From positions 1 to 62,140 of the IMG/VR virus record IMGVR_UViG_3300031851_000023: DNA of 62,140 bases. One strand, written 5' to 3'. This document shows positions 1 through 62,140 of the stretch, piece by piece. Made by a program: the position numbers and the translations under genes. The notes under the pieces were generated by a model. It had not been told where the DNA came from and ran no database searches. It saw only the letters and a list, made by a program, of their open reading frames with translations. How positions within the stretch are numbered: position 1 is the first letter of the stretch; each line of letters begins with the position of its first letter. The DNA comes from a virus. Taxonomy: Duplodnaviria; Caudoviricetes.

Positions 1-91
1 CACCTTCAAATTTTTCTAATTTGAGTAGATAACCAATAGGGTTCAGGAAATTCCTATTAGTAGGTTGTTCCTTATACCATTCAGCAGACAT
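1..91 (-). CDS. gp3: Tail completion/sheath stabiliser gp3, N-terminal part (runs off window)
   Basis: Manual translation MSAEWYKEQPTNRNFLNPIGYLLKLEKFEG resembles cyanophage gp3 N-termini; lies downstream of gp23; late promoter AATAAATA at 113-120. Confidence 0.75.
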   Translation of the reverse strand, partial: MSAEWYKEQPTNRNFLNPIGYLLKLEKFEG

Positions 92-92
92 G

Positions 93-674
93 TCAACTTC
101 CCAAGCTGATACTATTTATTGTATTTTCTTGAACCTGTTCTGCCGTTTCGTAGTTTATATTTAATACCAATCTTTTTGCTACATCAGTACACGAAACTCC
201 TTGATGCAATAATCCGTTTTTAAAAATTACAACTCTATTTTGAACTGATTTAACTTTTTCTCCAGTGTCAAATTCTGTGTATCCATTGTTATCATTGATA
301 TACAATATTGCGGTATTACAATTAAATGATTCTTTTGTATTTTGAATACCGCTAGAAATATCAATATGAAAACCATGACCGATATGATTTTCGTTAGCAA
401 CTGTTAAATTTACTTTACATCTGTGTAAATTTACAACTCCAAGTTTTTTAAATAAAGGTTTTAAAAATATTTCATCTTCCCCTAAAATATGACAAAATTG
501 AATATTGTATTTGTCATCTAATATTAATTTTTTGTGCTTGCGGAAATGCTCAGAAATTGCTCTGGAAGATAGTATTGTTGATTGTAACCAAGGCATATTT
601 GGATCATCTAATTCAAATAGCAATCTAATAAAATCTTCTTTATCTAAAAAATTATCAATTATTTTCATCTTCAT
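93..674 (-). CDS. 2OG-Fe(II) oxygenase superfamily protein
   Basis: HxD (FHID), TAILYINDNNGYTEF, distal H (LLHQG) and R (KRLVLNINY), typical of cyanophage 2OG-Fe(II) oxygenases; start may be 668. Confidence 0.75.
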   Translation of the reverse strand: MKMKIIDNFLDKEDFIRLLFELDDPNMPWLQSTILSSRAISEHFRKHKKLILDDKYNIQFCHILGEDEIFLKPLFKKLGVVNLHRCKVNLTVANENHIGHGFHIDISSGIQNTKESFNCNTAILYINDNNGYTEFDTGEKVKSVQNRVVIFKNGLLHQGVSCTDVAKRLVLNINYETAEQVQENTINSISLGS

Positions 675-810
675 TATACCAAAAATCTTCCCAGTCTTTT
701 ACTGAATTGGTTACGTCTTCCCACTCTGGTTCATACAGAGGGCATGGTTCTTCCATCAAAATTTTAGTTTTCATTTTATTAATTCTATTATGTAATATTT
801 TTAAGTCCAT
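655..810 (-). CDS. Hypothetical acidic 51-aa protein (not in ORF track)
   Basis: Manual translation MDLKILHNRINKMKTKILMEEPCPLYEPEWEDVTNSVKDWEDFWYNEDENN; fills the gap and overlaps both neighbours. Confidence 0.6.
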   Translation of the reverse strand: MDLKILHNRINKMKTKILMEEPCPLYEPEWEDVTNSVKDWEDFWYNEDENN

Positions 811-983
811 TCGTCTTCCTCTTCTTCATCCCAAAATTCATAGGGACCATGTTGCATACGTTTTAGTTTATCAGTTTCAGCACGAAATGATACTGTTTCT
901 GTTATCCACATAGACAACTTAAGTATAATAAAAATAATCGCCAATGGCGATAAACACAAGAGCAATACTAATGAAGGATTCAT
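801..983 (-). CDS. Hypothetical membrane protein (one TM helix, acidic tail)
   Basis: Hydrophobic N-terminal 25 aa; ATGA overlap with the upstream ORF. Confidence 0.7.
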   Translation of the reverse strand: MNPSLVLLLCLSPLAIIFIILKLSMWITETVSFRAETDKLKRMQHGPYEFWDEEEEDEWT

Positions 984-1147
984 TGGGAGTATTCGTTTAT
1001 AATATCTAATACTTTATCTAGCGAATCATGAGCTCCGTCATACCATTGACCTGTCATACCCGGATTCGTTTCTTTATCATATAATTCAGTTTTTAATTTG
1101 TATACTTTTGCAAGCATATCTGTTTTGTGTAAGCTACCACGGGGCAT
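980..1147 (-). CDS. Hypothetical 55-aa protein (not in ORF track)
   Basis: Manual translation MPRGSLHKTDMLAKVYKLKTELYDKETNPGMTGQWYDGAHDSLDKVLDIINEYSQ; late promoter CTTAAATA at 1170-1177; stop overlaps the next ATG. Confidence 0.7.
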   Translation of the reverse strand: MPRGSLHKTDMLAKVYKLKTELYDKETNPGMTGQWYDGAHDSLDKVLDIINEYSQ

Positions 1148-1180
1148 AACAATAGGGATTTACTACTTCTATTTAAGCAC

Positions 1181-1206
1181 AAAAAAAGGGACGCCGCAGC
1201 GTCCCT
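1181..1206 (-). terminator. Rho-independent terminator after gp23
   Basis: AGGGACGC-cgca-GCGTCCCT 8-bp stem followed on the minus strand by a T run. Confidence 0.9.
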
Positions 1207-1226
1207 GTGTTGATATCGTAACTATA

Positions 1227-2642
1227 TCAGGCGAGGTTCGCAACACGAACACGTCTGTAGTACTGGTTCTTAGAAGCAGTAAGTGCTTCAGCATCAGGAG
1301 TTCCTGCAGAAGACTCAACGAAAGGATTGCTGACCATGCCGTAGCGGGTCTTGAAACCAATCTTAGGTTGGAAGGTCTGAGGATCGATGCTGCGTAGCAT
1401 CTGGAGGGGAACGTAGGGGCAGTAGAATAGTCCTGCGTCATAAGGGGAAGAACCCTTATAACCAACTACGTAGTAGTGGGTGTTAGAAACGTTAGCAGAG
1501 TAAGGATCAACATAGACCTTAATGCGACCGTTCATGGTGCCGACTAGAAGGTTTCCGGTGTCATCAACGTCACCGATGGAAGGACCACCAGCGCCAGTTA
1601 GACCTGAGGAATAGTCGAGTGTGCCAGACATGGCAAGAGCAGAAGCAACGTCAGCAGAAGTGACGATGAAGTTGCCCTTTCCTCTACGAGTCTCTTGTGC
1701 GATAGCGTTAGCATCGCGCTCGATTTGGAACATAAGTCCTTTGAACTTCTCAACCGACCAACGACCGTTGCTGTCAACGTCGAGGTCAAATACACCAGCG
1801 TTAGCAACGTTGTTCTGAGCACCAGGCTTAGCAACGGTGTAAACGGTACGAACAACCTCACGGTTGATCTCAGCAAGGATTTCGCTAGACAATAGGTTAG
1901 CGAGTTCCTGCTCTGCATCAAGACCGTGGATTGCCTTAAGGTCTTGTGCCAATTCTAGAGTGTACTCAGCGCGAAGAGCTCTGGTCTTAGCAGTGACCGC
2001 AGTCTTCTCGATGCTGAAGTCCATTTCGTTGAACAAGGTCGAACCCGATCCAAGAACTTCTGCTGTTTCTCTAGCAATGTTGCCTGCTTGGCGCTCGTAG
2101 TTAGCAGCAGTTGTGCCGCCGCCAGTGGCGTCGTTAAGCAGACCAGGGTTAGCATCAGTCGTGCCGCCATCGCCAAGAGGAGATACGGGATCGTTGTATG
2201 CACCAGGACCCTGTGTGTTTCCAGAGAAGTTGGTGTCGGGCTCGTTGTAGAGTGCCTCAGCGCCAGCTCTGGTGTTGTAGTGGCTCTTCATTGCGAAGAT
2301 AAGTCCAGTAGGACCGCTCATGGGTTGAACGCCACAGATGTCGTATGCAACCAAGTTAGGTGCTGCACGACGGATAAGGTTGATCATTACAGGATCGAAA
2401 CCTGCAAGTCCACCAGTCTTGGTGGTTAGACCAGAACCACCTAGTGCTTGTCCACCAGCTGCGCTGATAGCTCCAACAGTACTAGCTTCGTTCATCATAC
2501 CACGCTCTTCGCGTAGTTGATTTTCTGTGTTTTCTAACAGAACAGCGGTAACAGCCTTTCTATAGTTGTCTTTGATGGTGCCAGCACCTTCATGACTTAG
2601 AACAGGAGACCACTTTTCGGTTAGAGCTTTTGAATTAAACAT
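1227..2642 (-). CDS. gp23: Major capsid protein
   Basis: EKWSPVL, DICGVQPMSGPTGLIFAM, RALRAEYTLELAQDLKAIHGLDAEQEL and FQPKIGFKTRYG are T4 gp23 signatures. Confidence 0.99.
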   Translation of the reverse strand: MFNSKALTEKWSPVLSHEGAGTIKDNYRKAVTAVLLENTENQLREERGMMNEASTVGAISAAGGQALGGSGLTTKTGGLAGFDPVMINLIRRAAPNLVAYDICGVQPMSGPTGLIFAMKSHYNTRAGAEALYNEPDTNFSGNTQGPGAYNDPVSPLGDGGTTDANPGLLNDATGGGTTAANYERQAGNIARETAEVLGSGSTLFNEMDFSIEKTAVTAKTRALRAEYTLELAQDLKAIHGLDAEQELANLLSSEILAEINREVVRTVYTVAKPGAQNNVANAGVFDLDVDSNGRWSVEKFKGLMFQIERDANAIAQETRRGKGNFIVTSADVASALAMSGTLDYSSGLTGAGGPSIGDVDDTGNLLVGTMNGRIKVYVDPYSANVSNTHYYVVGYKGSSPYDAGLFYCPYVPLQMLRSIDPQTFQPKIGFKTRYGMVSNPFVESSAGTPDAEALTASKNQYYRRVRVANLA

Positions 2643-2678
2643 TTGTTTGCTCTTGTTTGAAAAATGTGGGGTTTATTA

Positions 2679-3821
2679 TTAGGACCAGCGATCAAGTGCT
2701 TTCAGATACTGCGCCATTACTGGGTTAGAATCATCTACACCTTCGACTGGGGATTCATCAACAACTTCCGTTGGGGTAGCGATTGACTCTTTGAAGTAAG
2801 ACTCCTTGATGGTCGTAACCTTCTTGGAGAATGACTCTTCCGAGACAAACTCTAGACCCTCAGCAAGTGCTGCGAGTTTTTCTTTCTGAGTATCTGCTAG
2901 TCCTTCTGACACGGTGGACAGAATATTGAGTTTGGCAGACTCATTAAGACGATTTTGTAATTTCACGTTTGCTTTGACCTGTTCGTCAAGGCGTGTTTCC
3001 ATCTCACGAATAGATTCGGCCATACCTTCTACAACATCGACTTTCTCGTCGGGAATAGAAATGTAGTGCTCTTCAAAGAGACCCTTCAAACCTGCGATGA
3101 AGTCTGTAGTGATCTCATTTCTGATTCCACGGTCAATAGCAACTTGGTTTTGCTCCATCCATTGACCGATGGCATAGGACACTGTGCCGTCTACTTCCTC
3201 GGAAAGTTCTGCCTTAGCAGATGATACGTGCTTATCGAGTTCAGCAGCAAAGTGCTCTACAAGTTTGTCATACTCCTCAGAGATTTTCGCTTTGACAGCA
3301 GCCTCAAAAATGACTTTTGCTTTCTCAGCGAACTCTTCAGAGAGTTCTGTGCCTTCTACTAGAGCGGCAACATCAGCGGAAACATCAAGTTCTTCAAAGG
3401 AAGGCTTGATGGGGTAAGTAACAGCAGGTCCAGTACTAGTTGCGTATGCAACATCAGCACCAACGGTAGGCATAGCGTCAGGACTACCGGCACGCTGTTG
3501 GGGATCGCCAGATACTTGCGAAATAGGTGCTGCCGCTTTAGCGCCAGGATTCTCTTCGCCGTCGTCATCATCCTCATTAGGAGCAGTGGAAGTTCCACCT
3601 AAATCTGCAGCAGCAGATTGTCCAGGAGCAACACCTGGTTGAACTGAAGGCATAGGATCCTTGCCGCCAGAACCAGTCTGCGCGTCAGAAACCTGAGAGG
3701 GTTCGCTACCAGCACCGGGGATAATGTTAGCAGAAACTGTTGGCATAGGATCGCCAGCTTCTACAATCACCTTTTGCTCGGTAACGAACTCCTCAAATTT
3801 TTCATTTAACATATCTGACAT
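2679..3821 (-). CDS. gp22: Prohead core scaffold protein
   Basis: LSEEFAEKAKVIFEAAV and FIAGLKGLFEEHYI; acidic coiled coil; between gp21 and gp23. Confidence 0.95.
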   Translation of the reverse strand: MSDMLNEKFEEFVTEQKVIVEAGDPMPTVSANIIPGAGSEPSQVSDAQTGSGGKDPMPSVQPGVAPGQSAAADLGGTSTAPNEDDDDGEENPGAKAAAPISQVSGDPQQRAGSPDAMPTVGADVAYATSTGPAVTYPIKPSFEELDVSADVAALVEGTELSEEFAEKAKVIFEAAVKAKISEEYDKLVEHFAAELDKHVSSAKAELSEEVDGTVSYAIGQWMEQNQVAIDRGIRNEITTDFIAGLKGLFEEHYISIPDEKVDVVEGMAESIREMETRLDEQVKANVKLQNRLNESAKLNILSTVSEGLADTQKEKLAALAEGLEFVSEESFSKKVTTIKESYFKESIATPTEVVDESPVEGVDDSNPVMAQYLKALDRWS

Positions 3822-3864
3822 TTGAGATTACCTCGTAATTTTCCGTAAATAATTAATCTAAGTT

Positions 3865-3872
3865 TATTTATA
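3865..3872 (-). promoter_or_regulatory. T4-type late promoter TATAAATA upstream of gp22
   Basis: Exact T4 late consensus about 45 nt before the ATG. Confidence 0.85.
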
Positions 3873-3874
3873 AA

Positions 3875-4519
3875 TCAAAGTTTTCCGAGGAAATCCTCAA
3901 ACACCTTGAGTGTTCTCTCTTCTAACTCACGACGCGGAGCGTCATTGATATAACGTTGGTATTTATCAACTTTTGATTCCTTGAGAATACCGTTGTCCCA
4001 TACCCATTCTTTACCTTCCATGATGCCATTAACAAAAGCATCAGGTGCTGAAGGATCTGCTACAATATCAGCAGCAGTTGTAAGCATGAAGTCATCACGA
4101 ACTACTGAAGTATCTTCGCGCTTTTCAATGCTTCCCATACCACGGGATGAAACACCTAACTGAACTCCTTCGCCAAGTAAAGACTTAGCAATTTGTCCCA
4201 TGGGTGTATCAAGAATTTGTGCCTTACCAATGAAGTTATTTCCTTCAGCGCGAAGACTTGTGATTCTGTGAGATACTCTATCAAGATTGATAGTAGGACC
4301 ATCGGGATGACCGAGTTCACCTAGAGCACGCTTTGATTTCACATACTCTTCGTTGTATCTCTCAACTTCATTGTTGAGAACATCGAAAGGATACATGCGA
4401 CCATTACGGTTCTTTAGTTCTGACTGTAAAAATACTCCTTCGATATAAAGAAGTTTCTTTCCGTCTCTTTCCTCAGTGAGGATTTTGACGTTTTCAATCG
4501 TTTCCGTTATCAGTTTCAT
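3875..4519 (-). CDS. gp21: Prohead protease
   Basis: MKLITETIE start, NRNGRMYP, ALGELGHP, GVSSRGMGS, DIVADPSAPDAFV; start placed at 4519 rather than 4666. Confidence 0.97.
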   Translation of the reverse strand: MKLITETIENVKILTEERDGKKLLYIEGVFLQSELKNRNGRMYPFDVLNNEVERYNEEYVKSKRALGELGHPDGPTINLDRVSHRITSLRAEGNNFIGKAQILDTPMGQIAKSLLGEGVQLGVSSRGMGSIEKREDTSVVRDDFMLTTAADIVADPSAPDAFVNGIMEGKEWVWDNGILKESKVDKYQRYINDAPRRELEERTLKVFEDFLGKL

Positions 4520-4706
4520 CGGGTTCTTCCGTTTCTGTGGGTTCATCAAAGAATGTATTCGCGGCAACCTGCTTGTATGTTGCCATAGCATCAGATGCTT
4601 TAGCAAAAAGTAGATCATGAATAGCATCAATAGCAGATGCCCTGTCGTTGTCGCTGATCTTATCAACGATATCTACCACGCCAGGTTCAGGGTTATGTTG
4701 TTCCAT
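4494..4706 (-). CDS. Small acidic prohead core protein (gp67-like position)
   Basis: 70-aa acidic helical ORF between gp20 and gp21; late promoter AATAAATA at 4727-4734. Confidence 0.7.
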   Translation of the reverse strand: MEQHNPEPGVVDIVDKISDNDRASAIDAIHDLLFAKASDAMATYKQVAANTFFDEPTETEEPDETDNGND

Positions 4707-4725
4707 AATAAGTATTCTGTATAAT

Positions 4726-6429
4726 TTATTTATTATTTGTAGAAGGTGAAGGCATTGACTTTGCTTTTTTCACTTCTCTTTCGGATGCGGAATCTGCAGC
4801 AAGTTCTTGTCTTTCTGCAGCATCTTGTGCTTGCTGATCCTGAATTTCAGGAGCAAGGGCAGTGTTTGCTGCTGTCATTTGATCCATAGCATTTGCTTCT
4901 GCTGGATCAATAGAGAGACCAGAAGCAATCTCTGCTTTAATCTGCTTATCAATATCCTTGTATTCTGTATCTTTTTGATTTAGAACATGACGACGGATAT
5001 ATTCAACAGAGAAATACTTACCAACAAAAGGATCCATCTGACTTACAGTCATCATCCTCTGGTTCATCATTTCAATTTCTTTTAGTTCATTGAAATGATT
5101 ATCAAAGAGATAGTCATACTGGATATGCTCCTTCATATCATCCCAGTCTTCAGGAGAAATTACTCCTTTAAGAATGAGTTGAGTCTTGAGCATGTCGTGG
5201 AACATCTCAGAGAATCTTTTACGTAGTCTTCCAATAAACTTGGTAAACTTAAGTTCGTCACGGAGGACTTCAGTGGTTTTACCAAGGTTAAATCCTTTGC
5301 TGTCGTCTGTAAGACGAGAAGGGGGAAGATTGAGAGAGTTATAAAGTTTCTTTTTAAAATACTCAACGTCCTTAAGTTCTCCAAGGTTCTGTCCTCCAGG
5401 CAGCGTAGTAATTTCAGTACCACGTCCACCCTCTCTACGAGGCAACCAGAAATCTTCAAGCATACTCATGTGCTTTTTGTCATCACGCATCTCGCCAGTT
5501 TGTGCGTCATACACAAGCTTGTTGCGATAGCGAGACATAACATCACGCAAGTATTGTTCTGCTTTTACCTTAGGTAGATTGCCTACATCGATGTAGAAAA
5601 TTCTACGCTCAGGTGCGCGTGATAATCTGTAGATAACAATTGAATCTTCAATCATTCTTAATTGATTGAGAGTCTTGATTGCCTTATGAAGGAAACCAAG
5701 AGTCATTCTTTTGTTTAAATCTTGTAGTCCAGAAGGACAGAATGTAATTGAATCAGTTGCCATCTTGACACCCTGAGACAAAGACATATCTCCAATCGGT
5801 CCTAGGACACCGCCTTTATAGAAACCTTTTGGATTGTACAGATAGTAATCGACAAACGTTCCATATTCATACTCAAGCGCCGTGCCTTTGATTGCTGCTT
5901 TCGCTAGAGAATCTTTTGGAGTATTGTCAATTTTTTGACGAACTTTCTTGATCTTCATCGGATCAATATAACGAAGTTCTGTAATACCTTTTCTGGGATT
6001 ATCTAAATCGATAACCTTATGATAAAATAAACGTCCATCAATATACCAAGTTCGGACAATCTCATGTGCTCGATTGTCGAAGTTTAAAAGTCTTTTAATA
6101 TACTCAAACTCATTACGAATTTTAGTTTTTACTCCAGCACCAACACCTAGATTATCTAAGTTAATTTCTACAGGAGAATCGTAAGCATCACTTACGATAA
6201 ACTCGTTAACAACTTCGTCAACAGCACTATCCACCTCGGGATGAATTGCCATATCACGATAACGACGGATCATCTCAAACTCATTACGAGCTTGATTATC
6301 CGTATCTACATACGTTCCATAATATCCACCTGCTGCTACTGCAACTGGATCTTCAGCAGAAGGAGGGACAGGAGATTGACCTCGCTGCCCCTCTTTTCTG
6401 TTAATTTGGAAGCCAAATAACTGACTCAT
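4726..6429 (-). CDS. gp20: Portal vertex protein
   Basis: IYRLSRAPERRIFYIDVGNLPKVKAEQYL and EDFWLPRREGGRGTEITTLPGG. Confidence 0.99.
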   Translation of the reverse strand: MSQLFGFQINRKEGQRGQSPVPPSAEDPVAVAAGGYYGTYVDTDNQARNEFEMIRRYRDMAIHPEVDSAVDEVVNEFIVSDAYDSPVEINLDNLGVGAGVKTKIRNEFEYIKRLLNFDNRAHEIVRTWYIDGRLFYHKVIDLDNPRKGITELRYIDPMKIKKVRQKIDNTPKDSLAKAAIKGTALEYEYGTFVDYYLYNPKGFYKGGVLGPIGDMSLSQGVKMATDSITFCPSGLQDLNKRMTLGFLHKAIKTLNQLRMIEDSIVIYRLSRAPERRIFYIDVGNLPKVKAEQYLRDVMSRYRNKLVYDAQTGEMRDDKKHMSMLEDFWLPRREGGRGTEITTLPGGQNLGELKDVEYFKKKLYNSLNLPPSRLTDDSKGFNLGKTTEVLRDELKFTKFIGRLRKRFSEMFHDMLKTQLILKGVISPEDWDDMKEHIQYDYLFDNHFNELKEIEMMNQRMMTVSQMDPFVGKYFSVEYIRRHVLNQKDTEYKDIDKQIKAEIASGLSIDPAEANAMDQMTAANTALAPEIQDQQAQDAAERQELAADSASEREVKKAKSMPSPSTNNK

Positions 6430-6459
6430 GATTATCTATTTAACTTGTGCGCTTCCAAC

Positions 6460-6467
6460 TATTTATC
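6460..6467 (-). promoter_or_regulatory. Late promoter GATAAATA upstream of gp20 (second variant GTTAAATA at 6437-6444)
   Basis: TAAATA core overlapping the gp19 stop. Confidence 0.7.
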
Positions 6468-7053
6468 AGACCACGCCAATGCCAGAAACACCATCTCTGG
6501 ATCCTGCTTGAGCAGTGAAGTAAGAATACTGCCACTCAACAGTGAATTCTTCAATCTGATCATTGCTATCATAAGCAAGATCGATAGGAGAAACATTAGT
6601 TGGGAAGCAGTACTTCAGAGTATATTCTCTGAGAATTGATCCTTCTTCGCTAGCATCTTTTTCAAGTTGCTTGACAGAAAGATCTGCCATGTAACCAGAA
6701 GTGGTTGATGGAGTGAAGAGAGGTGAAGTATTTGCTTCGTGGGTGTTGATGTTGTTTGCCCACTCTTCAAAGAATGCGCGAAGTTTGAAGTCCTTATCAT
6801 TGAAGAAAGTAGCAGACCATGTATCGAAGGTGCGATCACCTGCGATTTTGACTGTTCTTCCTCTGAAAGGAACTTCGATCACACCTAGATTTGAACCTGG
6901 TAGAGCAGCAGACTTACAAAGAATATTTGTAAGGTTTAAATCCTCGCCACCTTTTGAAAGGGAATCGGGGAATTGAACATCCACCAAGAACATGTTGGGC
7001 TTAACGCCCTGACCGATAGTTTGTAAGAAACTAGAAACGTTTGACAGTGCCAT
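6466..7053 (-). CDS. gp19: Tail tube protein
   Basis: LCKSAALPGS, VPFRGRTVKIAGDRTFDTW, FPTNVSPIDL, IEEFTVEWQY. Confidence 0.98.
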   Translation of the reverse strand: MALSNVSSFLQTIGQGVKPNMFLVDVQFPDSLSKGGEDLNLTNILCKSAALPGSNLGVIEVPFRGRTVKIAGDRTFDTWSATFFNDKDFKLRAFFEEWANNINTHEANTSPLFTPSTTSGYMADLSVKQLEKDASEEGSILREYTLKYCFPTNVSPIDLAYDSNDQIEEFTVEWQYSYFTAQAGSRDGVSGIGVV

Positions 7054-7091
7054 TGTTGTTTATCTCGTAATTTTTTCTCTATAATTAATTA

Positions 7092-8996
7092 TCATCTACC
7101 GATGACTTCAGCAAACGAAACGCCCGTCTTAGTAGCAGTTACTGTAACTGTTACATAATTGATGGAGCGTGTAGGCTTGAGGTAGAGTTCAGCGACAAAC
7201 TCATTTCTGTCGATGACTTCTGGAGTATTGTTTGTGTCGTCACAAACAACCAAGAAATCTGTAACACCTCTACGTGCTTGAACTTCAGCAAGATATGAAG
7301 TCATTGAAGCAGCAAATGCTCCACGAGTTGTGCTGTCATTTTGCTCAAAGAGTACGCCTTCTGCGAGTCCTTTTGCTCTCTTCTCAACGTTGAGGAATAA
7401 ACGACGGACGTTGATTCTATCAAATGCGGAAGGTGAAGCAAGAGCAGTTTTATCTCCAAATAGAACAGGACCAGAACCGACCATTGAGACGATTGGGTTT
7501 ACTCTATTTGTGTAAAGATCATCACGTTGTGCTTTGTTTGGATTGAAAGCAAGTTTTACAACATTCTGAATACCACCACGATTTAGACCAGCAGGAGAGA
7601 ACCAGTCATCAAGGATAGAAGAAGTTGAAACACATACACCAGCAACATCACCGTTACAACCTACGTAACGATACTTGTCATTGAAACGATCGTATGTATA
7701 CTTAACACCACTGTCTAGAACAACATATGAAGAAGAACTGATGTTATCAAAGAATGCTATTGTGTTTGATAGTTGTAGTGCTGGAGTCAAAGCACTGCCA
7801 CCAGAAGTAGCTACTTGAGTACCAGTCCAAGGAGAAAGGAATGCGACACAATCTTTTCTGCTGTTAGCAATAGCAGCAACTGCTTGTGCTTTAGAAACAG
7901 TATCGTTTTCGTTAGCAGCATTGCCACCCATCAAAACGAAGTCAACAGTTGTTTGCTCTGTATCTAGGAACTCATCATATGCTGCTTGGATTTCACCAGC
8001 AGTATATGCGTAGTCATCAGCACCACCAGTTAAAGCACCACCTGCCGTAGATAAGATTCTTGACAGTGCTAGTGGGGAAGCATTAGTAGCACCATAAGAT
8101 GCTGCCGTTGCACCAGGATCTTCTCCAACAGCTGTTGTATCATCTGCTGCTAGTGAAGCACCAGCATAGATGTAACGAGAATACTGATTTACATAATCCT
8201 TCCAATAAGATGAAGCACCTTCTGGAGTTTTGCCGTCAGTTAATTTTGTGAGATACGTTAGTCTCTCAACAATAGTATTGGTTGCTGTATCAACAACAGC
8301 AACGTGTACTTCGTCATTTGAAAGGAAACGCTCTGCGGCATACGCAGAAGTACCAGGACGAGGACCAATTGCTTTGTAAGTTAAACCAGTTGTATCGATT
8401 GCTTGTGAATTGTAATCCCAAACAGTTGCTGTATCACCAGCTGCTGGAGTTGGAACAGCAGAACCTTTTACAATGGAGAAACTATTAGGGTTAATAACTT
8501 CATACACTTCGTGTCCTACAGCAGAATCGTCTGTATACGTGCCACCAACTGATAAACCATGACCAGTTTTTGCGATGACATAATCAGCGCCACGGTCAAC
8601 GATTACAACTCTAAGGTTGTTGCCGTCAGCACCAGCATAGCGAGCAGCAAACTTCTCGGAAGTTACGCCAGCATCGAAAGCATCCTTATCACCGATAAGA
8701 ACACCACTACCACTTTCGGTAGCATTTGAAACACCAGTTGTTGCTCTAACAACTGCGAGTTGTCCGCCGTAGCGGAGGAATTCTGCAGCAACCAACCAAT
8801 CTCCAGCGTTAGCCTCGGATGGTGTGCCGAACACATCAATAAGTTCTCTTTCGGAACCAATGTTTACAATTTTGCCTACTGGACCAGTGCGGAATGAAGA
8901 AGCAATAGCACCACGAATAGCGGTGGCTCCTACTACAACAGCATTGGAAAAATCACGTTCTCTAATAACAACACCAGGCGAGACTTGACTTGCCAT
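7092..8996 (-). CDS. gp18: Tail sheath protein
   Basis: SPGVVIRERD, WFSPAGLNRG, FDRINVRRLF, KPTRSINY; late promoter TCTAAATA at 9034-9041. Confidence 0.99.
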   Translation of the reverse strand: MASQVSPGVVIRERDFSNAVVVGATAIRGAIASSFRTGPVGKIVNIGSERELIDVFGTPSEANAGDWLVAAEFLRYGGQLAVVRATTGVSNATESGSGVLIGDKDAFDAGVTSEKFAARYAGADGNNLRVVIVDRGADYVIAKTGHGLSVGGTYTDDSAVGHEVYEVINPNSFSIVKGSAVPTPAAGDTATVWDYNSQAIDTTGLTYKAIGPRPGTSAYAAERFLSNDEVHVAVVDTATNTIVERLTYLTKLTDGKTPEGASSYWKDYVNQYSRYIYAGASLAADDTTAVGEDPGATAASYGATNASPLALSRILSTAGGALTGGADDYAYTAGEIQAAYDEFLDTEQTTVDFVLMGGNAANENDTVSKAQAVAAIANSRKDCVAFLSPWTGTQVATSGGSALTPALQLSNTIAFFDNISSSSYVVLDSGVKYTYDRFNDKYRYVGCNGDVAGVCVSTSSILDDWFSPAGLNRGGIQNVVKLAFNPNKAQRDDLYTNRVNPIVSMVGSGPVLFGDKTALASPSAFDRINVRRLFLNVEKRAKGLAEGVLFEQNDSTTRGAFAASMTSYLAEVQARRGVTDFLVVCDDTNNTPEVIDRNEFVAELYLKPTRSINYVTVTVTATKTGVSFAEVIGR

Positions 8997-9078
8997 GTTT
9001 TATACCTCTTTAGATATCAATTTTATCTAAATCTATTTAGATTTTTGAATCCTTCAGAGGTGGTGAACAATACATGAA

Positions 9079-9309
9079 CTACCAATCTGGATATCCCCAA
9101 TCGGTAAATGGATCTCTCTTTTTTCTAGATTCCATAACCCTTTTGACAGTACACTCCTTACATTCATATGCGTATGCTGATGGATGTCCTTTCTTAGTTT
9201 TTCGCGTAAGATAAAAATCTTCTATAAGATCTTTTTTAATCCCACATGATCTACATTTTCTTTCTTTGAATAGAATATGTTCTAATGAAAATTGGTCTTC
9301 AATATTCAT
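9079..9309 (-). CDS. Small Zn-finger protein (CxxC...CxxC)
   Basis: MNIEDQF start overlapping the gp17 stop (TAATG); CRSC and CKEC motifs. Confidence 0.75.
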   Translation of the reverse strand: MNIEDQFSLEHILFKERKCRSCGIKKDLIEDFYLTRKTKKGHPSAYAYECKECTVKRVMESRKKRDPFTDWGYPDW

Positions 9310-10961
9310 TAGTAGTTCCACATGTATCCGACTTCTTCTTGCTTGTCTCCATATTCCCAAAGGTTTCCATCTCCATCAACAAAAGTATCATCACCCATAC
9401 CGTCATCAAGGAAACCAAATGGAGCCATGTCTTGTTCTATTTGATTACGTTGTTCGTCATAGATTCTTCTTCGGATATCCTGATCTGTCATCTCTTTAAA
9501 ATACTCTTGCATGACTAACCACGCAAAGAGAACCATACACATTACAAGATCGTCATGGTATCCTTCATCTGCTTCCCATGCTTGCTTCTTCTGTACGAAT
9601 GTAGTAAGTTCTTGGAAGATCTGGAAGTCGTTGAATATTAATTTGTCTTCTTCGATAATAGCTTTAAGATTAGAGCAACCGATCTTCTTGACCGTTACGC
9701 TCATCTTAACACCTAGTTGTGTTTTTGATCCTGAGAATCCTTGCCCCACGACTTGACCTGCTCTACCACGCATCGCACACATAAGTACATTAGGATATTC
9801 AAGATCGTAATTAAGAGTAGCAGCGATACTATCACCAATATCATTTACTTCTACCAGAACGTATGGGTTATTATATTCTTTACAAATTTGAAAGATTACT
9901 GAGGGAAACAGTATAGGTTTAATCTCATTATTTCTGTACTTTGCAACGATCTTATACGGCATCGTGGTGATATCAAACACGAGGAAAGCAGAATAGTCGC
10001 CACCAATTCCCCTGGCAACATCGACAGTAATAATATATTCGTGATCCTTTTCGACTCTCTCATAGATATCAAGTCCAGCATTTGATTTAATTGGGTCTGC
10101 GAATGGGATAGTTTGTAACTTTGCTGGACTAATCAAAGTATCAGCAGATCCAAGGAAGTCGCATTCAAACTCTTGTGCGAACTGTCTTGGAGATGTGTTC
10201 TTAATTGTCTCTTCTTTCCACTTGGCATCTCTGCCAGGAACTTGAGACCAGTGAACTTCATTAGTAGTATAATCATTCTTACCTCTCCTAGCATCCTCCC
10301 ACATCTTGTAGAAGTGATTCATGCCATTAGGCGTAGAGATAATAATTACTTTCGTTGATTTACCAGAAGTAATAGTAGGATAAACAGAGGCAAAGAATTG
10401 CTCCGCAACATGGTTTGGAACGAATGCGAACTCATCGAGGAAGAGAATGTTAAACGACATGCCTCGGACAGCACTCGCAGATGTAGAAGCTGCCAATATC
10501 TTACTGCCATTCTCTAACTCCACATTACCTTTGTTCCATACCAATACACCATGCTGCATCCACTTTGGTAGATTCTCGTAAGCAAGTTGCAGTCTTCCTA
10601 GCAGTTCCCTAGCGGTAGATGCCTTGTTTGCAAGAATACCAATATTAACACTATCGTAAAAAATTGCATAATAAAGAAGATAAGCGACAACAGTAGTAGA
10701 CTTTCCTGTTTGTCTTGGGAGCTTTGCGATGTTGAATCTTGTTTCATGAAAATCACTCAAAATCTTTTTTTGAAAATCATACATCTCAAAAGGCACCAAA
10801 CCTTCGTCAAGAGAGATGATTTTTATATAGTTCATCGCAAAGTAAATAGGATCATTTTTACACTTGATCCACTCATCAATTTGCTTCTTTGTAAATTGTA
10901 TTGGGGTCCCAGCCTTTTTCAGGTTGGGATTACCCAAGTATACATCAGTACCAGTCGCCAA
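9309..10961 (-). CDS. gp17: Terminase large subunit
   Basis: YLGNPNLK, Walker A PRQTGKST, Walker B ILFLDEFAF, nuclease motifs VDVARG and HDDLVM; TTG start; late promoter GATAAATA at 10986-10993. Confidence 0.99.
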   Translation of the reverse strand: MATGTDVYLGNPNLKKAGTPIQFTKKQIDEWIKCKNDPIYFAMNYIKIISLDEGLVPFEMYDFQKKILSDFHETRFNIAKLPRQTGKSTTVVAYLLYYAIFYDSVNIGILANKASTARELLGRLQLAYENLPKWMQHGVLVWNKGNVELENGSKILAASTSASAVRGMSFNILFLDEFAFVPNHVAEQFFASVYPTITSGKSTKVIIISTPNGMNHFYKMWEDARRGKNDYTTNEVHWSQVPGRDAKWKEETIKNTSPRQFAQEFECDFLGSADTLISPAKLQTIPFADPIKSNAGLDIYERVEKDHEYIITVDVARGIGGDYSAFLVFDITTMPYKIVAKYRNNEIKPILFPSVIFQICKEYNNPYVLVEVNDIGDSIAATLNYDLEYPNVLMCAMRGRAGQVVGQGFSGSKTQLGVKMSVTVKKIGCSNLKAIIEEDKLIFNDFQIFQELTTFVQKKQAWEADEGYHDDLVMCMVLFAWLVMQEYFKEMTDQDIRRRIYDEQRNQIEQDMAPFGFLDDGMGDDTFVDGDGNLWEYGDKQEEVGYMWNY

Positions 10962-10981
10962 AACAAAAACCTAGTTCACCA

Positions 10982-11245
10982 CTAGTATTTATCTTTATTC
11001 TCTTCTTCTAAATTTTCTAAAAATTCCAGTCGTTTTTTCCACGTATCTCCACCTTCCATTCCTCTTACTGGATTAATACATGTATTATCTCCCAAATTGT
11101 TACAAACGAGACCAGCAAGATCTAGATCATTACCTTTAGCACCAGTGCCAGACCAAATATGTGTGCCATTAATCCAGACCGCATGGCACTTGGGACATTC
11201 TTTTCTTTGTAATTTAAGATCAGACAGTTCCTTATCGTTGGTCAT
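10982..11245 (-). CDS. Hypothetical protein with CxxC and two further Cys
   Basis: 87-aa ORF with CPKC and LAGLVC...CINP; chained to neighbours. Confidence 0.75.
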   Translation of the reverse strand: MTNDKELSDLKLQRKECPKCHAVWINGTHIWSGTGAKGNDLDLAGLVCNNLGDNTCINPVRGMEGGDTWKKRLEFLENLEEENKDKY

Positions 11246-11453
11246 TTTTTAATTCCTTTGCGAGTTTATTGAAGTCAGGTAGATCCTTTATAAGTTGTTG
11301 TTCTAATTTACGTCTCATCAAAAACATTTTAAATTTAATCCACTGATACCTGATCACAAGATCAGCATAAGCGAATAAGCGCATAGTTTCTTCCACGCCA
11401 GCATACGCTACCATGAGAACAATGAGAGTGATGATTACATATATGCCGAGCAT
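11232..11453 (-). CDS. Hypothetical membrane-anchored protein
   Basis: N-terminal TM helix; preceded by TATAAT at 11474-11479. Confidence 0.7.
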   Translation of the reverse strand: MLGIYVIITLIVLMVAYAGVEETMRLFAYADLVIRYQWIKFKMFLMRRKLEQQLIKDLPDFNKLAKELKNDQR

Positions 11454-11539
11454 AAAAATATTCCACTACAAACATTATAGTGTATGTAGTGAAAAATATT
11501 GTATCGTTAGGCTACATTTTTATAAGTGTTGGTTTACAC

Positions 11540-12001
11540 TCATTCTACTAATGTTCCATGCTCACGGCGAATCTCTTTCAGTGCTTCAAGATTCATATCC
11601 TTAGTGCCTCCATCATAGGCGTGAGCATAACCTTCAATAATCATTTGCTCGTTAAGGGACACACTGTCGTCCCCAATGTAAAGCCAACCCAGAAGACGCC
11701 CGTATTTGCCAGTGCCACCAACAAGTTCAGTCCTAACAGACAACTCATCATCACCAGCCAAAGTGCCTTCGAGTTTTTCTTTGAGCCAGTTGGTTGCGTC
11801 GATTCCAAGTGCTTTCTCCTCTAGATTTCTCGTTCTTTTCTCTGGTGTATCAACTCCTGCAACTCTAACTCTTTCCTTCTTGTATAGATCGAACCCCAGA
11901 TCAATAGTGACATCAATAGTATCACCATCAAGTACACGATTGATCTCCGTCACCCGGAAGTTGTAGCAGCTCTTCCTGCTCGGTGGTGTCAATGCTCCCA
12001 T
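11540..12001 (-). CDS. Thermonuclease (SNase-like) family protein
   Basis: RVLDGDTIDV, RVRVAGVDTPEK, KYGRLLG and LNEQMIIEGYA are SNase motifs; likely start MGALTPP at 12001. Confidence 0.9.
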   Translation of the reverse strand: MGALTPPSRKSCYNFRVTEINRVLDGDTIDVTIDLGFDLYKKERVRVAGVDTPEKRTRNLEEKALGIDATNWLKEKLEGTLAGDDELSVRTELVGGTGKYGRLLGWLYIGDDSVSLNEQMIIEGYAHAYDGGTKDMNLEALKEIRREHGTLVE

Positions 12002-12134
12002 GAGATTCTCTTTTATCAACTCCTAGTATATAGTAGATACTATAACCAGCCATACAAAGAGAAAGAAAAACCATAAAAATAACCGACCACACAGGATCGT
12101 TTACATTAGTATGTGGGTGTAATAATAAATTCAT
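11928..12134 (-). CDS. Hypothetical single-TM protein
   Basis: DPVWSVIFMVFLSLCMAGYSIYYILG hydrophobic segment; ATGA coupling upstream. Confidence 0.6.
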   Translation of the reverse strand: MNLLLHPHTNVNDPVWSVIFMVFLSLCMAGYSIYYILGVDKRESHGSIDTTEQEELLQLPGDGDQSCT

Positions 12135-12208
12135 TTTTTAACTGGCCAAGTAAGTTCCATTCCTATTGTGAGTAGTAGAACAAATCCAAATACAAATACA
12201 GCACTCAT
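12131..12208 (-). CDS. 25-aa hydrophobic micro-protein (not in ORF track)
   Basis: MSAVFVFGFVLLLTIGMELTWPVKK; ATGA overlaps on both sides. Confidence 0.55.
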   Translation of the reverse strand: MSAVFVFGFVLLLTIGMELTWPVKK

Positions 12209-12291
12209 AATTCAATAATAGATAAGAAAAAAAGAATCAATCCAAAGGAACAAAACAGACCAGTTAAAATAAATGGTATATAACTACTCAT
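12205..12291 (-). CDS. 28-aa hydrophobic micro-protein (not in ORF track)
   Basis: MSSYIPFILTGLFCSFGLILFFLSIIEL; overlaps both neighbours. Confidence 0.5.
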   Translation of the reverse strand: MSSYIPFILTGLFCSFGLILFFLSIIEL

Positions 12292-12460
12292 CTCTCTTGC
12301 TTCTGCGAGATGGAATCATTTGATATGAAAGTTTATCTCTTAAAAGATTAATTCTTTCTTCATCAAAATGAGCGAAGTTAGGATACTTCTCTACTTTTTT
12401 ATAATAGTGTAAAGCATTTTGGATGATTGTAAAATCTTCCATGGTTAATTCAAAGTTCAT
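12284..12460 (-). CDS. Hypothetical 58-aa protein (not in ORF track)
   Basis: MNFELTMEDFTIIQNALHYYKKVEKYPNFAHFDEERINLLRDKLSYQMIPSRRSKRDE; tiles the gap. Confidence 0.6.
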   Translation of the reverse strand: MNFELTMEDFTIIQNALHYYKKVEKYPNFAHFDEERINLLRDKLSYQMIPSRRSKRDE

Positions 12461-12641
12461 TAAATTTATAATCTAACATCATTCGGAAAAGAGAATCTCT
12501 CATTACCCATAGGTGCTCTTGTTCTTCTGCTGGTCGAGCAGGAAATCCTTCCCACATTTCTAACCTCTTTATCACACAATGGTGTAAGAGACGTATATCT
12601 TCTATTGTTAAATTGACAGTGTAGTCCGGTTCCTTATTCAT
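12450..12641 (-). CDS. Hypothetical 63-aa protein
   Basis: ORF tiling with short overlaps; helical sequence. Confidence 0.7.
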   Translation of the reverse strand: MNKEPDYTVNLTIEDIRLLHHCVIKRLEMWEGFPARPAEEQEHLWVMRDSLFRMMLDYKFNEL

Positions 12642-12792
12642 GTTTGTGGAAAGGTTCCCAGTGCTGCCAATCGTATTTATGAACTGCCCACATTCCTATG
12701 ATGGGGACAAAGACTAAAATGGTTGAGAGGAATCCTAATCCGTATGGGTTGTTTAATACAACACCACAAAATCTAGCAAATTGTAACATCAT
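12634..12792 (-). CDS. Hypothetical 52-aa membrane protein (not in ORF track)
   Basis: MMLQFARFCGVVLNNPYGLGFLSTILVFVPIIGMWAVHKYDWQHWEPFHKHE; one TM helix plus aromatic tail. Confidence 0.65.
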   Translation of the reverse strand: MMLQFARFCGVVLNNPYGLGFLSTILVFVPIIGMWAVHKYDWQHWEPFHKHE

Positions 12793-12893
12793 AGTGTGTA
12801 AGCGTTGTTAAATCCCCAGATAACATAAAAGACAATACCACCTAAAATTATCATTGATGGTATTACTTTTATATCTTTTTTGTGTTTATCCAT
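12789..12893 (-). CDS. 34-aa single-TM micro-protein (not in ORF track)
   Basis: MDKHKKDIKVIPSMIILGGIVFYVIWGFNNAYTL; ATGA overlap downstream. Confidence 0.55.
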   Translation of the reverse strand: MDKHKKDIKVIPSMIILGGIVFYVIWGFNNAYTL

Positions 12894-13072
12894 AAGTCTC
12901 GGAAATAAAAATCGATATTAGTTAATGTTCCTTCGGGATGATTATTTCCCGAATCTGCCCATTGATAACTGAAGTGCATCATCTCCATTGTGATATGACT
13001 TGTACCATACATTCTTGAAAATGCTGATAAAGCAAAGTTATATCGTTTTTTTAATTCGGGAGACCAATTCAT
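12869..13072 (-). CDS. Hypothetical 67-aa protein
   Basis: ORF directly downstream of petE, with GAGA upstream. Confidence 0.65.
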   Translation of the reverse strand: MNWSPELKKRYNFALSAFSRMYGTSHITMEMMHFSYQWADSGNNHPEGTLTNIDFYFRDLWINTKKI

Positions 13073-13081
13073 TATAGTCTC

Positions 13082-13405
13082 TCAATTTACGTGAACAACA
13101 CCAGTCATACCTGCGCCCTGATGGGGACCACAGAAGAAGTTATAGTCTCCTGCGTCAGCAAATACAACGTCTTGTGTTTCTCCTGGAGCAAACAGTAATG
13201 ATTCTCTAGAGAGATCAGGACGTGCTTCTACAATAATATTGTGTGGTGGTAGTGCTTCGTTGATAAAGTGAACTGTGTCACCTGCCGAGATTGTGATCTC
13301 ATTAGGTTCAAATACTAGGTTCCCACCAGAACCCATTACTACATCTACTGCCCATACTGGGGCAGCAAAAAATAACACAACCAGAATCGTGATTAAAGAT
13401 TTCAT
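13082..13405 (-). CDS. petE: Plastocyanin (auxiliary metabolic gene)
   Basis: Signal peptide ending PVWA; LVFEP, PPHNII and FFCGPHQGAGMTG supply the type-1 Cu ligands H/C/H/M. Confidence 0.97.
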   Translation of the reverse strand: MKSLITILVVLFFAAPVWAVDVVMGSGGNLVFEPNEITISAGDTVHFINEALPPHNIIVEARPDLSRESLLFAPGETQDVVFADAGDYNFFCGPHQGAGMTGVVHVN

Positions 13406-13569
13406 TTCGCTACAGAATGTTGTTCTTTGTAAGTATTGAGTTTGTGAATTAAATCATTGTATTCATCCCACATCCACTCAGAACCTGTCTTCTCTTGATA
13501 GAGACGGCAAGCTGTGATTAGGCGTGTGATATCGCTTTCGTTTAAACGCATTGTCATATCAGAACTCAT
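13402..13569 (-). CDS. Hypothetical 55-aa protein upstream of petE (not in ORF track)
   Basis: MSSDMTMRLNESDITRLITACRLYQEKTGSEWMWDEYNDLIHKLNTYKEQHSVAK; ATGA overlap with petE. Confidence 0.7.
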   Translation of the reverse strand: MSSDMTMRLNESDITRLITACRLYQEKTGSEWMWDEYNDLIHKLNTYKEQHSVAK

Positions 13570-13630
13570 AATATAATTATAGATCTAGTGAGTAGAATTG
13601 CTTTATTTTAACATTCTTTTCACAAGTATG

Positions 13631-14056
13631 TCAGCAATTCCACTTACGTAGTGATTTGTTGATTCTGCTGTCCTTGTCGTTAGCAGTTTTTTTGCTAGTT
13701 AATTTCTTTTTCATGCCCTTCATTCGAGCGCAGAACGATGCCCTGCGGGGGTTTCCAACCTTTTTGCTTGGTGCCTTAAGGTCAGATCCTGGATTTTCCT
13801 TTTCATAAGATCTTCGTCCCTTTTCATTGAGACCTCCTTCTTTGTTTTTGCCTGCTTTTTTTGTCCAGGCTGCTTCTGTGGTGAGTTCAAAACTTTCTTT
13901 GGCAGTCCTCGCCGCCTTTTGAAAAGCATCCTTAGCGGGGTAGTCCTTACTACCTGACTTCGCTGGTGCTTCTCCTCGTTTTCGCTTTGCGTGGATATTT
14001 GCGTAGAGACCGCGCTTTGCTTCACAGAGTTCTTTTAGTTCCTTATAATCTCTCAT
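13631..14056 (-). CDS. Highly basic late protein, possible internal head protein
   Basis: K/R-rich; GLYANIHAKRKR, RRASFCARMKG and SLRKWNC; late promoter GCTAAATA at 14082-14089. Confidence 0.75.
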   Translation of the reverse strand: MRDYKELKELCEAKRGLYANIHAKRKRGEAPAKSGSKDYPAKDAFQKAARTAKESFELTTEAAWTKKAGKNKEGGLNEKGRRSYEKENPGSDLKAPSKKVGNPRRASFCARMKGMKKKLTSKKTANDKDSRINKSLRKWNC

Positions 14057-14084
14057 GACAACCGACGAGGGTTTACGAGATTAT

Positions 14085-14498
14085 TTAGCGTTTACCCCCA
14101 CTCATATCTTTGAGCATCTTTTGAAGCTCTGCTGTAGATCCTACAAACATAGCGTTGTTGGTAACCTTGGATGGACCTTTCTTATCCTCGTCAAGATCCT
14201 TCATCTTCTTATGAAGGTCAGCAAGTTTGTCTGTCATGTCTGCAACGTGCTTCATTGCCGCTACAGCGACTTCATACGCTCTAGGGTGCCCTGACTCCTG
14301 AGCGACCTCTAACGCCCCGTTGACCGCCTCCTGACCCTTGTCTATGAGGGAGTACAATTCAGTACGTGTATATCTGTAATCTTTTTCACGATCTTCAGCA
14401 TCAACCTTAGGTGGTTGTGGTTTAGATGGTTTGGATTCCTCAACAGGTTCAGCACTAATGTTGAGGATTTCCTCCATGTTATCTTCTAGGTTACTCAT
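14085..14498 (-). CDS. gp16: Terminase small subunit
   Basis: DYRYTRTELYSLIDKG, ESGHPRAYEV, NNAMFVGSTAELQKML. Confidence 0.95.
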   Translation of the reverse strand: MSNLEDNMEEILNISAEPVEESKPSKPQPPKVDAEDREKDYRYTRTELYSLIDKGQEAVNGALEVAQESGHPRAYEVAVAAMKHVADMTDKLADLHKKMKDLDEDKKGPSKVTNNAMFVGSTAELQKMLKDMSGGKR

Positions 14499-15295
14499 AA
14501 GAATTGAATCCCTTCATTAAATCCAAAGTCATCACCAGCATCAACTAAGGCATCATCGTTTACATCGATAACTCCATCAGTATTGATATCTGTAACTGCT
14601 TTTGGTGTATATGTTCTTGTAATTGTTCTACGACCGACATCAAGATCGCCCAAAGTTTCGTGGATAATTGCTTTCTTGATGACATCCGCAGTGTTGTATG
14701 GACCATACAGATACGATTTCATTGTAAACTGCAGTGCATATGCAATATACCTGCGCTCTAGAAAACTATCATCCCACTCATCTTCTCCACTAATGCCATT
14801 TAATACAATGGCAATATCACGTTTCTCATTCATGTCTGGTATCATGTTAAGAGTGATGCTAAAAGATGGTTGAAAATATGGCAGAATTTGCTCTACAATT
14901 TGTAAAGCATCATCCTGAGATTTGGCAATAACTCCTAGTTCAAAATTTATATTATAAGGAACAGGAACATATTGAACTCTAACTTCGCCACCATTACCAT
15001 CAATGATAGTTTTGTATTTTTGAATTGGTGATGTTTTACGGGAAGAATCGTAATCAATTCCTGTCATCTCAAAGTATATACGAGGCAAAGTAATTGCCAC
15101 TTTGCTGCTGCTAGCATTCTCTCCAATACGAACCAAGAACTTTTGCTTTGGTCCGTAGGCAAGAGGAACTTTAACTTCTTCTAAAACTTCTCCTGTATCA
15201 GGATCAGAACTCTTCATTGTTATATTATTGAAGAGTGTACCAAACGCAATAATGTTCTTGCGAACTATTTGGTTATAAAAATGTGATCCTAACAT
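14495..15295 (-). CDS. gp15: Tail sheath stabiliser/terminator
   Basis: IIAFGTLFNNI, VPLAYGPKQKF, TLPRIYFEM, QIVEQILPYFQP. Confidence 0.97.
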   Translation of the reverse strand: MLGSHFYNQIVRKNIIAFGTLFNNITMKSSDPDTGEVLEEVKVPLAYGPKQKFLVRIGENASSSKVAITLPRIYFEMTGIDYDSSRKTSPIQKYKTIIDGNGGEVRVQYVPVPYNINFELGVIAKSQDDALQIVEQILPYFQPSFSITLNMIPDMNEKRDIAIVLNGISGEDEWDDSFLERRYIAYALQFTMKSYLYGPYNTADVIKKAIIHETLGDLDVGRRTITRTYTPKAVTDINTDGVIDVNDDALVDAGDDFGFNEGIQFL

Positions 15296-16419
15296 TAGAT
15301 GCTATCCGTAAAGTTACCAAATTCACCAAATGGATTACCTTCTGTCCAATCAATAATCTCATCACCAGAATCTTCGATCTGTCTATTTTGATCGTAGTTA
15401 CTGTTCGTATTATTTAGAGTGTCAAATGTTTCTGGAGACCAGGTAGCACCTGAAGTTAGTCCAGTAATTACTTCAGCAGTAGTAAAGGTTCCTGTTCTAT
15501 TGTATACTTCCAGAGATCTGGTTGTGCTATCCCAAGACTTGACTTCTGCTCTATTGTCCTTAGGCGAGTAATCAATAGTAACAGTAGGAGCACTCGTATA
15601 ACCAGTTCCACCTGATGTAATTAGAATACTATTGACAAGACCAGTAGAACTAACTGCAGCAGTTGCTGTAGCACCTGTTCCACCTCCTCCAGTAATAGTA
15701 ACTGTTGGTGGAGTTGCTTGCTTATAATGTGATCCACCATCTGTAATAGTGATACTATCTACAGCATCACCATCAGTTGTTCCTGTTGCTTTCGCTAGGA
15801 ACTCATCACCAACAATCTCTTCTCCAACAGTAAAGTCTCCAGATCCACCAGGATCCATAAAGAGTTTGATGCTATTAGCAAATATTTCTTCCACATCATC
15901 GATCTCCTCAACTCCAGTATCAAAGTCATCACTACCGATCTCATAGATCTCAGCAGTGATAGCATAGAATTGGATCTTACCAAACTGGAAGAATGGTTCT
16001 TCCTTACCAACAAATTTAATCTCGTAGATATCTTTTGTTAGTGGGAAGTAAAGCAGATCTCCCTCGTTAGGTCTACTCTCAACAGTAATAGTAGGATTAT
16101 GATCTGCTACTTCTTCGTCCCATCTTCTAGTAGATACTCGGAAGATAATCTCATCCGTAATTCTTAAACCGAACTTGGAGATGAACTCAGCATTGTCTCC
16201 AAATCCCATGACGTTTTGAAGCAACATCTCAATTTGAAAATGTTCTTGATACTTAGAGTATCTAACCTCGTTAAGAGTGTTATCTTTTAGAGCTATTCTA
16301 GGAATGTAGTATATGTCTGTTCCGAACAGTTTAATTTGTTCGTCCACAAGATCCTGTGCGAGACCTTGCTCACCGCTGTGTCCTGAATAGTAAGTTGGAA
16401 AGTAGGGACTAGTAGGCAT
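15295..16419 (-). CDS. gp14: Neck protein
   Basis: [39 protein letters not shown] and C-terminal NPFG; carries an inserted GxGY repeat module. Confidence 0.95.
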
Positions 16420-16420
16420 C

Positions 16421-17221
16421 TTATCCGATCATATCCATAGGTGGGATGGCGTACTTACTGAGAACTTCGCTTTCGATTTTCTCAATCTCGCCTAATGCGT
16501 CTGTATACAATTCTCTACCATTAAGCGTGATACCGCCAGGTAGTTGAACGTTGTTATATTTAATCAAGTTTTGACCCCACTGTCTCTTCATAAGAGCAGT
16601 AGCATATTTCTTGACAAACATATCATTATTCATCTCTGTAGCATCTGTAGGATCAATCATCCTATGTGCCTCAATTACAAGATAGGTATCTTCTTTGAGG
16701 AATGCTTTATTGATGTCAAGATATAAACGATCACGACGCTGTGTATATCTGAACTGTTGGAACGAACCATTATTCAGAATCATATCTAGAGTTTCTAGAT
16801 ACTGCTTATTCATAAAGTAGTTGACAATATCAAGAGATCCGAATGCATATAGATCATTCAGAAACATCTGATACTCAACACCAAAGAGATTAGATCTAAT
16901 TGAGTTGCTGACTAAACCAAAAACTTTGCTGATGCCAACTACATGATCTGGAACTGGAATATAGTTGGTAGACTCTTCCCAATTTGTTGTTCCAGATGAT
17001 GTTGTTGCTTTATTATTGAAACGAGTTATATCGTCAGCAGTAATCTCATGCCTCAGAAAACATCTCTCCATACCGTTGTAACAGTTCTCTTGGAAGAACT
17101 GGTAAGTATCATCAATAACATTATTTACTTGCTCATCATCAATGTTAACTTGTAATACAGGCTCACCAAGTTGCCTCTTACAATATGTGATAAGATCAGC
17201 TCTTGAATTTGGAGACGCCAT
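16421..17221 (-). CDS. gp13: Neck protein
   Basis: [14 protein letters not shown] and [24 protein letters not shown]; ATG at 17221 preferred. Confidence 0.96.
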
Positions 17222-17228
17222 TACACAC

Positions 17229-17263
17229 AAAAATCCCTTCTTACCTATTTAGGAAGAAGGGAT
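17229..17263 (-). terminator. Terminator-like hairpin with late promoter CCTAAATA at its apex
   Basis: ATCCCTTCTT...AAGAAGGGAT stem followed by T5 on the minus strand; TAAATA core within 17246-17253. Confidence 0.7.
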
Positions 17264-17270
17264 CTGAGAG

Positions 17271-17477
17271 TTATTCTTCTGTTGTTTCTGCCGCTGGTGC
17301 TGCTTCTTCTTCAGGTTTGTCTTCTAGAAGACCTAGAGTTTCTAGACCTCCTTCCAGTTTAATTTTATATTCTTTTGCTTTGACTAGATTTGTTTCTAGT
17401 TCAGCAATTTGCTTTTCAGTTGTAGCAATTTGCTCTTCAAAATTAGACTTAAGTTGTGCGGGATCCATAGTTATCAC
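17271..17477 (-). CDS. Small coiled-coil late protein
   Basis: Heptad pattern; late promoter TATAAATA at 17497-17504; start may be MDPAQ (17468). Confidence 0.75.
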   Translation of the reverse strand: MITMDPAQLKSNFEEQIATTEKQIAELETNLVKAKEYKIKLEGGLETLGLLEDKPEEEAAPAAETTEE

Positions 17478-17504
17478 ATGTAATTGTGTATATCAATATT
17501 TATA

Positions 17505-17975
17505 TTAGTAATCAAAAACGTTTGTTATGTTTTTGTATAAATCTTTTAGGGTGATAGGATAATGATGATCTTCTGGTGGAGTTGGCCAATTTACACTAGA
17601 GCGATCAATTTTTTTAAAATCTTCATCACTCATTCTGATTTGATCGGGATTTGTATTTTGTGGCAAATCGCGAAGTGCTTGTAGATAATTTTTCCATACC
17701 GGTGGAAGTTCTTCTCCTAGAGACATTGCTTTTACAACTCTCCAATTACAAAATTCCATCTCTTTATCACGTTCTCTTCTCAAAAGACGCATAGGTTCTA
17801 GTCTTGATTTTTCAACACACCATGCTTCCAAATCTGCTTCATTTGGACGAGGTGATGAATCCAACCAATTAAGACTTTGGTTATCATTTTTATCGACAGA
17901 AACAGACCACTCGGCATTTGGATATAATGCAGCGAGGGCGTGTGACCAATCATAATGCATCTGAATGTTAGCCAT
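17505..17975 (-). CDS. Tail fibre assembly chaperone-like protein
   Basis: ALAALYPNAEWSV...W...P N-domain and LRRERD...WKNYLQALRDLP...WPTPP C-domain, typical of tail assembly chaperones. Confidence 0.7.
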   Translation of the reverse strand: MANIQMHYDWSHALAALYPNAEWSVSVDKNDNQSLNWLDSSPRPNEADLEAWCVEKSRLEPMRLLRRERDKEMEFCNWRVVKAMSLGEELPPVWKNYLQALRDLPQNTNPDQIRMSDEDFKKIDRSSVNWPTPPEDHHYPITLKDLYKNITNVFDY

Positions 17976-18006
17976 TATTAAGTTCTCCTATTAATACGTA
18001 TATTTA

Positions 18007-18585
18007 TTATTGAACTATTTCCATTATACTAGAAATAGTACATCCATTTTCGTAACTATTTTGTGACAAAGCACCTTGCGTCCTATTCAAGTAAAACGTA
18101 TATGTTCCATTACTCGAAGATCTTACTGCTAATCCATATGTATTTTCTTGACCTGCTACTGCGGTATCAAAAACATTAATGTACCAATTTGACATGGTAG
18201 AACTTTGGTTTCTATCATACCATCCAGAACAATATCCACTCCAGCGAGAACCCGCTGATGTTGAGTGTGATTTAAACTCAACTCCATTTTTCATAATGAG
18301 GATGACAACATCTTGATGAACTTCTCCTGAAAGCATCCACTTTACTGATAACAACGAACCCGTATATTTCGGTGTAACTGAAATATTTGTATTGGGCATC
18401 GAGTTTTGGTTATTGGGACTAGCAGTGAAAGATTGCCTCCCATCGTATCTTGCCGTAACAAATTGAACTGGTGTTCCTTTCGATGATGCAAAAGCATTAT
18501 CTCCCAGAGCTATACTAGTGTTGCTAGCAATTTGAACTGCGGATCCTGTTTTTGGTCTAATTGTTTTTACTGATAATTTGCTCAT
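18007..18585 (-). CDS. Putative fibre-tip protein, paralog 3
   Basis: MSKLSVKTI start; RWSG..SGWYDR, YLNR, QNSYE and MEI shared with the two upstream ORFs. Confidence 0.7.
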   Translation of the reverse strand: MSKLSVKTIRPKTGSAVQIASNTSIALGDNAFASSKGTPVQFVTARYDGRQSFTASPNNQNSMPNTNISVTPKYTGSLLSVKWMLSGEVHQDVVILIMKNGVEFKSHSTSAGSRWSGYCSGWYDRNQSSTMSNWYINVFDTAVAGQENTYGLAVRSSSNGTYTFYLNRTQGALSQNSYENGCTISSIMEIVQ

Positions 18586-19163
18586 GGTGCTATCTCCATT
18601 ACGTATCCGGCAGATACAGTGTTTTCGTAGGCGTTTTGTCCACCTCTACTGTCAGTTCTATTTAACCAATATGTATAATTGGCGTTATTTGAAGATCTAT
18701 TGCCAACACGATATACAATCTCATTACCTACTGGAAAAGTTGCATTGGATGGTGCTTCATCATACCAAACAATACTATTATTATATTGAGTGCTATTGTT
18801 GTCTCTATCATACCAACCGTGAGATACCCCACTCCAACGCTGTGCTCCTGCATCAGTATTATATCCAATGAGTGAACTACCTCTGTATACAGTAAACATA
18901 TGGTCGTGTCCAGTGGCTTCTCCATTTACCATCCAAACACATTGGAATGAAGATCCAGGAACTGTCCTTCTGATAGTAATATCTAATGCACTTAATATAT
19001 TCCAATTATTATTATTTGCCGCAACAGATAAACGTCGGTCTTCTTCTACATAAGCAAAATTAACAACAGATCCAGGAAGAACTAATCCTCCGGCAATTGA
19101 AGAATCACCAAAAGAAATAGCTCCGTTATCAGATTCGATAGTATCTACAATAATTTCCGACAT
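18582..19163 (-). CDS. Putative fibre-tip protein, paralog 2
   Basis: MSEIIVDTIE start; RWSG..HGWYDR, WLNR, QNAYE, MEI. Confidence 0.7.
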   Translation of the reverse strand: MSEIIVDTIESDNGAISFGDSSIAGGLVLPGSVVNFAYVEEDRRLSVAANNNNWNILSALDITIRRTVPGSSFQCVWMVNGEATGHDHMFTVYRGSSLIGYNTDAGAQRWSGVSHGWYDRDNNSTQYNNSIVWYDEAPSNATFPVGNEIVYRVGNRSSNNANYTYWLNRTDSRGGQNAYENTVSAGYVMEIAP

Positions 19164-19167
19164 TTTA

Positions 19168-19773
19168 TTATTCCTCTATTTCGTAAATAATCATACTGGA
19201 AACACCACACTCATATGAGTTTTGTCCATTACTGCTACCACACCTGTTGATGTAGTTTGTGCTTTGGTTTGTATTACCCTCTCGACTAACAATCCTGTAA
19301 GTATTATTATTTGTATTTCCAGGTTTGTAAAATACCATAATAAACACATCACCCGGTGTTGAGCTATTGTTATTTGCTCCATCGTATGGACCACAAGTAA
19401 TTCCACTCCAACGTTGGTTTCCAGCATCATCATTATATGAATCATATGCCGCAGTGGTTATGTGAGATCCATTTACAGTATATCGAAATACTGTATTGTG
19501 GTATACATCTCCAAGAATTCTTGCTTCGATAACTACTTTAGAACTAGCAAATTTACATTGTAAATCTACTTGCATTCCAGGAACGTTTGTCGTGACAGAT
19601 CCAGTATTACTAGTAGCATTTTGCCAAGACGTTCTGGTTTTATATGTAACATGCTTCATTTGCACAATTCTGCCGGGATATGAAATACTGCCACTATCAG
19701 CAATAGTCAATCCCCCGACAAAATTAATAGCACCTGAAGGAGATTCTATCTCCCGTACAATAATTTTACTCAT
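19168..19773 (-). CDS. Putative fibre-tip protein, paralog 1
   Basis: MSKIIVREIE start; RWSG..CGPYD, YINR, QNSYE, YEI; late promoter GATAAATA at 19798-19805. Confidence 0.7.
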   Translation of the reverse strand: MSKIIVREIESPSGAINFVGGLTIADSGSISYPGRIVQMKHVTYKTRTSWQNATSNTGSVTTNVPGMQVDLQCKFASSKVVIEARILGDVYHNTVFRYTVNGSHITTAAYDSYNDDAGNQRWSGITCGPYDGANNNSSTPGDVFIMVFYKPGNTNNNTYRIVSREGNTNQSTNYINRCGSSNGQNSYECGVSSMIIYEIEE

Positions 19774-19803
19774 TGTAAAAATGACTCTTTATCATATTAT
19801 TTA

Positions 19804-22800
19804 TCATACTACAGACCACGCTCCGCCATTTACAATCGTGACAGTATTACCAGACGCAATTTCAATTGGACCAGCAGACATACAACGATCAGATGCTGTA
19901 ATTGTTATATTGTCAGTTATAGTAGATCTGTTTCTTTTGATGATTCCGTATTTGTCGATATACTGTTTATCTCCATTAATTTTTAATCCATTGGAAATTT
20001 GACCACTACTGAAGGTACCACTCTGAATATTCATAGAAGATCCAGAAACGTCAATTCTATTAGTGGCAGCTGTGCCAATTCGGAATGTTCCGTCAATTTC
20101 ACTGTTTCCAGTAGCTTTAAAAGTGCCGGAAACTTGTAAAGTGTATGTTGGATCTGCTACATTAATTCCAACCTTAGATAGTCTGTAGATGTCATTACCG
20201 TTACTGGCTTCAGTCCAACGCGAAGTAACAAACTCAGCATTATTCTGGAAGAGTTGACCATTAAAATTAACATCTCCTTGAATGTTGAGTTGATAATTTC
20301 TATTGGTTCCACTTTCTGGATCAGTTCCACTAGTTGCTGTGGTATTAATACCAACTCTATTTGAATCACCAGCAACAGTAATTGCTGGAGTTCCATTCCA
20401 AGTTGTTCCGCCATTATTGGTGGATGCTTGAATAGTAAACAAGTGGTTGCCAACTAGTTGGTTGCCAATTCTAAAGTTTCTATACGAAGAAGATCCACGG
20501 AAGACTAGAGGAGCACCAGAGTTATCATTATCAGTGTCGATAGTAACGCCTGTTTGGAACATCGCGTTACCATTAACTTCCAGAGTGTAATCTGGTTCAC
20601 GGTTGATGCCAACACCCATTTTTCTGGATGCGATAACATCACCAACAACACGGAAGTACAGTTCTGTCTCTGTGCCTTCCATAGTGAATCCTTCACCATA
20701 CTCAGATGCTGGTGATTGACTATCAGAATGATTGTATCTCAGTGTGCCAACTTGAGATTGGTTGGATGAAACATCACAGAATCTAATTTTTGCTCCAACA
20801 GCATTTGTAATAGAGCGAACAAAGATACCACCATCGCCACGAACATCTAAAGTAGATAATGGGTTGGTTCCGGCATTAATACCAACTTCATTTGATCCAG
20901 CATCAACAAACAGAGTGCCAGAATCAACATTTAAGTCGTCCGACATTGAGACGACACCTGTGAATAATGATGTTCCTGAGATGCTTAGATCAGAATTAGC
21001 GCCCGTTAGAGTTAACGGACCAGTCATGGTATCGCCTGCTTTGAGAACGTTAAGCGAAGCAGCACCAGTTAGAGCAGCAGTGATTGTTCCAGCACTAAAG
21101 TCTCCATTGGTGTCTCTAGCAACAGCTGATGTTAACGCAGCAGTTGAAACAATATTTGATGAATTGAATGCGGTATTACCAGCATTCCAAACAGTCTGAC
21201 TATTGATGCTTAAAGAATTTTCATCCCCAACTACAATATTTAATTGTCCAGATCCATCAGTTGCGTTACCACCAGATGCTTCAATTTTTGAATTGTAACT
21301 TGCCGTTAGCGTAGAAGAATTAAATAAAACTGCCGGAGCACTACTAATCCCATCAGATCTTCCTAATTTTAACTGAGCATTACCAGAATTACTTTCTAGT
21401 GTTGCTGCGACAAAATTATTTCCATCTTCAATACTAAAATCTTGGAAAAATACAGATTCATTTGCATCACCAATTTTTATAGCACCAACAAAATTACCGG
21501 TAGTAAGTCTACCAATCAATATGGTGTAATCATTGAAATTATCTCCAACATCATCATTGATAATTCTATCATCAATTTCAATAACACCAGTTGCCTGGTC
21601 ATTTGAATTGTATAGGTTAACAGCGTCTGCTCCTGGGGAATATTTTGCGTCTGTTAAAGTTTGACCAGAAACATAAATTCTATATCTTGGATCTCCAGAA
21701 TAACTCTTGATTTCAATTTGATCTCTGAAGGAAGATGCACTCTTGTAAGTTGGTAGACGGTTATCTGAAATTGTACCAGAGTTGATATTAAGAGCATTTT
21801 GATACCAAGATCCTTGCTTATTATCAAGTCTGTCAGCGTCAAGACCAGTGCCAACACCATCATTACCAGATGTCCAAACTTTTGCCCAAGTACCAAATGT
21901 ACTAACACCAGATCCAGAACCACGAAGATACATGTTATCATTATCAGTAAATGCTAATTGCTTAACACCACCATCAACTGTAAATCCTTGTCCGCCTGGT
22001 CTGAAAGTTACAATTTGTGTTTTTGATCCACCGTCATTGAGTGCTGCAGCACTATTAAATATAGTGTTGGAGACAATACCAGTAACAAATGTGTTTGGTG
22101 CTGGAGATGACACTGGGTTGTTAGTACCACTGATAACACGAATTGTATTTTGTGATTGACCAGAGATGTCAATATTGTAATTTCCTGCCAATCTATCTGA
22201 TAGTAGAGTGCCAGCATTAAGATTGCCAGCATTTAGATAGTAAGCACCTTGAGCACCATCTAACAAGTCAGCGTCTAGACCGCTATCTGGACCGGTCTTA
22301 AGTTCAACCGAACCATTACCTCCTTGTCCAATATTAAATTGACTTTTCTTATATCTAGAAACTCCAATTGTTCCATATAGATCAGCAGAAATTGTTAGAT
22401 CAGAAACTCTCGCAATATCAAGTGATATATTTGCGTATTGTCTGTTGATAGTACTTACTTTACAATCAAGAACTAAACCAGATCCAGAACCAATTTCAGT
22501 TGGTGGGACCGTAATGCTAAAGTCAGCATTAAAGTTAACACCACCATCTGTTACCACAACTGAAGTAACTTCGTTATTTACAACAGTAATGTTTGCTGCC
22601 AATCCAGTTCCAGATCCACCAAATAATGGAACATCAAAGAATTGTCCATTGCTAAATCCTGACCCTGGCGCTGCGATAATAATAGATTCAACAAATTGAC
22701 CTTGTGTGTATGTTGATTCAAATGTAATTGGAGACTCACCCCTTAGAAACTCAATAATAGTTCCTGCGGGAATAATATCAGTAACTGGATTATCAATAGC

Positions 22801-25800
22801 AACTGTTGTCAATCCACCAGTTGTAATAACACCCGTAATATTAGTATTTGCGGGGATGCCAAGAATATTGTCAACTACTTCATGACCAATTAAAGTATTT
22901 GAATTGGTTGTAAATATAAGCGAATTTGTTCCAACACTAGCTTGAGAATATAGACTAGCAAAATATCTATTTTCTGCACCTTTTAATGACTGAACTGTTA
23001 AAGCATATGACTGATCACCACGTAAGAAGGTGAAAGAGTTTGCTGCGTTTGCACCTAGTAAAGATGTTGAGATAAGTTCATTTGGACCACTGGAGACCAA
23101 AGTGTTAACACTAACTGCTTCACTGCTTAGTGATACCCAGTTGGCGATATCAAATGAAGACGTATTAACAGTTCTTGTAAGGTTAACTGTATTTGTAGAT
23201 GGAGATGTGCTATCTTGAATAGTATCAGTATCTTCAATTTTGATTCTATTAACAATATCTCCGTATAATCTACTCTCCAATAGAGCACTACCCTGTGCTT
23301 GTATTCCTCCACCAGGAGGTGCATCAAATGTGATTGTTGGTTGTGTAGTATAACCTTTACCACCCAATAGTCCATTGAATAATGTAATAGTTACAGTAAC
23401 AACTTCGCCATTTGCTATAGTGCAATCAGCTTCAGCAGCAATAGCACCAGCAGATGGATTACCACCTGATATTACTATATTTGGTGCTGTTACATATCCA
23501 GAACCGCTATTTGTAATATTGATTCTGTAAATTACACCTTCTCTATATTCCGTTGATTGTAGTCTTCCATTAGAAACGCTACCAGTAAATACATCTCCAA
23601 TAGTAAAACTTAATGCTGGATCTGGATTAAATCCTAGGAATAAAGTATCGTTATCTTCATTCAAAATGAATGATGTGGATGTGTCTTGCTGAATCGCAAT
23701 ATCACCGGCAAGTGCTCCTTCGATAGATGTTCTTCCAGCAACATCTGGTACTGTGTAAACACTGAATGGACGCAAAGCAGGAATCTGATCAATAGAAATT
23801 TTTCCACTATCAGTAAGTTCTACTAGAGCTCTGGGGACAGCATTAGTAGAGTATGGTTTGTTGATATAAGGTCCGAGATTATTGGTAATAAAATCTTTAA
23901 CTGCTTTTTGAGTTGGGATCTTACTATCAGAAGCACTAGCACCACCAAGTGTGTTGGATGCGTCAAAACCGGTGACAACAACGTCACCACCTTTCAGTTT
24001 TAGGAACTCGACTTCTGAAATTGTAACTGTACCGGTAAAGGTAATATTACCAGTTCTGTTTTCAATCTTAGCAAACGTGCCAACTTTAAAGTCACCAAGT
24101 TCGTCAGTACCCGAAACATAAACACGACCATAATTTTGAGATACCTGCTCACTAGATTCATCCTTAGTGCCACCATTTTCTGGTAATGCATTATAGTTAG
24201 TGCCCGATCCAGCATATTCCCAAGTGTGAGAAGATGAGTTAACAATAGATGGTCTATGCAATCTAATTGTTTTTCCAGTCAGTACGGAATTTGATACTGC
24301 TTGATTGTTTGAAATATCAATCAAACTCATTGCCTGTCCGGTACCATCATCAATTGTTAATTGACCTCCAGAACCATCAACGGTAACAGCGGCAATACTA
24401 TCGATAAAATATTCAATATCTGGATTTGAATTTTTATATCCATCAATTTTAACAATATAATGCTCAAGTGGTTCTCTTCCTAAACCAGCAACAGTCAGAA
24501 TAGTTCTGCCAGTTGGTGTTGCGGACACATTGGATACCGTTGCGATATCAAACTCATATGCATCCTTTCTAAATCCTATAGCTCTTAACGCATATTGTCC
24601 AAAGTTAGTAGCAGAGTTGGTAATTGAACAATAACCACCAGACTCAGCAATAACACCATCACTACAGAAAATAACAAAGACAGAAACTAACTGGGTGTAA
24701 CCATCGTTAACAACTCTATAACCAGTACCACCAAAAGAAACAATCGTGAATGCCGCAGCAACCATTGATTTACCCTGATTCGGGAATGTTGCCGATCCAT
24801 CTAAGTTTAGACCAGGGAATGGTGAGTTGGGTTGCTTTACTTTATTACCATCAACTTCGGCACCGCCACCACCTAGGAAGGAGATAACAGAAGCGTTCTG
24901 AGTATATGGTGATGCTTCAATAATAGGATAGTCATCGTAGTCAGCACGAACTGCCATCCTATTATTATTTTGATCATAGATAAAACTATCTGGGTATGTT
25001 CTTATTTCTGCAGTATTGAACAGAGTGCCATACGTTTGTGTGGTTGCTCCTGGTAAAACAACACCACCTAAAATATCATCCAACAATTGCATTTCGGTGT
25101 CAATTGTTGAAGAAACATTAGCACACAAAGGATTGCTTGAATATGGTAGAATATCCCAGTCTTCAAATGTTGGAATATTAACAGACGGTACTACCGGATC
25201 AAAGATTAAAATTGTTCCATCAGTAAGAGCACTTACAAATGAATGTGCTCCTGTGTAAGAAGAAGAACCTACATTACATGTAATAGTAGTAAGACCACCG
25301 CCAGTAGAAACATTGGTAATTGCGTGACTTTTCCCACGATTTTTATCTGTTGGTGATGGACTTGCGTGATCTCCACCGCTGTTAAATGCACAGTTAAATG
25401 TTAACGCACCTTGCTTAAATGCAATTCTGTCATTGGTTGTTGGATTGCCAACAGAACCACTAATAGAAACAGTTACCTCACCCGTTGATGCGTTATAAGT
25501 TGCTGTTGTTGGTGTTGATTGAATGATAGTTCCATCAGACCAGTTACGCATTGCTTTCTTAGCAAGTTCAGCAACTTGGGTATACGCATACCTAGTAGAT
25601 GGCAACTGAGAAGCATCAACACCAACTAATACAGATCCACTAAAATATGTTTCGGCATTTGATACAATACCAGCATTTCCACCAAGAACCAAATCCCTAA
25701 CAAGACCACCAAGAATGTAATTGATATCTCTTCTACACTTTCTTTGATGTAGATCAGAAAGACCTAATGTTGGGAAGTTAGTTTCTGTATTAGTAAGTGC

Positions 25801-28800
25801 TTGCTCGGCAATTAAATCTCTGTTTCTAGCAATTAAGTATGCTGCGTCTAGATATGTTCCAGAAGCATCATTTCCGATCACATCAACATAAAGATATGCT
25901 AAAGTATCGATTGCTGATCTTACATCATCACATGCAGGACTACCAGCAGTTGCTGTAATTACCGTGTCGTCAAAATATCTTTCTGACGATGTAAACTCTG
26001 GGACGTATATTGGACTGGATTGTGTTCTGTCACCAGTTCTCCAATTACACATTGCAAAGATTGCTAGTTCGCGAGCATATTCAATCGCACGAACTGTTTG
26101 AATAATTTCATTTTCAATATAAGCAATTTTTGCGCCAACTACATATCTATCTGCTGCTTCAATAATATTATGATTTGATCCAAATTCTAAATCTCGTGTT
26201 AGAGCATTTAAGAAGTGGATAACATCTTGCTTACATTGAACGTCACCATTACTTCCAGAATTTGTTGACGTTGGAGCACTGTATGCTGGATAAATTTTCT
26301 GTCCAGCTTCACATTCAATTAGCAAATCTGCTAGTCTTACAATATCATCATTTGCTAGAGTTAATGGTTGGTCAGTTGTTACTACAGCAACACCAGTATT
26401 TGAAGTGTCGTATACAAAATTAGTAACGTTAGCTACAGCACCAGTAGATGAAGTTACAGTACCGCCACTAACCCAAGTATTTACATGATCTAATGTTCCG
26501 AGATATATGCTGAAAGAACTACCACCAACAGATAGAGAATTTGATTCAGATCTTACAAACGTGTGAACAGACTGTGGTAGATGTTTTACTGCATTGGATG
26601 CTGAACCAGAAAAACTATGTATTGATTGTGGTTCATGTTTGATAGCATTTGCTGATGCACTTATAAAAGTATGAGCAGAAGTGTCGGAAGAAGTTCCAAC
26701 GTTGATTGTAAACGTTCCATCTTGGTGGTCAATGCCATTGGCAAGCGCACTGACGAAGGTGTGAGTACCAGTGTAAGAAGAAGATCCTACATTAATATCA
26801 AATGTGTTGGTAGTTACATTGCTGATTTCTAACCAGCGACCTGATGGGTAATCATATCCAGCACGAGGATATGATTTTTGAGCAACATTACCATCTAGAT
26901 CACAAGTGTATGTTAATGTGCCATCATCAATTTTAACATAATCACCGTTAGTAAATCCATGGTTTGAAACAGTTAGTGTTACTACACCAGTTGCTGCGTC
27001 ATATGGAGCATCAGTTGCTGTATGCTGAGTAGAACCTACAGCAGAAATAGCAATAGACTTACCAGCAAATGGATCTTGTCCAGGACGTGGGTATGTGCTT
27101 TGAAGTACGTTTCCATCTAGAGCACATGTAAACGTAAATGAGTTGTCAGCAAGAACAACGCTACGCCCGACCCCAAGACCATGCTGTCCAACAGTGACTG
27201 TCATATCACCTGTTACTGGATTATAATTAGCACCAGTTGGTGTGAAATACTTATTGGGACCTGAAATGCCAGCATTAATGGTGATAGTATTTTCAGCAAC
27301 TGCTGTGATAGGCATAGACCTACCAGCAAAAGGATCAATACCAGGACGTGGATAAGTCTTAACTGACTGATTTCCATCCATGTCACATGTGAAGGACAAC
27401 GAATTGTCGTCAATAATAATACCTTCACCAACAGATAATGTATGTGGTCCGACTGTTAAAACAAGACTTCCTGTTGCTGGATCATAATTTGCACCAGAGG
27501 GTGTAAACTGCTGATCTGGACCAGAAGCACCAACGTTTACAGTAAATGTGTTTGTATCAGATGCAGTGATAGGTAAAGATCTTCCGCTAGCAAATTGATC
27601 CGTATCAGGTAATGCGTGTTCTGTTTGATTGCCATCCATCGCACATGTAAATGTGATAGACTGATCAGCAATCCTGATACCATTTCCTACAGATAATCCA
27701 TGGTTATTTACTGTGAATACAGTATCTCCTGTAGCAGGATTATAAGTTACATTTGTTGGTGTAAATTGAGCAGTTGCTTGTCCGCCAATATCATATACGG
27801 AATAGTAATCTCTTTTGAATTGATCATTAATTTTTCCTACTACTTCATCGGCAATAAATTCTCTGTTGTTGCGGATGAATGTAACAGCATCTTGATACCT
27901 TCTTTCGACAGGCGTTGCGGTTGCGAATGTGTTTGGTGAGTTGAGGAGCGATAATGTAACACTTCTCGTGAAAGTTTTTGCAACTGCTGTTTGTCCTGGT
28001 TGAATATTATTGTCAACGATAGCAGGAAATTTTTTGGGAATTACAAATCTTCTAGCACGACCATCAGCATCTTCTAGAACTTTATAAATTCTCTGTTTAC
28101 CGTTCAATGCAGATAGATCTGGATTGGAAGTTGGCATTCCAGAGATTACAATTTCCTCACCTTCTTTTAATTCGTGAGTATTGCTTCTACCTACAAGTTC
28201 GCTTGTGTAGAAGACAACACCACCAATATCTTCAGAATTTCCAAATGTTTCAAATTGGAAACCGTTTTGTGTAATAGATGGATCTCCTTGCTTCGAGAAA
28301 TCTAATCTAATAATAGGATACGAAGCTTCAAAATCTTCGTTGACTGATACAACTTCGCCTTCAGCTCTAATTGAAATTAGTGAAGTAGAATTGAAAGTTT
28401 CAATTTGTGGTGTTGCTTGGTTAATATTAACACTAATCGCAGCAGTGCTATTCCATTCAGGAGCTCCTAGTATACCAAAAAATCTAATATCCCAATAAGT
28501 TGGAGTATCAATATCATCTGGTGTAATTGAAGCAATTTGATAATAACCTTGCGTAAAGACAGCATCGTTAGTATCATCCACGAACACATATGTGCCAGCT
28601 GGAATTATAGATGACGGATCTGAAGTAGATCTGAGTTTGTTCTCTCCAGAAGCAGCAGTAATAGTTAATCCACTAATTGCCGCACCAGTTCCAGCAGATG
28701 TGATATAGGAAAATTGTTCGCCTTGAACAAAAGAACCACTTTTTAGTTCTACATCAGCTGATCCAGAAATATATGCGCTAGCGCCAGTTGTTTCCTCAAA

Positions 28801-30228
28801 CCTAACGTCAATAATATTTGCTCTTGAACCAGTATTTAAACCAACTACATCCAATCCATTAGCAAGAGTTGATAATCCTGTGTTACCAGTAAAATCAACA
28901 CGGAATTGATCTGGACCAAAAACTTGATGACCAATTGGAAACTTTACACCAATATCACCATTTACTTCTTTATCGACAAGAATTCTTTGCTTGTCGTCAA
29001 AGACCATAGCATAATCCCAAGTAGCAACAGCATCGCCATTAGCATCAATTTTGTCTCTATAAGTAACACCAGTGACATAGTTTTTATCACCGAACTTAAA
29101 GATGTGTTTGCCAGGATTGTTTGGTCTTATAATAACCAAACGAAGGTTATCACCAACAACCGATGCGTCTGGTGGTAGTGAGATGGGATTGTCTTCTACA
29201 TAATCACCACCAGAAACAATTAACGTTTCTTTGACACCAGGAGTAGACCATGCAATTTGTGCTGCCTTCTTAATGGTTCTAACAGGAGCAACAGCAGAAC
29301 GACCATCATTTAGATCGGAACCAATTTGTTCTGAAACATAAACACGACCACCAACGTCATTTGTTGCTAGGTTAAGTACATATTCAGTAGTAGCAATTTT
29401 GTCGGATCTATCTCCTAGAAGAGGAGTAATAGAACGAGGATATACACCTGCGTCTCCGGTATCATTATATCTAAATTCTTCTTCATTAATTACACGAAAA
29501 CCAACATGCTTGAAGTTAACTTCGCCATTTGCAACAATACCATCAACATGCTCTGGACCGCTAGGTCCAGTTTCTCCAGCATTTAGTGCCTGATAAACAT
29601 TTGAACCAAAATATCTAAATGAATTTTCCTGAAGAATAATATTTGGTGCCCATAAAGTACCAGTATTATTTTGATATGTTTTTAAGTTGGGCGCTCTAAA
29701 ATTTGTATCTGGAGTGATAAAGTTGTCAATATCTAGGTTTAGAATTCTCGCCGTATCTGAAATGATAGACGTGGAAGTTCTAATAGCACCATTAATATCA
29801 AGTTCAAAGTCAACGGTATCAAGTGCGGATGTTGCTGCAGCACCAGAACCATTACCACCACTAATAACAACTTGAGGAGCAGTACTATAACCACTACCTG
29901 GGTTATTAACTGCAATGTTAATAACACGACCGTTGAAAATAAAGGCAGATGCTAAAGCTTGTGTGCCACCTTCGGGGGGTGCTGTGAGTTCTACTAATGG
30001 TGCGGCGGTATACCCAGAACCGGACTCGGTAATTGTGATAGTATTAACTCTTTGTCCAGTTCTGTTAATACCAACACGAGGTAAATCCGTTTCGGAATCT
30101 AGTTGAGTTCTTAAAATTTCTTTTTCAGATGATCCAGTACCACCTCTAATAGTGAGTTCATTATCACCAATAAGTTTTGGATTAACGCCTCTAATTTTTT
30201 CTTTATCTGAATTGATATGAAAACTCAT
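19804..30228 (-). CDS. Giant tail fibre/spike-like virion protein (3474 aa)
   Basis: GxGY repeats, beta-helix entry motif (YVS..GSD.NDG.S..P.RTIKKA...GDNLR), GLDADLLDG fibre motifs, GIN...P...L.V.G repeats, C-terminal SAGPI...W.VV; late promoter at 30261-30268. Confidence 0.85.
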   Translation of the reverse strand: MSFHINSDKEKIRGVNPKLIGDNELTIRGGTGSSEKEILRTQLDSETDLPRVGINRTGQRVNTITITESGSGYTAAPLVELTAPPEGGTQALASAFIFNGRVINIAVNNPGSGYSTAPQVVISGGNGSGAAATSALDTVDFELDINGAIRTSTSIISDTARILNLDIDNFITPDTNFRAPNLKTYQNNTGTLWAPNIILQENSFRYFGSNVYQALNAGETGPSGPEHVDGIVANGEVNFKHVGFRVINEEEFRYNDTGDAGVYPRSITPLLGDRSDKIATTEYVLNLATNDVGGRVYVSEQIGSDLNDGRSAVAPVRTIKKAAQIAWSTPGVKETLIVSGGDYVEDNPISLPPDASVVGDNLRLVIIRPNNPGKHIFKFGDKNYVTGVTYRDKIDANGDAVATWDYAMVFDDKQRILVDKEVNGDIGVKFPIGHQVFGPDQFRVDFTGNTGLSTLANGLDVVGLNTGSRANIIDVRFEETTGASAYISGSADVELKSGSFVQGEQFSYITSAGTGAAISGLTITAASGENKLRSTSDPSSIIPAGTYVFVDDTNDAVFTQGYYQIASITPDDIDTPTYWDIRFFGILGAPEWNSTAAISVNINQATPQIETFNSTSLISIRAEGEVVSVNEDFEASYPIIRLDFSKQGDPSITQNGFQFETFGNSEDIGGVVFYTSELVGRSNTHELKEGEEIVISGMPTSNPDLSALNGKQRIYKVLEDADGRARRFVIPKKFPAIVDNNIQPGQTAVAKTFTRSVTLSLLNSPNTFATATPVERRYQDAVTFIRNNREFIADEVVGKINDQFKRDYYSVYDIGGQATAQFTPTNVTYNPATGDTVFTVNNHGLSVGNGIRIADQSITFTCAMDGNQTEHALPDTDQFASGRSLPITASDTNTFTVNVGASGPDQQFTPSGANYDPATGSLVLTVGPHTLSVGEGIIIDDNSLSFTCDMDGNQSVKTYPRPGIDPFAGRSMPITAVAENTITINAGISGPNKYFTPTGANYNPVTGDMTVTVGQHGLGVGRSVVLADNSFTFTCALDGNVLQSTYPRPGQDPFAGKSIAISAVGSTQHTATDAPYDAATGVVTLTVSNHGFTNGDYVKIDDGTLTYTCDLDGNVAQKSYPRAGYDYPSGRWLEISNVTTNTFDINVGSSSYTGTHTFVSALANGIDHQDGTFTINVGTSSDTSAHTFISASANAIKHEPQSIHSFSGSASNAVKHLPQSVHTFVRSESNSLSVGGSSFSIYLGTLDHVNTWVSGGTVTSSTGAVANVTNFVYDTSNTGVAVVTTDQPLTLANDDIVRLADLLIECEAGQKIYPAYSAPTSTNSGSNGDVQCKQDVIHFLNALTRDLEFGSNHNIIEAADRYVVGAKIAYIENEIIQTVRAIEYARELAIFAMCNWRTGDRTQSSPIYVPEFTSSERYFDDTVITATAGSPACDDVRSAIDTLAYLYVDVIGNDASGTYLDAAYLIARNRDLIAEQALTNTETNFPTLGLSDLHQRKCRRDINYILGGLVRDLVLGGNAGIVSNAETYFSGSVLVGVDASQLPSTRYAYTQVAELAKKAMRNWSDGTIIQSTPTTATYNASTGEVTVSISGSVGNPTTNDRIAFKQGALTFNCAFNSGGDHASPSPTDKNRGKSHAITNVSTGGGLTTITCNVGSSSYTGAHSFVSALTDGTILIFDPVVPSVNIPTFEDWDILPYSSNPLCANVSSTIDTEMQLLDDILGGVVLPGATTQTYGTLFNTAEIRTYPDSFIYDQNNNRMAVRADYDDYPIIEASPYTQNASVISFLGGGGAEVDGNKVKQPNSPFPGLNLDGSATFPNQGKSMVAAAFTIVSFGGTGYRVVNDGYTQLVSVFVIFCSDGVIAESGGYCSITNSATNFGQYALRAIGFRKDAYEFDIATVSNVSATPTGRTILTVAGLGREPLEHYIVKIDGYKNSNPDIEYFIDSIAAVTVDGSGGQLTIDDGTGQAMSLIDISNNQAVSNSVLTGKTIRLHRPSIVNSSSHTWEYAGSGTNYNALPENGGTKDESSEQVSQNYGRVYVSGTDELGDFKVGTFAKIENRTGNITFTGTVTISEVEFLKLKGGDVVVTGFDASNTLGGASASDSKIPTQKAVKDFITNNLGPYINKPYSTNAVPRALVELTDSGKISIDQIPALRPFSVYTVPDVAGRTSIEGALAGDIAIQQDTSTSFILNEDNDTLFLGFNPDPALSFTIGDVFTGSVSNGRLQSTEYREGVIYRINITNSGSGYVTAPNIVISGGNPSAGAIAAEADCTIANGEVVTVTITLFNGLLGGKGYTTQPTITFDAPPGGGIQAQGSALLESRLYGDIVNRIKIEDTDTIQDSTSPSTNTVNLTRTVNTSSFDIANWVSLSSEAVSVNTLVSSGPNELISTSLLGANAANSFTFLRGDQSYALTVQSLKGAENRYFASLYSQASVGTNSLIFTTNSNTLIGHEVVDNILGIPANTNITGVITTGGLTTVAIDNPVTDIIPAGTIIEFLRGESPITFESTYTQGQFVESIIIAAPGSGFSNGQFFDVPLFGGSGTGLAANITVVNNEVTSVVVTDGGVNFNADFSITVPPTEIGSGSGLVLDCKVSTINRQYANISLDIARVSDLTISADLYGTIGVSRYKKSQFNIGQGGNGSVELKTGPDSGLDADLLDGAQGAYYLNAGNLNAGTLLSDRLAGNYNIDISGQSQNTIRVISGTNNPVSSPAPNTFVTGIVSNTIFNSAAALNDGGSKTQIVTFRPGGQGFTVDGGVKQLAFTDNDNMYLRGSGSGVSTFGTWAKVWTSGNDGVGTGLDADRLDNKQGSWYQNALNINSGTISDNRLPTYKSASSFRDQIEIKSYSGDPRYRIYVSGQTLTDAKYSPGADAVNLYNSNDQATGVIEIDDRIINDDVGDNFNDYTILIGRLTTGNFVGAIKIGDANESVFFQDFSIEDGNNFVAATLESNSGNAQLKLGRSDGISSAPAVLFNSSTLTASYNSKIEASGGNATDGSGQLNIVVGDENSLSINSQTVWNAGNTAFNSSNIVSTAALTSAVARDTNGDFSAGTITAALTGAASLNVLKAGDTMTGPLTLTGANSDLSISGTSLFTGVVSMSDDLNVDSGTLFVDAGSNEVGINAGTNPLSTLDVRGDGGIFVRSITNAVGAKIRFCDVSSNQSQVGTLRYNHSDSQSPASEYGEGFTMEGTETELYFRVVGDVIASRKMGVGINREPDYTLEVNGNAMFQTGVTIDTDNDNSGAPLVFRGSSSYRNFRIGNQLVGNHLFTIQASTNNGGTTWNGTPAITVAGDSNRVGINTTATSGTDPESGTNRNYQLNIQGDVNFNGQLFQNNAEFVTSRWTEASNGNDIYRLSKVGINVADPTYTLQVSGTFKATGNSEIDGTFRIGTAATNRIDVSGSSMNIQSGTFSSGQISNGLKINGDKQYIDKYGIIKRNRSTITDNITITASDRCMSAGPIEIASGNTVTIVNGGAWSVV

Positions 30229-30271
30229 GGTGCGTGCGCTCGTTCATCTTTCCTAGTTATTATTTAGCGAA

Positions 30272-30772
30272 TTACGACCATGCGATAGATACAACATCTG
30301 TCATAGCAATCCATTTAATATTTGATGTTGTTCCTGCTCTTGTAGTATTATATGTGAAATTATTTACCGACCCTAAAGGAACAACATCCCAAGTTTCTCC
30401 TTCGGGAATATCATCTTTTATAGTTGTCTCTAAAGTTGACGAAATAGATACTGCACCGGATCCATTACAAAATACAGCACTTTCTAATTTTTTTGCGAAT
30501 AATGTTCCGTTGGGATTTACAGCAATAATCTGACCAGTAATAAAATTTATCGTGTTATTTTCAATATTGATTAATGTTCCAACATCATCTAATTGCAAGG
30601 AACCACTGTTAGCTCCACGTAAAATATATTTTACTGATTTGGAATCGGCATAAAAAGAATTTTTTATTTCTAAAGAATTTAATTCTTTAGCATTTTTATC
30701 TTTATCAATTATTGTTGTTTGATCAATAGAAAATCCACCAAGTGAATCAAACTCTCTTAAATTAACAGGCAT
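30272..30772 (-). CDS. Virion structural protein, 166 aa
   Basis: Beta-rich ORF between two fibre-like genes in the late operon. Confidence 0.7.
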   Translation of the reverse strand: MPVNLREFDSLGGFSIDQTTIIDKDKNAKELNSLEIKNSFYADSKSVKYILRGANSGSLQLDDVGTLINIENNTINFITGQIIAVNPNGTLFAKKLESAVFCNGSGAVSISSTLETTIKDDIPEGETWDVVPLGSVNNFTYNTTRAGTTSNIKWIAMTDVVSIAWS

Positions 30773-30773
30773 T

Positions 30774-33700
30774 TTACTTGAGGGCGTGTGTGACTACAGT
30801 AAATTCTACGGAACTACCAACTAAATGATCATTGGTTAAAGTTACAGTTGCACGTACTTCATTTTCATCAGTAAAATCAAATGTAGTTGTGAAACCATCC
30901 TGAGAACTATTTAGACCACCGTATTCGTTATTGTAAATGTCGGTAGTGCTTTTATTGATAATTCCATATTCCATCATCGACTTATTTCCTGTTGCAGTAT
31001 TCTTTGAAAGAATTGTACAACGGCAACCATTAGCAGTAACTGTACTGTAAAGAACAGCACTTCCAATTTCAGATGAACCTTTGACTAAAGTAATTTTTTT
31101 AGTTGAAATTATATAATCTGCTAATTCAAATTCTTTTAGTTCAGAATCAAAAATTTTAACACCATCATACACTCCAGTACCAAATCCAATATTATAAAAA
31201 ATATCACCAGTGTCTTGGAATCTTAAAATTGGATCGACATTTAATCCAGATGATAGACCTAACTCTAATGCTGGTTTATTACTATGAATAAATGTTTTTG
31301 TCGTATCAGTGTTATCAATAGTTGTTGATGCATTATCAAGTGTTAGAAGAGATGAAGTTAGTTCAAACTCATTACTGGTTACAGATCTGATAGTATCAAC
31401 TGTGTCAAAATCAAGTGCTGTTGCTGTGAGTCTTAACGTATTGTTATTGTCATTATAAAAATATAAAATATTTTCATTTGATCCTGGAGAAAGTTCTGGT
31501 ATAATATAAGTATTCTGATCAACGTCTTTGACGCCACCAAGAGAACCCCAGTTGACTCCATCATAACCTTCAAACTGAAGAGCAGATGTATTGAAACGAA
31601 CAGAACCCTGATCAGGTGATCCCCTATCAGCATCCGCTCCAGATGGAAGAACCAGTGTTGTATTAGTATCAATTTTTACTTTTTTGCCACTGTTTGGCGC
31701 TATTAAAATATCACTGATAACAGAAGAGATTATATTTTCTGAAAGTTTTAAGTCATTGTTAATGACAATAGGACTAGAACCTGTTGGATCAATTCTAACC
31801 TCTTCAATATCTTCAAATACAATAGGTGCTACAGCTAATTGACTATAAACTAGTGTGGCATTGCCATTTAAAAAATTGCTTCCTGATATATCAACTGGAG
31901 GTGATCCTGGTCCGCCTGTAGTACCGTCTACAATAACTTCGTATAAGTTGTTCTTCCACTTTAAATAATCTCCAGCAACAACAGGAGTATTTGCATTCCA
32001 GTTAACAAAATTTGGCGCTGACGTATTAACAGAACTTTGCTTCTTCACATTCACAAATTCTAAAGAATTTGGTGTAACGTTTATAGTGTTAATATCATCA
32101 TTAATAAAATATAAAGTATTGTCGTTTGCGCCAACAGTTTCTTCTGCTTTAATATAGGTGTTACCGTCTTGGTCTCTAACACCTCCAAGAGAAGACCATG
32201 CAGTTGTTGTTGCGTTATAACCTTCATACTGCTGACTTTCTGTATTGAATCGGATCGATCCATTTTCAGCTAATAATGTTGGTCTCTCTGCTGTAGTACC
32301 AAAAGGAATATTTAAAGATGTAGTTGTTGGAATTTTTACTACTTGATCTACTGCTGGTATAATATTAATATCAAAACCAGCTTTTGATGAAATCGTATCT
32401 TCTTCTAAATGTAATTTTTCGTTAAATTCTGCGTAAGAAGATGTTTTAAAATATCCAGCACTATCGATGTTACCATCAGTATCGATAGTAATTTTATCTT
32501 TAAACGCAATATCTGTGGAAGTTATAATTAAAGAATCTATAGCAGTAATTGTAACATCTGTAGCAGAAGTAATTTCTGGTACATTAATATCTGTTGCTAT
32601 GATGCTATCGGCAGTTAAAGTTCCGGTGAGAGTTTGATCTACTGTATTAACTTGAGAACTTACTAGTGTAGGAATTGATACAGTTGAATTTTCTACATCT
32701 GTGTTGAAAATATTTGATGATGTTACGCTAATTACATTAAGTAATAAACCAGAACCAAATGTTCTTGGATTGTTAGCATCAATAGTAATTGATGCTTCTT
32801 GGTTATCTACCCCACCCATGTTTTGGTGGTTAGTACAATAATAATATAATGGACTAGGGGTATTTTCTGTAACACTAATAGTTAAATCTGTTCCTACTCT
32901 AGTTACACCTTCTGTATATTCACCGCCTGTAAAGGTTGCGCTAATTGCTCCAGTAACTGTGGCATTTCCCGATAATGTAATTTGAGTTGGTCCATCTACA
33001 CTAACAACAATTAAAGAATCTGGAATAGATCCAGCACCTTCAGTAGTCACTAGCATTCCTGCTAAAATACCTGTAGTGGAATTTAGCGTCATAACTGGAG
33101 ATGCTGCAGTTACTGACCCAGTTACCGCAGATACTAAACTTGGGGAATATATTCCATCTCTAAATGCACTTAATGTAAATGGGTGATCAGATGGATATGA
33201 AATTACAATCGTATCTCCAACATAAAAAGTTAGATTTGGTGTTGTAACTCCACCAATTTGATATCTATTTTCAGAAGTGGCAGCACTGATTGGATACGCA
33301 TTTGAACCATCTTTTACCAAACTTGTGGATTGAAATTGTCCACCATCAGCAACAACTATAGAAGTAATATTTGAACCATCGTCAATAACTGACAATACAT
33401 CAACTAATGTTCCGTCACTTGATACACTTGTTACAGTTGCTACAGTATTTCCACTGGCACCAATAGAAGCGCCACTAAATGTTACCGTATCATTTGCCTG
33501 GTAATTGTATCCTCCATCATCTGGGGTTATAGTAGCAGAGATTACTTCACCATTTTCGTCAAAAGAAATATCAAATAATCCTCCAACACCATTTCCTGAT
33601 GTTGAAGTTGGTGATATATTTGATAGTGAACTATCAGCAGTTCCTCCAGTAGAAGCAGTTGTAACTTCTGTATCTCCAATTACTCCTCCTTGTATTTGAA

Positions 33701-35075
33701 CTTGATCTGATGTAGTTAACGCACCGAGAGAAATTGCTGGATTGAAAGTTAATGATTCTACCGAAACACTAGTTGCAGTATAACTAATATTTTGAATTAA
33801 GTTTGCTGGATTTGTAGATAAAATATCACCTACAGCATATCCAACTCCACCATCTGTTATAGTAACTGAGCTAACAGATCCTAACGATGAAATCGTATAT
33901 ACAAGATTTGGTGATGGTTGTCCATACGGGGGAGTTATAGTTACTGTAATGGATCCAGCAGTTGTTGGAGTATCAGATAAAGTTAAAATGTAATCTCCAC
34001 TGTCTCCATCAATACTTAAGCTAATTGTTGTATTAGCAGCAAGAACAGCAGTTCCACCAGTTTTTGTTATAGTAGAACCGCCAACAAATTGATTATATTG
34101 TGCTTCTGTTATAACAATTATAGTAGATGGTTCTCCTTCTTCGGTAGCAATTGTTAATGAAACCCCAGTTACTTCTGTCTTAAGACTGAGAGTTTCTCCT
34201 ACCAGATATCCACTTCCTTTAGAAGAGAAAACTAGAGTACTTGTGTCAATACTACTCGGATTATTTGAAATAACAAATGTTGCTCCACTTCCTCCACTTG
34301 TTTGAGTGATGTCATTTTCATCAATATATGACATCGTGCTGTTATCTGGAGAGAGCACATCTCCATTTAAATATCCAGAACCAGATTGTGAAATTGTAAT
34401 TTCCGTGACAGATCCTGAACTGTCTACAACTACGGTTGCTACAGCTCCTGAACCATTTCCTCCAGTAAGACTTACATCATCATAACTATTTTCTTCATAT
34501 CCGCTTCCGGCATTACTTACAGATCCTTCAATATTTGGAACTGTGAAATTAATTGATGTAGAGTTTTCTGGAGCAGACCCACCAGTAAGTGTAGCACCAA
34601 AATACTGACCAGATGTTAATCCCGAAGCGTTTGTAGTTACTGAACCCAAAAATGCTTCTACTACAATTGTAGATTCTGATCCACTACCACTGCCACCAGA
34701 AAGAGGAACTTCTGTATATGATCCTGCTCCGTACCCACTTCCTGCAGTAGAAATTTGAGTTCCTGTAGTATCTAATTCATTTTTAATGACATATAAGTCA
34801 TTATACGCACTAACTTGAGAACTTGAATATTCAAAGATCTTTCTTGATCCAGAAACAAAAGAAAGAATATTTAAATCTGACTTAAATAAACCAAGAGAAT
34901 TATCGCTTATAAAAGATAATGATGGTATATTTTTAGATCCATCTCCAAGTTTTAAATTTCCTGTGGATAAATCGGAACCACCAGCGGCAATGTTGAATAC
35001 TTGAGATCCAATATCATTAATTTTATTCCTTTGTTGTTCAAAGGTATCTGTTCTAGCGACATTAATTGCTGGCAT
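30774..35075 (-). CDS. Large fibre-like virion protein (1433 aa)
   Basis: N-terminal VARTDTFEQQRNKIN fibre-attachment-type motif; GxGY repeats; two P.G...R...G.RFNT...EGY...W.SLGGV.D.D.NTYI repeats; YYYCTNHQNMGG. Confidence 0.8.
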   Translation of the reverse strand: MPAINVARTDTFEQQRNKINDIGSQVFNIAAGGSDLSTGNLKLGDGSKNIPSLSFISDNSLGLFKSDLNILSFVSGSRKIFEYSSSQVSAYNDLYVIKNELDTTGTQISTAGSGYGAGSYTEVPLSGGSGSGSESTIVVEAFLGSVTTNASGLTSGQYFGATLTGGSAPENSTSINFTVPNIEGSVSNAGSGYEENSYDDVSLTGGNGSGAVATVVVDSSGSVTEITISQSGSGYLNGDVLSPDNSTMSYIDENDITQTSGGSGATFVISNNPSSIDTSTLVFSSKGSGYLVGETLSLKTEVTGVSLTIATEEGEPSTIIVITEAQYNQFVGGSTITKTGGTAVLAANTTISLSIDGDSGDYILTLSDTPTTAGSITVTITPPYGQPSPNLVYTISSLGSVSSVTITDGGVGYAVGDILSTNPANLIQNISYTATSVSVESLTFNPAISLGALTTSDQVQIQGGVIGDTEVTTASTGGTADSSLSNISPTSTSGNGVGGLFDISFDENGEVISATITPDDGGYNYQANDTVTFSGASIGASGNTVATVTSVSSDGTLVDVLSVIDDGSNITSIVVADGGQFQSTSLVKDGSNAYPISAATSENRYQIGGVTTPNLTFYVGDTIVISYPSDHPFTLSAFRDGIYSPSLVSAVTGSVTAASPVMTLNSTTGILAGMLVTTEGAGSIPDSLIVVSVDGPTQITLSGNATVTGAISATFTGGEYTEGVTRVGTDLTISVTENTPSPLYYYCTNHQNMGGVDNQEASITIDANNPRTFGSGLLLNVISVTSSNIFNTDVENSTVSIPTLVSSQVNTVDQTLTGTLTADSIIATDINVPEITSATDVTITAIDSLIITSTDIAFKDKITIDTDGNIDSAGYFKTSSYAEFNEKLHLEEDTISSKAGFDINIIPAVDQVVKIPTTTSLNIPFGTTAERPTLLAENGSIRFNTESQQYEGYNATTTAWSSLGGVRDQDGNTYIKAEETVGANDNTLYFINDDINTINVTPNSLEFVNVKKQSSVNTSAPNFVNWNANTPVVAGDYLKWKNNLYEVIVDGTTGGPGSPPVDISGSNFLNGNATLVYSQLAVAPIVFEDIEEVRIDPTGSSPIVINNDLKLSENIISSVISDILIAPNSGKKVKIDTNTTLVLPSGADADRGSPDQGSVRFNTSALQFEGYDGVNWGSLGGVKDVDQNTYIIPELSPGSNENILYFYNDNNNTLRLTATALDFDTVDTIRSVTSNEFELTSSLLTLDNASTTIDNTDTTKTFIHSNKPALELGLSSGLNVDPILRFQDTGDIFYNIGFGTGVYDGVKIFDSELKEFELADYIISTKKITLVKGSSEIGSAVLYSTVTANGCRCTILSKNTATGNKSMMEYGIINKSTTDIYNNEYGGLNSSQDGFTTTFDFTDENEVRATVTLTNDHLVGSSVEFTVVTHALK

Positions 35076-35268
35076 TTTTTATTAGCTCTCTAAGTAGGGA
35101 TTTGATTTCAGAGACTTCATCCTTCAACATATTTATGTCTTCTAACGCGGAACCAAGGTGTTTTGATTTGCGTCTAGATTCTATGGCAGAATCGTCCAAA
35201 CTGATGATGGCACCTGTGGTCTCATCTCTGACGAGACCATCATGACCTTCTACTTTAATATAACTCAT
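35062..35268 (-). CDS. Small coiled-coil protein
   Basis: KVEGHDGLVRDETTGAII plus C-terminal heptads; typical small gene following the large virion protein. Confidence 0.75.
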   Translation of the reverse strand: MSYIKVEGHDGLVRDETTGAIISLDDSAIESRRKSKHLGSALEDINMLKDEVSEIKSLLRELIKNASN

Positions 35269-35277
35269 ATGCGGAAA

Positions 35278-38200
35278 TTAGAATGCTGCTACTGCTCGAA
35301 TGTCTTGAATCTTGGGAACAAATGATGGATCGACTCCTTTCATAATAATTTTAACCGCAAAGGATGAGAACTCTGGGAGATTTGACACACTGTAAGTAAT
35401 ATCCTGATAAGATGATTGTTTTTCTACTATCGAAGAAATTGTATTTTCTGGAGTAGCAATCACTAGTGAATCTGGAGATCCATCTTCATTAAAGTATGTC
35501 CAATTAACATCTTCAAAGTTTTCTTGACTCGAAGATTTTTTAAATTTGTAAAGAACTTGAACATCATTAATATCCTTAGAATTTAATGTCAAGTGAACAT
35601 CAATAGCAGTTGCTGGATTGTTAATTACAACTTCCTTTGTAACATATTTTGCTACAGTAGAACTGTTCTTAGAAGTATTGTCGGAAACATATGTTATTCC
35701 GTTGGCATAAGTTATTGCTTTAATTTCCAAGAATCTTGCTTCATCATCTACTTGATTCGGATACTTCAAGAAGTCTCCTACTCTAAAGATATCGGCAAGT
35801 TGATCATTCACATCAGAATTTCTATTGAATATTAAATTGTCAGTAATTCTTCCTGTGAAATCATCTGCTAGTGGTTGTGTGTCGTTTCTAACTTCTAGTT
35901 TCTGAGTCTTGTTATTCCAAATAACCGCACTTCCAGTAATAATATTATCATACGATTCTAGAATTACGGATGGATTTCTTGCAACCATAGTTGCTGAATC
36001 TGGAATATCAAGGAATACTTCAACTGGGTTTGTAGAAATAGTAGCAGCTGGTACAACTACACCATTAACAGTTTCAATTAACGTTGGTTGATTTCCTAAC
36101 GTAACTCTTTCTCCTCTCTTGAAGAACTGACTTGTCTTGAGTCTCACCCAAACTGTAGAACCTTCAACTTTAGCAATAGTGCCAACTGCTTTTGAAGTAT
36201 ATCCTTCAATAGCTTGATTGTTTTGGATTTGACTGCCACTAGTATTTCCTATATTAAACTTATAGATCGGGTAGAACTCAATAATTTGATCTCTTCTTCC
36301 ATATCTATCTTCTTGTCCAGTAGCAGATTCGATTCTGTTTGATACAGTTTTGACACTTGCCGTAGAAAGATCAACTACTGGAGAAAGATAAGAAACGGTA
36401 GATGAAAGAGATAACTTATACGTTAATGAAGTAACATTATTCAATGTTTCATTAATATCAGAAGCAATAAACTTTTGATTTGTAAAATAATGTGGTTCAT
36501 TCAAAAATGTCTTTTCATAATCTGTTTGGGAATATGATGTATAATTATTGGTCAGGGAATCCACAGGAACAACATTTGTTGTTTTAATCGAAGAACTCAA
36601 CTTAGTTCCACTAAATGATAAACATTGAATTTGTGGATATAAAATTTCATATTTTCTATTGTAAGTAGCATACACTACTTCACCACCACCTTCAATGTTT
36701 CCAGAAGCAGCAATATTTGATGTGATATTATAAGTGTCAATTCCACTATTTGTAATTTGGAATAACTTGCTATTTAAAACATCAGAAGTTACACCGCCAG
36801 TTTCGACAGCACCTTTGAAGAAAACATAAGAAGATCCAGAAGTTTCAAATCCATTATCTCTATGTGATACTTGAATAATGTTGTTGTTGTTTCTAAAGAG
36901 TTTTGAAGTCGCGTTTGTGTTAGATGTAGCGTTAGTATTGAATGGGTTCTTGGCCAACAATTCGTAACCTAAAGATTCATTTGTTAATATCAACTCTGCA
37001 GTTTTAGCGATATTAAATTCTGCTCTGTATAGAGTAAATTTGACATCTTCAAAATTATCTTCTGTCCAGTTATCTACATTTTGTGATCTGTATACTGAAC
37101 CGAGAGAAGGTTGTGTCGTAATAACAGTACTTGTGGCGACATCAACTTCCCCAAGTCTAGATACCCAAAGTTCATAATCAGTTGAGTCAGTTTCAATTGC
37201 CATAGCATACTCGGTATCATTCTGTAGATATACCGGATGCTCAAATTCAAAATGTGATGGAACAGTAGAATCTGTGAGACCGCTCTGGTCCACTGCTACG
37301 CCCATTCTAACAGCAGGACTATCAATCTCTATCTCAGTTTCAATTGTCGCTCCTCCAGCGCCGTTACCGATGCCTTTGATGACTACAGATGGTGGTTCTG
37401 TATATCCAAATCCATTCAAACTAATTTCTGTATTATAAAGTTTGCCATCGGATACCTCCACACCAGCAGTAGCAACAGATCCACCAGGAAGTTGTGGACT
37501 TTCAATAGTTAAAATTGCGTTGGTGTAATTTTGACCAGTAGATGTAATTCTAATATTTGAAACCTTGCCACTATCTTTAGCAACAGTCAGAACGCCAGAT
37601 TCTCCCTCAGTGTTGTTTCTGAGAGTTACTGACGGAACTGAAAGTTGCTCGTTTTGATTAAACGAACGACCATTATGGTTACTTAAAACGAGAGTATATA
37701 CTTGCTCATTTGTTAATAAGAATCTACCAGAAGAAGATGGAACTAAATCAACACCATTCTTGTCAATAATTTTTTCAACTGGACCACTTGCAGCAGAAGT
37801 AGTTCCCGTTACATTTTCACCTTTAGTAATATAAACATTTCCATTTGTGAAAAATTTGATATACGTAAATGGAGATAGGATTTTTTCTGTTCCAGGAATA
37901 ATATTTTTACCTGGTTTGTCCGAATCTACATTAGTTAAGTATACTTTGACAGGAACCTTATTGCTTTTTTTGCTGAAGTAAAGATCGATACCTGTGGTAA
38001 ATACTCCACCATCATAGTTTTCAATTTTAAACGTTTGAGCAAGTGGATTTGGTCTTACTGGATTGTCGGTATTGCTATCAACAAACTGAACACCTTCATT
38101 TGCCTTAAAGAAAGATGGTTTAGTGGAAATAACACTGACAGGATTTTCTGGTAGAATACCAGTAGCATAGTACTTAACTTCAGCATACGTAGATACTGTT

Positions 38201-41200
38201 AGTTTATCAGCATCGCTATCGCTCGAAGTAAATCTAAACGTTTTAACTCCTGTTGTAACTCTTATTTCTTCAGATTCTGTATCGTAATCAACCGTATCAA
38301 CATCGCCACTCCATGTAGCATTTTGTCTAGGAGCAAAACCTGCAGGTAATAAAATTAATCCACTAGCATTGCCGTCATTGTCTGTGGTTACAGTGCCATT
38401 AAAAGCTGACAATGAATTACCAGCGATGCCAGTAAATCTAAGATCTGGATTTACCCAACGACTAATATCTCTACCCTCTAAGAATACCGAAATATTGGTA
38501 TTTGGTTTTAGTCTGCTAATTACAAACTTAACTGGTTGACTTCTGGCAAAGAATTGTAATGATGTGGATACAGAGTTACCTCTAACAATAGAAGATTGTA
38601 CTCCTTTAGCAACATCATTGTTCTGTGGACTAATGTTTGAAGAACTTGAAATAGAAGCATTACTTACAGAAGACTGAGATTCCAAGGAATTAATCTGTCC
38701 CAGAGAATTAATAGATGTAAATGACGGAGAAGATCCGACCCAGTTAACAACAAAAGAATTGTATAAACTTGAGAAACTTTCTCTTACATCTTGCTTGGCA
38801 ATAAAAATTTTATACAGATCAGTATTTGTGTCTACCACGAGGGGTTCTACTGATTGATCATACCATTGATCAATATTTGGAGATACAGTAGCATCACCAA
38901 CATATTGTAAAACAACAAATGGGTTTGGATTTAGTGTTTTTGAAGCAAAACTATTACCCAATAAATTTAAACTGGTATAAGGTAGTGTAATAATATCACC
39001 AGATTTTTTATAACCAGAAACAAATCTTTGATCTTCTCTAGTATTAACTTCTTTTAGGAAAAGAGAATCTTCTTTAGATTGTGGACGCAAGACTGATTGT
39101 TGTGAATCAACAGCACATTGATAATCAAGCGATATAAGATTTCCTGACTTGTGAGATTCAAAATTATCAACTAAGAAACCTGATTTAAATCTGTCTAAAC
39201 CTATTTCATCTTTTACTTGCATGTTTAGAGCTTGCTGCTCTAGAATGCTTAGTGTGGTATAATACTCAAGACGCTCAATACGCTTCTCTAGTTTGCCGAT
39301 GTCACGCATCGTATAGCGGCGATTATCAACAGAAGTAATTCTTACATCTTTGCTAGTTTGCGTAAATGCGGGAATGTAAGCATAAAATAAAGCAATCGCA
39401 TCATCAATTGGATCTGGTTTGGTTGGATTCAGTGAAGAATTTCCTTCTTTTACAATAAAGTTTCCATTTTTGTTTAAGAAAATTCCATCAATTCTATCAA
39501 GATACTGTACTTGACTAAAAGACATTGTATATTCTAAACCAAGATCTGGAGCTGGTGTAGCAGCAATTACAGATCCTACTCCGGCAAACTTACCTATACT
39601 TTCAGAAAGAGAAGACTGATCTTGGAAACCAGCAATAAATGATGTAGAATCAACTTTAGGTCTGAAGTCTAACAAATTTTTCAGATTTACAATGCCATAT
39701 ACAGAAGAATTAAAAGAAGGAATAAGATCTTCAGTTACACCTGCTTCATGAATATAACTATCAATTGTACAGAAATCTCCTTGTGATTGTTCAAAGTAAT
39801 CGAAAGCAATTACAAGTTGACCTGTAGTTTGTTCTTTACCTGGTTTTAATACAATACGAGAAACATCATATACAGTATCTCTCTGACCATTGTCAAACGT
39901 AAATCTATCAGTTACATCTATTCCAGAAATTAATTTTCCTGAAGTGTCAACAGTTGGTGGTTGTGTTGCACTACCTTCGTAGACATATTTTAGTTTGTAG
40001 GCATCTGAATACGAAATAGTTTCGACAACATCACTATCGTAATTGGTTCCTCTAAACGGGATTACACGATCTCCAGAAGAAGTAACAACAATTCTTCTAT
40101 TTTCGATAGAAGTTTTTAATCTAGGTTTAGCATTTGAAACTTCTAAAGTTGCGGATAGTTTTAATTTAGGGAATGTGCCATTTACTGGAATAGTTCCAAA
40201 GTATGTTGTCGGTAGATTGAGACTAATACTACCAGATGTCAGTCCACTTGCTGTATCAGTTGCAGAACTAATGTCTACAGAATCTACATCAACGTAAACG
40301 ATATCACCTTTACTAATATTTGGAGCATCACCTGGATCTAATACTGTAATAATATAATTCTCTTCAGTAAAAGTAGCAAACCTTTGTGTGCCAAATGGCA
40401 ACTGAGCAGCAAAGGTAATTGTGCCACCAGAAGTAGACGCTGTAGTTACAAAATCTCTACGGAAAAAATACTTGATATTTGTTTGTTCTGGTGTGCTAGA
40501 AACTTTTTTAATTTGATTGCTTCCTGTTGGGAATAGTAAAGTTCCTAAGTTAGCATTTTCCACCCTTGGACGTAATCTAACAATACTAGTATTAGTTACA
40601 TTGCCGGGAAGAACCGTGTCCATGTATACTCTAGACTTAGCAGATCCTTGTCTTTGAGTAGCATATTGTACAACAGCACGAACTAATGTATTGCTCTCAT
40701 CAGAAAACTGAATAACATCTCCTTGCTGTAGTAAAATACTTGCATCAGCATTAAAACTAGTAGATTCTATAAAGTTGTAACCTTTAGAACCGAAGAAAGT
40801 AAAATCGGTTACTGATTTAATTTCAGCATATGATTGATCATCTGTAACTAAGTCTGCGGTAAAAATATTAGCATTACCAGATCCATATTGTGATGTTACA
40901 GATTTTACATTTTGTGGTGTATAAGTTGTTACAGCATTTCTAGTTAAGACAGGTAGAATAACAGCACTAACACTAGGGTTAGCAGCTCCTTCTGGTTGCT
41001 TAACAGACACTGATGGTGGTTGAGAATACTCTATAGATAGAGCAGACTTATTATTAATTTGAATTGTGTAGAACGAACCGTTTGTTAAACGCATCAATTC
41101 TGCTGCAGCAGCATCGTATTCTACGCCATTAATAACAATAGTAGAACCATCAGCATATCCAAGACCACGATTAACTACAATAAATTTAGAAATTGTGTTA

Positions 41201-43395
41201 TCTGTAGCAATTTTATTTGTAACCCCAGATTCATCTCTGATGGATTCTCCTGAAGTAAATTTGCCGGAAAGAGTTTTTACGAATAAGATATTGCCAATTG
41301 AATATGTTCCAGAAGGTGCTCCTTCAACAACTCCATAAGCACCACTAGTTAATCCAACAACATACTTACCAATTCCAAAACTATTATTTTGTGGAGTAGT
41401 TTCTAGTAGTAATTTTGTATAAAATTCAGGATCAAAGTAAGAAAGACCAAAAATAGCATTGTATGTATCACCACCTTCTGCTAATTTTCCTTTAGATAAA
41501 ATAATATCAGAATCTGAATTAAAACCAAGACCTCTATTCTTGAGGAAATAGTTGCTTGGTTTTGCTCTACCAACTAAAGGTGTGATAGTTTCACTATAGT
41601 CGATGATATATCCCAATTCATTGTTATCAGTCGCAGCATCTGCTGCTGATAAGAATAGATTTCTTTGGTAGTTATTGTCTCCTGGATCATATTCCAACAT
41701 CAATAATTCAATGTCTTCTTTCTCTCCAACTACTGTCAATTCTAAGAACAGAACAGACTCATTAGAATTAAGTAATGGTTTGTTTACTTTAGCAAAAGAT
41801 AAAGACTTTAATGTTCCTGTTGTAAGGGCATTACCAGAATCATCTCTAGTTTTAATAAAATACAAATCTGCTAAATTAGCAAATGTGCCATCTGTAATTG
41901 ATGCTAAAGTAGTAGTGGTATTTGTTACATTAATAGTAATTGTTTTAATACCGTCATTACTTGATAATGTGGTTCCTCTTTTGTTTAAGGTTTGTCTATG
42001 GTCTGTAGATTTTTCTGTTCCATTAAGACCGATAGATCCATCATTATAAGTAGCAAACAAATTAACATATGGATATGCTGTTAGATCTCCGCCTTCCTTG
42101 TTTAAGGGAACACTTCCATATGTGTTGGTAATATTAAACGTTGGGAGTCCTTTAGTTTTTAGTGTGACGTTATCACTTGAGAGTGATTCTCTTGCTTTAC
42201 TAATTTCTAAATATTTTGTCTCTTTATTGACAATTTCGTATCCTCTAATATATGCTTTACCTGGTCCAATACCAGCAAGCATCTTTCTGCTTGCTTCTGA
42301 CTCGGTTAATCCATTATATGATCCAAATTCATCAACTTTATAGACACCGCCATTTTTATCTTTCTGAGCATATTCTCTAATGTCTACAGAAAAATTGTTG
42401 ACAATATAATCGCCACTTTCATCAAAAGTTCTTCTAGCAAGCGTCTGCTCAATCAAACTATAGTTTGTGGGAGATACTTTTTTCTGTACTAATCCTTTGT
42501 ATACTGTAATAAGTTGAATAAAATTCTTATCTGTTGCTTCAGATAGTTTGAATTTTTTTATAGTTAAACTGATCTTAAGTCTATGTGCTCCAGGAGCAGA
42601 ATAGTTTGCAGATCCAATAGAATTGTCATATAGAGATGCATCTTCTTCTGGAGTAACAACTTCTTCAACGATAGTAAATCCAACCTTTGCCGATGGATTG
42701 TTGTAATAGTCGTCTATTACTAAAAGTTGCTTTTCATTTCTGACAAAATATCCATTCACAAAATAGATGCCTTCTTCCACTTTTACTGCAGAAGCATACC
42801 CCATGGCAGGGCTTTCTAGTGGAGTAGATTCATCTGTATCTGGATTTATAATTTGGATACTAGTTGGAAGAACACTTCCATCGGTTCCAACGACTAGCAA
42901 TGGAGTATTAACACCGTCTACTACTTCAAGCGTTTCTCCTTGACGAAATGTACTATCTAAATTGGAATTACCACTACTTAGATAATTTACATATACTGTA
43001 TCGGCAGTAGAATCTGTTGCTAACTTTGTTTCTAAAACATTAGCAACAACTCCAGAACTCAAACCTCGGATTTGTGATCCAATAAGTTGACTAATATCAT
43101 ATTTTTTATATACGATATTATTATTGCCATCATTGATAGCAACTTCTGATACAGAAGACAACTTTACATAATCTAGTTTAGTGTTAAGACCAACTTCTCC
43201 AGGGACAACTAAGTCTCCTTGTTTGAAAGCGTACTTACCAAAACTTTCAACCTGATTCTGTAGAATAGATTGTATTTGTGTTAATTCTCTAGTCTGGATA
43301 GAATACCCAGGACGGAAAAGAATCTTATAGAAATTCTTGCTCGCGTCGAAGTCCTCGTAATAAGGATTTACATTAAGGTTTGTCTTCTGTGGCAT
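35278..43395 (-). CDS. Large virion structural protein (DUF4815/VrlC-like, 2705 aa)
   Basis: NLNVNPYYEDFD..KNFYKILFRPG..IQTRELTQIQSILQNQ, LARRTFDESGDY, RRYTMRDIGKLEKRIERLEYYTTLS, RFKSGFLVDNF; late promoter TATAAATA at 43432-43439. Confidence 0.85.
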   Translation of the reverse strand: MPQKTNLNVNPYYEDFDASKNFYKILFRPGYSIQTRELTQIQSILQNQVESFGKYAFKQGDLVVPGEVGLNTKLDYVKLSSVSEVAINDGNNNIVYKKYDISQLIGSQIRGLSSGVVANVLETKLATDSTADTVYVNYLSSGNSNLDSTFRQGETLEVVDGVNTPLLVVGTDGSVLPTSIQIINPDTDESTPLESPAMGYASAVKVEEGIYFVNGYFVRNEKQLLVIDDYYNNPSAKVGFTIVEEVVTPEEDASLYDNSIGSANYSAPGAHRLKISLTIKKFKLSEATDKNFIQLITVYKGLVQKKVSPTNYSLIEQTLARRTFDESGDYIVNNFSVDIREYAQKDKNGGVYKVDEFGSYNGLTESEASRKMLAGIGPGKAYIRGYEIVNKETKYLEISKARESLSSDNVTLKTKGLPTFNITNTYGSVPLNKEGGDLTAYPYVNLFATYNDGSIGLNGTEKSTDHRQTLNKRGTTLSSNDGIKTITINVTNTTTTLASITDGTFANLADLYFIKTRDDSGNALTTGTLKSLSFAKVNKPLLNSNESVLFLELTVVGEKEDIELLMLEYDPGDNNYQRNLFLSAADAATDNNELGYIIDYSETITPLVGRAKPSNYFLKNRGLGFNSDSDIILSKGKLAEGGDTYNAIFGLSYFDPEFYTKLLLETTPQNNSFGIGKYVVGLTSGAYGVVEGAPSGTYSIGNILFVKTLSGKFTSGESIRDESGVTNKIATDNTISKFIVVNRGLGYADGSTIVINGVEYDAAAAELMRLTNGSFYTIQINNKSALSIEYSQPPSVSVKQPEGAANPSVSAVILPVLTRNAVTTYTPQNVKSVTSQYGSGNANIFTADLVTDDQSYAEIKSVTDFTFFGSKGYNFIESTSFNADASILLQQGDVIQFSDESNTLVRAVVQYATQRQGSAKSRVYMDTVLPGNVTNTSIVRLRPRVENANLGTLLFPTGSNQIKKVSSTPEQTNIKYFFRRDFVTTASTSGGTITFAAQLPFGTQRFATFTEENYIITVLDPGDAPNISKGDIVYVDVDSVDISSATDTASGLTSGSISLNLPTTYFGTIPVNGTFPKLKLSATLEVSNAKPRLKTSIENRRIVVTSSGDRVIPFRGTNYDSDVVETISYSDAYKLKYVYEGSATQPPTVDTSGKLISGIDVTDRFTFDNGQRDTVYDVSRIVLKPGKEQTTGQLVIAFDYFEQSQGDFCTIDSYIHEAGVTEDLIPSFNSSVYGIVNLKNLLDFRPKVDSTSFIAGFQDQSSLSESIGKFAGVGSVIAATPAPDLGLEYTMSFSQVQYLDRIDGIFLNKNGNFIVKEGNSSLNPTKPDPIDDAIALFYAYIPAFTQTSKDVRITSVDNRRYTMRDIGKLEKRIERLEYYTTLSILEQQALNMQVKDEIGLDRFKSGFLVDNFESHKSGNLISLDYQCAVDSQQSVLRPQSKEDSLFLKEVNTREDQRFVSGYKKSGDIITLPYTSLNLLGNSFASKTLNPNPFVVLQYVGDATVSPNIDQWYDQSVEPLVVDTNTDLYKIFIAKQDVRESFSSLYNSFVVNWVGSSPSFTSINSLGQINSLESQSSVSNASISSSSNISPQNNDVAKGVQSSIVRGNSVSTSLQFFARSQPVKFVISRLKPNTNISVFLEGRDISRWVNPDLRFTGIAGNSLSAFNGTVTTDNDGNASGLILLPAGFAPRQNATWSGDVDTVDYDTESEEIRVTTGVKTFRFTSSDSDADKLTVSTYAEVKYYATGILPENPVSVISTKPSFFKANEGVQFVDSNTDNPVRPNPLAQTFKIENYDGGVFTTGIDLYFSKKSNKVPVKVYLTNVDSDKPGKNIIPGTEKILSPFTYIKFFTNGNVYITKGENVTGTTSAASGPVEKIIDKNGVDLVPSSSGRFLLTNEQVYTLVLSNHNGRSFNQNEQLSVPSVTLRNNTEGESGVLTVAKDSGKVSNIRITSTGQNYTNAILTIESPQLPGGSVATAGVEVSDGKLYNTEISLNGFGYTEPPSVVIKGIGNGAGGATIETEIEIDSPAVRMGVAVDQSGLTDSTVPSHFEFEHPVYLQNDTEYAMAIETDSTDYELWVSRLGEVDVATSTVITTQPSLGSVYRSQNVDNWTEDNFEDVKFTLYRAEFNIAKTAELILTNESLGYELLAKNPFNTNATSNTNATSKLFRNNNNIIQVSHRDNGFETSGSSYVFFKGAVETGGVTSDVLNSKLFQITNSGIDTYNITSNIAASGNIEGGGEVVYATYNRKYEILYPQIQCLSFSGTKLSSSIKTTNVVPVDSLTNNYTSYSQTDYEKTFLNEPHYFTNQKFIASDINETLNNVTSLTYKLSLSSTVSYLSPVVDLSTASVKTVSNRIESATGQEDRYGRRDQIIEFYPIYKFNIGNTSGSQIQNNQAIEGYTSKAVGTIAKVEGSTVWVRLKTSQFFKRGERVTLGNQPTLIETVNGVVVPAATISTNPVEVFLDIPDSATMVARNPSVILESYDNIITGSAVIWNNKTQKLEVRNDTQPLADDFTGRITDNLIFNRNSDVNDQLADIFRVGDFLKYPNQVDDEARFLEIKAITYANGITYVSDNTSKNSSTVAKYVTKEVVINNPATAIDVHLTLNSKDINDVQVLYKFKKSSSQENFEDVNWTYFNEDGSPDSLVIATPENTISSIVEKQSSYQDITYSVSNLPEFSSFAVKIIMKGVDPSFVPKIQDIRAVAAF

Positions 43396-43444
43396 CGTTT
43401 TCCGCCAAATACTAGCATTCTTTGTCCTTAGTATTTATAGAGAT

Positions 43445-43477
43445 AAAAAAAATCCCCTGAGATATCTCAGAGGATTT
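43445..43477 (-). terminator. Rho-independent terminator after gp8
   Basis: AATCC-C-CTGAGAT/ATCTCAG-A-GGATT inverted repeat followed by a T run on the minus strand. Confidence 0.75.
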
Positions 43478-43495
43478 GAAGTTATTTATTTGTGA

Positions 43496-45307
43496 TCAGA
43501 ATTCGATAACCAACTTGATATCTTCAATCTGGTCAGGAGCACGGGTGATCAAACGACGATTTTCTTGGTAAATGATATCGCCAGAGTTGTTTTCAATTTC
43601 AGGAGCAGCAAGACCAGATGTGAAAGCAACACCTAGAAGTGTGCTTGCGTATGTTGTATCAACATTACCTGCCGCTGCTGATAGAACACCGGAAATAGCG
43701 TTTGATCCATTGCTCTCAAATGCTCTTACAACACCCTGATCTGTGTGGGCATCATTTGTTTGGATATACTTAAGAACACCTGCTGTGGAAGAACCACTAT
43801 CTAGTGTCCAAGAAACTACAGTTCCTCTCGCAGTACCATCTGTTACCGTTTGAGAGATCTGCTCATCAGGAATGAAATCTGCGGTAGCACCAGTAATTTT
43901 AACTGATCTTAGACCACTAAGAGTGTCTGCAGTTGAGAACGTAGTAGTTCCCCAGTTGTATGGATCCTTAATGATTCCAATACGACGGAAGTCGTTATCA
44001 ACAGGGAAGTCACCAGAACCTTCTGCGTAAGTTAGACGAATATTCGTCATGACGCGCTTACCATTGAGTTCTAGCTCGTGGTCAAAACCATGACCGCCTT
44101 GTGGAGGCATTACAACTTCGATAGCACCAACACCATTTGCAGGTGTCGCAACTCCTGTAGTTAAACCAGCATCAGAGAAGAGGTTGCCATTTCCTAAAAG
44201 AACGTTAGCATATGTATAACCTGATCCTCTTGCTTGGACACTAGCAGAAGTAATAGTGCCGGAACCGTCTGTAGCAAACTCAATTACTCCACCAGTTCCA
44301 TCACCCTTGATGCTAGTGAATAGTGTTTGTGAAGCAGGTAGGTTAGCACCACCATCTTCAATAAGAGCAACATCAATTGCTCCGGCAACAGCAGCACCAG
44401 TAACAGCAGTACGGGTATTGTTGGCAGGAAGAACGATTGGCATGAAGTCCGAAGAAAGGAATCTTAGAACATCATCGGTTGGCATGGTATACATGTACTT
44501 CCAGATGTATCCAGCACCAGATGTCTCGGTATAAAGACCAGTTGCAGAAGCATAGTTACCACCAGCAGTTTTTGGTTCTTCAGTTGCGTTTTGTCCAGTT
44601 GGATTCGCAACATTTTCGCCGTTATATAAGCACTTAAATACTTCATAATCCGAGTTCATTAGGTAGAACTTGGCATCAGAGATACTTGTCTGGTTTGTAC
44701 CTGTTTGCTTACCAACTTGACCACCGCCACCAGGAGTAGCAGAGTAATCAGGTTTCCACATATCAAATTTAGGGTTCGCAACTAAATCCCAATTGTAACG
44801 ACGGATAACTGTTCTTGCAAAGGCATCAGTAATACGCTTCGCAGCAATGAGTTCGTCATATACAGCAATTTTTTCTCTCTGATTATCTAAAGGAAGAGGC
44901 GGAACATCTTCTGTTGCGTAACGATAAACGCCGGATTTTGCTACAGCACCAGTATCGCTAGAACCAGCGTCAGAAGTTTCTTTTAGATCTGAACCAATGG
45001 GGGGAACGGAATTTGTGCCGTTGCTGCCAAAAACGTCGGTAAGAAGGAGGGCACTATCATAAACTGCAGCAACGGTGGCACGGAAAGCAGTTGAACCATA
45101 TGTTCCAACATATACTTCATTTCCGACAGTGAAGTTAGTACTTCCTTTGGAATATACTTCTAGATATGCTTTCCATGCTTGAGGACGCCCAACAAAGAAA
45201 TACATTCTTGTGCGCTCGGCACTTGTTTCACTGGGTCCTTCTGTCAAGGATTCCAGGAATTGCTTCGCGTTAAAAATACGAAACTTATCAGAGATAATAG
45301 CAGCCAT
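43496..45307 (-). CDS. gp8: Baseplate wedge subunit
   Basis: AIISDKFRIFNA, YFFVGRPQAW, VFKCLYNG, GYIWKYMYT, GHGFD...ELNG, DFRRIGII, QIEDIKLVIEF. Confidence 0.95.
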   Translation of the reverse strand: MAAIISDKFRIFNAKQFLESLTEGPSETSAERTRMYFFVGRPQAWKAYLEVYSKGSTNFTVGNEVYVGTYGSTAFRATVAAVYDSALLLTDVFGSNGTNSVPPIGSDLKETSDAGSSDTGAVAKSGVYRYATEDVPPLPLDNQREKIAVYDELIAAKRITDAFARTVIRRYNWDLVANPKFDMWKPDYSATPGGGGQVGKQTGTNQTSISDAKFYLMNSDYEVFKCLYNGENVANPTGQNATEEPKTAGGNYASATGLYTETSGAGYIWKYMYTMPTDDVLRFLSSDFMPIVLPANNTRTAVTGAAVAGAIDVALIEDGGANLPASQTLFTSIKGDGTGGVIEFATDGSGTITSASVQARGSGYTYANVLLGNGNLFSDAGLTTGVATPANGVGAIEVVMPPQGGHGFDHELELNGKRVMTNIRLTYAEGSGDFPVDNDFRRIGIIKDPYNWGTTTFSTADTLSGLRSVKITGATADFIPDEQISQTVTDGTARGTVVSWTLDSGSSTAGVLKYIQTNDAHTDQGVVRAFESNGSNAISGVLSAAAGNVDTTYASTLLGVAFTSGLAAPEIENNSGDIIYQENRRLITRAPDQIEDIKLVIEF

Positions 45308-45343
45308 TGGTTTTCTGTTCCGACGTAGGGTTTGTGCCTGAGT

Positions 45344-45369
45344 TATTTATATTTATACCGTTATTTATG
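45344..45369 (-). promoter_or_regulatory. Three tandem late promoters upstream of gp8
   Basis: TATAAATA at 45344-45351 and 45350-45357; CATAAATA at 45362-45369. Confidence 0.75.
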
Positions 45370-48300
45370 AAATTGTAAACGGAACCAATTCTTCAGCAGA
45401 ATTGATTGAATTTGGTCCACTATAGAGAGTACAACCATCAAATTGGGTTTCTGTTTTACTTGTGTATTGGATTACAGTTCCTCCACTAGTAAACAAATAT
45501 CCATTATTCGGGAAGTATGTTGTATCTTGTACAACAATTGAACCACCAATAGTTCCATTAGAAGAACTAATAGCAACTGGGTTTTGAATTGATGGAGGCA
45601 TTAGAGTAAACTTATCGCCCACTAAAGTATAACTAGAATTTCCGCGTTCGGCAAAATCGTTTACTGTCAATGATGGATAATAACTAGTCAATTCTAAGAT
45701 ACTTAAACTAGAAACATTACATGCTCCATCATCAAATAAACCATCAAAATGTTTAATTGTGTGACCAAGATTTGTTTTTGTGTAGTTACCTACATATCCC
45801 GTATCTTCTCCAAATGTCCTGTTTGATATTAAGATCTCTGTGGTATTTCGCTGTGTAACATAATATCTACCATTGATATCAATTAAATCAACTTCCCCAA
45901 TTCTTGTTTTAATTGGATCAACGACAAAAACACTTTCCTCGTATCCATCGACTGCTCCACTTGGAGGAGTGATGAGTAATACCTGCAACTCTTGCTTGGT
46001 TATATCAAGTTCTGATTGAACAGTTTGAATTGTATTTTTGAAGTTTGTTTGTCTGACTGATGTAGTAAATGACTGAATATTACTAGATGGTGTTTCTAGT
46101 TTGTAATTTACAACGGTTTCTACACTCGAAATAGATGCGACATTAAATTGTGGTTGAATATTCGCAATTGATTGTCTAGAAACTTTCTGAACTTTAACTG
46201 TTGGTGTTATAATTTGTTTTTGTGATTGACCTGCGGCAAACACTTTAGCACCAGCATTAATTGTAACCAGACTGGATTCAGACTCAACAACAGTGATACC
46301 ACCATATGTCAAGGATACTGGATCTGGAATCTGTCGTAAGAATGTTCCAGCAATCCACTCTTGAGCAGTAGTATTCTCTTGACCTCTTTCTACATTTAAG
46401 AAACGATCATTAATCTTGCGGAAATATCGAACAATTTCTGTTCCAATAAGAAGATATCCATTGGTTTTAAATTTATCTGTATTACCAACATAAATGACGG
46501 TATCATTAATAGTTAATGTAGTATCTAAGAACGCACCAACTTCAAAATAATTGATGTTAGTAAGAGCAGTGTTGTTTATAACATTAGCAATACTAGAAGT
46601 TATTTCTCTTGCTGCTGATGTTGTCAGTGTGGAAGAAGAATCAATACCAACAATGTATGGAGTACTAATACGAACATTAATTACTGTTCCACCATGGAAT
46701 GTGTCAACTGGTGCTGCTTGCTGCTCTGTATGGAAAGTAGTTAATACTTCATCAAGTTTTGCAGATAGATCTTCACTGACAGTTTCTTCAGCAGGAGTAA
46801 TTATATCAATTAATTTGGTATCAATTATCAGAGGACTGTCAACTAAGGTTGAAGTAATAGCTTGAACACTTGCTGCCTGATTACTAATAACATCAATACT
46901 GGTAAAGATTACGCTCAGTCCTAAAGACTGCTCTAAATTCATTCTGGCATTGATTAGAGAAACTCCAATATCAGTTTCTTCTAGAACATCATAACGTCTG
47001 GCAACAACAACTTTTGGTGCTTTTGTATATCCAGACCCACCTTCGATTAGTTCTACACTAATAACCTGACCTTTACTGACAAGGACCTGTGCCCTGGCTC
47101 CACCGCCTTCTCCATTTTCAGGAATAAAATTAATTACTGGCGGAGTATAATATTGATAAGCAGTCGGTTGTGTGATGGGATCATAACTACGTTGATTCCA
47201 ATCCAAATCTACAACAACACCATTTTCAATTTTAGCAACAATACTAAGACCTTCGCCTCTTGTTATTCCATTATATGCTTGAACTTCAACTTGACCAAAA
47301 TAACTATTTGATACTTGCTGTTGACTTCTTTGTTCCTTACTTGTTAGTTTTGATGGGAGTTCTTTAATTTTTCTGAACTTATCTTCACCCTCAACTTTTA
47401 TTAGACTATTGTTTGAAAGACTTATAAATGGATTTTTATATACTTTTCTCCAATAAGTACCACGCCAGTTTTGATCTATTCCTCTAAGAACAGATCTGCC
47501 ATCATTATCAGTTTCATATACAATTGAAGAACCAGATGAATTTAATCCAACAATGGTATTAATTTCATACTTTCTTGCTATAGAGAAATATACATCTCTT
47601 CCCTGAATTAAATCACACTTATAACCAAACACTTTTAAACTTAGAGTTGATCCAGAAACTGTTGGATCACTAACTTGTCCAATTACATTATATGTTCCAT
47701 CATCGTTAATTTGATAGGCATGAATTGGAGATCCTCTTCTAATACCCATCCATCTATTTCCTAAGAAATCGGAAAGACCTGACGTAATTTCTAAATTAAT
47801 AACACCATTTAAGTAATATAGATCTGTATTGAAATCAAACAAATTCAGAACTTGTCCAACATCTCTACCATAAAGGTATCTCATGTCAACTTTCATCTGT
47901 TCTGTAATTGGAAATTTGAAGAATATATTGGGACCAGATACTGTATACGAATCAATGTTTTTCTGGAGAACCCCATCAATAAACACTAATAAGTAATCTG
48001 GTTCTTCAACATTAACAACTGTAAGATCTTCTAAATCAAGAATTAAGAATGGTCCTGTTCGGACATTATTAACCAAATTCTTATCTAGAGTCATTCTCTT
48101 ATAATTTCCAACCCCAATACCAACAACTTTCTCAACAGCTGTTGCTTCCCCTAATGTTCTGGCACCAGCATATTGATCCCAAATAGGAGCAATATCAAAT
48201 TTAAGTTTGTTTGGAATTACTGTTCTATCGATATAATATGAATCATCTCCTGGATAATTTGCATTATACTTAGTCTCTTGTAATACAGCATTAATTGATA

Positions 48301-51300
48301 GTAATAGATTCTCATCTTGTTCTGTAACAACAGAACTTCCATCTTCCCAATATAATTCAAACTCTTTGGTTTCGCCGTCAATATAATCAGGAAGAGTTTT
48401 AGTAACTTCTAATTTGTTTAAAACATCGTCTAGGTTATTGTAAAGAGAATTAACAGATGAAATTACATCATTACATTCTTGTGATGGAAGTAATGGATCT
48501 GGCAATATATTATAGTTTGAATATGTAAGAGTAGCAGACCAATATCCAGGTTTGTTTGAATTGATGTTCACAATTTCTACTACACCTGTTCCTTTAGCAA
48601 TGATATCTTTTACGATATCAATCATAGTAGTAATTGTAGATTCAACATCGGCACATACAGGGAATTCTGAGTCTGCAAATACTGTATTATCTGCGTAGGG
48701 AGCAATACTAGTAAAAGTTCCACTTGTCAATGTATTCCGCATTGCCAGTATCATGAGATCTCTTAACCTCTCCCATGCTGCAACTGCGGCGGTAACTTCT
48801 AATCCAGTCAGATAAGTTAATTCTTCTCCATATGGATATCCGCGATTTGTGTAGTATAGTTGAGCAAATTCAACAATTTTAGCATTTCCACCAAATCTTA
48901 AGTGATAAACAATATCATCAATTAAAAATCCTAGATCTCTAGCACACTTTGCTTTGTCTGATACAGGTAGAGCATAGTTAGCATATACAAATTCACTTAC
49001 CTCTTCCTGTAAATATTCTTTGTTGTTGGCAATTAGGGTTGAAGCATCATAGTAAGTTCCATTATTAATTCCACTGAAGAAGAAAGTTGCGCTATCAGTA
49101 GAAGCAAATGATAAAGGTACTTGTAAAATATCATTTGGATTTACTGAATAATCATCACCTGGTTGAACAGCACCAATACTAGATCCTAAAACTTCACTTC
49201 CAGAAGAAGATCCACTAAGGAAAGTGGTAGATGAAGATGCTCCACCGGCACCACCAGAGTTTGCTAGTGCTGGTTTTGATAAAGTTACTTGTGTTATGCT
49301 ATCAATAGAAACAACAATTGTATCTGGACTATATGCTCTACCTGCACTAATCGTCATGCCGATAGCAATATTATTGGTATTGCTAACTGTGACTTCTTTA
49401 GAACCTTGAATGAAAACTACAGACTCTTCAACATAATCCCAATTTCGGATTGCCAAATTTGCTAGATTTGTAGCATATTTGAAAATTGATAAAGATTCTG
49501 CTGAATTGTTCTTGATATACTCTGAACTGGTAGCAAAAATATTTGCATAGTCTACGAGTTTGCTGTTTCCACCAAATCGAATATCATGTTGGTAGGCATC
49601 AAGAATGTAACCAATATCAATGGTATAATCATCTAATTTTGTACTCCAATCCAATGAACTGTAGTATTGCTTACCATAACCAATTGATTCCTCAATAATA
49701 AATTTCTTATTTCTATCAATTTGATTGGCAGCATCAATCCATGTTCCACTGCGCTGGAAAATATTTCTTAATTTTCTAAGATAACGAGTATTATACTGAC
49801 TATCCTTAAAGTAGAAATTTCTTCCAACAAATTTTGTTCCTTTGTATTGAGATGTATCACCAACATTATTTCCTGTTAATTTATTTCCAGGACCTAAAGG
49901 AGGTGCGCTAAAAATAATATTATCTCCACTTACAGTATATGCAACTCCTGGTTCTTGTAAAATACCATCAAGAGTAACAATCAAACTTTCTACATTAACT
50001 GGAGTAAATGGTACTCCTGTATCGTCTAGTACCTGGAAAGATGTTGTTCCTTGTAACCTACCATCTGTATCAAAATACCCATCAAATGGAGCACTAAGAG
50101 TGAATGAGAAAGCACGAGTTTCATTAAAATTAAATTCTGAGGTAGCAGCAGAACCTTGACCATTACGTATTCTTGTGTTTTTAACAGTTTGAATAGTTTG
50201 AGTTGTTACTTGCTTTGTGCTTTCAACAGTAATCTTATTTTTATTTGGATCCCATAGTTGAATAATTGAGAAAGTGTCTGCCTTTTTTTCACCAGCAACT
50301 GGCATTTCAGATTGAGCAGTTGTTTCAATGTCAACTTGCCCAAATAATTTAAATCCAGCAGGGTGTGTGGTGGATTTGATTAAATCTCTCCACTGTTCAA
50401 TAGAAGTTTTTGATTTGACAACGTAAGAGTAGTCTTGGTAAAAGAAACTATCAGTTAATTTTTGATTTGCTGCTCCAAGTCTTCCTTTATCTGAAGTATA
50501 GTAACCTAAGTTATCATACGAACCTTTAGTTGTTGTGCTGAATGTTGTAATAAATGCTTTCTTGACTATGCCAGAAGCACCAGATATGTAACCATCTACA
50601 GAAACATTTTCTCTAATAATACCAACAACTTTTTCAATTTTGATTAAATTTGATCCTTGTCTGTATTCAGAAACTATTGCTCTAGAAACTTCAACTCCAT
50701 CAATTGTTTGAGTTAAAATTTCTCCTTTCTGATACACTCCATTGAAATTTTTCAATGCCAAAGTATACTTTGAAGTTACTGCTGATGATACAGTTTTATC
50801 TAAATGATAACCAGCTCCATTGTTTATGATCCTCACACTTTGAGGAATTCCAATACTTTCACTTTCAGCATACAAACTTACTGCAGATTCAATAATTATA
50901 ATCTCAGGAGCATATGTGTAACCAACACCGGGATTTTTAACGGTAATTGAGAATAACTTACCATCACGTTGAATTACGTTAAAATCCGCACCGGTTCCAT
51001 CAGAATTTGTAATAATAACTTTAGGATTTACGTAATTTGATCCAACGATATCGATATTGACACCAGTAATAATATTAGTAAATGTATCAAATAAAACTGT
51101 TGCCGATCCTCTATATGGTTCTGAAGGATCGCAACCTAAAATCAATGGAACTTTTTTGTAGTTTTGTCCTAAATTTATTACCTTAACACTGTTGATTTCA
51201 CCAATAGCAAATTGACCACTAGTGGTATATGAAACAGATCCAGAACCATCCCAAAGAGGAGTACTTAAAACATCGTATACAAAACGATTTCTTGTAACAT

Positions 51301-54300
51301 AGTTAAGTGTCTTTGTTCCTTGTAACGGATCATTGATAACTTGTAAATATGCTCCCTCTGAATTTACAATATTATTTTTGTCAAAATAATAGAAATTAAG
51401 GAAATCTGTTCCTACTTTAGTATCATAGTTATTTTGCTCTAAAGCAGGACCAAATCCAAATTTAACTGTTGTTGATGACCCAGAATTACCAGGTAAAATT
51501 GTAGTAGCAAGTTTTTCTGTAGTTAATAAATTATAACTCTTACTTGGACTCATATCAAAATATGTTCCAATCAGAGAAGAATGTGAAGTATCAAATACGT
51601 AATTATAAAACTCTTGTATATTAATATTTGGATTTGGTGTAAATGTAGTATTGTCTTCAGAAAATTCAAATTTAAAATCAATATCTCCAACAGAAACAAT
51701 AGATATTAATCTTTGCTGACTGCTTTCATCAAAAAACGATGTGCTTAATGTTATTGCTTCTGCTTCTCTCTTGTCAATACTATAATCAAATACAATAGTA
51801 GCATTCTGAGTATCTAAATCATAAGATTGAATATACCCACTGCCATTAGCAGAAGTAATTTTAAAATTATTTGAAAAATTATATCTTGGTTTGTATAAAG
51901 AAAGAGACGCTTTATTATAATGATCTACCGCAGTAGTTCCTTCTCTAGATCGAATTACTGTTAATGTATTATTATTGATAGCAGAAATTTCTACGATCTC
52001 AGATCCAATGCTTACTAAATCTCCTGTGGCAAATCCTTTTGAGGTTTTAACTTCAATGGTAGTGGAGTTAAATGAGACACCTGCATGATCAACATATAAT
52101 GCTAATCTAGAAGAACTTAAAGATGCTCCTGATCTTTGTAGTTGATCATCATCTACACCAAGATAATCTCCTCTTTGGTAATCAACACCACCATTTGTAA
52201 TAGTGATACTATTAACGACTCCAGCATCAGATACTATAATGTCCGCAATAGCACCAGAACCAGAACCTCCTGTAATTGGAATATCGGTATATGTTCCTGC
52301 TGTATAATCTGCTCCACCATTTAAATTGGTAAATCTTCCAATACCATTAAAATTAATTGTTGTTGTATTGGACGGTGGTGTAAATGTTACTTGCTGATAT
52401 AATCTTTTTCTGATATAATATGTTTTAGTTTTGGTAGCATCATCTGGAAATATGTTAATATCAACAGAGTCTCCAATTGCTAATCCATGATCTTCTGTAG
52501 TTTCTATTAAGACAACACTTTGATTTACTTCAAATGGTTCTAAGTTATCACTCAAAGAAACTAATGTAACAATTTTAGATCCAGATGTGTTGAAAAGATT
52601 ATCTGACTGAAGGTAGTAATTGTCATCAACAATCCACACACCAGACAATACTTTGATGGTAACTGTATTCTGCCTACTAGTTCCTTCTAAAATTTCGGCA
52701 GTAGCAATAGGTGCGTTGACACCATCAGTTAAACTTAATATAGCACCTTTCGTGTAATTGCTATCTTGGTCTATAGTAAGAATAAAAGTTTTGATATCAG
52801 CAGAAAAAGTTCCGGTGTTATTAAAAGTTCCTATAACATTTTTAAGTACAATCAAGTTATCGTTGGTAACAGTTCCTACGATTGAACCAGATGCTCCACT
52901 TGCCGGTTGTCTTAATGTATCATCTACAAACAAGAAAGCATTTTGAATAGTTGTTAATTTTACAACTTTGTCTTCTTTACTTTGTAAGTAATTAACTCCT
53001 TTTCCTTTAACAGATGATACTAATGCATTAACATCTCTTCCCTCGGTTCCAATATTATTAAAGTATAGTTGTGAATTAACAGAGAAATTACTAGAAGAAT
53101 TGTCAATAACGACGTTATCTACAGTTCCTGATCGTACTTCGGAAATAGTAGCTACTAATCCATCACCATTACCCAACATTCCAGGAGTAAAAAATCTTTT
53201 AGCATCTTTGGGAATATCGTTTTGATTAATTTTAGTAGTGTAATTACTATCTACTGGTAGAGAATAGAATTTGTCTCCTAAAACATATGGAAACTGTGGT
53301 ACTTGACTACTATTAATAGTAATAAAATAAGCATATGTTCCATCAGGAAAATCTGGAGTGATGCAAAAACGACCGTTGTTCTCATCCAAAGATCCACTTT
53401 TATGAGAATAAACATAGTCATTGATAAAGGATCCTAATGGATACTCTACCGGTGAAGGTCCATCTTGCCTACTTCCAGACAAAGAATAACTAGAAGTCAT
53501 TCTTACAATTGGAGAAATTTGATCTAGTGGATTCTCGTATCCAAATGGACCATAGATTGGGTTGCCATCATAAGCAAATCCCAAAATGGGAGAATGTGTT
53601 TTGTTTGTTGGTTCTGTATCTGCAGAATTTAAATTGTCGTTTAATTGAATTCTGAGTGCTTTTGGGTTAGCAACTTGACCATATCCATATTCAAGAACAT
53701 TGTTTATGTTTTCAAATACATAACCATATTGTTTGTCTAAATTTGATTCTAAACTGACATAACGATTTTTATTCCACTCTTTTAACAATGGTGTTACTTC
53801 AGCACCAGATCCAACAGAAACAATTTCTACTTGAATATTTTGTTGAGTATATAATGAACCACCAGCAATTTTAGTAAATTCTACAATAGATCCGTCCCTA
53901 TCAATTACTGTATTATATTCGGCAAATCTTCCTTTGCCAACACGATCAGTAATTCTTACAATAGGTGGTGTGGAATAAAATTTGCCAGGATTTTCAACGA
54001 TTATACTAGTTACTTCTCCACCGGTTACAACTGCTCTAGCAACACCGTCTCTTCCAGAAGTAATCTCTACTTCAGGAGTAACTGGGAATGTGATGTCAGT
54101 ATCAACAATGATACTATCAACAACTCTACCAACCATCTGTGCCCTTGCTCTTCCGGCAAGACCATCAACTACAACAAATGGAGGATTTACATATCCACGT
54201 CCTCTATTATCTACACGAATTTCTTCCAGTTTTCCAAAACGTAGACTTTCAGAATCTTTATATCCATAAATGGGAACACCATTTAATAAGATACCAACAT

Positions 54301-55858
54301 CTCTTTTTTGTGTTTTATAAACTTCTGTTGTTGCTACAGGAGTTTTTCTAAGGATTCTAAGTATTTTTTGATCCTGGACAGGTTGTGTAACAATAGGACC
54401 GTCAAAAATGTTATGCGAAGGATAACTAGACGATGTGATATAGTAATACTGATCATCTGCAAAAATAGCAGACACATTATTAGAAATACCAGCAAGAGAT
54501 TGTTCTACTGGTGTATTAGTACTCGATGTTACTGATGTTCCTGTATCCTTGATCCATCTAAGTTGATTGGTTCCGGTTAGAACAATTCTGGGGTCTGCTG
54601 TTTTAAAACCGGGTTCTGATACTTGTACAGCATCACCTGTGAATGAATACGGTTGAGAAACATCGGGCAAAGCATCATAAACAACACCCAAGGTTAGTAA
54701 TGTAACATCAGAACCTTCAATTGTAACCGGTTTGTATACAAACTCACCTTGAGAATGCTCTACAGATAAACTTCTTTCGCTAATAATAAACTGAGTTACT
54801 GTCTTATCAGAAAACTTGATAATTTCATCACCAATTAAAATTTCTCCAATAGAACTCCACCCCATGGTAGAAAATACATTAACTCTATCGCCAACCCCAA
54901 AAGATGGTGCTATGCTACTTTCTAATTTTGTTTTTGTTGAAATTTGAAATTCGCCATTGACGGTTTCGGGAGCAACAACAATATTCCAGATTACTTCACC
55001 ATCAATCGTACCTTGAGCAATAACGTTATCTACAGTAGCAGATGCATATCCATAATCATCTGTTGGAGACTGTACTATTTTCTTGCCAATTAGGTCTTTT
55101 GGATTTCCTGATACTACCTTTACCTTAAGAGCATATACATTAATCCAATCAGATTCTGAGGATTTGTATGTAAATTCTCTTGGGTGATATACTTCTGGTT
55201 TGTTCTCTACATCATCTGATATAATAGTATTAAAAATAAATTTAATAGAATCATCAGTTCCTTTTGCTTTGTAGAACTTCTGAATATTTTTAATCAGAGT
55301 TCTCTTATCTACTTCCCCTCTAAGATACTTTTCAGGGAATGAACCAAGGTATTGGTTTTCAAAATTTCTTACAAAAGCATATAAGAATAGATTACTAATA
55401 TTATATACTTCAGCACCTGCTAAATGCTCTGCTGCTGTTGTACTAGAAAAATTGGAAGAGTTGTATAGATCTCCTAACTTGGTATTTCCACTTACTCCTC
55501 TGGAGCATTTCTGTAATTGACTATCAGTGCGACTTTCGTAGAAAATAATTTCGTCATCAATTCTTACATACCCATTTTTCTCTGGAAAAGACTGAGCATC
55601 TACAAGATCAATAGTTGTATCACTAATACTAATATCAGAAGTAACAGTATCTTTTTGATTAAGTAAGTTTTTTTCGTAATAATCAATGTCGGCATACTTT
55701 TGGATGTTACTTAAAACATCTAAAGGACCACCTTGTACTTCCTGTGCTTCATAATACTTCTCTACAAACTTACCAAACAGTTCATATTCAGAAGAAATGA
55801 ATTCTGGAAGTTGGGACTCAATTAGAGTAGAAATTCTCTTAGTCTTTACAGAAGGCAT
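45365..55858 (-). CDS. gp7: Baseplate wedge initiator, giant multi-domain form (3497 aa)
   Basis: ISTLIESQLPEFI, LIKNIQKFYKAKGT..SIKFIF and LTDSFFYQDYSYVVKS...HPAGFKLFG; lies between gp6 and gp8. Confidence 0.9.
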   Translation of the reverse strand: MPSVKTKRISTLIESQLPEFISSEYELFGKFVEKYYEAQEVQGGPLDVLSNIQKYADIDYYEKNLLNQKDTVTSDISISDTTIDLVDAQSFPEKNGYVRIDDEIIFYESRTDSQLQKCSRGVSGNTKLGDLYNSSNFSSTTAAEHLAGAEVYNISNLFLYAFVRNFENQYLGSFPEKYLRGEVDKRTLIKNIQKFYKAKGTDDSIKFIFNTIISDDVENKPEVYHPREFTYKSSESDWINVYALKVKVVSGNPKDLIGKKIVQSPTDDYGYASATVDNVIAQGTIDGEVIWNIVVAPETVNGEFQISTKTKLESSIAPSFGVGDRVNVFSTMGWSSIGEILIGDEIIKFSDKTVTQFIISERSLSVEHSQGEFVYKPVTIEGSDVTLLTLGVVYDALPDVSQPYSFTGDAVQVSEPGFKTADPRIVLTGTNQLRWIKDTGTSVTSSTNTPVEQSLAGISNNVSAIFADDQYYYITSSSYPSHNIFDGPIVTQPVQDQKILRILRKTPVATTEVYKTQKRDVGILLNGVPIYGYKDSESLRFGKLEEIRVDNRGRGYVNPPFVVVDGLAGRARAQMVGRVVDSIIVDTDITFPVTPEVEITSGRDGVARAVVTGGEVTSIIVENPGKFYSTPPIVRITDRVGKGRFAEYNTVIDRDGSIVEFTKIAGGSLYTQQNIQVEIVSVGSGAEVTPLLKEWNKNRYVSLESNLDKQYGYVFENINNVLEYGYGQVANPKALRIQLNDNLNSADTEPTNKTHSPILGFAYDGNPIYGPFGYENPLDQISPIVRMTSSYSLSGSRQDGPSPVEYPLGSFINDYVYSHKSGSLDENNGRFCITPDFPDGTYAYFITINSSQVPQFPYVLGDKFYSLPVDSNYTTKINQNDIPKDAKRFFTPGMLGNGDGLVATISEVRSGTVDNVVIDNSSSNFSVNSQLYFNNIGTEGRDVNALVSSVKGKGVNYLQSKEDKVVKLTTIQNAFLFVDDTLRQPASGASGSIVGTVTNDNLIVLKNVIGTFNNTGTFSADIKTFILTIDQDSNYTKGAILSLTDGVNAPIATAEILEGTSRQNTVTIKVLSGVWIVDDNYYLQSDNLFNTSGSKIVTLVSLSDNLEPFEVNQSVVLIETTEDHGLAIGDSVDINIFPDDATKTKTYYIRKRLYQQVTFTPPSNTTTINFNGIGRFTNLNGGADYTAGTYTDIPITGGSGSGAIADIIVSDAGVVNSITITNGGVDYQRGDYLGVDDDQLQRSGASLSSSRLALYVDHAGVSFNSTTIEVKTSKGFATGDLVSIGSEIVEISAINNNTLTVIRSREGTTAVDHYNKASLSLYKPRYNFSNNFKITSANGSGYIQSYDLDTQNATIVFDYSIDKREAEAITLSTSFFDESSQQRLISIVSVGDIDFKFEFSEDNTTFTPNPNINIQEFYNYVFDTSHSSLIGTYFDMSPSKSYNLLTTEKLATTILPGNSGSSTTVKFGFGPALEQNNYDTKVGTDFLNFYYFDKNNIVNSEGAYLQVINDPLQGTKTLNYVTRNRFVYDVLSTPLWDGSGSVSYTTSGQFAIGEINSVKVINLGQNYKKVPLILGCDPSEPYRGSATVLFDTFTNIITGVNIDIVGSNYVNPKVIITNSDGTGADFNVIQRDGKLFSITVKNPGVGYTYAPEIIIIESAVSLYAESESIGIPQSVRIINNGAGYHLDKTVSSAVTSKYTLALKNFNGVYQKGEILTQTIDGVEVSRAIVSEYRQGSNLIKIEKVVGIIRENVSVDGYISGASGIVKKAFITTFSTTTKGSYDNLGYYTSDKGRLGAANQKLTDSFFYQDYSYVVKSKTSIEQWRDLIKSTTHPAGFKLFGQVDIETTAQSEMPVAGEKKADTFSIIQLWDPNKNKITVESTKQVTTQTIQTVKNTRIRNGQGSAATSEFNFNETRAFSFTLSAPFDGYFDTDGRLQGTTSFQVLDDTGVPFTPVNVESLIVTLDGILQEPGVAYTVSGDNIIFSAPPLGPGNKLTGNNVGDTSQYKGTKFVGRNFYFKDSQYNTRYLRKLRNIFQRSGTWIDAANQIDRNKKFIIEESIGYGKQYYSSLDWSTKLDDYTIDIGYILDAYQHDIRFGGNSKLVDYANIFATSSEYIKNNSAESLSIFKYATNLANLAIRNWDYVEESVVFIQGSKEVTVSNTNNIAIGMTISAGRAYSPDTIVVSIDSITQVTLSKPALANSGGAGGASSSTTFLSGSSSGSEVLGSSIGAVQPGDDYSVNPNDILQVPLSFASTDSATFFFSGINNGTYYDASTLIANNKEYLQEEVSEFVYANYALPVSDKAKCARDLGFLIDDIVYHLRFGGNAKIVEFAQLYYTNRGYPYGEELTYLTGLEVTAAVAAWERLRDLMILAMRNTLTSGTFTSIAPYADNTVFADSEFPVCADVESTITTMIDIVKDIIAKGTGVVEIVNINSNKPGYWSATLTYSNYNILPDPLLPSQECNDVISSVNSLYNNLDDVLNKLEVTKTLPDYIDGETKEFELYWEDGSSVVTEQDENLLLSINAVLQETKYNANYPGDDSYYIDRTVIPNKLKFDIAPIWDQYAGARTLGEATAVEKVVGIGVGNYKRMTLDKNLVNNVRTGPFLILDLEDLTVVNVEEPDYLLVFIDGVLQKNIDSYTVSGPNIFFKFPITEQMKVDMRYLYGRDVGQVLNLFDFNTDLYYLNGVINLEITSGLSDFLGNRWMGIRRGSPIHAYQINDDGTYNVIGQVSDPTVSGSTLSLKVFGYKCDLIQGRDVYFSIARKYEINTIVGLNSSGSSIVYETDNDGRSVLRGIDQNWRGTYWRKVYKNPFISLSNNSLIKVEGEDKFRKIKELPSKLTSKEQRSQQQVSNSYFGQVEVQAYNGITRGEGLSIVAKIENGVVVDLDWNQRSYDPITQPTAYQYYTPPVINFIPENGEGGGARAQVLVSKGQVISVELIEGGSGYTKAPKVVVARRYDVLEETDIGVSLINARMNLEQSLGLSVIFTSIDVISNQAASVQAITSTLVDSPLIIDTKLIDIITPAEETVSEDLSAKLDEVLTTFHTEQQAAPVDTFHGGTVINVRISTPYIVGIDSSSTLTTSAAREITSSIANVINNTALTNINYFEVGAFLDTTLTINDTVIYVGNTDKFKTNGYLLIGTEIVRYFRKINDRFLNVERGQENTTAQEWIAGTFLRQIPDPVSLTYGGITVVESESSLVTINAGAKVFAAGQSQKQIITPTVKVQKVSRQSIANIQPQFNVASISSVETVVNYKLETPSSNIQSFTTSVRQTNFKNTIQTVQSELDITKQELQVLLITPPSGAVDGYEESVFVVDPIKTRIGEVDLIDINGRYYVTQRNTTEILISNRTFGEDTGYVGNYTKTNLGHTIKHFDGLFDDGACNVSSLSILELTSYYPSLTVNDFAERGNSSYTLVGDKFTLMPPSIQNPVAISSSNGTIGGSIVVQDTTYFPNNGYLFTSGGTVIQYTSKTETQFDGCTLYSGPNSINSAEELVPFTIS

Positions 55859-55863
55859 TTACT

Positions 55864-57660
55864 TTACTCTTTGTATGCAGTGAACGATGAATTGGCAACG
55901 TCAACGTCAAGGTATACCTCACGGAGTGCCTTGATATCATTAAGAAGTGGTTTTACTCTAACAGAAATGCGGTTGTCGAAGAATGATCCTTTTATGATAG
56001 TAAGAGCATACATTTTCAACTCACCTTTTTCATAATCAATATCTCCAACATTACTGTCTAGAACAACTTTTTCGCCGGTTACGCTATCTATTCTATATAG
56101 GACAATTTTGCTATCCCTATCTTCCAAATATACATCAAACGTAGGGTATTCTGTTACCCTAAAACCAGTTGATGACAGGGTAGGTTCTTCGCAATCTTTA
56201 TCAAAAGCATTTTGAAAACATACTTCATAATAGAAAGTAGAATTGAGACTAGGATAAAAATCCTTCCTCATAGTTACTTCTGTTAAATTTGAATTGATTG
56301 CTGGGTCTGCATCATCAATAACGCTGACTAACTTACTAAATCTAAACTTGCCATTAAATTTTTCTATATCGGATACATCAAGATATGATTGTACGGAACC
56401 AATTACTTTGTCTCTGATTTGTGGTGGTTTTAAATCTGTTGATTCACCATTGTAAAAAATCTTGGAAGTTAACTCAACAAATAAAATTGATGGGTCTACA
56501 ATAACGGGTCTAACAGAAGCAACCATATACTTCTTTAGATCTGAAATAATTTCTTGTTTTGTCAATGACGATAGAAAAGATGCGTCAGTTGGTTTCAATA
56601 CAATAAAAACTTTACCATACTCAGGTGGATCTTGATCTTCGCCACCAAAAATAATAATATCACTTACTGATGGATATACTTTACGAATGATAGCAGAGTA
56701 ATCTTGAGCAGTTACAGCACGATCCTGTGTGCCATACATTTTTGGAGCATTTGTCTTGATATTCTTAATAGACTCTTTTTCTTCTCCACCAGAAGAAGAT
56801 ACTACATTAGTAATAATAGTACTAAAAGAGTTTGGCGATGCACCATTTTGATTTTCAATAACACCAGAAAACACAAATGTTCTAACACCATTAGACTCTG
56901 GTCCTGATGTTGTGATGTAAGATACTTCTACTCTAGATCCATTATCAACTTTCTTACCTAAAACACCATCACCCAATAAAATTTCGTATCTATCATCTTC
57001 AATCTCTTCAATGAAGAAAACTTTTGATGTAGAATCTACATTTAAAATATTATCGGCAACGAGATATGACTCGTTAAAATTACCACCAGAGGGATATACC
57101 TTTACTCTAATAGTATTAGTGTCAATGTTTTGGTTGTCAAGAACAAATTTTTGTGATTTTAATGATGTGTTAACAGTAAACGTGTTGAGAATCTGTGTTC
57201 CTTCTCTAACTTCAACATTATCAAATGTTGCAACGTCGTTAACTACTTGTCCTGTTACATCCTCTAATGTGATGTATTGATAAATGTTGTTGTCATATGA
57301 ACTGATAAATCCTGTTCCTTTCTTCAGTAGGAGTTCAGTATCAGTTGTTGGTGACCCATAAGTTATATTAAAAGAAACATACGCAGTAGGAGAGGTGATA
57401 CCTTTGGGTCTGTATCCTAATTGCTTCGCAATCGCTACTACGTTGTCTCTTAAGGTGGCAGAATCAATGAATAGTTCATTGACTACCAGATTAGCATTAA
57501 ACGCCGTATAATACGTATTATAGGCAAGTGTGTCAATTAATGTTGATAGGACTGATCCATCAAAATCATAGTCAGTAAAATCTGACTGTGCTCTGATATA
57601 TTCTTTCAGAGCAACTTTGATATCTTCAAAGTCTAAATTAGCAACCTGAGTATATGGCAT
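55864..57660 (-). CDS. gp6: Baseplate wedge subunit
   Basis: LDFEDIK, DYDFDGS.LSTLIDTLAYNTYY, FIDSATLRDNVV.IAK.LGY, QDRAVTAQDY. Confidence 0.97.
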   Translation of the reverse strand: MPYTQVANLDFEDIKVALKEYIRAQSDFTDYDFDGSVLSTLIDTLAYNTYYTAFNANLVVNELFIDSATLRDNVVAIAKQLGYRPKGITSPTAYVSFNITYGSPTTDTELLLKKGTGFISSYDNNIYQYITLEDVTGQVVNDVATFDNVEVREGTQILNTFTVNTSLKSQKFVLDNQNIDTNTIRVKVYPSGGNFNESYLVADNILNVDSTSKVFFIEEIEDDRYEILLGDGVLGKKVDNGSRVEVSYITTSGPESNGVRTFVFSGVIENQNGASPNSFSTIITNVVSSSGGEEKESIKNIKTNAPKMYGTQDRAVTAQDYSAIIRKVYPSVSDIIIFGGEDQDPPEYGKVFIVLKPTDASFLSSLTKQEIISDLKKYMVASVRPVIVDPSILFVELTSKIFYNGESTDLKPPQIRDKVIGSVQSYLDVSDIEKFNGKFRFSKLVSVIDDADPAINSNLTEVTMRKDFYPSLNSTFYYEVCFQNAFDKDCEEPTLSSTGFRVTEYPTFDVYLEDRDSKIVLYRIDSVTGEKVVLDSNVGDIDYEKGELKMYALTIIKGSFFDNRISVRVKPLLNDIKALREVYLDVDVANSSFTAYKE

Positions 57661-58052
57661 TATCGTGTGCGCTCTAAGAAGAATTCTACTGCTACTGGTG
57701 TATCGTCTCTACCTACGATCGTGTACGATAATTCAACTTCATATCCATTACTCATCTCGTCTGGTATGCAGTTAATAGTATTAACACGAATTCGTGGTTC
57801 GTAACGATTCAATACATCTGCGATCTCTGATCTGAGAATACCAGCACTACCATAATCTAATGGTTCAAATAATATATTTTGAATATCACAACCTAATTCC
57901 GGTTGAAATGGTCTTTCTCCCTTCCTAGTAAGGAGTAAGGCAGTAATCGATTGAACGATAGCTGCCTTATCTTTTACCGTTACTAAATCATCACTTACAG
58001 GATGCTTCTTAAAGGTAATACTCAGATCTTTAAATGTCTGAAAGGTCGGCAT
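57660..58052 (-). CDS. gp25: Baseplate wedge subunit (gp25 family)
   Basis: LLLTRKGERPFQPELG...LFEP and YEPRI; late promoter GATAAATA at 58077-58084. Confidence 0.95.
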   Translation of the reverse strand: MPTFQTFKDLSITFKKHPVSDDLVTVKDKAAIVQSITALLLTRKGERPFQPELGCDIQNILFEPLDYGSAGILRSEIADVLNRYEPRIRVNTINCIPDEMSNGYEVELSYTIVGRDDTPVAVEFFLERTR

Positions 58053-58082
58053 CTAGACACAGCAGTAGGCTGTTACTATTTA

Positions 58083-58274
58083 TCACTTACCAACGAATCC
58101 ATCTGCCCATTCTTGAGAATCAAAAACCTCTTCGTTCTTTGCTTTGTTACGATTACGTTTTGCTGACATGTTTAGATACTTATCACTATCAGTCTCGGTG
58201 ATCAGTGTCATACCTTCATTAACAAAGTCTTCACCTTTGTCAACTGATCCGTCTAAGTGGTTAGGGTGTCCCAT
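58083..58274 (-). CDS. Hypothetical 63-aa protein
   Basis: ORF tiling upstream of gp25; GGAG Shine-Dalgarno. Confidence 0.7.
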   Translation of the reverse strand: MGHPNHLDGSVDKGEDFVNEGMTLITETDSDKYLNMSAKRNRNKAKNEEVFDSQEWADGFVGK

Positions 58275-58920
58275 TTTGTTTCTCCTTTAGTGTTTGCCAA
58301 AAATAATCATCGGTGTCTCCTAGGCGTCCCCAGGTGCTCCCGCTCTCAACTTGGTATTCTATAGTAGATACCTTGAAATCGGGCATACAGGGCGTCTCAG
58401 GCGTCAATGAGAGGTCATACAGTCGCATCCTGTTATTTGGATACAACGCAAACTGACCGTTCTCTAGTGCTATACAATTGTGAGACTTATGCTCTTGTGG
58501 CACTTCGCTTACATTATTATCTATCGTATCTTTGTTCGCATGATAGTTATCTAATGTAAACAAATACGAACCTTTCTGTAGGTCATGATCACGAGTACGT
58601 AACTCAACATCCATCTCAGCAATGAAACCTTTGTTGATTGCCATAACTCCATAATCCATACAATTCCAGAATTGTAGATTGCCCAGATCCATGTCTATGA
58701 CTGGAGTTTGGGGGAATTGCAAAAACGCACTAATTGGAAGTTTGTCATACATCGCACCATATTCTGGTAAGTATGTCTCAAAGTAAAAAGCACGTCCAGG
58801 TATGCTTTTAGCAGATACCCAGACTCCCTCTACAAACTCCCCATGTCCATCTTGATGATCTCGTAAGTATTCCCTACGAACCCATACTTTCTTAGCAGGA
58901 AGGTTGCAAATTAAATTCAT
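58261..58920 (-). CDS. Conserved hypothetical protein (219 aa)
   Basis: VWVRREYL.D.Q.GHGEF, GAMYDKLPISAF, EHKSHN and GQFALYPNNR resemble a family I recall at this position in cyanomyoviruses. Confidence 0.8.
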   Translation of the reverse strand: MNLICNLPAKKVWVRREYLRDHQDGHGEFVEGVWVSAKSIPGRAFYFETYLPEYGAMYDKLPISAFLQFPQTPVIDMDLGNLQFWNCMDYGVMAINKGFIAEMDVELRTRDHDLQKGSYLFTLDNYHANKDTIDNNVSEVPQEHKSHNCIALENGQFALYPNNRMRLYDLSLTPETPCMPDFKVSTIEYQVESGSTWGRLGDTDDYFWQTLKEKQNGTP

Positions 58921-59066
58921 CCCCTACCTTGTCCTCTGTAACGCTTCTTAGCATTGTTACGTGATGTAGAAGTATACTTAGTATGCTTACCACGTCCTTG
59001 ACGAGTGCGCTTCGGACGAGACTCAATTGTGTCTGCTCCTGATAGTCCAACTCTGCTCTTTGCCAT
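58917..59066 (-). CDS. Very basic 49-aa protein (not in ORF track)
   Basis: MAKSRVGLSGADTIESRPKRTRQGRGKHTKYTSTSRNNAKKRYRGQGRG; ATGA overlap with the downstream gene. Confidence 0.75.
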   Translation of the reverse strand: MAKSRVGLSGADTIESRPKRTRQGRGKHTKYTSTSRNNAKKRYRGQGRG

Positions 59067-59069
59067 AAT

Positions 59070-59453
59070 TTAAACTGCGGTTTGTGTTCCAATTACTATT
59101 GTAGGATACTGAAACGGTCCTGTCAAGGGTCTTTCGGTAGATCCGATTAACAATCTTGCTTCATCTCCACTGACTGCTGGTAACTGACCATTAATAAAAA
59201 CAGTCTTGTTGATTTTAGGTATAATAGTACGCTGCCCCGGTTGACATGGTAATGGTACTGCCGGGTTAACTTTAATACCCTCTACAGGTGTACACTGATA
59301 GGGCACAGGAATGCCCGCAATGATCTCTAAAGTTACTCCACCTACCTTTATGGTAGTCGGCACCGTTGCGCCTCCTATGGGCGCTGCTGGATACAAACAA
59401 TTACCATCGGTACTCGGCGTATCTAGTGTCTCTGGTCCTGCTAAAAATGCCAT
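59070..59453 (-). CDS. Divergent PAAR-like spike-tip protein
   Basis: TVFINGQLPAVSGD motif, three Cys, C-terminal TIVIG; upstream of gp25 like gp5.4. Confidence 0.55.
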   Translation of the reverse strand: MAFLAGPETLDTPSTDGNCLYPAAPIGGATVPTTIKVGGVTLEIIAGIPVPYQCTPVEGIKVNPAVPLPCQPGQRTIIPKINKTVFINGQLPAVSGDEARLLIGSTERPLTGPFQYPTIVIGTQTAV

Positions 59454-59680
59454 TACACTACCCTCGCAACATGTAGTAAATCTTTCTTAATACCCTCTAC
59501 ATTATTATGCAGATAATCTAATGTCTCTGAGAGACTTTCATAATCAGATTCCGTGGGACGACGATACATCAATTGTGGTCGCTCCAGCTGCGATATCCGT
59601 TGGTCCAGGCTCGTCAACCTCTCGGACAGCTTCTGGAGTGCGCTCTCCAACTTCTGCTGCTGCTGTGACAACTCTTCCAT
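59453..59680 (-). CDS. Hypothetical coiled-coil protein (75 aa)
   Basis: Start MEELSQ preceded by GAGGAG; TAATG coupling to the next gene. Confidence 0.7.
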   Translation of the reverse strand: MEELSQQQQKLESALQKLSERLTSLDQRISQLERPQLMYRRPTESDYESLSETLDYLHNNVEGIKKDLLHVARVV

Positions 59681-59795
59681 CGTTTTGATCTCCTCTGTTG
59701 AATGCTTCTGATGCTCTCGACTCAAATTCGTCACAGAATGCATCGAAATTACTTAATATACTATCGAAATCTTTGAACTCGTCTTTTTCAGGCAT
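59544..59795 (-). CDS. Hypothetical acidic protein, first gene of the late block
   Basis: Late promoter ACTAAATA at 59853-59860; overlaps the next ORF by 137 nt. Confidence 0.6.
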   Translation of the reverse strand: MPEKDEFKDFDSILSNFDAFCDEFESRASEAFNRGDQNDGRVVTAAAEVGERTPEAVREVDEPGPTDIAAGATTIDVSSSHGI

Positions 59796-59981
59796 TTTTT
59801 TGCTGGGAAATTTTTTTGCTTTTGGAGGTTTCTAAAAAACCATTTTCAAAAATATTTAGTGCTCGTCTGGATACTTTTGTAGGTTAGGAGGGACCCATGG
59901 ATTTTCGCTTGGCGCATCGCTAAGGGCGCTAGGGGGGGCAATAAACAGTCCTTAGACTGTCCACCCCTGTCCCCGCTGTGA

Positions 59982-60251
59982 TCACAACTCTGCTAGCATC
60001 TCATTCATCTCATCAGCGTCGATCTCTGGATTGTCCCATGCCACGCCGTCTGCTGTCTTGCAGAGCATACGACCAATCTGCCCCTCACACATGCAACGTT
60101 GGAACTTGTCCCATGGTGTCTCGTCCTCACTGCAGAACTTCACACATGCCTTTGCTGTGTTGTAGAGGAACTCATCGTTGCCGATCCACAGCGACACGTT
60201 CCATGTCTCGTAGTTTGCCCAACCGTTGTATGTGGTGGTGGATGCTGTCAT
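59982..60251 (-). CDS. Early hypothetical protein (YNGWxNYETW family)
   Basis: YNGWANYETWNVSLWIGNDE.LY motif; AAGGA SD; own promoter. Confidence 0.8.
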   Translation of the reverse strand: MTASTTTYNGWANYETWNVSLWIGNDEFLYNTAKACVKFCSEDETPWDKFQRCMCEGQIGRMLCKTADGVAWDNPEIDADEMNEMLAEL

Positions 60252-60278
60252 GTGATGTCCTTTGTTTGGTATGTGCTT

Positions 60279-60336
60279 ATTGTAGACCCTAGAGGGGCGT
60301 TGCCTATGCCAGCAGTGCCAGCTCCTGGGTTGTCAC
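60279..60336 (-). promoter_or_regulatory. Early promoter: 22-bp box plus -10 TACAAT
   Basis: Box at 60315-60336; -10 at 60279-60284. Confidence 0.7.
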
Positions 60337-60531
60337 ACTGCTGATGTCCTCTCCTTCATAGACCCTCACCCATGGGATGGGTTGCCCTGAGGTGAGACGC
60401 CAGATCATCTGATCTCCCTCTTGCTCCTGCTGTCTGATGGCGGCAATGCGATAGGCACCGCTGATGGTGGGTGAGTAGTCTGCACCATACTCATCAAAGG
60501 TGCCGAAGGAGGTGGGTTGAACTGCGAACAT
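60304..60531 (-). CDS. Early hypothetical protein
   Basis: 75-aa ORF with A/C-rich leader and own promoter. Confidence 0.75.
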   Translation of the reverse strand: MFAVQPTSFGTFDEYGADYSPTISGAYRIAAIRQQEQEGDQMIWRLTSGQPIPWVRVYEGEDISSVTTQELALLA

Positions 60532-60560
60532 GATTTGTGGTTTGTTTGTTTGTTGAACTT

Positions 60561-60618
60561 AGTCTACAGGGTCAGCGTCTAATGTCTGTCGCTGATGTTC
60601 CAGTTAGTGGATTGGACC
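60561..60618 (-). promoter_or_regulatory. Early promoter: 22-bp box plus -10 TAGACT
   Basis: Box at 60597-60618; -10 at 60561-60566. Confidence 0.65.
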
Positions 60619-60767
60619 TGCTCAATGCGTCCTGCTCTCACTGCCTGCCTGTACTCATGCTCTGCCTGCATCTGACGTTGGATCTTCTCCATAACGGTCA
60701 GCATCTTAGGGGAAGGATCACCAGAGGTGAGAAAGAAACCGGTTCGTGTCATTGCTTTGTTTTCCAT
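60579..60767 (-). CDS. Early hypothetical protein
   Basis: 62-aa ORF; ATG 6 nt after the -10. Confidence 0.7.
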   Translation of the reverse strand: MENKAMTRTGFFLTSGDPSPKMLTVMEKIQRQMQAEHEYRQAVRAGRIEQVQSTNWNISDRH

Positions 60768-60773
60768 GCTGTT

Positions 60774-60832
60774 AGTATAGACCCTAGGACGTTGATCGTG
60801 AGGCTGGACCAGGACACTTTGGAAACTGACCT
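60774..60832 (-). promoter_or_regulatory. Early promoter: 22-bp box plus -10 TATACT
   Basis: Box at 60811-60832; -10 at 60774-60779. Confidence 0.65.
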
Positions 60833-60900
60833 TTCTCCTATGGCAGGGAGATAAGGCATACTATAATGAGACACGGTTTCGGCCGAGCAGTTTGTGTTAC

Positions 60901-60928
60901 TTAGTGATGAAGCGGTTAGTGTTAGTTA
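60901..60928. repeat. 28-bp direct repeat, copy 1
   Basis: TTAGTGATGAAGCGGTTAGTGTTAGTTA, 27/28 identical to 61234-61261. Confidence 0.9.
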
Positions 60929-60930
60929 GT

Positions 60931-61212
60931 CTAGACCATTTCCTGCTGTTGTAACATCAATTGCTCCTCTGTAACCTCATCCACACAGTCTTGAATCACC
61001 TGATAGATGTAATCAATCTGCCCAACATCATCAAAGATACGTGCAATCATTGCAGGATCTTCTACGTTGTTATCATAATCAATCTCACCATCTTCGTCCT
61101 TCAAATGACAATCATTTTTGGTGTAAATCCATGCGGCACATTCTGCATCTTCTCCCTGTTCTTTGATCATGCTATTCACACGGTCTTGAAGTTGCTTGAG
61201 AGTGTAGTTCAT
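60931..61212 (-). CDS. Early hypothetical acidic protein
   Basis: 93-aa ORF bracketed by direct repeats. Confidence 0.8.
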   Translation of the reverse strand: MNYTLKQLQDRVNSMIKEQGEDAECAAWIYTKNDCHLKDEDGEIDYDNNVEDPAMIARIFDDVGQIDYIYQVIQDCVDEVTEEQLMLQQQEMV

Positions 61213-61270
61213 GATGAAGTGAATGAGTGTTAGTTAGTGATGAAGCGATTAGTGTTAGTTAATCGCTTCA
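61212..61270. repeat. Direct repeat copy 2, a partial third copy and an 11-bp hairpin
   Basis: Copy at 61234-61261; degenerate copy at 61212-61238; TGAAGCGATTA/TAATCGCTTCA stem at 61241-61270. Confidence 0.85.
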
Positions 61271-61281
61271 CTGTGTGAAAC

Positions 61282-61608
61282 TTAAGCAAACTCAACGAAT
61301 GTGTAACCATCAACGAAATCATGGATGACTTTGTTGTCACGAATGAACCACTGATAGTCCTTCTGAAAAACACCATCAGTGAAGGCACAACAGAACTCGT
61401 TAATGATAGCATTGAGACGAGATTTAGTTGTGTTTGACTGCCAACCACCATCGAAGATGGTAACAAAGTCATCACCAACCTTAGCAATTAGATTGCCATG
61501 CAAACGCACCTCAGACACACCATCTTCAGTGATAACTGATGTGTTGGCGTTAGTCCAGTTCTTGTTTGCCTTGATGGCGGCGTTCATGTTGGATTCGATC
61601 TTACGCAT
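61282..61608 (-). CDS. Early hypothetical protein
   Basis: MRKIE..M..AI, VRLHGNLIA and DGGWQSNTTKSRLNA resemble a recurrent phage early-gene family. Confidence 0.85.
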   Translation of the reverse strand: MRKIESNMNAAIKANKNWTNANTSVITEDGVSEVRLHGNLIAKVGDDFVTIFDGGWQSNTTKSRLNAIINEFCCAFTDGVFQKDYQWFIRDNKVIHDFVDGYTFVEFA

Positions 61609-61637
61609 GAGAGACTTGAGTTGTTTGTCTTGAATGT

Positions 61638-61696
61638 ATTGTTGCAGGGATGGGGGTCAATTGCAACCCCCTATGTGACACTAGGTGGATTGGTTG
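61638..61696 (-). promoter_or_regulatory. Early promoter: 22-bp box, -35 TTGCAA, -10 AACAAT
   Basis: Box at 61675-61696; 17-nt spacer; GGGGGT...ACCCCC inverted repeat over the -35. Confidence 0.55.
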
Positions 61697-61875
61697 CTTT
61701 CGTCCACGTCTAGCATGATCATCATGGCAAGATCGCATAGATTGTCATCTGCCTCGAAGGGTGCAATCTGACTGTCTACAAAATCCATCACCATTTCAAA
61801 GTCTGCCTCAGGGTTGCTGATGCAGAACCCTCGGATGTCTGATGCGATGTTGTTGCGTGGATCGGTTTTGTTCAT
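61681..61875 (-). CDS. Early hypothetical protein
   Basis: 64-aa acidic ORF; ATG 6 nt after the -10. Confidence 0.7.
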   Translation of the reverse strand: MNKTDPRNNIASDIRGFCISNPEADFEMVMDFVDSQIAPFEADDNLCDLAMMIMLDVDESNQST

Positions 61876-61881
61876 GTGTCT

Positions 61882-61938
61882 ACAATACAGGGTTTAGAGT
61901 GCTGTGCCTATTTTGTGTGGCACTAGGTCAACTGTCAC
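61882..61938 (-). promoter_or_regulatory. Early promoter: 22-bp box plus -10 TATTGT
   Basis: Box at 61917-61938; -10 at 61882-61887. Confidence 0.65.
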
Positions 61939-62126
61939 AGTCCGTTGAGATAGTCTGCCAGTTCCTCTTCATACTGTTCCTTGGTGTCAAACGTGCGACC
62001 ATGAATCACCCGTGGGTACGTGGCATCAAGACCAGCAGCAGCGACCATCTCACAGTCTGCCCGATCGTATCCCATCTCAACGAGGTTGTTGACGTATGGG
62101 TTGTTGCTTGGTGTTTCGTTGTTCAT
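61935..62126 (-). CDS. Early hypothetical protein
   Basis: 63-aa ORF; TG-TATTGT-N6-ATG at the window end mirrors the neighbouring gene. Confidence 0.7.
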   Translation of the reverse strand: MNNETPSNNPYVNNLVEMGYDRADCEMVAAAGLDATYPRVIHGRTFDTKEQYEEELADYLNGL

Positions 62127-62140
62127 GTGTATACAATACA

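Follow-up and report, generated by a model that had tools for sequence, protein, structure and literature searches.

The closest described counterparts of the virion domains considered here are the phycobiliproteins and some related globins. The best sequence relatives are the alpha subunits of phycocyanin and phycoerythrin (CpcA and CpeA; PF00502), which are free subunits of 160 aa, and the best structural match is phycoerythrin beta (5aqd chain M), in which the G-H loop is long and a cysteine stands right before helix H. The bilin domain of ApcE (4xxi), a part of the cellular antenna, is one phycobiliprotein-type domain within a large protein of several domains; one of its loops carries an insertion, and no lyase is needed for its bilin to be attached. 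The same general fold is seen in the globin domains of globin-coupled sensors and of the RsbR type, which serve as sensors, contain heme or no cofactor and have no CXRD motif. CXRD is the phycobiliprotein chromophore motif, and related CXRD globins are described as attaching bilins to themselves (PMC10151467). The bilin biosynthesis-associated globins (BBAGs) of non-photosynthetic bacteria, some of which have CXRD, are presented in the same account as distant phycobiliprotein paralogues and as self-assembling biliproteins of unknown function; they are small proteins whose genes are clustered with heme oxygenase and reductase genes (PMC10151467).

The window, that is, the whole stretch of 62,140 nucleotides that was analysed, encodes two giant virion proteins of a T4-like cyanomyovirus, each of which houses two modules that are very probably truncated phycobiliprotein-type globin domains, as judged from homology and fold. 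The modules retain helices A to H and are without the N-terminal X-Y hairpin. Over its full length, P0001 matches phrog_5342 ('tail fiber protein'), and it has no Pfam family match; 3' of its gene come two others, one small and tail-fibre-like and one for a tail assembly chaperone (PF16778). P0002 matches phrog_4406 end to end and also phrog_2885 ('baseplate wedge subunit'), and its gene is flanked by gp6-like and gp8-like genes. The features are as follows.

19804..30228, minus strand: P0001, a 3474-aa tail-fibre-like virion protein housing modules A and B (open reading frame and translation)
27793..27897, minus strand: module A, first helices (residues 778-812; deep-profile positions 1-28, E 0.0069)
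26257..27792, minus strand: insertion within module A (residues 813-1324; sequence reading and phrog_1276 match)
25864..26256, minus strand: module A, helices E to H (residues 1325-1455; Cys1332-Lys-Gln-Asp, GSN; Cys1433 immediately precedes the last helix)
25531..25863, minus strand: module B, helices A to G (residues 1456-1566; NFP, Lys-Cys1498-Arg-Arg-Asp, GGN)
25147..25530, minus strand: beta-barrel domain in the G-H loop of module B (residues 1567-1694; model strands at 243-350)
25057..25146, minus strand: module B, closing helix H with Cys1702 (residues 1695-1724; model helix 375-395)
45365..55858, minus strand: P0002, a 3497-aa gp7-like baseplate wedge/virion structural protein housing modules C and D (open reading frame)
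49436..49753, minus strand: module C, helices A to G (residues 2036-2141; degenerate motif Tyr-Thr-Ile-Asp; profile E 2.9e-22)
48587..49063, minus strand: module D, contiguous (residues 2266-2424; Lys-Cys2305-Ala-Arg-Asp; Cys2402 before helix H)
48407..48481, minus strand: putative closing helix of module C, with Cys2462 (residues 2460-2484; C..V.S.V motif; module C is otherwise without a last helix)

The modules are recognized by a deep profile that was built on 1289 instances, almost all from other proteins, and run on the open frames of at least 60 aa in the window. It yields exactly four: module A (P0001 1325-1396, E 3.3e-17, with the detached first helices at 780-807, E 0.0069), module B (P0001 1461-1563, E 4.9e-25), module C (P0002 2042-2140, E 2.9e-22) and module D (P0002 2271-2376, E 2.5e-25). 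This signal is far above chance, because the remaining open frames of at least 60 aa all score E >1. In a six-frame motif scan of the window, the pattern C..D...G[GS]N occurs in these two proteins only, twice in P0001 and once in P0002, and the C..V.S.I.T-type pattern four times in the two proteins and once elsewhere. All eight strings quoted in the original prediction are present, and the cysteines that it named, Cys1332, Cys1433, Cys1498 and Cys1702, are confirmed in P0001. Its total of four copies is correct for the 62-kb fragment, but a complete genome with 97% identity at copy D has 10 matched stretches in three giant proteins. Nor are its motifs common to every copy, as copy C reads Tyr-Thr-Ile-Asp where the others have Cys-x-Arg/Gln-Asp. 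In copy A, Gln replaces Arg (Cys-Lys-Gln-Asp), which corresponds to the CXQD reported for photoglobins (PMC10151467).

The modules tolerate beta domains within their loops, in the B-E loop of copy A and the G-H loop of copy B. The first helices of module A are cut off by an insertion of ~510 aa from the module remainder, where deep-profile positions 30-102 match residues 1325-1396; in L161, a compact orthologue of 415 aa, only ~95 aa separate these helices from it. The insertion, which differs in length among orthologues, contains tandem beta-rich units of ~87 aa, every one with a conserved cysteine in the motif FTC..DGN. The modelled helix pattern of helices E to H of module A agrees with that of copy D. 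The domain inserted into module B scores Z ~7 in VIA against beta-barrel domains in the tails of phages N4, Sf11 and FCWL1 and is missing from orthologues L098, L160 and L161, and the structural alignments of module B to phycobiliproteins reach model residue 396-400. If the putative helix at 48407..48481 closes module C, as its sequence motif suggests, then module D probably sits nested inside module C.

Relatedness to phycobiliproteins is suggested, at marginal E-values, by single sequences. With phmmer against PDB sequences, phycocyanin alpha accounts for 32 of the 33 matches of copy D (best E 0.0025, aligned on KAKCARD), and copy B aligns with phycocyanin alpha residues 37-103 at E 0.088. 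The original prediction had proposed that a profile of the copies should retrieve phycobiliproteins, and a 26-sequence profile does so, all 45 of its matches to PDB sequences (E up to 10) being phycobiliproteins, with a best E of 5.8e-4 over alpha residues 34-104. A comparison by hhalign of 287 full instances with four Acaryochloris phycocyanins gives probabilities of 94.9-95.6% and P of 1.3e-8 to 4.1e-8 over 93 columns (module 2-100, phycobiliprotein 38-142), against P of 0.015 to 0.69 for one reversed and 20 column-shuffled control alignments; the match to beta subunits is weaker (63%, P 7e-5). The signal is confined to helices A to G, and the last 44 module residues searched alone give no match. 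Pfam PF00502 has no match on the proteins or the six frames (E up to 10), and among 5.8 billion proteins searched with a profile, no phycobiliprotein came up within the same E limit. In the alignment with CpcA and CpeA, helices A, B and E are in register; the module K-C-x-R-D-[IV]-G-Y falls on Lys83-Cys84-x-Arg86-Asp87-Ile-Gly-Tyr, which makes Cys-x-Arg-Asp of helix E coincide with the bilin-site residues Cys84, Arg86 and Asp87, and GGN is matched to GGT 102-104. An aromatic-Pro ending of helix B is common to both, and the earlier remark on KFP is borne out by copy B, whose NFP aligns with KFP of phycocyanin alpha. The differences are considerable, with an identity of 13-22%, no Pfam match, no X-Y hairpin and, in place of free subunits, modules within 3400-aa virion proteins that are split by inserted beta domains.

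The predicted fold is consistent with this alignment. Two separate models, of copies D and B, were made from input alignments without phycobiliproteins. With the AlphaFold model of copy D (pLDDT 85.3, pTM 0.84), the best eight of 48,161 chains in VIA are phycobiliproteins, and phycoerythrin beta (model 1-160 on chain 26-184) gives Z 16.0 and rmsd 2.3 A over 147 of 169 residues, against Z <=12.2 for non-phycobiliprotein globins. The globin-coupled sensor and RsbR-type domains, at Z 9-12, have no sequence signal to the modules. All of the best 50 Foldseek matches of copy D are phycobiliproteins (best E 1.5e-3), with none at E <=1e-3. The best eight for copy B are also phycobiliproteins, including ApcE (Z 13.8, rmsd 2.4 A; Z 13.5 for copy D, with rmsd 2.3-2.4 A for the two copies). 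Superposition on phycoerythrin beta, allophycocyanin and the ApcE bilin domain gives Z 12-16 and rmsd 2.2-2.6 A overall, so that the predicted structures show a phycobiliprotein fold and not the unrelated helical bundle that the original prediction had allowed for. The modules resemble ApcE in being embedded in large proteins, but the phage virion proteins have 2 to >20 copies. With phycoerythrin beta they share the long G-H loop and a cysteine immediately preceding helix H, like Cys153/155 of beta subunits, but the sequence signal is weak, and the equivalence of this second cysteine, suggested by a low-confidence global alignment and helix position, is tentative. The module spacing C-x-x-[LV]-x-S-x-[IV] resembles the Cys153/155 region of Acaryochloris beta sequences.

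The Lys-Cys-x-Arg-Asp motif is the top conserved feature of the module family. Across 1546 instances from 176 proteins, picked by a profile that already includes these residues, the conservation of Cys, Arg and Asp is 96%, 94% and 99%, and that of typical core positions only 40-70%. Module D has the same Lys-Cys-Ala-Arg-Asp as phycocyanin alpha. Cys1332, Cys1433, Cys1498 and Cys1702 are invariant in 15 of 15 orthologues, and the module cysteines form a sizeable part of a low cysteine content (18 in the 3474 aa of P0001 and 9 in the 3497 aa of P0002). The motif is sometimes lost, as with Cys in copy C, Arg in copy A and several P-HM2 modules that read C-x-D-D.

The family comprises 1210 clusters, and a single protein can have as many as 35 matched stretches. 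In the tandem arrays the units recur every 100-140 aa, the longest such proteins reaching 6982 aa, and many units are without the last helix; the idea of a mobile virion module agrees well with the number of clusters and with arrays across many different giant tail proteins. Among named matches, this large family is restricted to cyanophages. By tblastn, 255 of 50,697 phage records matched, 254 of them named Synechococcus phage, Cyanophage or Prochlorococcus phage and one 'Marine', and every named BFVD match (E up to 1e-3) is a Synechococcus phage. No published description of these modules was found in the literature searched. The bilin-lyase gene cpeT is found in four of four near-complete relatives. 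IMG/VR holds 80 cpeT loci, and all 47 with at least 5 kb downstream, which represent related, syntenic genomes and not independent events, have cpeT directly upstream of a module-rich giant tail gene, with same-strand modules beginning 0.8-4.1 kb 3' of cpeT; none of the 60 loci with at least 5 kb upstream has modules on that side. The gap to the module gene is 290 nt in a close relative, and three small genes lie between in S-PM2. Eight further genomes have a divergent CpeT-family gene, not adjoining a module gene, or lack one altogether. No heme oxygenase, bilin reductase or S-type lyase genes were found in the relatives, which thus differ from the BBAGs, compared here by published description, in having neither the oxygenase nor the reductase gene but an adjoining lyase gene.

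We consider that the modules may bind a bilin in the virion, covalently linked at the helix-E Cys, and give this reading, which the original prediction raised as a possibility, a probability of about 0.5. The bilin (PEB, PUB or PCB) would be thioether-linked to this Cys while the virion is assembled in the infected cyanobacterium, either autocatalytically or by host lyases, with the Arg and Asp of the motif gripping the propionate and pyrrole nitrogens. The phage T-type lyase CpeT may attach a second bilin at the Cys before helix H.

That the modules share no ancestry with phycobiliproteins, and are an unrelated helical bundle with a chance C-x-R-D motif and an AlphaFold bias towards a learned fold, is very improbable. 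The E-values of single sequences and the small profile are marginal (0.0025 to 0.088), Pfam has no match and helical models often attain Z ~13 through arrangement alone; yet all 45 profile matches fall in one family, noise-free up to E 10, the hhalign P of 4e-8 over 93 columns stands against 21 controls all at P >=0.015, the Z of 16.0 (2.3 A, 147/169 residues) exceeds the Z <=12.2 of other globins, and two models from phycobiliprotein-free alignments agree. A different ligand or chemistry, such as another tetrapyrrole (heme, for example), an inter-subunit metal, a redox-sensitive thiol or a fibre-hardening intramolecular cross-link, appears unlikely. The fold is also near the heme-binding globin-coupled sensors (Z 11-12), and the conserved Asp57, Tyr73 and Asn63 have no assigned role, but the nearest structures and sole sequence matches are bilin-binding globins, the CXRD bilin motif is in exact register across 20 residues of helix E, and the conserved columns include no proximal histidine. 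In phycocyanin structures, the two cysteine positions are far apart in the phycobiliprotein fold, which makes a disulfide unlikely.

It is quite possible, even if we favor it less, that a phycobiliprotein or bilin-globin domain, captured long ago by cyanophages, now serves without pigment, only as a compact helical spacer or oligomerisation unit of fibres and baseplate, its Cys, Arg and Asp being retained for packing or inter-subunit contacts. Tandem arrays of up to 35 stretches are expected of rod modules and resemble rod building blocks, in which tens of bilins per rod would have no obvious use. The missing last helix of many array units, the large domains accepted by the loops, the loss of the X-Y hairpin, which serves alpha-beta pairing, and the loss of Cys or Arg from some modules all fit such a structural role, and the literature searched reports no coloured cyanophage particles. 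Against it, the best-conserved columns, at 94-99% compared with 40-70% for the core, are those with a chromophore-holding role as described in PMC10151467, a single conserved Cys is unusual for a Cys-poor extracellular protein, and the conserved cpeT neighbourhood is left unexplained.

If the modules do bind a bilin, the pigment might act as a domain stabiliser or as a light sensor for the light-dependent adsorption of cyanomyoviruses, both of which are more speculative. Adsorption in the dark fails for P-HM2 and not for P-SSP7, as reported in PMC7112961; the myoviruses S-PM2 and P-HM2 have 10 and 6 matched stretches and the podovirus P-SSP7 has none, a contrast of three phages that is confounded by morphology. 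The two giant tail and baseplate proteins of this marine cyanophage contain small helical domains related to the light-harvesting pigment proteins of the host and, since the pigment-attachment residues are kept, the virus particle itself may carry pigment.

The window carries the structural block of a T4-like cyanomyovirus, as recognised with PHROG profiles, and every one of its long ORFs lies on the minus strand. The block encompasses the major head protein, scaffold, portal, sheath and terminase, together with a gp8-like gene and proteins of 2705 and 1433 amino acids. The following features are those that concern the phycobiliprotein-like helical domains, referred to here as modules, and the units that accompany them.

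55864-57660: gp6-like gene
45365-55858, minus strand: P0002, gp7-like baseplate protein of 3497 amino acids, with module copies C and D
19804-30228, minus strand: P0001, protein of 3474 amino acids in the 'tail fiber protein' family phrog_5342, with module copies A and B
26257-27792, minus strand: beta-rich unit of about 87 amino acids, about four in tandem, within module A
25147-25530, minus strand: the same beta-rich unit, once, within module B
15295-16419, minus strand: neck protein with the phrog_460/phrog_438 domain, which is also found at P0001 residues 53-145 and at several places in P0002

P0001 matches phrog_5342 from end to end (residues 1-3474 on profile positions 1-3319, E 0, 5350.8 bits), its function being predicted from the library label, and after it come a small fibre-like gene and the gene for a tail assembly chaperone (PF16778). 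The record is a 62-kb fragment with a completeness estimate of 33%. It has 371 relatives in IMG/VR, and a complete genome of 191,983 bp in the same resource (G001) is 97% identical at copy D. The short domain common to the 'head closure Hc2' and 'baseplate wedge' PHROGs (phrog_460 and phrog_438) is a second shuffled virion module besides the phycobiliprotein-like one. Elsewhere in the window, a 219-aa ORF just upstream of the gp6-like gene (58261-58920, minus strand) matches phrog_3704 at E 7e-115, an auxiliary metabolic gene family that bears the label 'ferredoxin'; the ORF is without any Pfam match, and the label is doubtful. An ORF at 11540-12019 (minus strand) is a staphylococcal-nuclease homologue (PF00565, E 9e-11), and one at 93-674 (minus strand) has a weak, sub-threshold match to 2OG-Fe(II) oxygenases.

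The original prediction had placed four copies of the module in two tail proteins, and this count holds for the 62-kb window. A profile of 1289 module instances, run on every open frame, returned exactly four modules (copy A, E 3.3e-17; copy B, 4.9e-25; copy C, 2.9e-22; copy D, 2.5e-25) and nothing further below E 1 in any other open frame. The strings that had been quoted are all present in the translation of P0001, with the cysteines at 1332, 1433, 1498 and 1702. Copy D is contiguous. Copy A is split, with profile positions 1-28 on P0001 residues 780-807 (E 0.0069) and positions 30-102 on residues 1325-1396, the two parts being separated by tandem beta-rich units that span about 510 residues. 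Copy B is modelled with a beta domain of about 130 amino acids in the loop preceding its last helix, and this domain resembles the beta-barrel domains of phage N4, Sf11 and FCWL1 tails (Z about 7). Copy C is without a last helix of its own and a helix of the C..V.S.V type is found after copy D, so that, judging from the sequence, copy D is probably nested within copy C. The insertions are optional, since natural compact orthologues exist: in the P0001 orthologue L161 the corresponding region spans 415 amino acids, the insertion in copy A being cut to about 95 residues and copy B having no insertion. The unit of about 87 amino acids recurs with a conserved 'FTC..DGN' cysteine and a 'YPR..DP..G' stretch, is housed in a different loop in module A from that in module B, and varies from none to many per orthologue.

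Homology of the modules with phycobiliproteins is well supported. When copy D was compared by phmmer with 177,635 PDB sequences, 32 of the 33 matches at E <=10 were phycocyanin alpha subunits (best E 0.0025), with the alignment centred on KAKCARD; the sole other match was an alpha-amylase at E 0.24. The region of copies A and B gave three matches, all alpha subunits (E 0.088-0.91), in which Cys1498-Arg-Arg-Asp of copy B is in register with Cys84-Ala-Arg-Asp. The same alignment sets the NFP of copy B on the KFP of the alpha subunit, in agreement with an earlier remark on the end of helix B. An HMM of the four copies likewise retrieved phycobiliproteins, as had been anticipated, with 32 of its 35 PDB matches being phycobiliproteins or proteins derived from them (best E 0.013), and a 26-sequence profile (copy D, 22 IMG/VR orthologues and copies B, A and C) matched phycobiliproteins in 45 of 45 cases (best E 5.8e-4). 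In a profile-profile test, four phycocyanin genes from Acaryochloris marina plasmid pREB3 (two alpha, two beta) were set against 287 full-length module instances, giving probabilities of 94.9-95.6% and P values of 1.3e-8 to 4.1e-8 over up to 93 columns, with module positions 2-100 on phycobiliprotein positions 38-142; among the controls, one alignment reversed and 20 with their columns shuffled, P ranged from 0.015 to 0.69. The probability was 93.7% with alpha subunits only and 62.8% with beta subunits only.

Other searches were silent. PF00502 (cut-off 22.2 bits), a model that does pick out nine genes on the Acaryochloris plasmid, had no match at E <=10 on the whole protein, its sub-regions or the six-frame window. 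The sole Pfam match on the whole protein and four sub-regions, a sub-threshold ESM4, was taken as chance. No phycobiliprotein was among the matches listed from a profile search of 5.8 billion proteins at E <=10, the ESM Atlas gave nothing usable, and word-based homologue searches returned metagenomic fragments and long cyanophage proteins with no phycobiliproteins, one such relative being named 'structural protein, Synechococcus phage S-B43'. A search of PDB sequences with the C-terminal 44 residues of copy D gave no match, and the equivalence of the second module cysteine is therefore without sequence support of its own.

The predicted structures lead to the same family. An AlphaFold2 model of copy D, made without templates from a 26-row alignment free of phycobiliproteins, has six helices (pLDDT 85.3, pTM 0.84), and the best 50 PDB matches listed by Foldseek are phycobiliproteins only, with TM-scores of 0.52-0.68 and a best E of 1.5e-3, so that none reaches 1e-3. 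The proposed kinship was borne out on superposition with VIA-align, which is independent of Foldseek and compared all 48,161 representative chains: the top eight for copy D are phycobiliproteins, led by phycoerythrin beta (5aqd_M; Z 16.0, rmsd 2.3 A over 147 residues, model 1-160 on chain 26-184) and then far-red allophycocyanin (Z 13.6) and the ApcE bilin domain (Z 13.5), with heme globin sensors ranking below them at Z <=12.2. A second model, of P0001 residues 1326-1725 from 15 sequences (pLDDT 75.3), has a like helix order in copies A and B. The top eight chains for copy B (model residues 130-400) are again all phycobiliproteins (Z 12.7-16.2), including ApcE (Z 13.8, rmsd 2.4 A) and 8imk_G (Z 13.4, rmsd 2.2 A); the model of copy A leaves out the first helices, which makes the structure search a scant test of its fold. 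In the models, copies B and D thus have a globin-type core of helices A, B, E, F', G and H that is superposable on solved phycobiliproteins.

The likeness extends to the chromophore site. Copies B (KCRRD) and D (KCARD) carry the Cys-x-Arg-Asp of helix E, the Cys84 site, and fall on Cys84-Arg86-Asp87; copy A reads QCKQD, with CKQD at the motif, and copy C reads DYTID and is without the motif. Phycobiliproteins possess an N-terminal helical hairpin, the X-Y helices, through which alpha pairs with beta subunits. This hairpin is absent from the modules, with structural alignments beginning at chain residues 26-50 and sequence alignments at residues 34-38, where the module starts. Furthermore, phycobiliproteins are free subunits of about 160-185 amino acids that form discs, whereas the phage modules are embedded in P0001 and P0002, of 3474 and 3497 amino acids, and the short relatives that were found are fragments from short contigs. 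A disulfide joining the two module cysteines was considered and rejected as unlikely, the two positions being far apart in the phycobiliprotein fold.

The modules form a large family. When the four-copy profile was run with HMMER over all of 1.84 billion cluster representatives, 1210 proteins matched at E <=1e-3, among them 803 at E <=1e-10. The best matches are giant proteins of up to 6982 amino acids with up to 35 matched stretches, and among 176 stored proteins hmmsearch delineated regular arrays with a period of 100-140 amino acids. Over 1546 instances the C-x-R-D motif is kept at 96% (Cys), 94% (Arg) and 99% (Asp), alongside Asp57 (96%), Tyr73 (96%) and the Asn of GGN (82%), percentages that are somewhat inflated because the instances were picked by a profile already holding those residues. 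The second cysteine is found in 51% of the 373 instances that extend to its column. All four module cysteines of P0001 are invariant in 15 of 15 orthologues, and P0002 has just nine cysteines in 3497 residues, three of them at module positions. A tblastn search of 50,697 phage records with copy D matched 255, of which all but one 'Marine' record bear the name Synechococcus phage, Cyanophage or Prochlorococcus phage. In BFVD, every named match at E <=1e-3 is a Synechococcus phage protein annotated as 'tail', 'structural' or 'tail fiber-like', and a 2910-aa array protein matches mainly cyanophage tail proteins, with a few other phages solely at its ends. A cluster look-up of ten giant array proteins gave no informative names. 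One peptide pattern found nothing in 185,579 prokaryote species genomes, its narrowness making this weak evidence of absence from cells. In one IMG/VR genome (G004, the record behind L036), in-frame TAG stops at about 85.7-86.6 kb break the module matches (rows '2 TAG' and '1 TAG'), open frames there are short, and the gene beside cpeT falls into frames of 693 and 967 amino acids; gene decay, faulty assembly or a reassigned stop codon could account for this.

The gene cpeT, which encodes a T-type bilin lyase, is absent from the window and present in four of four near-complete relatives. In G001 it (L172, 3515-4039) ends 290 nt before a same-strand gene (L172, 4329-16502) that encodes 4057 amino acids with about six modules, which makes a third module-bearing protein beyond the two in the window. 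Among 80 IMG/VR loci with cpeT homologues of 42-100% identity, scanned with the module profile, modules lie downstream on the same strand in all 47 loci with at least 5 kb on that side, starting 0.8-4.1 kb after cpeT, and upstream in none of the 60 with at least 5 kb there, shorter loci having been left out and the genomes counted being related and syntenic. The cpeT of S-PM2 is flanked by gp5 on one side and, on the other, by the gene for a 3779-aa 'short tail fiber protein' that bears four C-x-[RD]-D modules, with three small genes intervening on the latter side. A 2OG-Fe(II) oxygenase gene is also located between cpeT and this tail gene. The S-PM2 RefSeq record (L173, NC_006820, 165928-177267) also holds 16 tRNA features within the 3779-aa CDS, under a locus tag identical to that of the CDS, which looks like misplaced annotation and not biology. 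Another eight genomes have a CpeT-family gene that is divergent (20-40 bits) or placed away from the module genes, or have none (S-SSM6b, P-SSM2), and seven of the eight keep three to six modules.

A link of the modules to phage bilin-synthesis genes was rejected, since relatives are without such genes: heme oxygenase and ferredoxin-dependent bilin reductase were missing from the four near-complete relatives, as was the lyase CpeS. Neither a module (at E <=1e-3) nor a CpeT-family gene is present anywhere in the record of P-SSM2 (AY939844.2). This phage presumably carries bilin synthesis genes, in which case such genes and the modules do not travel together.

Covalent bilin binding is predicted to be the single most likely function of the modules, at a probability of about one in two. 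It is placed first because CXRD is the chromophore motif of phycobiliproteins and because CXRD globins from other bacteria self-attach bilins (PMC10151467). If bilin-binding globins are taken in the wide sense, as phycobiliproteins plus the bilin biosynthesis-associated globins, then their fold and their CXRD or CXQD motif are also found in the phage modules. Bilin binding is further favoured by the near-invariance of the motif, the confinement of the family to phages of bilin-rich hosts and the conserved neighbourhood of cpeT. A structural role without pigment ranks after it, as a lesser but substantial prospect.

A joint reading that goes beyond bilin binding appears unlikely, and would treat cyanomyovirus virions as biliproteins. 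Host-type bilins would be thioether-linked to phycobiliprotein-derived modules of the baseplate and fibre proteins, and cpeT, a phage 'photosynthesis' gene so far speculated to raise phage fitness by enhancing light harvesting (PMC10452541), would serve the pigmentation of the phage's own tail and not the host antenna. The pigmented modules would then act as a virion-borne photoreceptor that controls fibre deployment, leading to light-only adsorption of S-PM2-type and P-HM2-type phages. Light is required for the adsorption of several cyanomyoviruses including S-PM2, and in the dark P-HM2 does not adsorb, whereas the podovirus P-SSP7 does (PMC2984593, PMC7112961). Matched module stretches number 10 in S-PM2, six in P-HM2 and none in P-SSP7, a contrast between three phages that is confounded by morphology.

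A literature search, with supplements and subscription papers outside its reach, yielded no description of a phycobiliprotein-like domain in cyanophage virions; virion proteins go unmentioned in the accessible part of PMC10151467, and the globin tree in its SI might include phage sequences. The modules touch on two questions of cyanophage biology, namely why cyanomyoviruses carry a bilin lyase gene and how adsorption of the particle depends on light (PMC2984593, PMC7112961), and their presence with an intact chromophore motif in baseplate and fibres, beside cpeT, offers an answer to both that can be put to the test. With pigment bound, the particle would be the first virion to carry a light-absorbing cofactor, and the modules would represent a new lineage of bilin-binding globins as well as a natural source of small, insertion-tolerant biliprotein domains. 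If they are free of pigment, they would still be a clear instance of phage tails having taken over a host antenna fold as a building block, and even then would give a named domain to hundreds of 'hypothetical' giant cyanophage proteins.
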